A stretch of 64,000 nucleotides of DNA, from assembly GCF_036321535.1 (NCBI RefSeq), contig NC_087444.1, forward strand, positions 68,386,001 to 68,450,000, read 5' to 3'. The notes under the pieces are model-generated. The model searched no databases. It saw only the letters and a program-made list of their open reading frames with translations, and was not told where the DNA came from. Numbering within the stretch: the stretch's first letter is position 1; every line of letters begins with the position of its first letter. This document shows, one piece after another, positions 1 through 64,000 of the stretch. The translations under genes and the position numbers were made by a program. The stretch comes from Camelus dromedarius. Lineage: Eukaryota.

Positions 1-2859
1 ACAGCTGCTGTAATTCCAAGAACCAGTGGGGCCCAGGCTCTGGGTGAGACGGGCCTGGAGCATCATGTCCACTCTGCATCCCAGGCTACGGGCCCCGGGC
101 GAGTGGGGCACCCTCTCTGTGCCTCGTCTTCCTCATCTGTAACACCAGGCCCATAATGGCACCTTCCTCCAGGGTCAGGCATGCAGGTTGAATGAGGGAC
201 TCCCAGTCAGGTGCTTAGGAGAGGGGCCGGCACGGTAGGGGTTCAGTAAGTGTTGCTGCCGCTGTGATGGTGACCGGCGTTACCGAGCACTTCCTTACTG
301 TGTGCGCTGTCCCTGTCCCTGGGGCCAGGCCCCCAGTGCCTGTGTTCTCTGTGACTCCGTCTAAGAGCTCCAAGAAGCAGGTACTGTCATGGTCTTCCTT
401 TAACAGAGGAGGAAACTGAGGCACAACGCAGCTGAGCCACTGGTCCAGGGCCACGCGGTGAGCGCCCAAGGCAGGTGGGTCACCCCACTTCACAGGCACA
501 GAAAGTGAGGCAGCAGAGTGTGTGGCAGCGGCGGTGGCCGGCTCTGAACTTGCCCAGGAACCCCAGCGCCCACTCTTCACCCACCTTGCTCCTGGCACAG
601 GCCCCTACCTTTGTGTGGCAGCTCCTCTCCCTTCTCCTCTGCGGGCCCCATACAGTCCATATCTTGGGGACTTGGTGGGAAGGGGGCGGGGGCGGGGGTC
701 TGGTCAGGGGAACCGGCTGTGTTGGAGCTGCCCCAGGGTGGGGCTCCCGCCTGATCATTATAAACACAGTCAGTTCCTCTGTTTGTCCTGCCCTCCATGC
801 AGCGCCCAGAGGGAAGGGGTGGCCCCAGGCAAATATCCGGAGGTGTGCCCCTGAGTCCCCTTCGCCTGCAGTCGCATGCAGCTGGGGGCGGGCGGGCCAG
901 CTGCCATGCGCAGGCAGTGCTCAGGGCTTTATGGGTGGGGGTCCTGGGTTGGCTGCCCCATCTTCCAGGCTGCCTCCTGCGCACTCTGACTGGATCCTGA
1001 GCTCCTCCCTTCCCTGGGTTTAGTGAGGGGTTGTGTGGCTAATCCTATTCCTGAGGAGGGCTTGGAGCTGACTTGGTGCCCGCAGGCCCTGAGCTGGGGG
1101 GTGGAGGATGGGCAGGTCCAGTGAGAGAGGCCACAGTGAGTGAGGAGTGAGGCTGGGGCCAAACAGGGGCACATGTGGGAAGACAGAGGAGGTGATAGAA
1201 CATGGGGCGTAGACCTGGAGTGATAGCAGGGGTGATGGGGGAGGGTCGGGGTGTAGGGATGAGGCTAGGGGCTAGAACTGAAAGGGCCGAGGGCAGAGAA
1301 GCCTGGAGAGAAACAGAGTAGGTCAGGGCCACTAGTAGGTAGGCCAGGCCAGAAGCCTGGGAGCAGAGGACGGACAGTGTTCTGGGGGCCAGAATTGGGG
1401 AGAGACACTGAAGGGCTCCTGGCTTGGTAGGGATCAGAGAAGAGGCAGAGGGCCCCCACCCCAGCCAGGGCAGCCAGGGAAACTGGACCCGCTGGCAGAG
1501 CCCTGGCTCTGGCCACCTGCTGGCCAGGAGGTCCAGGCCAGTTGAGACAGGTTGGCTGCTGGGTCCCCACCCGCCTCCCGCTGGGCTCCCATTGCCAAAC
1601 CGGTTCTCCTGGCTGGCTGCCCACTGATAGTCCTGCCTCTGGGCCAGGGGTGGCAGCCTCTTCGTCCTCACCTCACAGAGCGGCTCCTACAGGAAAGAAG
1701 CCAGGAGGGGAACCAGGGGCTGCGGGGGCCACATCCCAGACACGCTCCTGAGCATCCTCACTGGGTCACAAGACTTACTGAGCTCGGGGCTGACCCTGTG
1801 CTGGGCACTGTGCCAGGCACTGAGGAGCCAGCCATGAACCAGACAAGATCCCTACCCAGTGCGTTTCCCCATGTTCTCTGGATCTCAGCTCACATGGCCC
1901 CTCTTCTGGGAAGCCTCCCCTCACCTCATCCGCATCCTGCCATCCCTCTGGGCTGGGTCTGGGACCCTGGGACCCCAGCCCCAATCACTCTGGGCTGTCT
2001 GTCCGAGGCTGGTCCATCACCGCTGTATCCCTGGCCAGCCAGCACAAGGCCGGGCACAAAGGAGTGAGTTATTACTGAATGAATGAATGGTGTTTTCTTC
2101 CCCTTTTACAGATGAGTAACCCGAAGCCCCAAGAGGAGACGTCACCTGCCAGAGGGCACTTCTAGCACAGCCAGCATCAAACCAGGTCTGTGGCATCCAG
2201 GGCCCCTATGTAGGACAGGGGAGCAGCGCCTGGGGCCCCTCCTCCTCGGGCGCTGCTCCGAGTAACCCTAATCATCAGAAGAGCAAACACCGAGAGGGCC
2301 CTCGCTCCTGCCCAGCCCTGCGCCCAGCCCTACTCATATTAACTCATTAATCCTCCCGGCAGCCCCATGGGAGTTGATCCGGGGCACAGCCAGTTTAAGT
2401 CACTTGCCCAGGGTCACTTGTAGTAGACGGCAGAGAGATTTGCACTCTAGCCATCTGGCTCCCCTGCCTGTCATTTCTCTGGTCCCGCTGTGGGGACACC
2501 ACCATCATGCATGTCCCCTTTGGCCCTTTTGGTTTTTAAATCAGATTTCAGTGTGCATTTATGCAGCCCCTGGTACTGCTCGGAGTACTGGAGTGGAGAC
2601 CACAGACTCTAAGGACAGGGACTGTTTGGTCTGTTAGTTTCTTTAATGAAGCGGATCTTTCCCTGCTATGTGATCTTGGTGAGGAACTTCCCTCCTCTGA
2701 GCCTTAATCTTCATCTGTAAAATGGGAATGTTGCAGTGAGGCTGCCTAGTGTTCACGCATAGGATGGGCTCAGTGACCATTTGTAGAACAGGTAACCAAA
2801 GGTGTGTGGTGTTCCTAGCCCAGAGTCCTGGCTGGGAAATCAAGGATGCTGGTGGCAGG

Positions 2860-3350
2860 TCTTTAGGAACCAGTCATTGAGCACACGCTGTGTGCCAGGC
2901 TTAGGGTGGGACATGTGGAAACTGGGCAGGTGAAACCTGGCCAGGGGTGCTGAGAGTCTAGTGATGGGGGTATAAATGTTGAATTAGTAAATACAAGATG
3001 GAACAGCAGAATTTCCAGAAATTAAGCATGCTATGAAATGATGTACTGGGAAGACAGTGGGGCACGGGGGCTTTTTTTCTTTATCAGGAAAGGAGTCACC
3101 AATGACTGACGCCTGAAGGAGGGGAGGGAGGGAGCCATGTGTGAATACCAGGGAAGAGTGCTCCCTGCAGAGGGAACCGCCAGTGCAAAGGCCCTGAGGT
3201 TTGGAAGCCAGTGTGAGCGAGAGGGAGAGATGAGAGCTGAGAGGTGGTGGGGCAGGTCTTGTGGAGTGGGCCACAAGTAGGACTCGACTTTCCTGAGTGA
3301 GGTGGAGCCCCAGGAGGGCTCTGAACAAGGGACCTGACTCGGGTGTTCAC
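2860..3350. mobile_element. Ancient LINE-2 fragment
   Basis: L2-like motifs: cattgagcacacgctgtgtgccaggc; gggaaccgccagtgcaaaggccctgagg. Confidence 0.55.
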
Positions 3351-3551
3351 GGGGTCCCTAGGCTGCATGTGGGGGGCAGACTGGACAGGGCAGGGGGAGC
3401 AGGGAGACCAGGGAAGGGAGGAGGGAGGACGGAGCGCAGGCAGGGCCAGAGGAAGGGGCAGAGATGGGCAGGTTCTGGTGAGCAGCCCCCTCCTGCAGGC
3501 CTGCCAGCCGGAGCCCAAGTCTACACCCTCGCGCGCTTAAAGCCTGGCACC

Positions 3552-12714
<9,163 letters not shown>

Positions 12715-13064
12715 GGCCCAGTGCCCCATCCCTGAACCAAAGAGCCCTTTGGGTCACCCCTGCCCTGCCAGAGGCCAGTGGGGAGCTGGCCCTGCTCCTC
12801 CCAGCCTGGGAGACACTCCGTGTGGCCCTGCCCTCCTTGCTGGGGAGTGTGTGGGACCCTACTACTGAACTCCGGTTTTGATTTTGTGACTTTTAAAAAA
12901 ACACAGGGACTTGTGGGAGCAAGTAAGGCTCCCAGGACCCCTGCCCCCACCCTCCGGGACAGGCCAGCCCCTGTGTTTTCCTGTCTCTAGGAAGGACAGG
13001 CAGCCCTCCCATCACTGGAACTCTGCATTGGGGGCCACCGGGGGTAGAGACAACACTACAAAAG

Positions 13065-13130
13065 GTGTGTGTGTGTGTGTGTGTGTGTGCACGCGTGTGT
13101 GTGCGCGCACGTGTGCGTGCACACGTGTGG
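13065..13130. repeat. (GT)n microsatellite grading into an alternating purine-pyrimidine palindromic tract in the PAK4 3'UTR
   Basis: gtgtgt...gtgcacgcgtgtgtgtgcgcgcacgtgtgcgtgcacacgtgtg seen directly. Confidence 0.9.
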
Positions 13131-13532
13131 AAGGGCCAGCGCCTCTGTCCTCCAGCCTGCAAGTGGGTGTCTCTGAGACCTCGCCTGACACACAGCCCCT
13201 CCCCCCCGAGCCACTACGGGGGGTCGATCATGAATGTCTGAAGAGTGGCCTTTTCCCGTCGCCCCGCACCCCTTTATGTGGCTGGTGGGGAGCAGGGGTC
13301 AGGGCGTCCTACCCACCCCCAGCCTCTGCAGAACATGACTACTGCACCTGGACAGCCTCCTCTTTTCTAGAAGTCTATTTATATTGTCATTTTATAACAC
13401 TCTAGCCCCCATCTGGGGACAGATGGTCTCTGTCCCACAGGGTGGCACCAGGGACAGAGCCACTGCTTGAAGAATCAGGTTCCTGGCCCCTCGGCGCAGC
13501 CCTGCCCTCCCCTCCCTCAAGTTAGTTTTACA

Positions 13533-13538
13533 ATTAAA
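13533..13538 (+). terminator. Probable PAK4 polyadenylation signal (ATTAAA)
   Basis: ATTAAA ~820 nt after the stop codon, followed by a T/GT-rich tract (cattttcttgttttgtgtgtg). Confidence 0.6.
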
Positions 13539-14589
13539 ACATTTTCTTGTTTTGTGTGTGTGCGGTGTGTGTAGAGGCCCCTCCCTGTCCAGACCATCTG
13601 GGGGGCGGGTGTGGATGGGGACAGGCTCTGGGGTTGGGAAAGGAAGGCCTGGCTAGCCCTGGGATTCCAGGCCAGCCGGGGCCAGGGCTGTGGCTGTGAG
13701 CGGGTGGGAGTTCAGGTCCAAGCAGCCCGTAACGCTCCCCATCGTGGCGGCAGGGTTGACACCCCTTGGGCCTGGAAGCAGCCAGTTTACTAATCCACAT
13801 CCCACGGTGACCAGTTTGCTGAATCTATGATTTGTTGGAGGCTTATTTTAAAGGTCACCTGGAGTGTGTTCAGTGCACAGGAACTGATTCTTGGTGAGTT
13901 GACGTTAAGAAATTGGTCAGCAGGCCGGTGAGCTTTGGGGGATTGGCTAAGGCAGATGGACATAGCGCTGGGGCTTCAGAGATAGTCCACTGGCCGAGAA
14001 CTTCCCTCCTGGCTGGGCCCCGGGGGCTGAGCTGAGCCTGGCTCTCAGTGACTAGGATAATGGAGAAAGGAGTCCGGCTGACAGGTGACAGCGCTGCTGC
14101 TGCGCTCTGGGCAGTGACTGCCCCAGGCCAGTGTGAACTTTGAGTGCATCCTCCCCAGGACCCTGAGAGGTGTCAAGGGCAGCAGCGGCCTCCTGGGGAC
14201 ACTGGGAGAGCGAGGAGCAAATCCCTCTCCCCAGAGCCCTCCCCAGTGTCAGGGACCTCAGCCTGGTTTGTGGGCGGGAAGTGTGTTGAAAGGGCTTAGT
14301 CCCGTCTCCACTGTCAGCACCCGCCCCGACGGCACACCTCCACAGGCCCTGAGTCCCCCAGGATTGGGCGCTGTTTCCATGACAGCCTGGCCAAGTCCAT
14401 GCATGAGCTGGATAGCTGATTACAGAGACTTAAACACCAGTGCGGGCAGCTGTTGCTATAGATGATGAGTGTGTTTGAGGCCTGGGTGAAGGGGGTACGT
14501 CTCTGGGAAAAAAACAAGCCAAAACTGGCGTAAGGAGAAATAGAACAGAAGAAAAGACCGAAATTCATCCCCCCACCCCAACACAGAAA

Positions 14590-14730
14590 GCTTCGAGCTT
14601 GAATGCGTTTACAAATGAGTTCTACCAGACGGATGGATCAGGTAATTCCCACCTTGTACAAGTTGTTCCAGAAAATAGACAAAGAGGATGGCTGCCTGGC
14701 TCATTTAGGAGGCTGGTATGCCCACGAGTC
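14590..14730 (+). mobile_element. Degenerate L1 ORF2 fragment
   Basis: gagttctaccagac...ttgttccagaaaatagacaaagagg...ctcatttaggaggc resembles the L1 ORF2 consensus. Confidence 0.5.
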
Positions 14731-15585
14731 CAGAGCCAGGTAAGGCTGGTGGAGGAGAGAACATCGCAGAGTCTCCGCTCACAGCCCCGGGGCACTGAGA
14801 GCAGCTCTAGGCTCAGGGACAGGAAGCACCTGCCCGCCTCATTACGTGGTGGGGGCAGGTCTGTCTGGCTCCACGGAGCCTGCAGCTTCAAGAATAGTTT
14901 TGGGTGGCATGAGGGCATCTCCAGACCCCTTGCCTCCCTCCAGCTGCTGCCACCCACACAGACGGGGTTCCAGGGTAGCAGTCGCCCCTCTAGTCGTTTT
15001 CCCTGGGGGATGGGGGAGGTTAATACAAGGGGTTGGTTACCAAGGCCCTGGGAAGTCTAGGGGAGCCAGAGGGCTAGTGACCCAGCCCTGGCAGGAGGCC
15101 GCCACCTCCCGGGGGCTGGAGGAACAAAAGGGTCAGTGGCACCACCTGAACCCTGAGGTCTGTTCAAGTCTCCGCCATGGCTGGAGCAGGGTGGCTCTCC
15201 CTGCTTCCCGCCCTCTGCTCCCACTCCCGTGCCTCCTACCGCGGGTACCTTACTGATTCCCACTGGCAAGGGAGTCAGACCAAGAGGGTTTTCAGGCTTC
15301 CAGCCTCTACAGAACAGGGGGCTCCTAGAAGGGCAAGTGTGGCAGAGCAGCAGCAGACATCTGCCCACAGCCAAGCAGCCTGGAGGACTCCCTTTGTCCA
15401 GGGGTTGGTTATTGACCAGATGTGGCGCCCCCTCTGGGCGGAGTGAGTGTTAACCTGCGCTGCAGCAGGTGCTGTAGGTGGTGGTCTGAACTGCAGATGC
15501 CCAAGAGGGGGAGTCAGAGATGTATTCACCCATAGATGAGACGTGTTTACAGAGACCCAAAATGAGTGATTGAAACAAGTCAGAC

Positions 15586-15760
15586 CGGTGGTTCTCAAAG
15601 TGCGGTTCCCAGACCAGCAGCCTCCCTGGGAACTTACTGGAAATGTGAATTCCTAGGCCCCACCCCAGGCTGAATCAGTGACTCTGGGTGGGGCCAGCAG
15701 TCTTGTATTTGAACAATCCCTCCCAGGGGTTCTGATGCCACTCAAGTTTGAGAACCACTG
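15586..15760. mobile_element. MER5A-like hAT-Charlie non-autonomous DNA transposon
   Basis: Terminal inverted repeats cggtggttctcaaa (15586-15599) and tttgagaaccactg (15747-15760), ~175 bp, typical internal sequence. Confidence 0.8.
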
Positions 15761-16542
15761 AGAGCTACAATTGTGTAAAAAGGCCAAGGAGTATGGGATC
15801 CAGCCCTGTTGGGTCAGCAAGGTCCTAGACCCCTTCCCTCTTGGGCTCCTCCATCCTAGGGTTGTTGCCTCTCCTACGTGAAGAGCGGGGCACTCCACTT
15901 CCCTTTAAGGACATGACCCAGAGGTTTCACCATTGCCCCTTTGGCCTGAGCTTAGTCACGCAGCCACGCCTGGCAGCAAGGCAGGTTAGGAAATGTAGTC
16001 TTTATTCTGGGTGGCTGTGTGTCTAACTAAAACTGTTACTGCAGAATTGTGACCTTCCATCCCTACTCTTCACTAGATTTGTCAAGCTTCACCCCAGAGA
16101 ACCCAGAGGCAGACCCAAGTGTATGCAGGAGCAAACTGATGGGGGGAAATAGATTGTTTGATAATAGTGTTGAGGAAATTGGTTCATTCTTTGAAGTAAA
16201 AACTGACTCCCTACCGAATACAACAAAAGGGAACCCAGTTCAGGGCAGTAGAGATATGAAAAATTTCTATTATCTCAGTTCTGTTGGACAGTGCTTCTCT
16301 AGCCAGATTAAACATCACCATGAAAGGTAAATTATAAAGTTGATAGAGGAAAATACTCGATGACCTAGGGGCAGAGAAGGTCTTCTTAAAGCCCCAAAGG
16401 AACACATTAAAGAAAAATAATCAATTTGATTTTATCAAAAATTTAAGTTTTTGTTCAAGGAAGGACATTGCGGGAAATGGAATAGGTTTCAGAATGGGAG
16501 AAGATGTTTACAAAGCCTAACACCTTCAAGATATTTCTTTAG

Positions 16543-17450
16543 GCAGTGTGCTCGGTGATCCTGCGGATCGTCTCTTGCTTCAACAGTGTTTGGACAGAAC
16601 AGACTCAGGGACGCCCCTTGCTCCAGCCTCCGACCACCCTTCAACGTTTTTTCTAGTTGAAACCTTCAGAAGCAGCCACTCTGCTATCCTCAGCCTCGGG
16701 GACCAGCCAACACCATTTTGTGAGCTTAACTCATTACCAATCAACCATGAGCTCCCAGATTCGTCAGAATTATTCCACCGAGTTGGAGGCTGCCGTCAAC
16801 CACCTGGTCAACATGCATCTGTGGGCCTCCTACACCTGCCTCTCTCTGGGTTTCTATTTCTGCTGCGATGATGTGGCTCTGGACGGCGTGGGCCACTTTT
16901 TCCGCGAATTGGCTAGGAGAAGCGCGAGGGTGCTGAGCATCTCTTGAAAATGCAAAACCAGTGTGGTGGCCGCAGCCTCTTTCAGAACGTGCAGAAGCCA
17001 TCTCAAGATGAGTGGGGTAAAAACCAGGACGCTATGGAAGCTGCTATTGTCCTGGAGAAGAACCTGAACCAGGCCCTTTTGGATCTGCATGCCCTGGGTT
17101 CCACCCACCCAGACCCACACCTCTGTGACTTCTGGGAGAGCCACTTCCTGGATGAAGAGGTGAAACTCATCAAGAAGATGGGCGACCACCTGACTCACCT
17201 CCACAGGCTGGCTGGTCCCCAGGCTGAGCTGGGCGAGTATCTCTCCCAAAGGCTCACCTCAAGCACGACTAGGAGCCTCTGCAACCCCGCGGCCTTTGTG
17301 GAGCCCCTCTGGTGTCAGCGCTTCTGCCTGAAGCCTCTCTCTGCGGTCACCAGGCAGCTTTTTAACCATCCTGGAGCCCTCTCCCAACCCTTGGACCACA
17401 TAGTAACAATAAAGCTTTTTGCAACAGCAAAAAAAAAAAAAAAAAAAAAA
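16543..17450 (+). pseudogene. FTL: Ferritin light chain processed pseudogene (intronless, near-full-length mRNA copy)
   Basis: 5'UTR with IRE; ATG at 16747 ([18 protein letters not shown]); 1-bp deletion near 16915 and a second near 17257; original stop TAG at 17270-17272; AATAAA at 17408-17413; A22 tail at 17429-17450; no introns. Confidence 0.95.
16570..16604 (+). promoter_or_regulatory. Iron-responsive element (IRE) carried by the FTL retrocopy
   Basis: C bulge at 16578, stem TTCAA 16579-16583, loop CAGTGT 16584-16589, stem TTGGA 16590-16594: canonical IRE geometry. Confidence 0.85.
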
Positions 17451-18599
17451 TTTAACGGGTAAAAGAGCAACCCTAACAGAAAAATGGGCAGAGGATATAA
17501 ACAGGCAATTTACAGAAAGAAAAAAATCCAAAAGGCCGATAGGAATATGCTCAGGTGCTTAAGCTCATCAGTGATCAGAGAAAAGCAAATTCAACAATGA
17601 GCTGTCATTTTTAACACGGCGAACCTAGTAAAAATTAGAAAGTCGGCCTTCGTCAACCGAAGTACTGCGCATGCGTATCTCCCAGTAATTCCGCTCTTGG
17701 GTGACTTCCCAAAGAAACTCTCCCTCTGGACCAGGACAGGGCGAGCACAAGGATATTCACCACAGCAGTGTTTCTGCCAGAGCTGAGAGCACCAGCAAGG
17801 GGCTCCTGTGCAGCCGTTGGGAGCCAGGGACCGAGTGTGCTCATAGGGAAGGATGAATGAAAGAGTGGTCTTGGGAGAAATAAAGGCCTGAAGGCCATGC
17901 TGAAGGTCTGTTATATAAGCAAATCGCAACCCCCTTTGGTGTGGACTGGGGCCTGGCCACAGGTATCTAAAATGAGAATTATCCAGGTGATTCTAACCCG
18001 CAGCCAGGATGGGGAATGGGAGAATGGCAGTTTGCCTCAGTAAGTCATTGTTAGCATCAAACCTCATGCCTGCCTCCAGCCAATGTCCCATGAGAAGGGC
18101 CCAGGGAATCATCTCACATCTTCCCTCATTTCACAGATGTGGAGACTGAAGTCCACGGAGGGAAAGGGCCTCGCTCAGGGTCTCACGGCTTACGAGGGCC
18201 AGGCTTGAAATCTCAGGTCCCTCACTGGCTTTTAGAGCCAGGCTTTGGGCTGGATGGTGGGACTGCAACAGCGAGCAGGACAGACCCGGTCCAGGAGGGC
18301 CAGGCAGGTGACATCGGTGGGGGTAGGGGGGTGGGAGGTGGTCGCACACACGCCCCTCTCAGGGTCAGTCACTTCTCAGGGCTCTGTGGCCTTGTGGGAG
18401 TTTGGTCCAATGATGCCAAATGTTCTGACTTTCCTCAAGAAATCCCCATTTTCATGTGAGAGCTCTTGAATCTTAAAGGCAGGCAACTAATTCAAACATA
18501 GTATCACGTGGGCCAAGCAAAATCAAGGTAGTAGTTAACATTTATCAAAGCCTTACCACCTCTGGTGCTTTGCTGAGCTCCTGGTATTACCTCATTTAA

Positions 18600-19065
18600 C
18601 CCTGTAGTGGATTGAAGAGTGTCCCCTTTCCCCCCACCAAAAAATCAGATATGTCCCTGTGGAACCTATGGATGTGACCTTATTTGGAAAAGGAGTATTT
18701 GCAGATGTGATCAAGGATCTTGAGATGAGACCATCCTGGCTTATCTGGGTGGGACCTAAATCCAGTGACAAGTGTCCTTAGAAGAGAAAAGCAGAGGGAG
18801 ATTTGAGACACCCAGAGAAGGCCAGGTGAAGACATGCAGAGATTACAGCGCCGTGGCCATGAGCTAAGCCACATGGGCAGCCACCAAAAGCTGGAAGAGG
18901 CCAGGAAGTCTTCTCCCCCTAAAGCTCCCGAGGGAGCAAGTCCCTGTTGACACCTTGATTTCAGGCTCCAGCTTCCAGAACGACAAGAGAAGACATTCTT
19001 GCTGTTTTAAGCCACCACATTTGTGGCAATTCAATATGGCAGCCCAGGAAACCAACGCTACCCTC
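18600..19065 (+). mobile_element. MLT1 (ERVL-MaLR) solo LTR
   Basis: tgtagtggattgaa...gtgaccttatttggaaaagg...gcagatgtgatcaag...tgttttaagccacc...atggcagcccaggaaacc matches recalled MLT1 consensus. Confidence 0.75.
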
Positions 19066-21699
19066 CTAGCAGCCCTCTGAGGGCTGTACCTTCCTTGTCC
19101 CAATTTACAGCTGGGAGATTAAGGACCAGAGACATGAAGTCACCAGCCTGAGGTCACACAGGAAGAAAGAGGCAGGGTTTGAAGCCAGGCACTTGGCCTG
19201 GAAGTCTTTCCTCTTCGTCATCACGCCACAGCCTCCTGAAGACTGGGCAGGGCTCCCCTCAATACCACACCTGAGGGACCCCTGGTCTGAGCAGGAAAGT
19301 GTCAACCCTGTCTTTTGGGGCTACCAGTCACAGCAACTAGGCCAGACCCCCAAAAAGGGACTCCAGAAGAAAGACAGTCACTCCTAGAGAAGACTGAGCT
19401 GTATTGAGGTTGGGGGACAAGATGGGGCAGCAAATAGTGTCCTGGCCTGTGGTTTGCGGAGGTGGGGACAGCTCAGAGCCTTTCCCCAGATGATCAAAGG
19501 CATCAGCAGAAGTTTGGGGACCACTGGGTTAAACAGAGTTAAACTCTCTCTCACTTTCTTCCTGCCCCATCTCTTCCCTCCACCTTTATTCCCAACTTTC
19601 TCTCTCTCTTTCAATCATTTAATCTTATTTAATATTTGAACAGGTAACCAAAGCCCATGGTACCAACTGTAAAGGCCCCCAAAAGGAATAAATTGCAAAG
19701 TCAACCTCCCTCCCTCCCCACTCCCAGACTCCCAGTCCCCTCCCCAGGGGCAGCCACTGATACAAGTTTCTTGTGTCTCCTTCCAGAAATGTATGCACAG
19801 ACCGGGAACTACCTACGTGCATATATTCATATATGTTCTACTTTGTGCAAATGTTAACATAATGGACACATCCTTCTACACCTCGCCTTGTGCTATCTAA
19901 TAGTGCATTCTGGTAGAGGAGGTGGGTCCCAGCTGGTACATAAAAGCAACCTCACTTCTGCTAATGACTGGGTGGTATTCTACGGTGCACATGAGCCATG
20001 ATTTATTGAAACAGCCTGAAATGATGGATGTTCAGGAAGCCCGTGGTTACTTGCTGTTCTAAACAATGCCCCAAGAGAGATCTTCATGCACTTTCCATTT
20101 GGTGCTGGGCAAATTTATTTGGTGTGCATATGCCTTGCGTCCTCCCCCACCTGCCCCTGGACTGTCACCTGGCCTCTGCCGCAGGTAATGCCTTCTGGCC
20201 CCTGACCCTCCCTCCCTGGAACTAGTCAACTCCACCCCAGTCTCCATAAGCGTCTCTCTTTTTGTCTGTCTCTATGCTTCAGCCTCTCCAGATCTCTCTG
20301 CCTCTCTTTCCTTCTGTCTGTCTTTATCTTCAATTCTCTACCTAGATAGCTGTCTTCATCTCTACACCTTCCCACCTCCTCCTCTTCTCCCTTTGTCCTG
20401 TCTTCATTTCCCTGGTTCTACCCTAGTTCATCCCTGCCTCTCTGTTGCCCCCTACAGGATGAATCTGGCTCAACACACATCCCTGCCTCAGCCCAGTGGT
20501 TTCTATCTGGGGGATGTGGTACCCAACCTAGCACAAATTTTTCCCACCCTCAACCCTCTCCTGACCTGGCTAGGATTTCCATCCCCTGCAGCCCTGGCGG
20601 AGAAACCACCATCTTCCCCTCCAGGCCCCAGTGCCTGCCCTCCTGGACCCCTGCCTTTCTCTCTCTGTACCAGCAGGATTGGGCCCTGGGATGCACAGAT
20701 GCTCCTGGGGGTGATCTAGTTTTGCAACAGGAGCTGTGGGAGCTAGACTTGGGCAGGTTGGATGTGGTTCCTGGGCTGGACAGAGCCTCATCCTCCTGTT
20801 CAGGGCCCAGCCTTCTTGCCCTCCTTGCTCAACAAACAGAGCGACCAGTCTGTGTCAGCCCTGAGCTGGGGACAAACAATAAACAAACCCACCCAAGGCC
20901 CTGCCCTGGTGAAGCTGACATTCTCACCGGGTGACACAGGTCATGACCAAGTGAACATACTCACATACTTAGAGGTATTTACAAATCACACTAAGTTCAA
21001 GAAAGAAAGAACTGGGTGTGGTGATAAAGAAGACGGGGGATGGGGGTGGGGGGGCAGGAATTGACCTTGGCAAGGGAGGGCCCAGCTGCCTTCTATGAAC
21101 CAGTAGGGAAGAATCAGGTAGAATAAAGCAAGAAGGGGTGTGCCTTCTGAAGAGGTGACATTTGAATGGAGATGAAGGTATCTATGGAGGCATGGAGTGG
21201 AAGGCCTTTTAGGCAGAAGAGACAGCATGTGCAAAGGTCCTGAGGTAGGCAGTTGGAGGGTCAAGGACCAGCAAAAATATGGGACTCACAGTAAGTGAGG
21301 AGGAAGGCATGGGCCATCTCAAGTAGTATGGTGGGGAAGAGATATCCCATCTTATAGATGGGACACTAAGGCTTGGAGAGAAGGAAAGTCCTTTGCCTGA
21401 GGACACAAAGGGAGAGGGTGAGGACTGTTGAGCTCAGGCAGCCTTGTGCTCCCCATCACTAGGACAGTGATTCTTAGTGTGGGGTCCCATTCCAGCAGCA
21501 TCAGCATCACCTCTTGGTCCCCCCCCCCCCCGCAGAACTACCAAATCAGAAGCTTGGGGTGGGCACTGGGGTGTGTGCCCAGCAGCCTGCATTCAATAAG
21601 CCCTCCAGAGGATTCCAACACACAAATATGAGAACCACTGAGCCAGACGCTCCTGCCTCTACAAGTTTTGGTCCTACCGTTTGAGGCACCCTTGCCCAC

Positions 21700-22110
21700 T
21701 ATGGGTTGGTAGGTGGTCCCCCTCAAAAGATACGGCCACATCCTAATCCCCAGAACCTGTGCATGCTATTGTATTAGGAAAAAGGGTCTTTGTAGTTATA
21801 TTTAGGTTGGGGACCTTGAGATGAAATGATTATCCTAGGTAACCCTGATGGGCCCTAAATTCAAGGACAAGTGTCCTTAAAAGAGTGAGACAGAGGGAAA
21901 TCTGAGAGAGAAGGAGGCATTTGAACAGGAAGGCTGAGATTGGAGGGATGTGACCACAAGCCAAAGAACACTGGCCACCACCAGGAGCTGAGAGAGGCAG
22001 GGAAGGATTCTCTCTTAACTCTGGAGGGTGCCTGCCAACTTGATTTCAGACTCTTGATCTCCAGAAACGTGAGAGAATACATTTCTGTTGTTTAAGCTAC
22101 CAAGGGTACA
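21700..22110 (+). mobile_element. MLT1 (ERVL-MaLR) solo LTR
   Basis: cctaatccccagaacctgtg...ccctaaattcaa...aagccaaagaacac...ctccagaaacgtgagagaatacatttctgttgtttaagc. Confidence 0.7.
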
Positions 22111-23555
22111 CCGATTTGTTGAGTGAGTTACTAGACCTCTCTGGGCCTCAGTTTCCTACCTGCCAAATGGGTTTAACAAGAGTATCTGTTTCCTAGGGAG
22201 GATGTGGAAATTGAATTAATGACTCCACGTAAAGAACTTAGAACAATGCCTGGCACACAGGCAGCCCTTAATTACATGAGAATTGTCATTCGGGTGTGAG
22301 CTCAACTCTGAGTGTCTGTAACACGTGTTTCTCAGCATCTTGTGGGAATCTGGGGCATGAAGGGCCCTTGGAAGTAAATGGGGTTATCTGGGGTGGTATG
22401 GGCCTGTGAGAGGGAACTCTATTTCCTCATCTGTGAAATGGGCATAGCAATAGCTCCCCACTCAGGGTTGGTGTGCAGGCAAGAAGGGTGCTGGAGCATA
22501 TCGGGCCGGCGTGTAGCTCCACACATACTTCTCTATTACCTTTCCTTTACCCATAAAATGTCCATAATAGTAGCACGTACGACCTTACCCTTATGAGAGG
22601 ATGAAATGAACTTCTAATACTTAGAACAGCACCTAGCAAGCAGAAAGCGCTCACTGTGGTGCATGTTACTGGTCGTCCGTATGGAACTCTGCGCCTGTGC
22701 TTACCTGGCCCAGGTGTGGGATGAGGATTGGGCAGGATGTGGCCGTGGGCATCTGGCCCTGCAGGTTCCTCCGCCATCCCACTTCCTCCGCACCCTGACC
22801 TCCTGCCCCCAACATCGCTCCAGCCCTCACTCCCAATTCCCTGTGACCTCTGAGGGCGGAGGCTTTGGCAGCCTGTGCCGCCTGCTCCAGCCCCAGGGAG
22901 GGGAGCAACGCACCCTGATACCCAGGTGGGGTTGCTGCTTCTCCCTCAGTGTCTCCCTGGGGTCTCCCATCTCTGTGACTCCTCATCGCTGGCTCTGGGT
23001 CTCTTTCAGTCCTCCGCCCCCCACCCCCATTACGTTTCCAGAAAAGGAAATATCAGGGACCCAAGGTTGTGTCCTAGGGCAGGGCAGAGGAGGAAGTAGC
23101 AGAAGCAGGACCTCCCCTCCCTCCCCACCCCCACCCCTCACCGCCTAGCTGAGTGCCGGCAGGATGGGGAGGAAGAGGGGGTTTCATTAATTAGCCTCTA
23201 ATCCTGCCATGCGGGATCTTAACGAGGTGGATGGGCCTCATTAGTGAGCCGGAGCCCTGGCATTAGCGCCTTTGTCACACCCCTCTCCCAGGGCTGGGTC
23301 CTCAGCTGGCCCTGGGGAAATGGGGGCAGGAGGCCTGGGATACGGAACCGGGCTGGGACCTGGACTTCTGCATTTTGGGAGGAGGGGCTGGGACCCGGAC
23401 TCCTGGGTCTGATGGAGGAGGGCCAGGGGCTCAGATCCTCCCCTCAACACACCCCTCACTTAAATGTCAGCCGAGGTACCCCGCCCTCTCCCGCCCCGGG
23501 TAACCCCGCGCTCTGCCCCTGCAGAGGAGCCGGGACAGTCGCCCAGACCCGACAG

Positions 23556-26372
23556 ATGGAGAAGGTGCAGGACGGACAGGCGCTCGGTGGCGGGATGGAG
23601 GCCGACCAGCCCGCAAGCCCCCAGGAGCCGCCGTCGCCGCCCTCGCCGCCCTCGCCTCCGTCGCCGCGGTCGCCCGCGGCCCCCGAGGCCCCCGAGCTCC
23701 TCGCGCCCGAGCCGCCGACCGAGGCCTCCGCGCGGCAGCTGCTGCTGCAGGAGTGGGCGCCGCCGGGCGGGAGCCTGGAACTGCCCCCTCGCCTCACCTG
23801 GAAGCTGCTCTTCCTGCGGCGGCCGCTCTACCGCAACCTGCTGCGCTCGCCCAACCCCGAAGGTGCGGGATGGCGGCCCGGCCGGGCTGGAGCCGCCCGA
23901 AGGCCGCCGCGTCCCCGTCTTCTTCCCCTAGACTCGCTCACTCTGACCCTGTGTCTCTGCTTTCCGCCGCTCTCTTCTGTCTCTCCGTCTGTCTCTGCGT
24001 CTGTCTGCAACTCTTTATTCCTCTACATCATTCTCTGTCTCTTTTCTCTCATTGTGCAGTTGTCTCCTTGCGTCTCTCTGTCCCACCTGCATCTCCATCT
24101 CTATCTCTTTGTGTGTCATGTCTGTCTGTCTCTCCCGGTGTCTCTTTGTCCCACCCTGTATCTCTCTCCCCCTCCCTCCGCTCATATTCTGCCTCTTTCT
24201 CTTGGTGCCTTTCTCTGTCTCATGGCAAAGCCCTCCCGTTCCCAGCATTGTCCCTCTGTCCCCAGGACCTTCCCAGGGCTCTCTCAGGGCCCTGACTCAC
24301 TCATCCCTGCCAGGCTGGTCTGGCCTGGCAGGCGTGGCACTGATTCCCGTCCTTCCAGCGGAGCCCTGGGGGCAGGGAGTGGGGAGCATGAGGAAGGTGG
24401 GCAGCCTCAGCTCGCCTGAGGCTCCACTTCCCTGTACATTTCAGGCATCAACATCTACGAGCCAGCGCCCCCTACTGGTCCCACCCAGAAGCCCCTGGAG
24501 GCCCTGGGTAAGCTATTGGTGGCTGGCCAGGTGGGGAGGGGGTGGTCCTGGAGAACAGGTGCATTCTAATCCTTCACTTCTCCACCCGCCAGGCAATTTC
24601 CGTGGGTGGCACATTAGGACTGAGAATCTCCAGCAGAACCTCAGGTGAGTGGCCAGGACCCATGTGGTCTGAGTGTGACTCCCTGCTCTCTCCTTCCTTG
24701 CTGTGGGACCTGGAGTAACCCTCTTTGACTCTCTGGGCCCCAGTCTCCTGCTCTGTAAACAGAGTTCGTCATAAGAGAGAACATATGGCAAAGGATCTGA
24801 CCAGGACTAGCTTGCACATAGTAGGTGGTCAATAAATAGCAGCTAATACTGTTTCTGCGCTCAGCCTTTCTGTGGGAGGTGGAGGCTCAGCCAGGCCACC
24901 AGCTGTTCTCGATTAAACCAGGCCCTGCTTCTGCACAGGGGGTGAGATGGAGTGACTCAGGGGCTCAGAGTTATGCATCCCAGGGTTGGGTTCCCAGCTC
25001 TGTCATTTCTTTTCTTCTTAATCTTGGCAAATTACTTCCCTTAGTGAGCCTCGGTTTCCAGTTTCCCCATCTGCAGCCCGGGGTTCAGAATGCATCACCC
25101 TCAGAGGAGCTTGTGGGAACTGAGTCTGCGAGGTGCTGAGTGAGGGCTCAGGGCCTCTATGTGGGTGCCCTTGACATCACTTCGATGTCAGGATGCCTGC
25201 CATGATCAGGGTGTCCTGATTCTGGGGGCCAGGCCAACCTGGGGGATGCCTGAGAATCCCAGCAAGTGACAGACCTCACCTCCTTCATGCCCTCTCTCAC
25301 AGCTGGACTGTGAAGCAGCAGTGTGTGGACCTTCTGGCCGAGGGCTTGTGGGAGGAGCTGTTAGATGATGAACAGCCACACATCACGGTCATGGACTGGT
25401 ACGTGCCTCTCCCAGCCAGCCTGACCAGCCAGGTGGCACACGGGGTCTCCTCAAAGGGCAAGCCTCTCCCTGTCCTGCAGCTGCAGGATCCAGCCCTGCC
25501 CACCTCTCTGGCCCCTTCTCTCTGATTCTCAGTTGTTCAAACATGCCAGCCCAGAGGCTGTTCCTTCTTCCCTGGATCCTGGCCACCCTCTTTTCTAGAA
25601 ACAAATTCCTCCCTCTCCTTTAGGAGTCGGTGCACATGGCTCCACCAGGAAGCCTTCCCTGACCACTGCCAAACTGGGTCAGATGCATTATGTTCCAGTG
25701 CCCCGGATGTCCCCCATCCCAGCCCTGACCATTCCTGGTTGTCACTGCCTGGTGACATGTCTGCCTCCCCCACTGGACCATGAATCCCATGAAGGCAGGG
25801 CAGGGGGCTGTCGTGGTCACTGCTGTGTGGCCAGCACCACCCATCCCCAGTGCACAGAGTGGATGCCAGTGAGTGTGTGTTGAATGGTGACAGAGCCAGG
25901 GGTTGAAGCTGGGAGCTTGGGGCAGTGGTGGCAGCTGAAGGCCTGGCCCCCACCCCCAGGTATGAGGACAGCCGGCTGGATGTGTGTGTGTATGAGCTGC
26001 ACGTCTGGCTGCTGGCAGCTGACCGCCGCACAGTCATTGCACAGCACCATGTGGCCCCCCGGACATCTGGAAGAGGCCCCCCCGGCCGCTGGGTCCAGGT
26101 GAGGCTCCCTACTGCGGCCACCACCCGTACCCACGTGGTCGTGTCCCAAGACCTCGCAGAGGGAGGAGGGAGGAGAGCAGGATTTCTGGGTCCCTAATAA
26201 GGACTTCTTCCTGACCCCGGGGCTGCCACAGGTGTCCCACGTGTTCCGCCAGTATGGCCCCGGCGTGCGCTTTGTCCATTTCCTGCACAAGTCCAAGAAC
26301 CGGCTGGAGCATGGTGGGCTGCGGCGGACAAGGGTGACCGACTCCTCCGTGTCTGTACAGTTCAGGGAGTGA
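23556..26372 (+). CDS. NCCRP1: NCCRP1 / FBXO50 (F-box-associated domain protein), 6 exons, 265 aa
   Basis: Exons 23556-23862, 24445-24507, 24593-24644, 25303-25398, 25960-26098, 26232-26372 (798 nt, GT-AG, phases consistent). Pro-rich N-terminus, LYRNLLRSPNPEG, KQQCVDLLAEGLWEELLD, SHVFRQYGPGVRFVHF. Confidence 0.96.
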
Positions 26373-26786
26373 CGGGCTAACTCCGGGCCCGTGCTGACCC
26401 CTTGTCTCACCCATACACCCCTTGACACCTCCCTGAGCCGTTAGCATCTCTCTGTCCCCTTATCACTTCTGGCCTCTTAGCATCTCCCTGACCCCACAGC
26501 AGCTCCATGGCCCTTAGAAGTCCCTAACCCTTAGCACCTCCTTGTCCCTGAAGCACCACCATGTTCCCTTAGCACCTCCCTGCTCCCTTGATACCCTCAT
26601 GACCCGTCAGCTGCTCCAGGATCACTTACTACCTCCTACACCCCTTAATCCTGCCTGGCCCTTGGTTTCTCATTTGACATCTCCACACATCTTTGAATGT
26701 CTGACTCTCTGGCATTTTCTCTGCCCTCCCTGAGTGCCACAAGGGCAGTGGCACTTCTTCCAGTGCTTGATGGATGGTAGGGGTTC

Positions 26787-26816
26787 AATAAATCTTTGTT
26801 GGCTGAAATGAATAAA
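26787..26816 (+). terminator. Candidate NCCRP1 poly(A) signals (two AATAAA) within an L2 3'-end remnant
   Basis: AATAAA at 26787-26792 and 26811-26816 in an L2-tail-like context (gttcaataaatctttgttggctgaaatgaataaata). Which site is used is unknown. Confidence 0.4.
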
Positions 26817-27830
26817 TACACGTGCCCAAGGATGCTGACTATTTCCTTGCTGTTTGCTCCTTAGAACTTGACTGAGTTCATTTCCCACTTGTATATCCTC
26901 TAATCCTTGATCCTCCAGCCTCTCACAACCCCTGAACCTTTTACACCTCCCTTGACCTCTGATTTCTTCACTTATCCCCAATATACAGCCTCCAAGCATC
27001 TCTGCTTACCTCTTCTGCCATATCTCTTAACTCTCAGAATCTCCCCCAATTCCCTTCCTCCTTCCAACCCCAGCTGTCAGCCCCCTAGAGTTGTGCCCCT
27101 ACCTCTCTTATCTCCAAGACCCCTCATTTCTTTTCTCTAGTTCCTTCTCTACCTCCTCCCAAACCCAGATATCCATCAAGGGCCCTTATTACCCTTGGGA
27201 GAAGTAGGGGAAAATAGGTTGAAAAGTCAAATTTGCAGAAAGATGCAAATTTGAACTAAAGTGGTCTCCAGGTGTTGGGGAGGGGGGCATTGAAAGTATT
27301 TAACAACCCATAAGTCCTGGGCAGTGGCAAAATCACAAAACAGACCCTGGCCCTAGCCTAGGGTAGGGTCCTTGAAGGCCTCCTTCTGTCCCATGCATGA
27401 ATTCGGAGGGAGTCCAGAGGTCCCGGGCAGGCCTGAAAAACCGGGAAGCTTTCAGAGAAGGGCCGTCCACCAAAAGTGTGGGAAGCATTTTGACGTTTAA
27501 CCATCTGCACGTCACACGTGTCCTGTGGTGGGGGGGTGTGCACGCACCTAAATCCATGTCAGGACCCATGTCCCTGGCATGGGCTGACCCAGGCCTCACC
27601 ACCATGTTCTCCTCACCATCCCACCCCGTGTTCATGTGGACTCGGGTCCCGAGCACAGTAGACAGCAGACCGGGATGACTTACAAGGGCTGTATTACAAG
27701 GAAGGCAGGGTGGGGGCAAGCAGAAAGCTCTCTTCTCTTGGATCTTGGGGACTTCAGCAGATCCCACAGACAAGGCCAAGTGAGGGCCTCAGCAATTTGT
27801 GGAGGATGGAGGTGACAGACCTCTAAGGTA

Positions 27831-29154
27831 TCAGTTGCATCTGCAACAGAATCAAAAATGATTACTACGGGATGCCAAGGGCTCAGAGCCTTAAAGTGTG
27901 GAGAGTTCTAAGCCTGAGAAGAGGTGGGGAGCTGGAGCTGGGCTCGAAGTTCAGGACCTAGGCATCCTGGCCTGGGAGTTTGGGGCTGGGGGCTCCTGGA
28001 GCTCTTGGGGATAGAGGGGCAGCTGGGGGTGGTTTTAGAGGGCATTCTGGCTAGATCTAGGGCCTCGAAGTCTGTGAGCGTGGATATGTGAGTCCAGGGT
28101 GGGTTCAGGGGCCTCCAAAGTTGGGTCTGGGGGCTTCAGAACCTTCACAGGGGCTCTGGAACTGGTTTCCCGGCCACAGCCATGGTTGCACTAGAAGGCC
28201 TAGGTGGGTGGAGCATGAAGGATAGATAGGATATTCCTAGACTTAGGTCTGGGGTCTTGAGTTCTGGGTCAAATGTAGAATCTGGGAGTTTCAGAGTCAG
28301 GTCTGAGAGCTCTGGGATCTGATGACTTAGAGGGTGGGGAAGAACTGGTTTTGGTTCTGGGGGCTTCAGGGTGAGCTAGACTTGGGGACTCCGGAGTTAG
28401 TCTGCACTCCCTGGAAAGTGCAGCTGCCAGTAGGCGGTAGGCAGGTGGGGGATTCAGGAAGGTTGGAGGGGGCAATGGAGGCAGGAAGGTTGGGTCAGCT
28501 TCTGAGTCTGGGAATCTCAGAGTTGGGTCTGGGAGATCCAAGGGGCATGGGCTTGGGGGGAGGTGGGGGTTGGGGTGAGGAGAAGGGGGATCTCCAGGAC
28601 TGGTTCTAAGGATGCCCAATTTGGGTCAAAGTTTCAGGGGGCGGGGCGAGGGGGGCGGTCTGGAGCCCCGGTGCTGGGTTGGGAGCTGGGGAAGCAGATG
28701 TGCGGACTAGGAGACACTGGCGGGGCGGGGTCTGGACGGGCGCGGGCGCGCACCTGCAGTAGAGCGCGGAGATGGCGTTGGACCAGTCCCCGAAGATGCC
28801 GCGGCGGTACTCTTCCAGGCGCGGGTAGGTGCCGGCCGAGAACTTGCGCTTCTTGCCGGCCTTGCCGCGAATGGACCACACGGTGAGCTCGCAGCGCTGG
28901 CCCACCACGAGCGACGAGATGACGTTCGTCCAGTCAGAGGGCAGGTAGGGCAGGTCGGCGCCCGGCTGCAACGCCAGCTCGGCGCCGCCGCAGCAGTTCT
29001 CGTAGTAGGGGTCGCTCTTGTCGTAGAGCTTGGCGCACGTGCGCGTCCCGTTGGCGCTCTTGAGGTCGGCGGGCACCGGGCAGGCGCCTCGGACACCGGG
29101 GACGGCCGCCAGGGCCAGGGCCAGGGCCAGCAGCAGTGGGCACAGCGGGGACAT
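27831..29154 (-). CDS. SYCN: Syncollin (zymogen granule protein), 2 coding exons, 136 aa
   Basis: Exon 1 29154-28754 ([26 protein letters not shown]...[18 protein letters not shown]...SALYC AG|gt). Exon 2 27840-27831 (A TGC AAC TGA) follows a strong acceptor (tttttgattctgttgcag), giving the C-terminus YCRCN*. Confidence 0.93.
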
Positions 29155-29185
29155 GGTGACACTGCGAAGCGACGCCCCCATGTCC

Positions 29186-29228
29186 TTTTATGCATCTGAT
29201 CCGTGGGAAAGGAGAAGCTGCGAGATAA
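29186..29228 (-). promoter_or_regulatory. SYCN proximal promoter: CATAAAA TATA-like box, E-box, PTF1-like E/TC composite, GATA site
   Basis: Minus strand reads ...TTATCT...CAGCTT-CTCC-TTTCCCA...CAGATG CATAAAAG, 30-75 nt upstream of the ATG. Confidence 0.6.
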
Positions 29229-31154
29229 GGACTTGGGGAGGGAAGGGGAGGGCGCCCCTCTCCCAGGAACAGGGAGACCGTCCTGAAGTAGGTCAAAAAC
29301 CCAGACCGAAGAATACAAGACAGACTTATTTGTAGAAAATTAGCAGCTTAAATTTTATGTGGCAAATAGCAGGACCAGTGACTTGCAATACAAAGGGTAG
29401 CATAGGGTTAATAGCTCTAGGTAGGAAGAGCCCTTGAAAATTGACAAGGAATGAAACAACCCCCTTCCAAACGAGGAGAGACCCAGCGAGGGGAGAGGGG
29501 GAGGGGGGCTGGGCTCCCAGGCTGGGCAGGTCTCCTACCCGGACGCAGGACCTTGGGAAAGGAAAAGCTGGAGATAAGGAGAGAGAGACCCTGGCGGGGA
29601 AGGGAGAGGAGGGGAGGAGATGGGGAGGGAGACCCCGTTCCCTCCTCCCCCGAAGCAGGAGATCCAGACCAAGGTCGAGATGTTGATAGACATATTTGCA
29701 TAACAAAAACCATTGCAAGGTACAAAAAGCTTGGGGAAAAATTTGCAGCACTTGGGGCCATGTAGAATTAGTAGCTATAATATATAAAGAGGGCTTACAA
29801 ATTGACAAGATATCAAGATCCCCTCTTCCAAGGACAAGCCAAAGAGGGAGAGACTGAGGAAAGAGGAAACTGCCACCCCCTTATTCCCAATCCCAAGGAG
29901 CCAGGAGATTTTCTTAACTAAGTTTGGATAACTTGAATCTATAAAATAAATAAAGATCCTATTGAGCTGTATAAAACTTAAACTTTTTGTAATAGCAACA
30001 AAGAACAAACAAAATCCTCATTGGGTGAAAACAGACAATTCTTGTACAATGAGTGCTTACTAATCAGCAGGCAGCAGTGACACAAGTCTAAGGCAAAATT
30101 AAGCAGCTGTACAGGAATGTTAGGGAGGCTGGGACCCCAGGGAGATACAGGGCCCCCGGCATCTGGTTGTGTGACCAAGGCCCTTTAGAGACTTTTTGGA
30201 GTTCCTGGCCTCCTGCCAGATGAGCATAGGGTCAAAAGTGTGGGTGAGCTGATCAGACAGACAGTGGTTCAAGTCTGTGGCTCCCTGGGTGAGTCCAAGT
30301 CTGGGCCTCAGTTTCCTTATCTGTAAAATGGGCGAATTTTCTTCCTACACTGTAGGATTGTTGTGAAGATTACAAGGGATAGTAGAAAGTATGGGGGCTA
30401 AAGGAATAGCCTGTGGAGCCAGGCTGTCTGGAGCCAGATCCCAGCTCCTCCACAAGCTTTTGCACAGGATTCCATCTTAGGGCCTCATGGAGACAACGAG
30501 GGTATCCACCTCAGAACGCTGGTGTAAGGAGTATGAATTAATCCACATAACCGTGCTGAGAATAGGGCCCTTGCTTAGCGCCGTACAAGCATCTGCCATA
30601 TTATTATTACGAGAGCCCTTAGTGCAGTGCCTGGCACACAATAAGGGCTCAATAAACGTAAACCAGAACAACACATCTGCTCTTGACCACGGCCACTCAG
30701 CTGACCCTGATCCCTCCTGGGCCCCCAGATGCCATCTTCCGCCTTGGCCAGGGTAAGGTTAAGAGGTTAAGAGCCAAAGGCTGGGAACACTTGAAACTAG
30801 GTTCACATTTTGACTCTGTCACCTTGCTGAATGCCCTTGGGCAAGTGAACTCACCTCTCTGAGCTTTTCCTCCTACCTTCAAGGGGATACTAGAAAATGA
30901 TCATCAAAATAGAAAAGGATAATAGAAAATTACTGTATCAAGGCATTTATAACTAATAGAATATTAGGAACCATTCACATAATTGTGACTTATAAATATA
31001 ATATAAATACTGCATGTGTGATATTGAATAAATGCAACCGTATAAATATATTTATAAATAACAGTATAAATATAATATAAAAACAATATGAATATAAAGC
31101 ATGAAGTCCAGTATGTGCTCAATAAGCAGGAATTACTAGGACTGTTCTTAATAC

Positions 31155-31244
31155 TTTCTTTTCCCCCTTTACAGAGGGACTGGGGATTGAACCCAGAACC
31201 TCGTGCGTGCCAAGCACACGCTCTACCACTGACCTATACCCCCC
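31155..31244 (-). mobile_element. Vic-1-like tRNA-derived SINE
   Basis: Reverse complement reads gggggtataggtcagtggtagagcgtgtgcttggcacgcacgaggttctgggttcaatccccagt: A and B boxes plus an A-rich tail. Confidence 0.8.
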
Positions 31245-32387
31245 ACCCTATTAAGACTATTCTTATAATGGCTCCGAGACCCTAGACCCTGACCTGGGCC
31301 TGCCTCAGACCAGACCTGGATCCTTCTCCCTCCTTTCCTCTCGTGACCTTTTGAAATCTAATCTCCAGCCGCTAACTTCCCAGCTGGCCTCCTTAACCTC
31401 AGGGGCACAGAGTTCCCACTGTCCCAGCTGTGCAAGGGCATCTGGACTCAGGGATGGACACAGTCACCTAGAACCCCAGCCACCCAGGAAGGCCATGAGT
31501 TTCTGACATGGAGAGCGACATGGGATAGTGAGGAGACCTCGACAGAGAGGCAGACCATGGACAGGAACACAGGACCCATGGGGCCAGAGCACACAGCCAG
31601 CGTCAGAGAGAACCCATGGAGACCCAGGACATGGGCACTGCATCCCCAACCCTGGGACAGACACATGGGCAGGGGGGTAGGGACACTCCTTCACGCAGTC
31701 AGCCACTGATGATCACTGATTCTCACTGGTGGATCCTAGAGGGCTACACATATTGAATGTAGACACATGCTTATGTCCCAGAGAAACACAGTCCCAGACA
31801 ATGCCCCACTCCCTGTAGAATCACACACCCACAGCCACCAACAAGCTCCCACCCCTCAACCACTACCCCCCTACACTCCATGAAATTTCAAATCACAAAC
31901 CCCCATGCCCACATCTAACATGCCCACATGAGCACTCACCAGGCATCTTCATCCAGAAACAATTTCCTCACTGTTAATAAGACAAACTGGACAAATAGTA
32001 GAAAAATAAACATCTCCTTATTACACTTTTTTTTTCTTCAAATGGAAGAATGTCCTTGAGGAACCCATGAACCTTTGAGAAAGTCAGAAGGTAAACCAAC
32101 AATTCGAACACAATGTGAAAAGAGTTATAAAGGACTCTAGGACTACAGTGGGAAGAATAGCAGGCTTATAAAAAAAAATCCACCAATATATTTTGATTCA
32201 TATAATAGGAAAAAAACCCTCTTTTTAGATGTCACACCTTGATTTGACATTTTTCATTAGACCATAAAAAAGGAGATTGGTATACATGTGAAATTGTCAC
32301 TGGAAGTTTTTGTCTCAATAAGGGTGGAACCAAAACATAAATAACATGATAGGTGACACATAAGTTAAATGAAAATGCTAAGTCTGG

Positions 32388-32488
32388 TGGAAGGGTATAG
32401 CTCAGGGGTAGAGCACAAGCTTAGCATGCACAAGGTCCTGGGTTCAATCTCCAGTACCTCCATTTTCAAAAATTTTTTAAAAAAGAAA
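32388..32488 (+). mobile_element. Vic-1-like tRNA-derived SINE
   Basis: gggtatagctcaggggtagagcacaagcttagcatgcacaaggtcctgggttcaatctccagtacctcc plus an A-rich tail. Confidence 0.85.
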
Positions 32489-32611
32489 ATACTAAATCTG
32501 CTGCATAAATACAGGAAAATCACATCAGCACTTAAGTTCACACTAGATCATGGGAATGCATTACACTTCTGTAAGAATAGGTCACTGACTGGGATCATTT
32601 CTATATAATCC

Positions 32612-32730
32612 TTTTTTTTTAATGTTTTTTTGAGGGGAGTAATTAGGTTTTGTTTTTTTTTTTAATGGAGGTACTGGGGATTGAACCCAGGACCACGTTC
32701 ATGCGCTCTACCACTGAGCTCTACCCTTCC
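32612..32730 (-). mobile_element. Vic-1-like tRNA-derived SINE
   Basis: Reverse strand has A/B boxes and the characteristic tail aaaacctaattactcccc. Confidence 0.85.
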
Positions 32731-33399
32731 AACCTCTGCCTGCCCCTCCTCAACAGTCTTGAGTTTTAAACGTTCTCTTGGTAACTTGATGCTGGAGTTT
32801 GAGAACCACTGGGTTAGGGCTTTGGTCTCCTAACACTTCATATGTCACTGGTTGTTTATTACATCTAGAATTTCTATATTGATACCTCAATTTGCTCAGC
32901 TCCTATAAAGTTTATTTTACATAGATTTCCAAACAAATTATTAAACAAAATTCCATTAGCAATAGAAAACGGAGTATCTCTGGGGATCCCAGATGCAGCG
33001 GCGTAAGACAGTGCCTGGTACCCAAATGCTGGAAATGAACTTGAATCTTCCCCAAAACAGACAAAAAGTCAGTCATCATCTAACTTCAAGACGTGGCTGA
33101 AGACCATTTTCTTAGCTACACCTGCCCCAGGTGAGGTGCCTATCTGTAAGGCTCCCTGGGTCCCACGACCCCTTTGTGGTCTAGGCCAGAGCTACCCAAC
33201 CTTCACTGGGCTGCAAATTACTTGAGGGTGAGGTGGGGCGGGGAGGGTCCTGTTAAGATGCAGATCCCAGTTCAGCAGGTCTGGAGTAGGATTTCGGGTC
33301 CGCCATTTCCAGCCAGCTCCCAGGTGATGTCAGGCTGCTGGGGGCCATTGAGTAAGGGTGACACACCCAGCTGAGACAGATGCAGCAAGAAGACAGCTC

Positions 33400-33800
33400 C
33401 AAACTGGCAACCTGCCACCAGGAGGGCGTGGCGGGAATTCAGAAGTGAGCCAGGCCCTGGGGGCCGGGAAGAGGTCGGGGAACACGGGATGGTTGAAGCT
33501 GGAAGAAAAATCCAAATGACATTTCGGAAGGAAGCTTGTGGCAGAAGCAAAGTCCGAAATTCCCGAGGGCTGCAGCAGCTTGGGCTCGAGAGCCCCGGCA
33601 GGTGGGCAGTGGAAAGCCTACTCACCCCGGGGCGCGGAAGGTTTCGCGTGCGCCCGCCGGATCGGGGGAGGCTGGGCGCACTCGCAAGGTGGCGCCAAAG
33701 CACAGAGATTCCTGTCGCGGGCTGGGGCGTGCTGGGGCCCGGGTTCAAATCCCCACTCTGCCACTTACGTGCTTCGCGAACCCGGGAACTCGCTCAACCT
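33400..33800. promoter_or_regulatory. Orphan CpG-rich element with a CTCF-like motif (33682-33695)
   Basis: Dense CpGs in an otherwise CpG-poor intergenic region. TCGCAAGGTGGCGC has one mismatch to the CCRCNAGRKGGCRS core. Confidence 0.5.
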
Positions 33801-35004
33801 CCGTGACCTTCCGTGTCCTCTTGTGTGAAGTGGAGACAATACACACAAAAGCTAGTTACCTCTTCTAGTGTTGAGGCTTGTAAGGAACATTTCCTTTCTT
33901 TTTATTTTATTGTATTATGATTTTTAGAGGTTACAGAGATCAGAAGAGAAGAAATAAAATTATATGCAGATGATATAATTGTCTACATAGAACAATGCCC
34001 ACAGTAGAACTTAATGACTTTTTGGTGACAAATCTCTCCCAGCCAATCTCTACCCTGACAATAGTCATCCCAGGTTTAGAACCACGGGAGGGTTGAGTGA
34101 ATTAACCACAAACACAAGTTTGACCCACATCCCTAAGAATCTTCACAGATACAGACCCTAGGTCCATGATAGAGCCATTGTCCCACTGATTTGATCCAGC
34201 CAAAGCCTCCTTTGGATATCTTATTACTTGGTGTAATGATTGCTTGTGGTGTTTAAGTCACTTACAATGAAATATTCCATTGCTTATAGCTGAAAACATC
34301 CTTAATGAGCCTTTCACTCCTCATTCATTCTTTCTTTCATATTCTTTCCCTCTCCTTCTCTTCCCTCTCCCCATGGCCATCCACACACACTCAGAGGGCC
34401 ACAGTCACGTACAGGCTGCATGGTCCATGGCAGGTGCTGCATGAATGACATTGTTTTCCGGGATGAAAGAGGTGCATCCCTAGTGTCCCAGCAAGAGTGA
34501 ACCAGCATCTTCAGGGAAGTCAGAGGTGGCTCCCTCCATGGGCCTGGGCTGGTTGGGGCGGGGTAAGTTTTTACAAACTGGTCTCCCTGATAACGATGGT
34601 GGTGGTAAGATCCCTAAATCATAGAAGCAAGGTGGTGACACAAACTTCAGAAGCAAGCTGGACACAGTCATTGCAATGAGGGGCAAGGCTGGATCAGCAG
34701 CCAGTGGACCCGACGCCCACAGAGCGATGGAAATGGTTAGTAAAACACAAGTCTCCAAGAGGCAAGATATATAGCAGTCAAGAAGAACATGTCTTCATTT
34801 ACGTAATCAAAAGAAATTGAGGGTGAATGCTCTGGAGGCTAAGGGCAGACACTCTCATAGAAAATCATGGTCCCTTACCCGGTTTCCAGATCAGAGTCAA
34901 TTTTCAAATCCCAGACTTCAGGGGAGGCCAGGTCCCTATGAGGACGGAGCTGTAATGCCGCTGCCAGTGTGTTATTAGCGATTTCCCACATCCTTTCCCA
35001 GTGA

Positions 35005-35870
35005 CCCAGGGCGAGCTGGAGCTGGCTTGCACCGACTTGCCTTAACTGAGTGTTCAATTTGCAGGAATTTTGTAAGTTGACTGTTAAATAAAGCCATTAC
35101 AATTTAAAATTATATAAACTTACAATTAAAAATTATATTAAAGCAAAAGTCAAATACTCATCAATCACTTCCTGATCGTTTTACCCCTTTTTACTATTAT
35201 CTATGCTCTGGAGATTATTTCTGAGTTGAGTTGTATCCACCCAAAAAGATTTCGTGAAGTCCTAACCCCCAGGACTGAAGATGTGACCTTATTTGGAAAC
35301 AGGATCATTGCAGATGGAATTACTTAAGATGAGGTCATTAAGGCGGCCCTAATCCAGTATCACTGGGGTCCTTATAGAGAGAAGACCCACAGCGGGAGAG
35401 ACACAGAAGGAGAAGCCAGTGGAGTGACAAGTGAGGGAGAGGCTGGAGTGATGCATTCATGAAATACCAAGGACCCCTGGCAAACACGGGAAACTGGNNN
35501 NNNNNNNNNNNNNNNNNNNNNNNNNNNNNNNNNNNNNNNNNNNNNNNNNNNNNNNNNNNNNNNNNNNNNNNNNNNNNNNNNNNNNNNNNNNNNNNNNNNN
35601 NNNNNNNNNNNNNNNNNNNNNNNNNNNNNTGAAGTACTTTGTTATGACAGCCCCATGAAAGTAAAACATTGTGTATTACATCTATATAGAAATACTATGT
35701 AATGTTCTGCTACGCATCTCTTCCAAACTCCGTGCTCAGTGACATCATGTTGGCAGCTTGATATCAGCCATGGTGGTTGTGTTAGCACCACAGAAATTTT
35801 CAAATGCTACAAATTAGAGCTTTTCTCCTCAGAGAGCCTGTTGTAGAACATTTAATGGGCAGACTGGTGC
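35005..35870 (+). mobile_element. MER63-like hAT DNA transposon split by an MLT1 LTR (~35221-35668, containing the N gap 35498-35629)
   Basis: Recalled MER63 motifs (gcaggaattttgtaagttgactgttaaa...aaattatataaacttacaatt ... catctcttccaaactccgtgctcagtgacatc) flank an MLT1-type LTR. Confidence 0.6.
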
Positions 35871-36759
35871 CAGTGGCAATTTCCTTGGTAACAGCACACT
35901 GGCAAAAGGAGAAAACTCGGACCTTTGGTAACTGTTGGACACAGGATCTGAATTAATGTTGATGCTGAGGACACAGAGAGCCATTCTCGCCCTTCGGTTA
36001 GAGGCAGTGGGGGAGTGGGGGGAGGGGGACAACATTATGGAGGCAGATAATGAATGGAGTCCTGACTCAGCTCTGGCCCATGAACTGGCCCCTTCCCATC
36101 CTGGCCATCATAATTTTTTTTTAAATCATCACATCCCAGGGGTGATGGCAGAGATTAGTGCCATTCACAAAGACATGAAGGATGCCAGAGTGGTTGTTTG
36201 TATCATATTCTCATTTAATTCACCCATCTGACCCTTTCAAAAACCATCTGGATCCTGGTAGATGATGGTAGATGTGTGAACTTAACCAAGTAATAGCCTA
36301 AATTGCAGCTGCTCTGCTGGACAGGGTATGTCTTCCAGAGAGGATTAACACAGCCTTGATATGTGAGATGCAGCCCTCGATCAGGCGAATGCAGTATTTC
36401 CATTCCCACCAGAAAGGAGGTTCAGAAGCAGCCCACAGTTACTTAGGATGGCCAAGATGCATGTTTAGAATAGGTACAGAGACAACTAGCTGGAGTCTCT
36501 GCCACTCCTGCTTTGTTGAAAATTGTGTGATTGTGTGATGGCTGGAGCTGAAGCAGCCATCTTACGCTCTTACAAGGAGAGAATACTGATACATTGAGAA
36601 TGGAGGAGCAGCCAGAGGGAAAGAGCCTAGATTCTCTATGACATCACGCTGTCTAAACCAGCACTATTCAATATAAATATTATGTGAACCACATATATAG
36701 TTTTTACATTTCTGGTAGCCACCTTTTAAAAGTTTTAAAAATATACGAAATTAATTTTA

Positions 36760-37325
36760 AATACAAGCACACTTCATTTTATTGTGCCTTAGTGCACATC
36801 ACAGATATCACTTATTATGCAAATTGAAGGGTTGTGTCAACCCTGTCTTGAGTAGGTCTCACCAGTGTCATTTTTTCAACGGCAATCACTCACTTTATGT
36901 CTCTGGGTCATAATCTGGTGATTCTTGCAATATTTCAAACTGTCTACCAGCAAAAAGATAATGACTTGCTGAAGGCTCTGATGATGGTTAGTATTTTTTA
37001 ACAATAACCTATTTTGGGGGGCTGGGTGTATAGCTCAGTGGGAGAGTGCATGCTTGGCATGCACGACGTCCTGGGTTCCATCCCCAGTGCCTCCCTTAAG
37101 GGGAAAAAAAAACAATAATTGATTTATTTTTATTTTTAATAATAACCTATTTTTTAATTAAGTTATGTACTTTTTAAAATATAATGCTATTTCACACTTA
37201 ATAGACTGTGGTAGAGTGTTAACGTAACTTAGACATGCACTGAGAAACCAAAAAATTGTGTGACTCAATTTGTTGATACTCCAGTTATTATGGTGGTCTG
37301 GAAACAAACTCCCAGTATCTCTAAG
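36760..37325 (-). mobile_element. Tigger1-derived DNA transposon fragment interrupted by a Vic-1-like SINE
   Basis: The right end is the reverse complement of the recalled Tigger1 5' end (gagatactgggagtttgtttccagaccaccataat...gagtcacacaattttttggtttctcagtgcat). Confidence 0.6.
37016..37140 (+). mobile_element. Vic-1-like SINE with target-site duplication
   Basis: gtgtatagctcagtgggagagtgcatgcttggcatgcacgacgtcctgggttccatccccagt; TSD aataacctatttt at 37003-37015 and 37141-37153. Confidence 0.85.
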
Positions 37326-38246
37326 CTTTATTTTACATAATAGATCCAAATATCATTTTGACTTACAATCAATATACAAATTATTAATGCAATTTTACTT
37401 TTTTACAGAAAATAAAAATTCTATACATACAAACATCTATTCTCAAGCTCTGTCTACTGAGAGGGTAGAGGCAATGAGATCCTTGCAGCAATCAGCCCAC
37501 CTAGCACCCAAATCTTGGTTTCTAAATACTGTTCTCCACTAAAAAGAATCACAGCTCTATGGAGAAATAGCTGGTTACAGAGAAGGGACAGGAAAATTAC
37601 AAAATGAGCCTGGAAATCTGATTCCAGAAGGTGAAGAAGTACCCAAAAATGAGGGAAATACATCAAAAGGACATGAGCTCTCTGGAAAGGGTTCTCACTG
37701 GCCTCATCTGGGACAAACTGAGCATCACAGTAAATGATAGTAAAGAATTACAATCCATTGAAAAAAAAAGAATTCATGAGTCCATATTGATATAAATCCA
37801 TTGGTAAGTACACATGAGGGAGGGGAGGAAACCTCCTCTTAAGAGTAGAATGTCTGCTAAGGAATGTAGAAAGATGGATGAAGGTAGAGGCTCACTACGG
37901 GGTGGCTGTCATAATGTTCCAGGAAGGCAAAGCCATCAATAGATGCTAAAAAGACTGGGTCAGAGTTTGAGAAGTCACAGGAATTAACATGGTTGCAAAG
38001 ACTCTCCACATCCTTGTTTATTACAAAGAGAAAACTAGAAACTGCACAGTGGAGAAACTTGGCAGGCACCATCTGAAAAAATAAAATAAGAAAAATTAAA
38101 AGGCATTAAATTCTGGAGGATATTTTATACTTAGAGCACAGCTTGGCTCCCACTAGTTACATTTCACCTGCAAAATAGCTACGTGTGATCTGGGGACCCT
38201 ACTGGACAGTTCAGCTAAAATAGACCCCGCTGTTTCAGAATTCTTA

Positions 38247-38380
38247 TTTTTTACTTTCTTGTGGGGGGAGGTAATCAGATTTGTTTGTTTGCTTGTTTAT
38301 TTTAATAGAGTGATGGGAGATTGAACCCAGGACCTCATGCATGCTAGGCACCCACTCTACCACTGAGCTATACTCTCCCT
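38247..38380 (-). mobile_element. Vic-1-like SINE
   Basis: Reverse strand: gagtatagctcagtggtagagtgggtgcctagcatgcatgaggtcctgggttcaatctccc plus tail aaatctgattacctcccccc. Confidence 0.85.
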
Positions 38381-39310
38381 CCTCAAGACTTCTGTACAAT
38401 AATAAATGTTCTCATTATTAAGGCATTTTTACTTACTATTACTTTACTTGTAACAGAATGCACTCTAGTGACACCATCACACACGTACTGTGCTTGGCTG
38501 AATAATAACCCAACAAAGATACCCACACCATCCCTAGAAGTTATAAATATCTTGTACACACCAAAGGGACAGTGCTGTTGTAATTAAGGTTTATTGACTT
38601 TAAAATAGAGGCATTAACCTGGGTTGCTTGAGAAGGCCCAATCTGAACACATGAGTTCTTAAAAGTACAGAACTTTCTCAAGCTGAGGGCAGAAATGTGA
38701 CAGAAGAAGACGTGGGAGGGATTCCAGGCATGAAGAGGACTTGACCCACCATCGCGGGCTCTGAGGTAGAAGGTCCACTTACTGGGACCAGAAAGAGGTA
38801 GCCAAGAGCTAAGGACAGGTCTTCACAGCCAGCAAGGAAATGGGACAAGGCGCCTGACAACCGCAAGGAGCAGAATTCGGCCAAAAACTTAGATGGGTTT
38901 ACAAAGCCTCCAAAACAACCCAGTTGGCCACAGTATGACTCAGCATTGTGAGACCCACAGCAGGGGAACCAGGCGAGCTCACCCGATCACTGCCCTGTGG
39001 AAACGTGAGAGAAGGAATTCAACTTGTGTTGAGATGCTCAGTTTGGGACAATTTGTTAGGGCAGCAAAAGTAGACCAATCCTCACACACGCAGTCGCAGA
39101 CCACAAAGAGCATCTTTTCCTCATTGTTTATTTGCAAAATTTTTACAAAAGGTAGAAAAATAAACATTTTATTGGGTCTGAGTTTGAGAATTCATACACA
39201 TAAATACAAAAATAGTGACTTGCAGGCAATAAATTAAGAAAATGGTTCTGATGCATCAATACACAAATAACATGTAAGATGCTGGAACAGGTTGCAGGTA
39301 GATCTCAGGC

Positions 39311-40748
39311 TCAGACACACAGGTGTCCGCTGGCGACACATTTCAGGTCCCGGGTGAGGAGGCGGAAGAGGTTGAACATGACAGAGGCCTCGAGGCAGTC
39401 CTGGGACTCCTGTGGGAGGGGAAATGGCTCAGTGGTCCCCGTGCCTGGGCGCCCAGCTGCTCCCAGACATCAGTTTCCCCACCGCGGTCACTCACCTTCT
39501 TCGGGGCCTCCTGGAGCCGGTGCAGCCAGTGGTGGAGGCGGTCCCGGGGCCTGGGGCCTGCTGTGGGCTGAGCTGGGACCTGTGGGCAGAGGAGGGGGGT
39601 GTGAGGGGGTGAGGAAGGGCCTGGGACAGAGAGGGACATTCAGGAGGTCAGAGCCCAGACACGCTGCGGGTGGCCCGAGCACTCACACAAGCCTGGAGCT
39701 GGGAGTGGATGTGGCCCAGGGTGTGCAGGGGCTGGTCCAGGGTGCTGCCCAGGGATGAGTTAGCCATGGTCCCCAGGACGGCCAGGGTCAGGGCCACCTC
39801 AGCCTTCAAGGCCACGGGACGCTCCCACACCTGAGGCGGGGAGACAGGGGCAGGGGAGAGCTGCATGTGAGAGAGGACAAGGGAGGAGGGGCAGGTGGGG
39901 AGGACACAGGCAGGGACAGTTGAAGGGGAAGGTCAGGGTCAGGGGAGAGGCACAGCCGATGTGGTCAGCGGAGGGGAAGGGGTCGGGGACAGGTGGGCAG
40001 GGCGGAGAGAGGAGGAGGCGGGAGGAGGAGGAGGGGAGGGGCCGCCTGCAGAGCCAGGTGATCTGGGCCAGGTGAGGGCAGGTGGGCCTGACTCTCCGGA
40101 CTCACCTGCAGCTGCCTCAGGTCCCGGGTCCTGGGGAAGATGCGCGAGCTGCAGTTCCAGTCCTTCTGCAAGAGTGACTCTTCCTAGGGAGCAAGAGCAA
40201 GGTCAGCCCACAGCACGACCGAGGGGAGACCCCGGTGAGACTGGAGGGAGGCCGACCTCAGGAGGAGGGGAGGTGAAGGTCCAAAGGACGGCAGAGGCAC
40301 GACCACCACAGGAGGACAGGGCTCAGCCCTCTGCGGGGAGGGCGAGGGGCCGGTGAAGGGAGAGCAGGTCCCCCTTGAGCAGAGGAAGCCCGGGCACCCA
40401 CAGCGCGGGGGTGGAGGGGAGCCCACAGCAGGCGGGGCTGGGGGACACTCACAAAGGCGTCCTTGGCTCTCTTGAAGGCCTGCAGCTCTTGTGGGGACAG
40501 AGACTTGAACTGGGCCAGGTGGCAGCCCCTTGTGCCCGGGAGGGCCCTGAGGGGTGAGGGGACAGGAACTGCTCCTGTCCTGGTCAGCGCTGCGGTCATC
40601 AGCAACAGCCCCAGCAGGCAGCCCGAGGTCATGCCTGTGTTGTGGAAGGAGAGGAACGTGAGGGGACGTAGGTCACTGGGGACTGAGGGGAGGGCGTTTT
40701 GTGGGGCTCAGGTCCCGGGCAATGATGTCGGAGCTCACCCAGCTTCAT
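39311..40748 (-). CDS. IFNL3: Interferon lambda-3-like (IL-28B-like), left-arm copy
   Basis: Micro-exon 40748-40739 (MKL G), then exons 40634-40453, 40183-40106, 39830-39687, 39579-39496, 39409-39311. MTSGCLLG...GCHLAQFKSLSPQELQAFK...CLEASVMFNLFRLLTRDLKCVASGHLCV*; 194 aa from the ATG at 40632. Confidence 0.95.
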
Positions 40749-40967
40749 TCCTGGTCTCTGGTCTCTGGTCTCTGTCAGCAGGTGGGGGATCAAGTGTCCA
40801 CTCCGAGGCTGTCGCCTGAGATCTCTCAGTCTTGTTTGACGTCTCTGACCCCAGTCTTCTCTTCTGGACCTCAGCCCGCTGCTCTGTCCGAGTGTCTGAA
40901 CTTCCAGCTCCGTCTGAGGTCTAATTCCTGCCTGAGCTCCATGGTGCCGCTTTTAGCCTGTGCAGCT

Positions 40968-41103
40968 GGGCAATCCCAGCTGATGTAGGAAAAGTGAAAA
41001 CACAGCTAGAGGGTGACACCGGCCACCAGGGAGGCCCAGGCAGGAAAGCCCAGAGCAGGGCGGGGCCTGGGAGCCAGGTGAGCAGCTGAGTGAAAGAGAA
41101 ACT
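40968..41103 (-). promoter_or_regulatory. IFNL3 promoter module (left copy): ISRE, IRF-E/PRDI, NF-kB
   Basis: On the + strand: GAAAGAGAAACT 41092-41103, GGAAAAGTGAAA 40988-40999, GGGCAATCCC 40968-40977. Confidence 0.8.
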
Positions 41104-43555
41104 GACATCCATTAGGGCTCACCTCCAAGAAAGTGCGTTCTGAAGACAAAATCCAGGCTGGGGCAGCTGCAGCCCCACATGGGGGTGCCTTGTGCAGTGG
41201 CCAGGCTAGATCTAGGACTGGAGTGGGGAGGGGACAGAGGGATTCCTTTCTGCAGGATGCCCCAGTGCAGGGAGTGGAGGGAAAGAGCACGCCTAGAAGG
41301 AGTTGCCGGGAAGAACCTGGACCTTCCAAGTGGGAGGCTGTTTAGGTGATGGGAGAAGATCTGGGGGTGCTGCTGGGGGTGGGGAGAGAGAGTCAGAAGG
41401 CAAAACACACCCATTAAGAGAGAAGACCAGCTCCTCCCCACCTTTTGCAACCTGGTACAGACAAAGATGGAATGGGGGAGGAGGGGAGCCCGCACTAACA
41501 TCTCTAATTGTCCAGGCATAGAAGGACCCAGGAACAGGAGGCTCTGCTCTGGAATTGCGGGCCGACCAAGCCTTCAAGGGAACCAGCTTGGTTTGTGACA
41601 AACACCTTCATTCGTTCACCAAATATTTATTCAGCCACCACTTTGGGTCAGACCCTGTTCAAGGTGCCAGGGCAAGAGCACTGAAAAAAGAAAAAGACAT
41701 ACCACAATCCTTCATGGAGCTTTTTACTAGAGAGGAGGAACACACAGTGGAGGTCGGGGAGTTAGGCTTGTGGTGTGTATTGTGTCAGAGAACGTCAGAT
41801 AACAGAAAATGAAAAAATGAAACAGGGATGAGAGCAGAGTGCGGGAGGAAGTTTGCATTAAATGAGGTGTCTGAGAAATGACATTTAGGGAAAGACCTAA
41901 AGGAAGTGAGGGAGGGAGCTCTGTGAAGATCCGAGGGGGAGCATTCTGCGAAAAGGGAACAGTCAGTGCAAAAGGAAAACAGACACCACCGCCACCCCCA
42001 CTTTTGGTGTATGTCTCACCCTGTCACAGAGGCTTGGCCACAACGTGGTTAAATACCCACAATAGCACCAAGGACTTACTGTGCTTTGCCTACATGTCAA
42101 ATACAGATGGAAGTTTAGAGACTCAGAGAGGTTAAGAGACTTGTTCAAGGTCACACAGCAAATAACTAGTGAGGGCAGGATTTTAACTGAGTTTTGCCTG
42201 GCATCAGGCAATAACCACTGCACCCTCCAGCCTGACTGTAGCGAGACCTCCTGGACCTGGAAGTGATGGATTTCTTGGACAGAAGTTGCTGAGTCCTTTT
42301 TGACTGTTACTCCCACCCTCTCTTTCCCTCATTTTAATTCCAGGGAGAGGGTAGACTGAAATCCATGTTGGGGAATATCTTTGAGGTCTGATACGCAAAA
42401 ATGTTTTAAAATCAATAGCAGGGATGTGCAAGTCACTCCTGGTGTTCTGGTCAGTTTCTGTCACTTGGAGGAGGCCTTACCTCAGGGGAGGAGACAATGA
42501 AACAAGAATGAATTTTGAAAATTAACTTATTATCTCAAAATCCCTAGACATCATAATGTCTTTCTTAGAAAGAAAGCTCAGGGAGTGGTTAGGAACATGT
42601 GATCGAGAGCTGAAGACTTGGGGGCTCCTCACTAGCTGTGTGATCTTGGGAAACAGGCTTTGCAGTTGGCCACAAAGATTACCCATCCTGCCCAGATCTC
42701 GATGAATGTAAAAAGTACAATTGTTTGCACTTTTATGTGTGTGATTATTTCATGGAGACCATTTATTAAGATCATTCTGTGACTTCAGCTGGAAGCTTCA
42801 CGAGCACTATTTCAATGTGTATTACTCATGGCAAGGGACGTGTAATAATATCATGGCATAGAAGACTAAACGGAGGCTGGGTACACAATTAAGTGTCAGG
42901 GGCAGAACTGAAACTCAGGTCACCTGATTTCCCTCTCAGCATTTTGTGCTGTACAGTCACCCTCAAAATGATCACAGAGAAACAACCAATGCAAATGCAA
43001 TAATATTTAATAACTGGCGATAAATTAACCCAAGAAGACAAAAGAGCAAATATACATAGGAACTTCATAAATACAAAACACACAAAAGTAACGGAATTCA
43101 AAAAACTACTTAACAGAAGGACTCTTGCCCAGTCCCTCATGGAATGAGGTCTCCCCAGCAGAGAGATCCAACAGTCCCATATTCATGGAATGTCAAAGCG
43201 GGCACTGAAGGTTCAAAGCAGGCGTTGGAACCTGTCAAGGGACAGGGAGGTTTCTGTAACCACAGAAGTAGAAACTGGTCCATGGTACGTGGTGGTCAAC
43301 GACCAAGGTCGACACGGAATCCAGTCTTTTCCTGCCAGCCCGGGGCCCTGGAAGATCTTAGGGCGACACTTCCCACGGAAATAGAGCGGCTTCCAGGGGG
43401 AACTGGTTCTGGCCCTGGGAAAAGGGCGCCTCTGGCACCAGCGCAGGCGGGTGGAGGCTGAGAGACCCGCCGGGTCCAATGGGGCAGCGGAGGAGGGCGG
43501 CGCCCGCAGCCAGGCGACCTCGCAGCTTCGGGTCCCAGGCGGGGCCGCGGCGGGA

Positions 43556-44891
43556 TCACAGACAAGGTCCCGAGTTTGCCACCAGCCGCAGGTCCCACGC
43601 GAGCAGGCGCAGGAAGTTGAAGATGACTCTGGCTTCATGACACCGAGGCGACTCCTGGAACCCGGGAAGGAGGCAGAGCCGGGCTGAGTCAGGGCCCCCC
43701 CCCTGCACTCCGTCACCGCTCCAAGGCGCGCGCCCGGCCCGTCTCAGCCTCACACCGTCCTCCCTGCGGTCTAACCGCTTGACCGCCCGCTCCACTCACA
43801 GCTCTGCGAGTTTTGTGACGCCTCCTGGGCGGCCGCGGGGACTTCCTCCAGGAGCCTGGCCGGACCAGCTGGAGCTGGAGGGGAACCGCACGTAACTTGA
43901 AGACGGCGAAGAACGGAGCCTCCCTCCCAGGTGGCTCCGCCCCTCACCCTCCCAGCCGCAGACCCAAGCCCGGATTAGGGGACACCGAGCGAGCTGGGAG
44001 GGGTGCGGGGCCAGGGCGGGACCGGCACTCACGCAGGCCGCCACGTCCCGCCCCGCGGCCGTCAGCAGCTCCAGGGTCGGGCCGACGCCGGGGAACAGCT
44101 CCGGGCTCGGCAGGCTGCTCAGCACGGCCTGGGCGTCGGCGAGGCCGCGGGCCACCAGGCGGAGTCGGGCGCAGGACTGCGGGGACCGAGCGGCAGTTAG
44201 ATGGGGCCGCGCTCGGGGCCCAAGTCCCCAAGCCCCTGCCGGCCGCGGGCCTCACCGACGGCGGCGGAGGGTTCCTCCTCGGGTGGAACGAGCAGTTGCG
44301 CGGCCTCCAGCTCAGCGTCTCTTCCTCCTGCGGGACAAGGGCCGGGATGATGCTGGGGATCCTCGCGGATTCCTGCACGTGGATCGGAACTGGCCCTCAA
44401 GGTTGTGCTCATCGTGTCCTGACCAGAGAGCTCTCTGAAGGCGCGAGGCAGGCCTGAAATGCACCTGCGCTCCAGGTGCGGATCCTGCGCCGGGACGTGG
44501 AGCCGAGTCCACCTGAAGGGGGCGCCCCTCTGTGACAGCCACTAAGGCCCGGTATGAGCTGACCACCAGGGCGGCTGGAAAGATGTGATCTGAATTCTGG
44601 ACCCCGAGATCCAGGATGCGCCTGCTGGACGCTAGGACAAGAGGGCCCCTCGGGACAAAGGTTGTCGTCTCGGGACCCGGGGGCCCAGGGTCCGGGGGAC
44701 AGAGGCGTGTGGGCATCACTCACATAGCGGTTCCTCAGGGCCTTGGCTGCCTCCAGTGCCCGGGGATCCAGGGAGCGGTATTGGGAGAGGAGGCAGCGCC
44801 CGGGAGCCTCCACACCGGGGTCCACCGCCACGCCCGCTGTCACCAAGACCCACAGCCCCATGGCCACCGCGGCTGCGCCACTCGGCCCCAT
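43556..44891 (-). CDS. IFNL4: Interferon lambda-4, left-arm copy, intact 5-exon ORF, 185 aa
   Basis: Exons 44891-44724, 44327-44256, 44176-44033, 43874-43800, 43654-43556; all phase 0, GT-AG; same protein as the right copy. Confidence 0.95.
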
Positions 44892-46366
44892 CTCTGCTCC
44901 TGCAAGAGGCGACAGACGTCAGGGAGCCCAAGGAGAAAGCCCCCAAGTCCAAGCCCCTGCCTCTGGTCAGACTCGCAGAGGGATTGACGCTCAGAGGGCG
45001 GGCACTGAGCCCTCTCAGGGGGAGAGACAGGATGGGCCCGGACACCTACTCCTACCTTCAGCCTCTCTCCCCTCACTCCTCACCTACCATGTGTCTTCGG
45101 TGCCACTTGCTGCAGCAGGGCCTGCCTTCCAGTGTCCCCTGGGTGGTGTCCCGGGTGGTGTCCAGATTGTTGTCCACCTGGGACAGTGGTACCTGCACCC
45201 TCCATGGTGGCTCTTAAGTGAGGGGCTGAGAATGATGAGCAGCCGGGCTTCCCCATGCAGGTTGTTTCCCAACGTCATTGCTGGCCATTGATCGGCCTGG
45301 AGAGTTGCAGGCATGGTGTGAGGACTTTACCCGCTCGTGGGACAGTGCCAGCAATGACTCTACCCAAACTCTTCTGCCACCAGTTATTGTTTCTGTCCCT
45401 TTCTGTATCCTCTTGCTTTCTTTTCGTCACCCTCGGTTTCCTTATCTCTGTTGTATAATAATAACCAGCCCTTATACAGTGTTACTGTTACTAGGCCTTG
45501 TTCTAAGTAATTGATATGCACATGTCTCATTTAATGCTCAAAAAATAACACTGCCAGAATTTTTCTACCTCCAATTCATGGGTGGGAAAACTGAGCCACA
45601 GTAAAGGGAAGGAACTTTTCCAAGATACAAAGTAACTGGCAGAGGCAGGATTTGAATATATACTCAGTCCAGCCTCAAAGCTTGGTCTAACCCATTAACT
45701 CCCCCTATATATCTAATTCAATGCCTCCTTCTCTCTCTTCACTGTCTGTCTGTGTTTCATTCCATTTCTCTTTCATCCCTCTCTTTATGCCTCCCTTTTC
45801 TCTCTGTTGCTCAGTTCCTGGTTTTGTCTCTGTCCATGTCTAATTCCATCTTTCTTTTTCTAGCAAGCATTCAGGCCAGGGTCTTTCTGTCTGTCTCTGT
45901 CTCAAGCAGTCTCTTTGTTTTGAATGAAAAATGAAATCTACCACTTATCTTGATAAAATTAGCAATGCAGGATCATTGGTTAAAGCTTGAAAAATATAGA
46001 CATAATATAAGGGAGGAAAAAACCCACCCATAACTTCACCACCCACCTCTCTCCCCTCACCCCAGCTCTGGAACAATTTTTCCCATGTGTAGAAATGTTA
46101 AACATATTTATTTGTGCATATGTTTTCTGATTATCAAAGTAACACATTCATTATAAAGATACAGTCAATACAAAAACATACAACTTGGAGAGTTAAAGTC
46201 TTGAATCCCACTTCCTGGACGTAATCTTTTTAGTCATCAGTTACTATTCCTCTTTTTTTTTTTTTTCTCTCTCTCTCTCTCTCTTTCGATGAACAATTTC
46301 TCTCAAATTGAAACCAGGCTGTATAAAGTTTAGCAGCTTGCTTTTCGTGTCTTACCATTATCTCTT

Positions 46367-46751
46367 TTTTTTTCTTTTTCTTTTTTAACATTTTTTATTG
46401 ATTTATAATCATTTTACAATGTTGTGTCAAAGTCCAGTGTAGAGCACAATTTTTCAGTTATACATGAACATATATATATTCATTGTCACATTTTTTTCTC
46501 TGTGAGCTACCATAAGATCTTGTGTATATTTCCCTGTGCTATACAGTATAATCTTGTTTATCTATTCTACAATTTTGAAATCCCATCTATCCTTTCCCAC
46601 CCTCCGCCCCCTTGGCAACCACAAGTTTGTATTCTATGTCTGTGAGTCTATTTCTGTTTTGTATTTATGCTTTGTTTTTTTTGTTTTTGTTTTTGTTTTT
46701 GTTTTTTAGATTCCACATATGAGCGATCTCATATGGTATTTTTCTTTCTCT
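46367..46751 (-). mobile_element. Young 5'-truncated L1 3' end with a 15-bp TSD
   Basis: T-rich tail at the left and L1 3'UTR-like body (tagattccacatatgagcgatctcatatggtatt); TSD ttaccattatctctt at 46352-46366 and 46752-46766. Confidence 0.85.
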
Positions 46752-47339
46752 TTACCATTATCTCTTGTTTGCATTCCCCCACATCTTTAGTTATATTGTA
46801 TCAGTGAAGGTCCCTGCAGGAAACAGATGGCCCAGTCAGTTTAGGGTAACTTGAGGTGGGTTTAATACCAGGAGTATTTACAAACGGATTGGATAGTGAA
46901 GGAAACAGATGAGGAGTAGTGCAAGGCCTTGGGACCCACATGCATGAGGGTCTATCATCTGTAGGCCTGAACAAAAGGGAGGGAAGGGAGTGGTTACTTG
47001 ACCTGGAAGGGAGGGGTCAGGTACACAGGTGGAGGACACAGAGAGGTAGTGGTTGCCCTGAATGAAGGAAGCCTGGGGAGTAAATACTCTAACACTCTCC
47101 TTCTCTTCTCTCTGGCCCTACTCCTAGGCTCCCCATTGGCTGCACCCAACAGAAGCCAAAGGCCAGCTTCCTGGGGCCCAGAGGTGGGTGGAGAAGTGGG
47201 AGGGGCAAAAGGGAGACATCCCACCTATACCACTAGTAAGGCTTCCATTCTAACAGGATTATTGAATAACCATCCCCTATTGGTGAACATGAATGTTCTT
47301 TTCAGTGTTTTGTTAAAGTCATGGTTCTCAAGGCTAGGG

Positions 47340-48150
47340 GTGAGAAAGGAAGTAATTTTTCATTCTTTTAACAGTATCTTTCATAGGGCTGAAGTTTTAT
47401 ATTTTTCCATCTCATTGATTTTCTTCTTTTATGGATGATGCTTTCATGATTTTAATAAGTCATCACCTTGGTCCCTTACATTTTCTCCTATTTTACATTC
47501 TAGGAGTTTTATAGTTCTGCACTTCACGTTTAGGTCTATGATACGTTTTAAGTTAATTTTTGTGAAATGTGTAAGGTCTGTATCTAGGTTTTTTTTTTTT
47601 TCCCCTACGTGAAAGTTCTTTCAATACCATTTGTTGGAAAGACTATCTTCTCATCATTGAATTGCCTTTGTTCCTTTCTTAAAGACCAGTTGACTTTATT
47701 TGNNNNNNNNNNNNNNNNNNNNNNNNNNNNNNNNNNNNNNNNNNNNNNNNNNNNNNNNNNNNNNNNNNNNNNNNNNNNNNNNNNNNNNNNNNNNNNNNNN
47801 NNNNNNNNNNNNNNNNNNNNNNNNNNNNNNNNNNNNNNNNNNNNNNNNNNNNGTGAAAGCTATTCTGGGCTTTTTGGATCGCTGTATAAACTTTTACTTT
47901 GTCAATATTTACAAATTAACTTGCTGGGATTTTAATTGGATTGCAAGGAATCTATAGATTAAGTTGGGAAGAACTGACATCTTGACAATATTGAGTCTTC
48001 CTATCCAAGTTCATAGAGTATTTTCATTTTTAGATGTTCTTTTATTTCTTTCATCAGTCTTCCTCATATAGATCGTGTTCAGTATTTGTTAGATTTGTAC
48101 TTAAGCATTTCATTTTTGGGTGGTGCTGATGTAAATGGTCCTTTTTTTTA
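47340..48150 (-). mobile_element. Old L1M ORF2 fragments (spanning the N gap 47703-47852)
   Basis: Reverse L1 ORF2-like text (tttaggtctatgatac...caataccatttgttggaaagactatc; gaactgacatcttgacaatattgagtcttcctatcc). Confidence 0.6.
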
Positions 48151-49989
48151 ATTTCAAACTCAAATTGTTTATTGCTATTATACAAGAAAGAAATGGACCT
48201 TTGTATATTAACCTTTATCTGGCAACATTGCTATAATCACTTATGATTCAGAAATATGTTTTTAAATGCATAATATTAAATACACAGGACTATGAAGGAA
48301 ACTGACTATATTGAAACACAGTTACCAAAACATAAAAGCAATTTTGTGATAAGTAATACATATGCCTTTTTATTAATGTATTAAGTAACAAGATATTGCA
48401 ATGAGTTTAATAACTACTATACTTTTGTGGTAGTAATGAGAGTAAATGATATTTCAAGATGTGTGCCACATCGCTAACATGTTATGAAATATTTATGACT
48501 CCTTTTAGTGACAAAGTCACAGATTCTGCTAATACTATTGTGGTTTGTTACTTACATTCATCATGGAAAGAAATGCTAAATTTCAGTTAAGGTTAGTGAA
48601 GATGGAAATGCAGCTTTTTCTCATGTAAGTTCACCCTCTCCTGAATCCTATCATGGGGTGGTCCACGAACCCCAGGTTAAGCTAGATTTGCAGCAGTTAA
48701 ACAGAATGAAGTAGATCTATATGCACTGACATGGAAAAACTTTCAAGGCATATTACAGAGTGAAAAAAGTAAATTGCTGAACAATACACATGGTGTGACA
48801 CTCCTTGTGTTTATAAGTACTCACACATGCAAAAGCAATTCAGTGGAGAAAAATCGCCTATTCAACAAATAGTGCTGGAGTAATTGGACACCCATAGGCT
48901 AAAAAAATGAACCTTGACCTAAACCTCACATTAAAATAAAAATTAACTCAATATGTGACATGGACTTAAACATAAATTATAAAGCTATAAAACTTTGAGA
49001 AAGAATTATGAAAAACCTCTTCAGGCAATAGGAGGTGCTGGAAGCAGATTGAGGGAGGAAGGAAAGCAAAGTTGGAGTATTTATTCTCCCTTCTGGTTCC
49101 CTCCTGGCAGGGATAAGATCTGACAGTGGCTGGGTTCCTCTGTCTCCAGCCACACATCTCACCTAGGATGGTAACAGCTCTCCGTGTTGCCAGCCTCCAG
49201 GTGCATCACCGCCCTTTGTTGATTTCATTAATCCTACCCACTTTTTCCCAGGTTAAACATTTGAATAGGTCCCCTGCTTCCTGTACATATCGTTTTTTCC
49301 GGAGTTTGTTTAATTGAAATTTTTACTGAGATCATTGTAAGGTATCTCTGGGAAGCACATGGGAACCGAGGAGATGATCATGCATGCTGTTATAAGAAAT
49401 AATACAAAGAGATCCTGTACACTCTACCCAGCTTCCCCCAGTGGTCGCATCTTACAAAATTACAATATTACAACCAGGAAATTGAAGGATACAATCCACC
49501 CGTCTTATTCAGATAGCCCCTAGATGTTCATCTAAATTGTTGCATGTATCAATTGTTCATTCCTGTTTCATACCAGACTTTGCTTAATCGTTCACCCTTT
49601 GAAGGACCTCTGGGCTGTTTCTACTTTTCGGCTATTACTAATAATGCTGCAATGAACATTTGTGTTCAGATGACTGTGTGGACATCAGTTTTCATTTCTC
49701 TGGAATAAATACCCAGGAGTTCAATTGCTGGGTTGATGTGCAGTTGCATGTTTAGTTTTACAAGAAGCTGCCAAACTGTTTTTTGGAGGGGCTGTACAAT
49801 TTTTACATTCCTGCAGGTCACTTATGAGGGATCCAGTTTCTAGATTGTTTTTTAAGTTTTGCTCACAAATAAGTTCCCCAGAGCTTTTTTTGTTGTTGCT
49901 ATTGTCTCCTAAATTCTTGAAGCAGTTTTCTTTTAATAGAGTAAACATCTCAAACAGTGGATCTCAAGAAACTTTTCTGCGAGGATGAT

Positions 49990-50335
49990 ATTTGTCTTTG
50001 TCCAGTTGGGCTGCTTATAACAAAATACCACAGACTGGGGAGCTTAAAAACAACAGAAATTTATTTCTTACAGTTCTGGAGCCACGATCAAGGCACCAGC
50101 ATGGTCAGGTAAGAGCTCTCTTCCAGGTGACAAAATTCTCATTTGGTCCTCACATGGTGGAAGGGGGCGAGGGAGCTCTGTGAGGTCTCTTTTTAGGAGG
50201 ACTAATCCCATTTTTGAGGGCTCCATCTCATGCCTTAATCACCTCCTAAAGACCTCCACCTCCTAATACCATCACCTTTGTTGGTTAGGATTTCAACATA
50301 ACAATTTTTGAGGGGACATTCAAACCACAGCAGCC
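49990..50335 (-). mobile_element. MLT1 solo LTR
   Basis: gggctgcttataacaaaataccacagactggggagcttaaaaacaacagaaatttatttcttacagttctggag... typical of a reverse-oriented MLT1. Confidence 0.7.
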
Positions 50336-52594
50336 TGTATTAAATGTAATTTGTGATTGCACCTAACTCAAGCAAATAACCTGCATTGCAGTGCCCAGAG
50401 TTGAATCACTGATTATTGAGAACTTGCATCTGGTACTTTCCTGTGTCCAATCCCACTGCATTCCACTCTTCCTGCCGTTATCAATTTTACTTCCAGTTCT
50501 TCAGTCTTTGAAGACACGTGGTTTCACTTCAGCCCCATCATGTGTATCAGGACACTTTTGGTAGCAAAAATAAAAAACAAACAAACCAAAAGTCCAACTC
50601 AAGCTGGCTTGAACAATGGAGAACTTATGGACTTATAAAACTTAGAAGTCCAAAATTAAGGTGAGGCTGCAGGTAAAGTTTGATCCTGTAAGACATAGTG
50701 AAACTCCCAATTTTGTTTTATCTTGTTTTTTATCTTTCAGGTCTCCCTTCCACTGGTGGGAAGACTGCTTACCCTTATAATTCCAAGATGAGTGCTAGTG
50801 ATTCCCCTGGCTTCACACTTCATCCTTCTCCAGTAGGAAGAAGATAGCGTCTTTCTCCCAGGAAGTCCAGGATTGAGATTCATTCTGATTAGATTGGCTT
50901 AAGTCAAATCCCCAACCCCAAACCCAATCACCGTGGCCAGAGAGATGAACTAAAGTAAATGGCTGCAGCCAGGTCACATACCCCAATCCCAGGAATGCGG
51001 GGGGGTGGTCAAGTCACCTTCCTAAAACCATTTGGATCTGCAGTCAAAGTGGGGGATGCTGGGATGGGTGAGGGGAGAGGTAACAGAAGCTTGGAAAGTT
51101 TGCTGCATGGACACTTTGGAGGAAACTCTTCTAATGTTTCAGCAGAATTTCTCACGTGCTTTTTCAGAGTGCTTATGTTTCAACAACTTTGATGTTTCTT
51201 AAAACTTCTATGCCTTGGAATAGGAAAATATACACTGAAAAACAAAATAAGTTTCTCATATTAATGCTGAGGAAGACATATACCTGAAAAACAGCCATTA
51301 CTTTCCTGCAATTATCAATATTTATTAATGAACTTAATTATAATTAATTAAAGGTGGTCTCATATAGGAAGCTTGGCTGAACGTGCCCTGAACATACCTA
51401 AGCTATTCTGCACATGGATAGATCTGTCTATATAGATGAGAAATGGCAACACTAACCCAGACAGCCTGGGATCATATCTACAAGCTGTGTGATCTTGGGC
51501 AGACTCACAGCCTCTCTGTGCCTCAGTTTCCTCATCTATAAAATGTCAGCCAGTGAGAGGACCTACCTCACAGTGTTGCTGGGAAGAATAAAGCAGTAAA
51601 TATGTGAGAAGAGCTTAAAGCAGTGCCAAGCACACAAGAAGTGCTCAGTATGTATTAGCTATAATTATTATTGACAATGGTTGAGAAAAACATGTCTGCA
51701 ATTCCAACTTTCAACAGCAAACTAACAATAGTTTTATAATTGGTAAAGGCATAAATATCACTTAATAACAGACTAAGGAGGCCAGAGAGAGCTTGTCTAA
51801 GGTCTTGATGAGGAAAAAACCTGAGAAAACAGAGGAGAGCAATATTCATGCAAAGAACAAGATATAAAAAGACAGGGAGAGAAAGACAGGATATAATGAC
51901 AAGAAAAGAGTGATTGAAGAGAGAGCACAAGAAACCCTAGTATGAACTCCTGCAGGGCAGGCACTTGTATGGGGACCTCTGCCATGTTTGCAGCTTCCAA
52001 CAGGAGGAAATAGTCTGTTTTCAGTTCACTCTTAGAGTGTGAAAGAAAGAAAAACACACAGAAAAGATAAACAGAATCCTCAAAATGAACAGTAGTAATT
52101 GACCCAGGAGAGAGGGTCCGAGCAAAGTCATTGTTGACACTGTCGCACAAGCAGGTAAAGTCATCACACACTGGCCAGGATCCCACCCGGCCAGCAGCCA
52201 GCAATGGATGACGTTGGGAAACAACCTGCATGGGGAAGCCCGGCTGCTCATCATTCTCAGCCCCTCACTTAAGAGCCACCATGGAGGGTGCAGGTACCAC
52301 TGTCCCAGGTGGACAACAATCTGGACACCACCCGGGACACCACCCAGGGGACACTGGAAGGCAGGCCCTGCTGCAGCAAGTGGCACCGAAGACACATGGT
52401 AGGTGAGGAGTGAGGGGAGAGAGGCTGAAGGTAGGAGTAGGTGTCCGGGCCCATCCTGTCTCTCCCCCTGAGAGGGCTCAGTGCCCGCCCTCTGAGCGTC
52501 AATCCCTCTGCGAGTCTGACCAGAGGCAGGGGCTTGGACTTGGGGGCTTTCTCCTTGGGCTCCCTGACGTCTGTCGCCTCTTGCAGGAGCAGAG

Positions 52595-53929
52595 ATGGGG
52601 CCGAGTGGCGCAGCCGCGGTGGCCATGGGGCTGTGGGTCTTGGTGACAGCGGGCGTGGCGGTGGACCCCGGTGTGGAGGCTCCCGGGCGCTGCCTCCTCT
52701 CCCAATACCGCTCCCTGGATCCCCGGGCACTGGAGGCAGCCAAGGCCCTGAGGAACCGCTATGTGAGTGATGCCCACACGCCTCTGTCCCCCGGACCCTG
52801 GGCCCCCGGGTCCCGAGACGACAACCTTTGTCCCGAGGGGCCCTCTTGTCCTAGCGTCCAGCAGGCGCATCCTGGATCTCGGGGTCCAGAATTCAGATCA
52901 CATCTTTCCAGCCGCCCTGGTGGTCAGCTCATACCGGGCCTTAGTGGCTGTCACAGAGGGGCGCCCCCTTCAGGTGGACTCGGCTCCACGTCCCGGCGCA
53001 GGATCCGCACCTGGAGCGCAGGTGCATTTCAGGCCTGCCTCGCGCCTTCAGAGAGCTCTCTGGTCAGGACACGATGAGCACAACCTTGAGGGCCAGTTCC
53101 GATCCACGTGCAGGAATCCGCGAGGATCCCCAGCATCATCCCGGCCCTTGTCCCGCAGGAGGAAGAGACGCTGAGCTGGAGGCCGCGCAACTGCTCGTTC
53201 CACCCGAGGAGGAACCCTCCGCCGCCGTCGGTGAGGCCCGCGGCCGGCAGGGGCTTGGGGACTTGGGCCCCGAGCGCGGCCCCATCTAACTGCCGCTCGG
53301 TCCCCGCAGTCCTGCGCCCGACTCCGCCTGGTGGCCCGCGGCCTCGCCGACGCCCAGGCCGTGCTGAGCAGCCTGCCGAGCCCGGAGCTGTTCCCCGGCG
53401 TCGGCCCGACCCTGGAGCTGCTGACGGCCGCGGGGCGGGACGTGGCGGCCTGCGTGAGTGCCGGTCCCGCCCTGGCCCCGCACCCCTCCCAGCTCGCTCG
53501 GTGTCCCCTAATCCGGGCTTGGGTCTGCGGCTGGGAGGGTGAGGGGCGGAGCCACCTGGGAGGGAGGCTCCGTTCTTCGCCGTCTTCAAGTTACGTGCGG
53601 TTCCCCTCCAGCTCCAGCTGGTCCGGCCAGGCTCCTGGAGGAAGTCCCCGCGGCCGCCCAGGAGGCGTCACAAAACTCGCAGAGCTGTGAGTGGAGCGGG
53701 CGGTCAAGCGGTTAGACCGCAGGGAGGACGGTGTGAGGCTGAGACGGGCCGGGCGCGCGCCTTGGAGCGGTGACGGAGTGCAGGGGGGGGCCCTGACTCA
53801 GCCCGGCTCTGCCTCCTTCCCGGGTTCCAGGAGTCGCCTCGGTGTCATGAAGCCAGAGTCATCTTCAACTTCCTGCGCCTGCTCGCGTGGGACCTGCGGC
53901 TGGTGGCAAACTCGGGACCTTGTCTGTGA
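52595..53929 (+). CDS. IFNL4: Interferon lambda-4, right-arm copy, intact 5-exon ORF, 185 aa
   Basis: Exons 52595-52762 (MGPSGAAAVAMGLWVL...RCLLSQYRSLDPRALEAAKALRNRY), 53159-53230 (EEETLSWRPRNCSF), 53310-53453 (SCARLRLVARGLADAQAVL...DVAAC), 53612-53686, 53831-53929 (ESPRCHEARVIFNFLRLLAWDLRLVANSGPCL*); 558 nt. Confidence 0.96.
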
Positions 53930-54717
53930 TCCCGCCGCGGCCCCGCCTGGGACCCGAAGCTGCGAGGTCGCCTGGCTGCGGGCGCCGCCCTCCTCCGCTG
54001 CCCCATTGGACCCGGCGGGTCTCTCAGCCTCCACCCGCCTGCGCTGGTGCCAGAGGCGCCCTTTTCCCAGGGCCAGAACCAGTTCCCCCTGGAAGCCGCT
54101 CTATTTCCGTGGGAAGTGTCGCCCTAAGATCTTCCAGGGCCCCGGGCTGGCAGGAAAAGACTGGATTCCGTGTCGACCTTGGTCGTTGACCACCACGTAC
54201 CATGGACCAGTTTCTACTTCTGTGGTTACAGAAACCTCCCTGTCCCTTGACAGGTTCCAACGCCTGCTTTGAACCTTCAGTGCCCGCTTTGACATTCCAT
54301 GAATATGGGACTGTTGGATCTCTCTGCTGGGGAGACCTCATTCCATGAGGGACTGGGCAAGAGTCCTTCTGTTAAGTAGTTTTTTGAATTCCGTTACTTT
54401 TGTGTGTTTTGTATTTATGAAGTTCCTATGTATATTTGCTCTTTTGTCTTCTTGGGTTAATTTATCGCCAGTTATTAAATATTATTGCATTTGCATTGGT
54501 TGTTTCTCTGTGATCATTTTGAGGGTGACTGTACAGCACAAAATGCTGAGAGGGAAATCAGGTGACCTGAGTTTCAGTTCTGCCCCTGACACTTAATTGT
54601 GTACCCAGCCTCCGTTTAGTCTTCTATGCCATGATATTATTACACGTCCCTTGCCATGAGTAATACACATTGAAATAGTGCTCGTGAAGCTTCCAGCTGA
54701 AGTCACAGAATGATCTT

Positions 54718-54723
54718 AATAAA
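54718..54723 (+). terminator. Probable IFNL4 poly(A) signal (mirror at 42762-42767)
   Basis: AATAAA ~790 nt after the stop; ATTAAA at 54474-54479 is an alternative. Confidence 0.5.
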
Positions 54724-56381
54724 TGGTCTCCATGAAATAATCACACACATAAAAGTGCAAACAATTGTACTTTTTACATTCATCGAGATCTGGGCAGGAT
54801 GGGTAATCTTTGTGGCCAACTGCAAAGCCTGTTTCCCAAGATCACACAGCTAGTGAGGAGCCCCCAAGTCTTCAGCTCTCGATCACATGTTCCTAACCAC
54901 TCCCTGAGCTTTCTTTCTAAGAAAGACATTATGATGTCTAGGGATTTTGAGATAATAAGTTAATTTTCAAAATTCATTCTTGTTTCATTGTCTCCTCCCC
55001 TGAGGTAAGGCCTCCTCCAAGTGACAGAAACTGACCAGAACACCAGGAGTGACTTGCACATCCCTGCTATTGATTTTAAAACATTTTTGCGTATCAGACC
55101 TCAAAGATATTCCCCAACATGGATTTCAGTCTACCCTCTCCCTGGAATTAAAATGAGGGAAAGAGAGGGTGGGAGTAACAGTCAAAAAGGACTCAGCAAC
55201 TTCTGTCCAAGAAATCCATCACTTCCAGGTCCAGGAGGTCTCGCTACAGTCAGGCTGGAGGGTGCAGTGGTTATTGCCTGATGCCAGGCAAAACTCAGTT
55301 AAAATCCTGCCCTCACTAGTTATTTGCTGTGTGACCTTGAACAAGTCTCTTAACCTCTCTGAGTCTCTAAACTTCCATCTGTATTTGACATGTAGGCAAA
55401 GCACAGTAAGTCCTTGGTGCTATTGTGGGTATTTAACCACGTTGTGGCCAAGCCTCTGTGACAGGGTGAGACATACACCAAAAGTGGGGGTGGCGGTGGT
55501 GTCTGTTTTCCTTTTGCACTGACTGTTCCCTTTTCGCAGAATGCTCCCCCTCGGATCTTCACAGAGCTCCCTCCCTCACTTCCTTTAGGTCTTTCCCTAA
55601 ATGTCATTTCTCAGACACCTCATTTAATGCAAACTTCCTCCCGCACTCTGCTCTCATCCCTGTTTCATTTTTTCATTTTCTGTTATCTGACGTTCTCTGA
55701 CACAATACACACCACAAGCCTAACTCCCCGACCTCCACTGTGTGTTCCTCCTCTCTAGTAAAAAGCTCCATGAAGGATTGTGGTATGTCTTTTTCTTTTT
55801 TCAGTGCTCTTGCCCTGGCACCTTGAACAGGGTCTGACCCAAAGTGGTGGCTGAATAAATATTTGGTGAACGAATGAAGGTGTTTGTCACAAACCAAGCT
55901 GGTTCCCTTGAAGGCTTGGTCGGCCCGCAATTCCAGAGCAGAGCCTCCTGTTCCTGGGTCCTTCTATGCCTGGACAATTAGAGATGTTAGTGCGGGCTCC
56001 CCTCCTCCCCCATTCCATCTTTGTCTGTACCAGGTTGCAAAAGGTGGGGAGGAGCTGGTCTTCTCTCTTAATGGGTGTGTTTTGCCTTCTGACTCTCTCT
56101 CCCCACCCCCAGCAGCACCCCCAGATCTTCTCCCATCACCTAAACAGCCTCCCACTTGGAAGGTCCAGGTTCTTCCCGGCAACTCCTTCTAGGCGTGCTC
56201 TTTCCCTCCACTCCCTGCACTGGGGCATCCTGCAGAAAGGAATCCCTCTGTCCCCTCCCCACTCCAGTCCTAGATCTAGCCTGGCCACTGCACAAGGCAC
56301 CCCCATGTGGGGCTGCAGCTGCCCCAGCCTGGATTTTGTCTTCAGAACGCACTTTCTTGGAGGTGAGCCCTAATGGATGTC

Positions 56382-56535
56382 AGTTTCTCTTTCACTCAGC
56401 TGCTCACCTGGCTCCCAGGCCCCGCCCTGCTCTGGGCTTTCCTGCCTGGGCCTCCCTGGTGGCCGGTGTCACCCTCTAGCTGTGTTTTCACTTTTCCTAC
56501 ATCAGCTGGGATTGCCCAGCTGCACAGGCTAAAAG
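56382..56535 (+). promoter_or_regulatory. IFNL3 promoter module (right copy): ISRE, IRF-E/PRDI, NF-kB, TATA-like
   Basis: AGTTTCTCTTTC 56382-56393, TTTCACTTTTCC 56486-56497, GGGATTGCCC 56508-56517, CTAAAAG 56529-56535. Confidence 0.8.
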
Positions 56536-56736
56536 CGGCACCATGGAGCTCAGGCAGGAATTAGACCTCAGACGGAGCTGGAAGTTCAGACACTCGGACA
56601 GAGCAGCGGGCTGAGGTCCAGAAGAGAAGACTGGGGTCAGAGACGTCAAACAAGACTGAGAGATCTCAGGCGACAGCCTCGGAGTGGACACTTGATCCCC
56701 CACCTGCTGACAGAGACCAGAGACCAGAGACCAGGA

Positions 56737-58174
56737 ATGAAGCTGGGTGAGCTCCGACATCATTGCCCGGGACCTGAGCCCCACAAAACGCCCTCCCCTC
56801 AGTCCCCAGTGACCTACGTCCCCTCACGTTCCTCTCCTTCCACAACACAGGCATGACCTCGGGCTGCCTGCTGGGGCTGTTGCTGATGACCGCAGCGCTG
56901 ACCAGGACAGGAGCAGTTCCTGTCCCCTCACCCCTCAGGGCCCTCCCGGGCACAAGGGGCTGCCACCTGGCCCAGTTCAAGTCTCTGTCCCCACAAGAGC
57001 TGCAGGCCTTCAAGAGAGCCAAGGACGCCTTTGTGAGTGTCCCCCAGCCCCGCCTGCTGTGGGCTCCCCTCCACCCCCGCGCTGTGGGTGCCCGGGCTTC
57101 CTCTGCTCAAGGGGGACCTGCTCTCCCTTCACCGGCCCCTCGCCCTCCCCGCAGAGGGCTGAGCCCTGTCCTCCTGTGGTGGTCGTGCCTCTGCCGTCCT
57201 TTGGACCTTCACCTCCCCTCCTCCTGAGGTCGGCCTCCCTCCAGTCTCACCGGGGTCTCCCCTCGGTCGTGCTGTGGGCTGACCTTGCTCTTGCTCCCTA
57301 GGAAGAGTCACTCTTGCAGAAGGACTGGAACTGCAGCTCGCGCATCTTCCCCAGGACCCGGGACCTGAGGCAGCTGCAGGTGAGTCCGGAGAGTCAGGCC
57401 CACCTGCCCTCACCTGGCCCAGATCACCTGGCTCTGCAGGCGGCCCCTCCCCTCCTCCTCCTCCCGCCTCCTCCTCTCTCCGCCCTGCCCACCTGTCCCC
57501 GACCCCTTCCCCTCCGCTGACCACATCGGCTGTGCCTCTCCCCTGACCCTGACCTTCCCCTTCAACTGTCCCTGCCTGTGTCCTCCCCACCTGCCCCTCC
57601 TCCCTTGTCCTCTCTCACATGCAGCTCTCCCCTGCCCCTGTCTCCCCGCCTCAGGTGTGGGAGCGTCCCGTGGCCTTGAAGGCTGAGGTGGCCCTGACCC
57701 TGGCCGTCCTGGGGACCATGGCTAACTCATCCCTGGGCAGCACCCTGGACCAGCCCCTGCACACCCTGGGCCACATCCACTCCCAGCTCCAGGCTTGTGT
57801 GAGTGCTCGGGCCACCCGCAGCGTGTCTGGGCTCTGACCTCCTGAATGTCCCTCTCTGTCCCAGGCCCTTCCTCACCCCCTCACACCCCCCTCCTCTGCC
57901 CACAGGTCCCAGCTCAGCCCACAGCAGGCCCCAGGCCCCGGGACCGCCTCCACCACTGGCTGCACCGGCTCCAGGAGGCCCCGAAGAAGGTGAGTGACCG
58001 CGGTGGGGAAACTGATGTCTGGGAGCAGCTGGGCGCCCAGGCACGGGGACCACTGAGCCATTTCCCCTCCCACAGGAGTCCCAGGACTGCCTCGAGGCCT
58101 CTGTCATGTTCAACCTCTTCCGCCTCCTCACCCGGGACCTGAAATGTGTCGCCAGCGGACACCTGTGTGTCTGA
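56737..58174 (+). CDS. IFNL3: Interferon lambda-3-like, right-arm copy
   Basis: Micro-exon 56737-56746 (ATG AAG CTG G|gt), then exons 56851-57032, 57302-57379, 57655-57798, 57906-57989, 58076-58174; 194 aa from the ATG at 56853 (198 aa with MKLG). Confidence 0.95.
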
Positions 58175-58209
58175 GCCTGAGATCTACCTGCAACCTGTTC
58201 CAGCATCTT

Positions 58210-58317
58210 ACATGTTATTTGTGTATTGATGCATCAGAACCATTTTCTTAATTTATTGCCTGCAAGTCACTATTTTTGTATTTATGTGTATGAATTCTCA
58301 AACTCAGACCCAATAAA
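58210..58317 (+). terminator. IFNL3 AU-rich 3'UTR and poly(A) signal (mirror at 39168-39275)
   Basis: ATTTA at 58251-58255 and 58280-58284; AATAAA at 58312-58317. Confidence 0.75.
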
Positions 58318-58551
58318 ATGTTTATTTTTCTACCTTTTGTAAAAATTTTGCAAATAAACAATGAGGAAAAGATGCTCTTTGTGGTCTGCGACTGCGTGTG
58401 TGAGGATTGGTCTACTTTTGCTGCCCTAACAAATTGTCCCAAACTGAGCATCTCAACACAAGTTGAATTCCTTCTCTCACATTTCCACAGGGCAGTGATC
58501 GGGTGAGCTCGCCTGGTTCCCCTGCTGTGGGTCTCACAAGGCTGAGTCATA

Positions 58552-59040
58552 GTGCAGTTGGCTGGTTGTTTGGGAGGCTCTGGGAACCATCTGCTTGAAA
58601 ACCCATCTAAGTTGTTGGCAGAATTCTGTTCCTTGTGGTGTCAGACTGATGTCCCATTTCCTTGCTGGCTGTGAAGGCCCATCCTTAACTCTTGGTGGTC
58701 TCTTTCTGGTCCTGGCACATGGACACTCTACCTCAGAGCCCGCGATGGTGGATCAGGTCCTCCTCATGCTTGGCAATCCCTCCCACTTCTCCTTCTGCCA
58801 CATTCTCCTCTGCCTCCAGCCTGAGAATATTTTCTGCTTTTAAGAACTCATGTGTTTAGATTGGGCCCTCTCGGGTTCCCCGGGATAATCTCCATATTTT
58901 AAAGTTAATAAACCTTAATTACATCAGTACAGTCCCTTTGGCATGTAACATGAAATATTTATAGCTTCTAGGGATGGTCTGGGTATTTTTGTGGGATTAT
59001 TATTCAGCCAAGCACAGTATATGTGTGATGGTGTGATGGT
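58552..59040. mobile_element. MLT1 LTR at the outer arm border (diverged counterpart at ~38480-38933)
   Basis: MLT1-like text (gaattctgttccttgtggtg...ttttaagaactcatgtgtttagattgggccc...ccttaattacatc), present in diverged form on both outer flanks. Confidence 0.65.
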
Positions 59041-61159
59041 GTCACTAGGTTGCATTCTGTTACAAGTAAAGTAATAGTAACTAAAAATGCCTTAATAATG
59101 AGAATATTTAGTATAGTACAGGATAAGGTGCCTTGAGCAGCAGTGGCTGGAATATCTTCCTGCGTGGTCAGTAGACTTGATTCTTGGGTTGCTTTGGCCT
59201 CTGACCCACACACACCCTGGGTCAGTCTTACTCATGTCATTGCTTGTGTTCCTCTGAGCATTCCATGGCTGGCCCTCTGATTTGAACCCTCAGTACCTTT
59301 TTGGGATTCTGTGACTCTGTCACTCTTAGATCTCAGTCCCTGAGGGATTTGGGGATCACAGGTGTCAAGTCCCAGTTATGATACTTTGGATTCTGCTATC
59401 GATATGGCCTTGTGTTTGCAAGCCCTGGTACCTGCGGTATAATTCTCTTCTCCTGGTGTCAACTCATTTTTATTTATTAAGTGGTGTTACACTTACTAGT
59501 GTGAGTGAAGGGTAACCCAACTGTGGACTCGGACCTGAATTTGATACTCAGATGGAACATTGACCTGCCAAGTCACTTTTAGTAATACACTTGCCTTTCC
59601 TGGCCTCTAGAGTTCTTCATCTGAAAATAACTTAGGGATGCCTCTCTTTGAAACGTTCATTTATTCATCCATGCAACCATTCAGTGGTCTGTTCATTCTA
59701 CATGGACAGTATTTCCTGGTTGCCTGTTAGTTGCCATTATTGGGGACACAGAGCCACAGGCTCTGGTCCTCAGGGAGTTTCAGACTGGGAAGCTGGTCAT
59801 CAAAGTTTGAGGAATAGAAAGGAGGTCGATGTGCTGGAGTCCAGAGCTCCGCAGAAGGGCTGGGAGTGAGGTTAGACAGGTAGACAGAGACCAGGGCCTT
59901 TGGGTCTGTGAGCTCTTTAAGTACTGGGATATTCCTGGACGATACATAGGGAATCACTGCAAAGTTTTAAGCAAAGAAGCAACTGCTCCATGTATGTTTC
60001 TAAAAGTTCAGGCCTCGGAAGAGGAGAGCTAACTGGAGTGCCTAAGAATGGGTGAGGGAGTTTGTGTGTGAGGTGATGGTGGTACGTATTCATGTAAAGA
60101 GGGTCTTCTGTAGATTAGAAACCATATACATTAAGCAATTAGTATCTCACCTGACGGACAGAAGTATCTCAATACAATAAAGGAGATGGTATGAATTTAG
60201 TGGCTAAAAATGCAAACCCTGAGGTCAGAGAGATCTTAGAATCCCAACTTCTGCTCACTTCGTTACTGTATGACCTGGCGAGTCAGCTAAACTTTTCATT
60301 TCCAGTCAGTACAATAGTTCTAATATCCTTCCTCGTCGGGTGGTTGTGGGAATTAAATGTGTTAAATCTTGTCAAGTACTCAAGCACAGACCCTGGCACA
60401 ACATAAGGACTCATTATTAAATCAATTTATCATCATTAAAAATTTTTTCTAACATGTGAGCTGTCAAATAAGAGAGGAAGCTTTATCCAAAGGCCCTATC
60501 TCTAAAATGGATAAAAGAGACACAGTTGTCAGCTCAACAAAAATTTCTCATGAGGTTCTTTTTGGCACAGCCCCTCCCCCACATCCTTTCGGGGTGAATC
60601 TTTATTGACCTAAACCAATCATGGGATTGGTTTGTGCAGACATGACTATGTGACTGCATCCGCCAGGATCCCAGCAGGATACCAAATGATCCAATGGGGT
60701 AAGGGATTTATTTAAGCAACAAAGTACAGATGAGGGGCATGGTTAAAGGAAACCGACAGAGGGAAGCCCCCAGGCCCAGCCAATAGCCAGAAGCCGTCAC
60801 CATTCCTAAGCCACCAGAAGTGACATGGGAGGGAGTGGTTACTAGTCCCCCGACAGAGATTCTGGAATAACACTGCTGCCAGCCCACAGCCCAGCAGGGA
60901 AGTAGACAACAGAGTAAACACCCACCTGCTCTCTTCTCCCACCTCCAATCTTCTGCCGACACCTCCCCTTGCCGACCCCAGCTGGAAGACAGAAGGTCGG
61001 GGAGTCCCCACTGATGTAATCCTGGACCCAGAGCAGAGTGGAGAGTGAACCTAGAGGGAAAAGAGAGGACATGTGTCACAGTGATCCAATTTGGGCCCAT
61101 GAGGAGGGGAATTTGGCCTGGAGGGAGGTAGATGCTCTCAGAAAGGTTTTATCGTGTTA

Positions 61160-62160
61160 CGTGTGATAGGCTGAACAATGGCTTTCCCAAGGACACTCCT
61201 GTGCCAATCCTTGGAAACTGTAAATGCAACCTTATTTGGGGGAGGGAAAAAAAAACCCTCTTTGTCAATGTGATTAAATTAAGTATTTTGAGATGAGTGA
61301 GTTCACCCTGGATTATCAGGGTGAGACCTGAATGCTGTGACAAGCAGTCATTATGAGAGGCACAGAGGGAGATTACACATGCAGAAGGGGAGGTGGTAAT
61401 GTTGTAACAGGGAAGAACAAATCTGACTCCATATTAGATCTGTTCCTTTAGCTCTAACCCTGTGCTCTGTTTCCTGGGCTTAGTCATGCTGGTTCTGCAC
61501 CTTTTGTAGAAAAATGTTGCCTAGAGCCTGAAATATACAGGATAGCCTATTCTTAAGGCTCTGACCTTTAAGGATATAACACTTTCCCACTCATAGAAAG
61601 ATGAAAAGTTGCAGAACAGAGAATAACATTTGTCTTGTTGGAGGTTTACGGGAACATGGTGACCTGACCTAGTGGACAGCTGTAAGAACAAAGGATTCAG
61701 ACACCAAAAAGTTTGCAACAACGAACCACACCCACGTTCTTTTTTACTATAAGAGGAGCCTGAATTCTGACTTGGGTAACGTGGTTCTAGGCCACCATAT
61801 TCTCAGTCTGCTGGCTTTTCAAATAAGGTCACTGTTTCTTGCCCCAACAACTTGTCTCTAAATGTACTGGCTTGTTGTGCAGTGAGCTTGGACTTGGTAA
61901 TGATGTGACCAAGGAAGCAGAGGTTAGAGCTGTACAGCCACAAGCCAAGGAGTGCCAGCAGCCACCAGAAGCTGGAAAAGGCCAGGAATAGTTTCTCCCC
62001 TAGAGCCTCTGAAGGTAGCATGGCCTTGCTGATACATTGATTTTGGCCCAGGGATATTGATTTTGGCCTTCTGGCCTCATAAACATGAGAGAATAAATTT
62101 CTGTGGCTTTATGCATCAAAATTGGTGGTAATTTGTTACAGTAGCCACGGCAAACTTACA
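61160..62160 (+). mobile_element. MLT1 LTR split by an ERV1-type solo LTR
   Basis: MLT1 halves at ~61160-61402 and ~61903-62160 rejoin as ggtggtaatgtgaccaagg. Confidence 0.7.
61403..61902 (+). mobile_element. ERV1-type solo LTR with a 4-bp TSD (ATGT)
   Basis: Starts TGTAACAGG and ends cttggacttggtaatg; ATGT at 61399-61402 and 61903-61906. Confidence 0.7.
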
Positions 62161-62740
62161 CAGTTCATTACAGATATATGGACCTACTCTAGTCAATGCT
62201 GGCAGTAAGAGTGTGTTAAGTGGCTTATAGAAGGGTCAGGAAGGTTGAACAAACAGTTTCTGTGTTGACCATCAGGTATAACTTCAAGAGCCAAACCATG
62301 TACCAGGGCTTTTCAAGGGCCCACTACATTTCTAGGATCAGGATCCTGACTGCTTAATTAGAATTGGCTTCCACCACCATGATCAGGAAGGCAGCACAAA
62401 CAGAGGTCAGTCACAATTATGGGACAACTGCCATCAGGAAACTGCTATGATCAGAAAACTACCACAGAAAGTGGACCCCTCCACAGTGATGGGGCCAGCA
62501 GAAGCAGGACTCCACCCCACGACCGTCATTCAAATCTTGCCTGAGTGCATCTGATTAGAGGAACCCAGATGTAACGCAGTTCCCAGCTGCACAGGAGTCA
62601 GAAATGTAGTTTCAAGCCTTTCAGCCCCTGCAAGTAGGACAGCACACAAGAGGAGAGCTGAAGTGAATGCAGAACACCAATGTACAATATTCAAGATAGG
62701 TTTCCTGATTGTTAATAGGAGATACTGTTGCAGAAAAATG

Positions 62741-63307
62741 TGTTACAGCTGGGTGTTACAGCTCAGTTGTGACAGCAAGCAGCACTGGGAGAGTTGGAGA
62801 ACTCAGGTTTATTACACTAGCGGGCCCAGAAAACTTAACACTTCAAGCTCTGGACCCCATCTGTAGGTTTACACAGGCCTTTTATAGGCTGCCATTCTTA
62901 CACTTTGCAACATCATATGCAAATAAAGTATAACAGAAGTTGACCAATCAGGAACAAGCTTTGTAGAAATAGCCCAATCAGGAGTGAGGGGAATGGACCA
63001 ATCAGGAGTGAGAGAAATAACCAATCAGGAGTGAGCTCCATGCAAATAAAGTACTACAAATGGACCAATCAGAAGTTAGGGAAGTGGACCAATCAGAAGT
63101 GAGAGTAATAACCAATCAGGAGTGAAGGAAATAACCAATCAGAAATAAGATCAGGGAACCAATAAAATTTTAGGTGTAAGTTAGCTGCTTTAGAGGCAAA
63201 AAGTGAGCTAGAGGCTCTGGGCCAAGGAACTGGACGGTGCTGGGAGGAGAGCAGCGGCCTTGCCTAGGGGTCCAGCCGGTCTTTTTATGGGGCTTCCCGC
63301 CTCAACA
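62741..63307 (-). mobile_element. ERV LTR with a tandem CCAAT/octamer U3 array, TATA box and poly(A) signal
   Basis: Minus strand starts TGTTGAGGCGGG (63307). CCAAT x9 (62944-63163), ATGCAAAT x2, minus-strand TATAAAA 62886-62880, minus-strand AATAAA 62813-62808, and it ends ...gctgtaaca. The left boundary is uncertain and I found no TSD. Confidence 0.65.
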
Positions 63308-64000
63308 CTAGGAGGTCATTCCATCCCTTTCTTACCCTGGATGTTGCCATGTCTGCATGTGAAGCCTGGAACTTCAGCAGCCATCGTGGGATCATGAGGA
63401 TCTGGGGATAAGCCAATTCTCTAAGACTAGAAGATCAGACAGGTGGAAGGAATCTAAGCCCTCCATACTTCCTTGATCTAAAATGCACTATCTTCCCTCC
63501 AGAGCCACCTACGTTTAGACTCCTTACTTGTGGCAACATACATTTTTCTTTAAGGCTTAAGCCCAGGTGAGATAGGGTTTTCAGTTATTTGCAGTCAAAG
63601 CTGAAGAAAACTGCTTTGCCTAAATTCACACCTCACTCCATGGCAGCCTGCATCAATGACTGATGAACATGGGAGTATAAAAACCCAGATCCTTCATCCC
63701 AACTCAAGACAATTCTGAAGGGTGATCCAGAGCTCCCACAAGGTTGAGAGAGGACTTGATCGGGAATGTATCACAGTTCAACTTCCTCTCTGCCCAATTC
63801 TGCTTCAGTCCCCTCTCTCCCACAGATGTTGATCTCAAAAGCCCTCCCTACCCTTCTCTCTGGGAATCCCAGCTATGACACACAGCTACTGAGAGGATGC
63901 TAGAGGCAGAAAGAAAGTTCCTGCTCCTCTCTTCTCTCATTGGCAGAACTTATCAGAAGGTGGCAAAGTAGCCTAGGAAAATGTAGTTTGTAGGCTTTCC

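What the first reader, a model, noticed from the sequence alone, without database searches (positions are those of the whole stretch)
38934..58551. 19.6-kb interferon-lambda palindrome with ~99.9% identical 6.34-kb arms
Seen: 38934-45278 is the reverse complement of 52208-58551 across introns, old L2/MIR intergenic DNA and promoters. I found only three differences (38945/58540, 39004/58481, and a 9 vs 8 homopolymer in IFNL4 intron 4) from spot checks and the mirrored ORF track; this was not an exhaustive alignment. Established: human IFNL3/IFNL2 are also inverted paralogues subject to gene conversion. Inference: arm-to-arm conversion keeps two IFNL3 and two IFNL4 genes identical, as in sex-chromosome palindromes, doubling dosage. 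The spacer may also invert recurrently.
Basis: partly seen in the sequence, partly recalled or inferred. Interest (0 to 1): 0.85.

Follow-up and report, generated by a model that had tools for sequence, protein, structure and literature searches.

The report
Camel interferon-lambda palindrome, kept identical
A real 19.6-kb inverted duplication in the dromedary carries two identical IFNL4+IFNL3 interferon gene pairs that ongoing copy-correction between the arms has kept identical since before camels and alpacas split; this is the camelid version of the known human and mouse IFNL2/IFNL3 arrangement.

Summary
Arms 38934-45278 and 52208-58551 differ by two mismatches and one homopolymer base (99.95%).

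The N run at 47703-47852 is a mask, not a scaffold gap. A public long-read dromedary record is letter-identical to the window and has 150 called bases there.

Each arm holds an intact IFNL4 (185 aa) and an intact IFNL3 (194 aa).

The conversion reading is strongly supported. Wild Bactrian camel and alpaca assemblies have the same palindrome with the same outer boundary.
- In the 6.3-kb core, arms are 0-0.2% apart within a species and 2.3-2.5% apart between camel and alpaca. At 138 sites both camel arms differ from both alpaca arms.
- In the adjoining 540 bp, the arms are 15-17% apart and group by arm, not by species.

So this is an old duplication with continuing arm-to-arm gene conversion. 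It is not an artefact and not a recent duplication.

The spacer is inverted in the wild-camel assembly, which fits flipping between the arms. It rests on one assembly only.

The architecture is already described for human and mouse IFNL2/IFNL3 (about 6 kb, >97% identical, inverted). A minke whale shows it too. I rate it a new member of a known kind, of moderate interest.

The same stretch was also noted from another window of this scan (s1-196060).

The parts
38392..38933 (.). Outer old homology, A side. It belongs to the ancestral duplication and no longer exchanges with the B side.
   Evidence: It is about 85% identical to 58552-59121. The K2P distance between A and B is 0.17-0.20 in all three species, and sequences group by arm with support 1.0.
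38934..45278 (.). Arm A, the homogenised core of 6345 bases.
   Evidence: two mismatches and one indel against arm B.
39311..40632 (-). IFNL3-type gene, copy A. Five exons: 40453-40632, 40106-40183, 39687-39830, 39496-39579 and 39311-39409 (includes the stop).
   Evidence: All introns are GT/AG. The 194-aa product equals P0099. Pfam IL28A, E 5e-78.
43556..44891 (-). IFNL4 gene, copy A. Five exons: 44724-44891, 44256-44327, 44033-44176, 43800-43874 and 43556-43654 (includes the stop).
   Evidence: All introns are GT/AG. The 185-aa product equals P0104. The best solved structure is interferon lambda-4, 9bpu_C, E 2.4e-71.
43687..43695 (.). C-run in IFNL4 intron 4: nine C in arm A, eight in arm B. 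It is the only arm difference in the inner 6.27 kb.
   Evidence: Its length varies between assemblies: arm A of L010 has C8, and all CamDro3 copies have C9.
45279..52207 (.). Spacer of 6929 bases. It is AT-rich and non-coding, with LINE-like fragments. It contains the 150-base mask at 47703-47852. The first and last ~147 bases still show weak inverted homology.
   Evidence: The spacer is inverted relative to the flanks in C. ferus.
52208..58551 (.). Arm B, the homogenised core of 6344 bases.
52595..53929 (+). IFNL4 gene, copy B. Five exons: 52595-52762, 53159-53230, 53310-53453, 53612-53686 and 53831-53929 (includes the stop).
   Evidence: The product equals P0104.
56853..58174 (+). IFNL3-type gene, copy B. 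Five exons: 56853-57032, 57302-57379, 57655-57798, 57906-57989 and 58076-58174 (includes the stop).
   Evidence: The product equals P0099.
58552..59121 (.). Outer old homology, B side.

Best explanation
This is a genuine, old inverted duplication of an IFNL4-IFNL3 gene pair. It is the camelid counterpart of the human and mouse IFNL3/IFNL4 and IFNL2 arrangement.

**Mechanism.** Over a fixed 6.3-kb tract the two arms repeatedly copy-correct each other by non-allelic gene conversion between inverted repeats on the same chromosome. A new substitution is therefore either erased or spread to both arms.

**Extent of the tract.** It covers both genes, their introns, the 2.9-kb intergenic DNA, about 390 bp upstream of IFNL4 and about 380 bp downstream of IFNL3. 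It stops where the neighbouring sequence is already too diverged (about 15%) to pair. That explains why the outer boundary sits at the same base in three species.

**Spacer.** Crossing-over between the same arms can flip the 6.9-kb spacer.

**What is shown and what is inferred.** Shown here:
- the identity pattern and its boundaries;
- concerted evolution across species;
- intact genes in every arm examined;
- an orientation difference between assemblies.

Inferred:
- the molecular route of the conversion;
- that both copies are expressed and raise dosage;
- that the inversion is real and recurs.
For: 1. **Exact identity with step-like edges.**
2. **Source assembly is continuous.** The window is letter-identical to GCA_036321535.1, which has no N at the masked places.
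3. **Same palindrome elsewhere.** It occurs in C. ferus GCA_009834535.1 and alpaca GCA_048564905.1, with overall arm identity 97.9% and 97.7% and the differences concentrated at the same edges.
4. **Core distances (39005-45275).** Within a species the arms differ by 0.00% (dromedary), 0.19% (C. ferus) and 0.21% (alpaca). Between camel and alpaca they differ by 2.3-2.5%, whichever arms are compared. At 138 sites both arms of both camels differ from both alpaca arms. Five derived sites are shared by both dromedary arms and three by both C. ferus arms.
5. **Outer 540 bp.** A versus B is 15-17% in every species. Orthologues are 0.5-0.9% apart (dromedary-C. ferus) and 3.9-4.3% apart (dromedary-alpaca).
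6. **Trees.** The core groups by species (support 1.0 and 0.95). The outer flank groups by arm (support 1.0).
7. **Proteins.** Six amino-acid replacements in IFNL3 and six in IFNL4 separate camel from alpaca. All twelve are present in both copies. All 12 gene copies are intact.
8. **Boundary.** The first arm difference is at 38933 in all three species.
9. **Whale.** A minke whale assembly has the same head-to-head IFNL4 arms, at least 3.8 kb long and 99.74% identical. 5301 of 6297 core alignment columns align to the whale arm at >=70% local identity.
10. **Prior description.** The human and mouse arrangement is published in PMC2654155.
Against: - No read-level check was possible. The expected twofold depth on the arms, and reads spanning an arm, were therefore not seen directly.
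- No GC-biased substitution pattern was found in the core. W>S versus S>W was 10:22 on the camel branch and 28:19 on the alpaca branch.
- An older dromedary assembly (GCA_000803125.3) shows four arm copies instead of two. I read that as unmerged overlapping contigs, but the copy number has not been measured independently.
- dN/dS for IFNL4 between camel and alpaca is about 1 on only eight changes. Selection on the second copy is not demonstrated.
Confidence: 0.9

Rival explanations
1. Assembly artefact: the assembler wrote one arm's consensus twice, or duplicated a single copy, so the near-identity is not biological.
For: Near-perfect identity is what a copied consensus would give. The program's note suggested a gap between the arms. 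One older dromedary assembly is visibly mis-assembled here: four arms joined by noisy filler that is 88.6% identical with 93 gap openings. An old short-read C. ferus assembly holds IFNL3 on an isolated 5-kb scaffold.
Against: - The N run is a mask, and the source record is continuous.
- Four other assemblies from three species show two arms attached to two different flanks.
- Species-specific substitutions are present in both arms: 138 camel/alpaca sites.
- The variant at 38945 that distinguishes the arms recurs in a second dromedary assembly.
Confidence: 0.03
2. Recent, independent duplication in each lineage. This was the explanation preferred for human and mouse in 2009. On this view the arms are identical simply because they are young.
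For: PMC2654155 argued for independent recent duplications, because the copies cluster within species.
Against: - The duplicated block continues for 542 bases at 15-17% divergence, and that part is orthologous arm by arm between camels and alpaca.
- The core boundary is at the same base in all three species.
- Independent duplications would not recreate the same edges, or the same old flank, three times.
Confidence: 0.04
3. Identity is maintained by strong purifying selection on two old copies, without any sequence exchange.
For: Both gene pairs are intact, and interferon genes are functionally important.
Against: The identity covers introns and 2.9 kb of intergenic DNA. The core has changed by 2.4% between camel and alpaca, yet it changed in parallel in both arms, including 12 amino-acid replacements. 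Selection alone cannot do that.
Confidence: 0.01

Closest known systems
Human and mouse IFNL2/IFNL3 inverted segmental duplication (Fox, Sheppard and O'Hara 2009, PMC2654155)
   Same: Type III interferon genes lie in inverted orientation. Arms of about 6 kb, including introns and flanks, are highly identical, and a unique spacer of several kb separates them. The copies cluster within a species.
   Different: - Identity here is 99.95%, against >97% reported.
- The spacer is 6.9 kb, against about 10 kb.
- Both IFNL4-type genes are intact and identical. In humans the copy upstream of IFNL2 (IFNL4P1) is a pseudogene (PMC10517323), and the 2009 paper found mouse IFNL1 and IFNL4 to be pseudogenes (PMC2654155).
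- A retained 15%-diverged flank shows directly that the duplication is old and the identity is secondary. The 2009 paper left that question open.
Sex-chromosome palindromes maintained by arm-to-arm gene conversion (human and chimpanzee Y palindromes P1-P8; from my own knowledge, Rozen et al. 2003)
   Same: Inverted arms are about 99.9% identical or better around a unique spacer. Arms are more alike within a species than orthologous arms are between species. The structure is conserved across species. The spacer can invert.
   Different: This one is autosomal and much smaller (6.3-kb arms, against 9 kb to 1.45 Mb). It carries immune cytokine genes rather than testis genes. It sits in normally recombining DNA, so conversion is not a substitute for missing crossing-over.
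Minke whale IFNL4 head-to-head arms (L017, GCA_949987535.1) and clouded leopard IFNL4-like pair (L016, GCA_028018385.1)
   Same: Both have head-to-head IL28A-family genes inside inverted repeats. Whale: at least 3839 bases at 99.74% with a 5.7-kb spacer. Leopard: about 1.9 kb at 98.5-99% with a 7-kb spacer.
   Different: Only part of each locus was fetched. The leopard arms appear to cover the IFNL4-type gene only. I did not check whether those gene copies are intact.

Membership tests
Type III interferon (IL28A / IFN-lambda) protein family, Pfam PF15177 | A significant full-length match to the IL28A profile. | tested here: met
   P0099 (equal to the window's IFNL3-type product): E 5e-78, 260.8 bits. 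P0104 (equal to the window's IFNL4 product): E 1.5e-32, 113.1 bits. The cut-off is 27 bits.
IFNL4 orthologue (as opposed to IFNL1/2/3) | Closer to IFN-lambda-4 than to the other lambda interferons, and positioned upstream of the IFNL3-type gene on the same strand. | tested here: met
   The best solved chain is 9bpu_C, interferon lambda-4, E 2.4e-71. IFNL3 chains score E 8.5e-8 and IFNL1 E 6e-6. The gene lies 2.9 kb upstream of the IFNL3-type gene in each arm.
IFNL2/IFNL3-type inverted duplication of the type III interferon locus | Two lambda interferon gene loci inverted relative to each other, with kb-scale identity that includes introns and flanks. | tested here: met
   Arms of 6345 and 6344 bases are 99.95% identical, inverted, with a 6929-base spacer.
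IFNL2/IFNL3-type inverted duplication of the type III interferon locus | Orthologous chromosomal position (shared neighbouring genes with human 19q13). | not tested
   I did not identify the flanking genes in the window. No IFNL1-type gene lies within the 64 kb.
Palindrome maintained by arm-to-arm gene conversion (concerted evolution) | Arms are more alike within a species than orthologous arms are between species, with derived changes shared by both arms. | tested here: met
   Within-species distance is 0-0.21%, against 2.3-2.5% between camel and alpaca. There are 138 shared-derived sites. The core tree groups by species.
Palindrome maintained by arm-to-arm gene conversion (concerted evolution) | The duplication is older than the identity suggests: a part of the duplicated block escapes homogenisation. 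| tested here: met
   The outer 542 bases are 15-17% diverged and group by arm in three species.
Palindrome maintained by arm-to-arm gene conversion (concerted evolution) | GC-biased substitution pattern in the converted tract. | tested here: not met
   With the whale arm as outgroup, W>S versus S>W is 10:22 on the camel branch and 28:19 on the alpaca branch. This feature is common but not defining.
Palindrome maintained by arm-to-arm gene conversion (concerted evolution) | The spacer inverts through crossing-over between the arms. | tested here: inconclusive
   The spacer is inverted relative to the flanks in the C. ferus assembly. The inner 147 bases swap partners accordingly. This rests on one assembly plus a mis-assembled one, and no reads were examined.
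False duplication / collapsed-consensus assembly artefact | The copies are separated by a scaffold gap, are not reproduced in independent assemblies, and lack copy-specific flanks. | tested here: not met
   There is no gap in the source record. The structure is reproduced in C. ferus, alpaca and a second dromedary-like assembly, with distinct flanks.

The most novel reading that the evidence does not exclude
The interferon-lambda palindrome is a single structure that has persisted for roughly 70 million years or more across boreoeutherian mammals. Its conversion boundary is stable to the base over at least the camelid radiation.

In camelids, and probably in whales, conversion keeps two working IFNL4 genes alive, whereas humans have lost one copy and are losing the other.

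The 6.9-kb spacer between the two IFNL4 promoters flips recurrently by crossing-over between the arms, and may be polymorphic within camel species.
Probability: 0.3. Interest if true: 0.55.

Novelty: new member of a known kind. Interest (0 to 1): 0.4.

Why it matters
**An open question.** The 2009 description of the human and mouse locus could not decide between independent recent duplications and an old duplication disguised by gene conversion. The camelid locus keeps a diverged stub of the old duplication beside the homogenised core, so for this lineage the answer is the second one.

**Two intact IFNL4 genes.** Camelids carry two intact, identical IFNL4 genes. Humans are inactivating this gene, and its role is debated. 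Dromedaries are also the reservoir of MERS coronavirus, so their mucosal interferon-lambda repertoire is of practical interest.

**Practical warning.** The widely used older dromedary assembly reports eight lambda interferon genes here. That count is very likely twice the true number.

Tried and rejected
- **Read laying.** Depth, junction reads and spacer orientation in reads could therefore not be examined.
- **LINE test across the masked stretch.** I tried to judge continuity by asking whether both flanks belong to one LINE copy. The window holds no second copy long enough: the only match is a 191-base inverted fragment at 67.5%. The question was settled by length comparison with the source record instead.
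- **GC-biased conversion.** No consistent signal.
- **Dating with the whale flank.** The region downstream of IFNL3 does not align between camel and whale.
- **dN/dS.** Camel versus alpaca has too few changes: IFNL3 0.51 on 10 changes, IFNL4 1.16 on 8.
- **Expression.** RNA libraries hold 0.65-0.96 of the sampled words of the whole IFNL4 gene, introns included. That could be unspliced transcript or DNA carry-over. Without laying reads it says nothing firm.
- **P0003 look-up.** The alpaca 248-aa model had no exact record.
- **Four-arm layout of GCA_000803125.3.** I considered it as the true structure and rejected it. Its contig ends fall exactly on the repeat boundaries (45280, 39004, 58471, 52210). 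The joins are noisy, indel-rich filler. Four other assemblies show two arms.
Full report
**1. The observation**

A seed-and-extend search and a full local alignment of the window against its own reverse complement give one large inverted repeat.
- 38945/58540 (A versus C);
- 39004/58481 (C versus T);
- one base in a C-run at 43695 (nine C in arm A, eight in arm B).

That is 99.95% identity over 6345 and 6344 bases. There is no substitution at all between 39005 and 45275.

It continues outward for 542 bases (38392-38933 versus 58552-59121) at about 85% identity. It continues inward for about 147 bases at about 62%. The change from about 85% to 100% happens within a few bases.

**2. The N run**

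The program's note asked that the N run at 47703-47852 be tested first.

Locus L006, from the public dromedary assembly GCA_036321535.1 (chromosome CM070318.1), matches the window at 100.000% on every aligned segment. These total about 21 kb with no mismatch and no gap. L006 contains no N. The window's 150-N and 132-N runs correspond to exactly 150 and 132 called bases.

The flanks of the 150-N run are also exactly 150 bases apart in four other assemblies: a second dromedary-like assembly, the older dromedary assembly, C. ferus and alpaca.

The run is therefore a mask over continuous sequence, not a scaffold join. Both arms lie on one contig. The masked stretch lies in AT-rich, LINE-like, non-coding spacer, so no reading frame is at stake. 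I compared lengths only and did not read or use the masked letters.

**3. Gene content**

Each arm carries two five-exon genes with GT/AG introns and open frames.
- The outer gene encodes 194 aa, identical to the RefSeq camel 'interferon lambda-3' (P0099).
- The inner gene encodes 185 aa, identical to the camel 'interferon lambda-4' (P0104).

Both proteins match Pfam IL28A, at E 5e-78 and 1.5e-32. The 185-aa protein is far closer to the solved interferon lambda-4 (9bpu_C, E 2.4e-71) than to lambda-3 or lambda-1 (E 1e-7 to 1e-5).

The two IFNL4 genes are head to head, with 7703 bases between their start codons. The arms include about 390 bases upstream of IFNL4 and the whole 2.9-kb IFNL4-IFNL3 intergenic region. 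Both copies therefore have identical proximal regulatory DNA. A translated search finds no other lambda interferon gene in the 64 kb.

**4. Is it real?**

I used exact-protein look-ups instead, and fetched the locus from other public assemblies.
- A second assembly, GCA_048773025.1, is 99.97-100% identical to the window. It covers arm A and part of the spacer, in the same order.
- C. ferus GCA_009834535.1 and alpaca GCA_048564905.1 each contain the complete palindrome. Overall arm identity is 97.9% and 97.7%.
- When the six arms are aligned, the within-species differences pile up in the same outer 540 bases and beyond the same inner edge. The core is almost clean.

Twenty whole-genome runs also hold 99% of the sampled words of flank plus arm A. 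An artefact peculiar to one assembler is excluded.

**5. What keeps the arms identical**

The six-arm alignment separates two histories.

| Region | Within-species arm difference | Between species | Tree |
|---|---|---|---|
| Core, 39005-45275 | 0.00% dromedary, 0.19% C. ferus, 0.21% alpaca | 2.3-2.5% camel versus alpaca, any arm | groups by species (support 1.0 and 0.95) |
| Outer flank, 38392-38930 | 15-17% in every species (K2P 0.17-0.20) | 0.5-0.9% dromedary-C. ferus; 3.9-4.3% dromedary-alpaca, arm by arm | groups by arm (support 1.0) |

Further points on the core:
- At 138 sites both arms of both camels carry one base and both alpaca arms carry another.
- Five sites are derived in both dromedary arms, and three in both C. 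ferus arms.
- The first arm difference falls at position 38933 in all three species.
- At the protein level, six replacements in IFNL3 and six in IFNL4 separate camel from alpaca. Every one is present in both copies.

This is the standard signature of concerted evolution: an old duplication whose core is homogenised again and again in each lineage. A recent duplication cannot explain the shared old flank and shared boundary. Selection cannot explain parallel change in introns and intergenic DNA.

**6. Rough timing (inference)**

I take the camel-alpaca split as about 17 million years, from general knowledge. Their K2P distance in the outer flank is 0.040-0.044.
- The A/B distance of 0.17-0.20 then places the last exchange in that flank at very roughly 70-80 million years ago.
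- Zero substitutions in 6270 bases between the dromedary arms implies complete homogenisation within roughly the last 0.2 million years.
- The 12-13 differences in C. ferus and in alpaca suggest patchy, ongoing events, or some assembly error.
- With the steady-state relation used for Y-chromosome palindromes, the conversion rate would be of order 1e-5 to 1e-4 per base per generation.

**7. Edge behaviour**

The few arm differences cluster at the tract edges: 38945 and 39004 in the dromedary, 38974 in C. ferus, and 45213-45273 in the alpaca.

Across dromedary assemblies:
- 38945 is a stable difference between the arms;
- the T at 58481 is private to this haplotype;
- the C9/C8 run varies (arm A is C8 in GCA_048773025.1, and all copies are C9 in the older assembly), so it is either polymorphic or a homopolymer error.

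Effectively the dromedary arms are identical over 6.27 kb.

**8. Spacer orientation**

In C. ferus the flanks run one way while the arm-spacer-arm block aligns to the window the other way. Consistently, the weakly homologous 147 bases inside each arm swap partners. The C. ferus arm joined to flank A carries the dromedary B-side inner sequence (1.2% apart), and the reverse also holds (0.0%). The alpaca matches the window's arrangement.

This is what crossing-over between the inverted arms would produce. With the alpaca as outgroup, the C. ferus state would be the derived one. It rests on a single continuous-long-read assembly, so a mis-orientation cannot be excluded. The older dromedary assembly shows the same flipped state, but it is mis-assembled here and gives no support.

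**9. The conflicting dromedary assembly**

GCA_000803125.3 shows four arm copies and eight annotated IL28A-family genes. Three observations bear on this:
- Its pieces end exactly at the repeat boundaries (window positions 45280, 39004, 58471 and 52210).
- The pieces are joined by about 1.3 kb of indel-rich filler (88.6% identity with 93 gap openings; 96% with 42). The filler maps to the middle of an arm.
- Four other assemblies show two arms.

I read it as three overlapping contigs laid end to end and 'gap-filled'. Only read depth can finally settle the copy number.

**10. How it compares with what is known**

Fox and colleagues reported that in both human and mouse about 6 kb at IFNL2 and IFNL3 is more than 97% identical, exons, introns and flanks included. 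The loci are inverted with about 10 kb between them. The authors weighed independent duplication against gene conversion and preferred the former (PMC2654155). A duplicated IFNL4-type gene upstream of human IFNL2 is known as the pseudogene IFNL4P1, also called IF1IC2 (PMC10517323).

A clouded leopard showed arms of about 1.9 kb at 98.5-99%. 5301 of 6297 core alignment columns align to the whale arm at >=70% local identity.

The camelid structure is thus one more member of a known, widespread arrangement. What it adds:
- a very high identity;
- two intact IFNL4 genes;
- a preserved diverged stub that decides the duplication-versus-conversion question for this lineage;
- a possible spacer inversion.

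I found no paper on the camelid locus.

**11. Function**

That two identical gene pairs double the inducible output is plausible, because their promoters are identical. It is untested. RNA libraries contain most words of the IFNL4 gene, introns included, which is uninformative without read laying. dN/dS is underpowered. The palindrome could equally be a neutral, self-maintaining structure.

**12. Verdict**

The artefact and recent-duplication rivals are rejected. The inversion is suggestive only. I rate this a new member of a known kind, of moderate interest.

Noticed in passing
L001-L003, L011, L013, L014 (GCA_000803125.3, CM016635.2, 63904334-63958288): The older dromedary assembly holds four arm copies and eight annotated IL28A-family genes. 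The copies are joined by about 1.3 kb of indel-rich filler (88.6% and 96% identity to window 41502-42787), and the pieces end exactly at the repeat boundaries. This is very likely a false duplication that doubles the lambda interferon gene count. The derived protein entries are in public databases.
   Followed up: partly
window 35498-35629 and 47703-47852 (also 6438-6577, not checked): The two N runs correspond to exactly 132 and 150 called bases in the record that is letter-identical to the window. They are masks rather than scaffold gaps.
   Followed up: yes
L017:1-3839 and 9535-13372 (minke whale, GCA_949987535.1): Head-to-head IFNL4-type genes sit inside inverted arms at least 3.8 kb long and 99.74% identical, with a 5.7-kb spacer. 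The arm is cut by the end of the locus, so its true length is unknown.
   Followed up: partly
L016:717-2603 and 9597-11601 (clouded leopard, GCA_028018385.1): Two IFNL4-like gene models (210 and 193 aa) lie head to head in short inverted arms (about 1.9 kb, 98.5-99%). The arms seem to cover only the IFNL4-type gene.
   Followed up: no
L015 (C. ferus GCA_000311805.2, scaffold KB019634.1, 5044 bases): In the old short-read wild camel assembly, the IFNL3-type gene sits alone on a 5-kb scaffold. That is what a collapsed repeat arm would look like.
   Followed up: no
window 52560-53960: Several RNA-seq libraries (reproductive-tract and 'organism B' metatranscriptomes) hold 0.65-0.96 of the sampled words of the whole IFNL4 gene, introns included. 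This could be unspliced or intron-retaining transcript, or DNA carry-over.
   Followed up: no
window 47482-47670 and 48830-49015: A 191-base inverted match at 67.5% lies inside the spacer, next to the masked stretch. Both pieces look like fragments of LINE elements, not part of the palindrome diagonal.
   Followed up: no
The tool describes this as a filter that can trip by chance.
   Followed up: no
another piece of the same genome (note s1-193369): The scan also flagged a ~42-kb TAAR8-TAAR7 palindrome with near-identical genes in this genome. It may be a second case of arm-to-arm conversion.
   Followed up: no

Follow-up and report, generated by a model that had tools for sequence, protein, structure and literature searches.

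Two genes for interferon lambda4 (IFNL4) lie head-to-head in the dromedary genome, and their likeness raises the question of where the twin copies came from, how both have stayed intact, and whether they set camels apart from other mammals. An initial annotation of the window (i.e., the whole stretch of 64,000 nucleotides that was analyzed) had proposed that IFNL4 function is retained at doubled dosage in the camel lineage, and had placed this beside the role of camelids as MERS-CoV reservoirs. The camel IFNL4 genes are already annotated and the inverted layout is already known from human and mouse; eutherian IFNL4 paralogues may also have been listed by Premzl 2020 (IF1IC1/IF1IC2 naming, as cited). 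In the literature searched, we found no account of camelids or other mammals keeping two intact IFNL4 genes by conversion, nor any publication on the two-copy arrangement in Camelus.

Exon models built on the window sequence bore out the two intact, identical, head-to-head IFNL4 genes that the initial annotation had described:

43556..44891, minus strand: IFNL4 copy A, ATG at 44891, 185 amino acids
44891-44724, 44327-44256, 44176-44033, 43874-43800, and 43654-43556, minus strand: exons of IFNL4 copy A
52595..53929, plus strand: IFNL4 copy B, ATG at 52595, 185 amino acids, the same as copy A
52595-52762, 53159-53230, 53310-53453, 53612-53686, and 53831-53929, plus strand: exons of IFNL4 copy B

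The copies are transcribed divergently from start codons 7.7 kb apart. Each consists, as had been claimed, of five in-frame exons (168, 72, 144, 75, and 99 nt, all in phase 0) joined at canonical GT-AG splice sites in all four introns, which measure 396, 79, 158, and 144 or 145 nt. The coding sequence of 558 nt is identical between the copies and its frame is open in both; the sole difference between A and B is a 1-nt indel in a homopolymer run of G in intron 4. A DNA search of the genome returned exactly these two IFNL4 copies. Their bodies are CpG islands (70% GC, CpG o/e 0.74, as against 0.35 in the IFNL2/3 genes), and the first AATAAA-type signals lie 545-790 bp beyond the IFNL4 stop.

The protein encoded by both copies is the same as the Camelus IFN-lambda4 record P0094 at 185/185 residues, with no protein-level difference from XP_031313354.1, XP_032341955.1, XP_064346050.1, and XP_074227317.1, and shares 70% of its residues (130/185) with human IFN-lambda4. 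The Pfam IL28A profile (PF15177) matched P0094 at 1.5e-32 (113 bits, cut-off 27), which identifies a type III interferon. The PDB matches were the lambda4 cryo-EM chain 9BPU (2.4e-71), lambda3 (8.5e-8), and lambda1 (6.1e-6); judged by such similarity, the camel protein is a member of the IFNL4 subfamily, closer to lambda4 than to lambda1-3. The NCS sequon and the expected cysteines were rightly noted before: the former stands at residue 67 and the latter, six in number, at 33, 68, 82, 128, 158, and 184 in both copies. The hydrophobic N-terminus aligns with the predicted pig and cow leaders (PMC4722605 Table 1), making it a candidate signal peptide by homology. Among the residues whose roles were taken from PMC6181419 (N61, P70, L79, and E154), the equivalents of human N61, P70, and L79 are kept, and human position 154 (K154) is E in camel, the residue reported there as ~100-fold more active than human K154. 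Six of nine receptor-contact residues named in the available text of PMC11742915 are identical in camel; the three that differ, D42, E47, and N54, are also found in other mammals. Residues 24-185 are strongly basic (28 K+R, 14 D+E, pI 11.0), which fits both a helix E that hampers secretion and the antibacterial function in the gut that has been reported for lambda4 of pig and human (PMC11536128). Twelve IFNL4 orthologues, none of them camelid, activated an ISRE reporter (PMC4722605), and mammalian IFNL4 has been described as under purifying selection with a dN/dS of 0.23 (PMC4199494).

Both IFNL4 genes form the inner part of a mirror-image duplication of ~20 kb overall with arms of 6.35 kb, and the duplicated unit also holds an intact IFNL2/3-type gene that was absent from the initial annotation:

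38392..38930: left outer shoulder, made up of an old dispersed repeat and unique flank; divergence from its mirror 13.5%
38931..45278, minus strand: left palindrome arm (near-identical core) with IFNL4 and the IFNL2/3-type gene
39311..40748, minus strand: IFNL2/3-type gene copy A (human IFNL3 position), six coding exons as modelled, 198 amino acids, intact
45279..45359: left inner shoulder, short (about 80 bp), 19.5% diverged from its mirror
45360..52125: unique AT-rich spacer between the IFNL4 copies, 38% GC, with one short N stretch
52126..52207: right inner shoulder, mirror of the left inner shoulder
52208..58554, plus strand: right palindrome arm with IFNL4 and the IFNL2/3-type gene
56737..58174, plus strand: IFNL2/3-type gene copy B (human IFNL2 position), protein identical to copy A
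58555..59121: right outer shoulder, mirror of the left outer shoulder

Alignment of the arm cores gave 6273 matches, no substitution, and one gap, with three substitutions in the outer 74 bp. At both arm ends identity falls sharply from 100% to 80-87%, and the arm flank comparison found no convincing homology past the shoulders. The best other genome match of the outer shoulder (about 540 bp) is its mirror copy, at 83% and 534 bits with the unique flank included, whereas the remaining 41 matches reach at most 176 bits; on this ground we rejected independent repeat insertions as the source of the outer shoulders. An identical core bounded by old, diverged, mirrored edges is what marks a gene-converted palindrome. 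A single recent duplication would not give such a core together with old shoulders, but conversion tracts within an old duplication would; the 13.5% and 19.5% divergence of the shoulders therefore points to an old duplication that was recently homogenized, most likely by gene conversion. At substitution rates of 1.5-3e-9 per site per year, which are our own assumption, exchange in the shoulders ended roughly 25-75 My ago and the core was homogenized within about 80-160 ky. Conversion between the arms of a palindrome is an established general mechanism, and concerted evolution of inverted or tandem immune paralogues likewise combines an old duplication with a recently homogenized core and diverged edges. 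The camel palindrome differs from such general cases in its short autosomal arms of 6.3 kb and its 6.8-kb spacer.

An IL28A profile search of the genome produced 15 exon matches, corresponding to the four arm genes, an IFNL1-position gene, and one intronless copy. The landmarks around and beyond the palindrome are as follows:

6579-7103, plus strand: PAK4-like exon, left of the IFNL cluster
28609-29187, minus strand: syncollin gene (SYCN; Pfam), left of the IFNL cluster
C9 about 68,470,690-68,472,212 (L005:689-2212), plus strand: multi-exon IFNL1-position gene, about 26 kb past the right arm, outside the window
contig C18 (L010:1486-2061), minus strand: intronless type III interferon, intact, 191 amino acids, Pfam IL28A 4.5e-71, IFNL1-like leader

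The gene order is SYCN, IFNL3, IFNL4 / IFNL4, IFNL2, IFNL1 (broken), and an LRR/Ig gene, so that camel IFNL4 sits upstream of IFNL3 between syncollin and the LRR/Ig gene (Pfam). We take the 6579-7103 exon to be PAK4, and the LRR/Ig gene on the right is presumably LRFN1; no Pfam match was obtained for the PAK4 exon or for two ORFs that are candidates for NCCRP1 (3/9 queries blank). In human the interval runs from SYCN to LRFN1, and the IFNL cluster normally has PAK4 and SYCN to its left. The multi-exon camel IFNL1 is a pseudogene: an ATG is missing where the gene should start, exon 1 contains an in-frame stop, the beginning of exon 3 is altered, and the frame changes in exon 4. Single-exon IFNL copies on another chromosome have been reported in cow, dog, horse, cat, and bat (PMC2654155), and the intronless C18 copy is likely the only source of a camel lambda1-like protein. 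Elsewhere in the window, a ferritin-like reading frame at 16917-17459 (plus strand, Pfam 1.5e-13) is probably a processed ferritin light-chain pseudogene, and 62917-63148 carries short repeats with a 23-nt period and many CCAAT boxes, resembling a retroviral LTR promoter.

In human and mouse, an inverted IFNL2/IFNL3 pair of roughly 6 kb is >97% identical and about 10 kb apart; independent duplications were favoured as its source, with conversion given as an alternative (PMC2654155). Human 19q13.2 resembles the camel locus in its inverted near-identical IFNL2/3 pair, the IFNL4-type gene upstream of each, and the five-exon IFNL4. The human pseudogene IFNL4P1 (IF1IC2) lies upstream of IFNL2 and has an early stop (PMC10517323), in agreement with the earlier statement that the human inverted-arm counterpart is a pseudogene. 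In camel, by contrast, the identical tract takes in IFNL4 and both copies are intact. Camel also differs from human in having E rather than K at position 154, no frameshift, and a broken multi-exon IFNL1.

A homologue search with exon 3 yielded 93 clusters, 30 of which were examined; the resulting record counts are lower bounds with no clean denominator. Records were assigned to separate loci from accession numbers, locus tags, and same-contig placement, and several of the models are partial. By hand count, at least 36 non-camelid placental species in nine orders have two or more IFNL4-type records per annotation. Consecutive separate locus tags were present in Rhinolophus ferrumequinum (006684/006685), Phyllostomus (006599/006600), Cnephaeus (010406/010407), and Sousa (1610284-286). 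Among the matches listed, shrew, pika, elephant, rhino, and Myotis have 3-4 IFNL4 records, and pig, warthog, several cats, and gorilla have one; this varying copy number shows that birth-and-death also operates. Within camelids, the alpaca protein P0095 appears under two accessions, one with isoforms X1-X4 and the other far apart in number, and the wild camel has P0094 plus the model LOC116665954, which is separate from it but on the same contig; these records point to two IFNL4 loci in each species. Every diagnostic site covered by the five named Camelus records has the camel residue, and both alpaca records have alpaca residues. Other camelids may share the breakpoints; all the locus DNA that was aligned came from camel.

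In 26 of 31 groups the most similar pair within a species reaches 97% identity or more over exons 3+5, as against 62-90% to camel, although four groups (dog, lion, reindeer, and buffalo) may each be one locus annotated twice. The groups below 97% are human (91%, IFNL4P1 versus IFNL4), orangutan (86%), minke whale, Phyllostomus, and Eptesicus. A quick tree of 86 rows (35/76 inner branches unresolved; unnamed and many redundant records excluded; two sheep-hybrid rows being partial chimeric models) grouped the IFNL4 copies by species or family. On protein records, with locus identity inferred, paralogues look closer within than between species for camel versus alpaca and for most mammals. In the same tree, human 1IC2 fell outside functional IFNL4 and beside a second copy from orangutan (SH-aLRT 96), which suggests that in apes the IFNL4 part dropped out of conversion early. 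Whales, ruminants, bats, rhino, elephant, shrew, and pika resemble camel in having two or more near-identical, lineage-clustered IFNL4-type records; they differ in that some have 3-4 and in that their copies are known from records, not from genomic orientation. Two IFNL4 copies therefore look like a common mammalian state rather than a camelid-specific one, and the exception would seem to be the apes, in which one copy has decayed. With the ORF intact and the key residues kept, both camel copies look functional, and to this extent the initial proposal of retained IFNL4 function stands. Its framing of the doubled gene as a feature of the camel lineage is not supported, given the multiple records per assembly in nine placental orders and the inverted pair that camel shares with human and mouse.

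Alpaca and camel IFN-lambda4 differ at six residues, five of them derived on the camel side; this 5:1 split is too small to indicate acceleration on the camel branch, which we rejected. T119 and F167 are camel-only among the 86 rows (A in 82/86 and L in 80/86, respectively) and are present in both arms. Human L161, checked with regard to camel F167, is not mentioned in the available text of the lambda4 cryo-EM paper (PMC11742915). As a separate observation, R replaces both C33 and C82 (camel numbering) in whale and dolphin IFN-lambda4 (14/14 rows), a coordinated loss of two cysteines.

Taken together, we consider it probable that an inverted IFNL3-IFNL4 duplication of early placental age, kept identical by recurrent conversion between its arms, has the twin IFNL4 genes as its inner members. 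A recent camel- or camelid-specific duplication, or the re-duplication of one arm over the other, retained for more mucosal interferon, would account for a core that is fully identical over 6273 bp and would fit both the lability of IFNL copy number among mammals and the single IFNL4 record of pig and several cats among the matches listed. We nevertheless regard this as unlikely, given mirrored shoulders that are 13.5-19.5% diverged, the same layout in human and mouse, and two-locus records in alpaca and many other orders; for retention through interferon output, the available text of the alpaca MERS study holds no lambda4 data (PMC8195365). Camelid-specific doubling as such was rejected on the shoulder divergence and the cross-mammal records.

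The likeness of the arms might instead be an artefact, in one of two ways. If both loci were real but the assembly made them look too similar, the true second copy could be a diverged one or, as in humans, a broken one. A homopolymer indel, a typical long-read error, is indeed all that distinguishes the cores, and the N stretch in the spacer is indistinguishable from a gap. On the other side, 14 public datasets from nine studies (five of the datasets not flagged as a possible source) hold 0.99-1.00 of the words sampled from 50000-59900, which speaks for the sequence of the right arm but says nothing about copy number, and independent annotations of dromedary, wild camel, and alpaca each contain several records that share the residues of their lineage. 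This makes a hidden broken copy improbable to a still greater degree, and consensus polishing could account for part of the full arm identity. A false duplication of a single IFNL3-IFNL4 unit has little beyond the identity of the arms to recommend it and is very improbable indeed: it was rejected because the two arms are bounded by distinct, diverged shoulders and by unique sequence and because other camelid annotations have two loci, and human and mouse share the layout.

Under recurrent conversion of an old duplication, the arms would pair and overwrite each other, and a mutation in one copy would be either erased or copied to both. Purifying selection would keep both IFNL4 frames open, the two IFNL3-IFNL4 units would act almost as one gene, and lineage-specific residues would turn up in both copies. 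The product of either would be an ordinary type III interferon, presumably glycosylated at N67, poorly secreted through its basic helix E, and predicted to signal via IFNLR1/IL10RB and JAK-STAT. By analogy with pig and human IFN-lambda4, the cationic camel protein (pI about 11) might also have a direct antibacterial role.

The doubled IFNL4 dosage that had been proposed is unsupported. Upstream of the ATG, the sequence common to both copies extends for only about 390 bp, and their distal regulation may therefore differ; within this stretch, crude patterns for IRF, NF-kB, and TATA sites gave no match, a result uninformative on promoter strength. In six RNA runs the share of sampled words was 0.13-0.43, which does not amount to evidence of expression. 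In human and gorilla, induction of IFNL4 is weak and splicing mostly aberrant (PMC5110018), and the IFNL4 promoter is described as conserved yet poorly virus-induced (Zhou 2020, as cited in PMC11536128). The 29 matches to 'IFNL4P1' in PMC5110018 proved to be the isoform names IFNL4P107/131/179 and not the pseudogene. Nor did the suggested link to the MERS-CoV reservoir find backing: the alpaca MERS study measured lambda1 (up 11-fold) and lambda3 (up 350-fold), and its available text has no match for 'lambda4' (PMC8195365). The palindrome also doubles lambda3, as in human and mouse.

On a wider reading we are evenly divided. Two working IFNL4 genes in a self-correcting palindrome would be the ancestral placental state, and the human state would be where a stepwise decay in apes has led, its first step being the departure of IFNL4P1 from conversion before human and orangutan diverged, with E154K and the TT frameshift coming later; the camel-specific T119 and F167 (receptor-binding helix F region) would have been copied into both arms.

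For work on camels, IFNL4 and IFNL3 each consist of two indistinguishable loci, which short-read mapping, qPCR, variant calling, and knock-outs must treat as pairs, and the intronless copy elsewhere is likely the sole source of what is called camel 'IFN-lambda1'. The IFNL4 pair does not set camels apart as MERS reservoirs. Instead, two copies look like a common mammalian state, which inverts the initial framing and makes the loss in apes and humans the more striking event.
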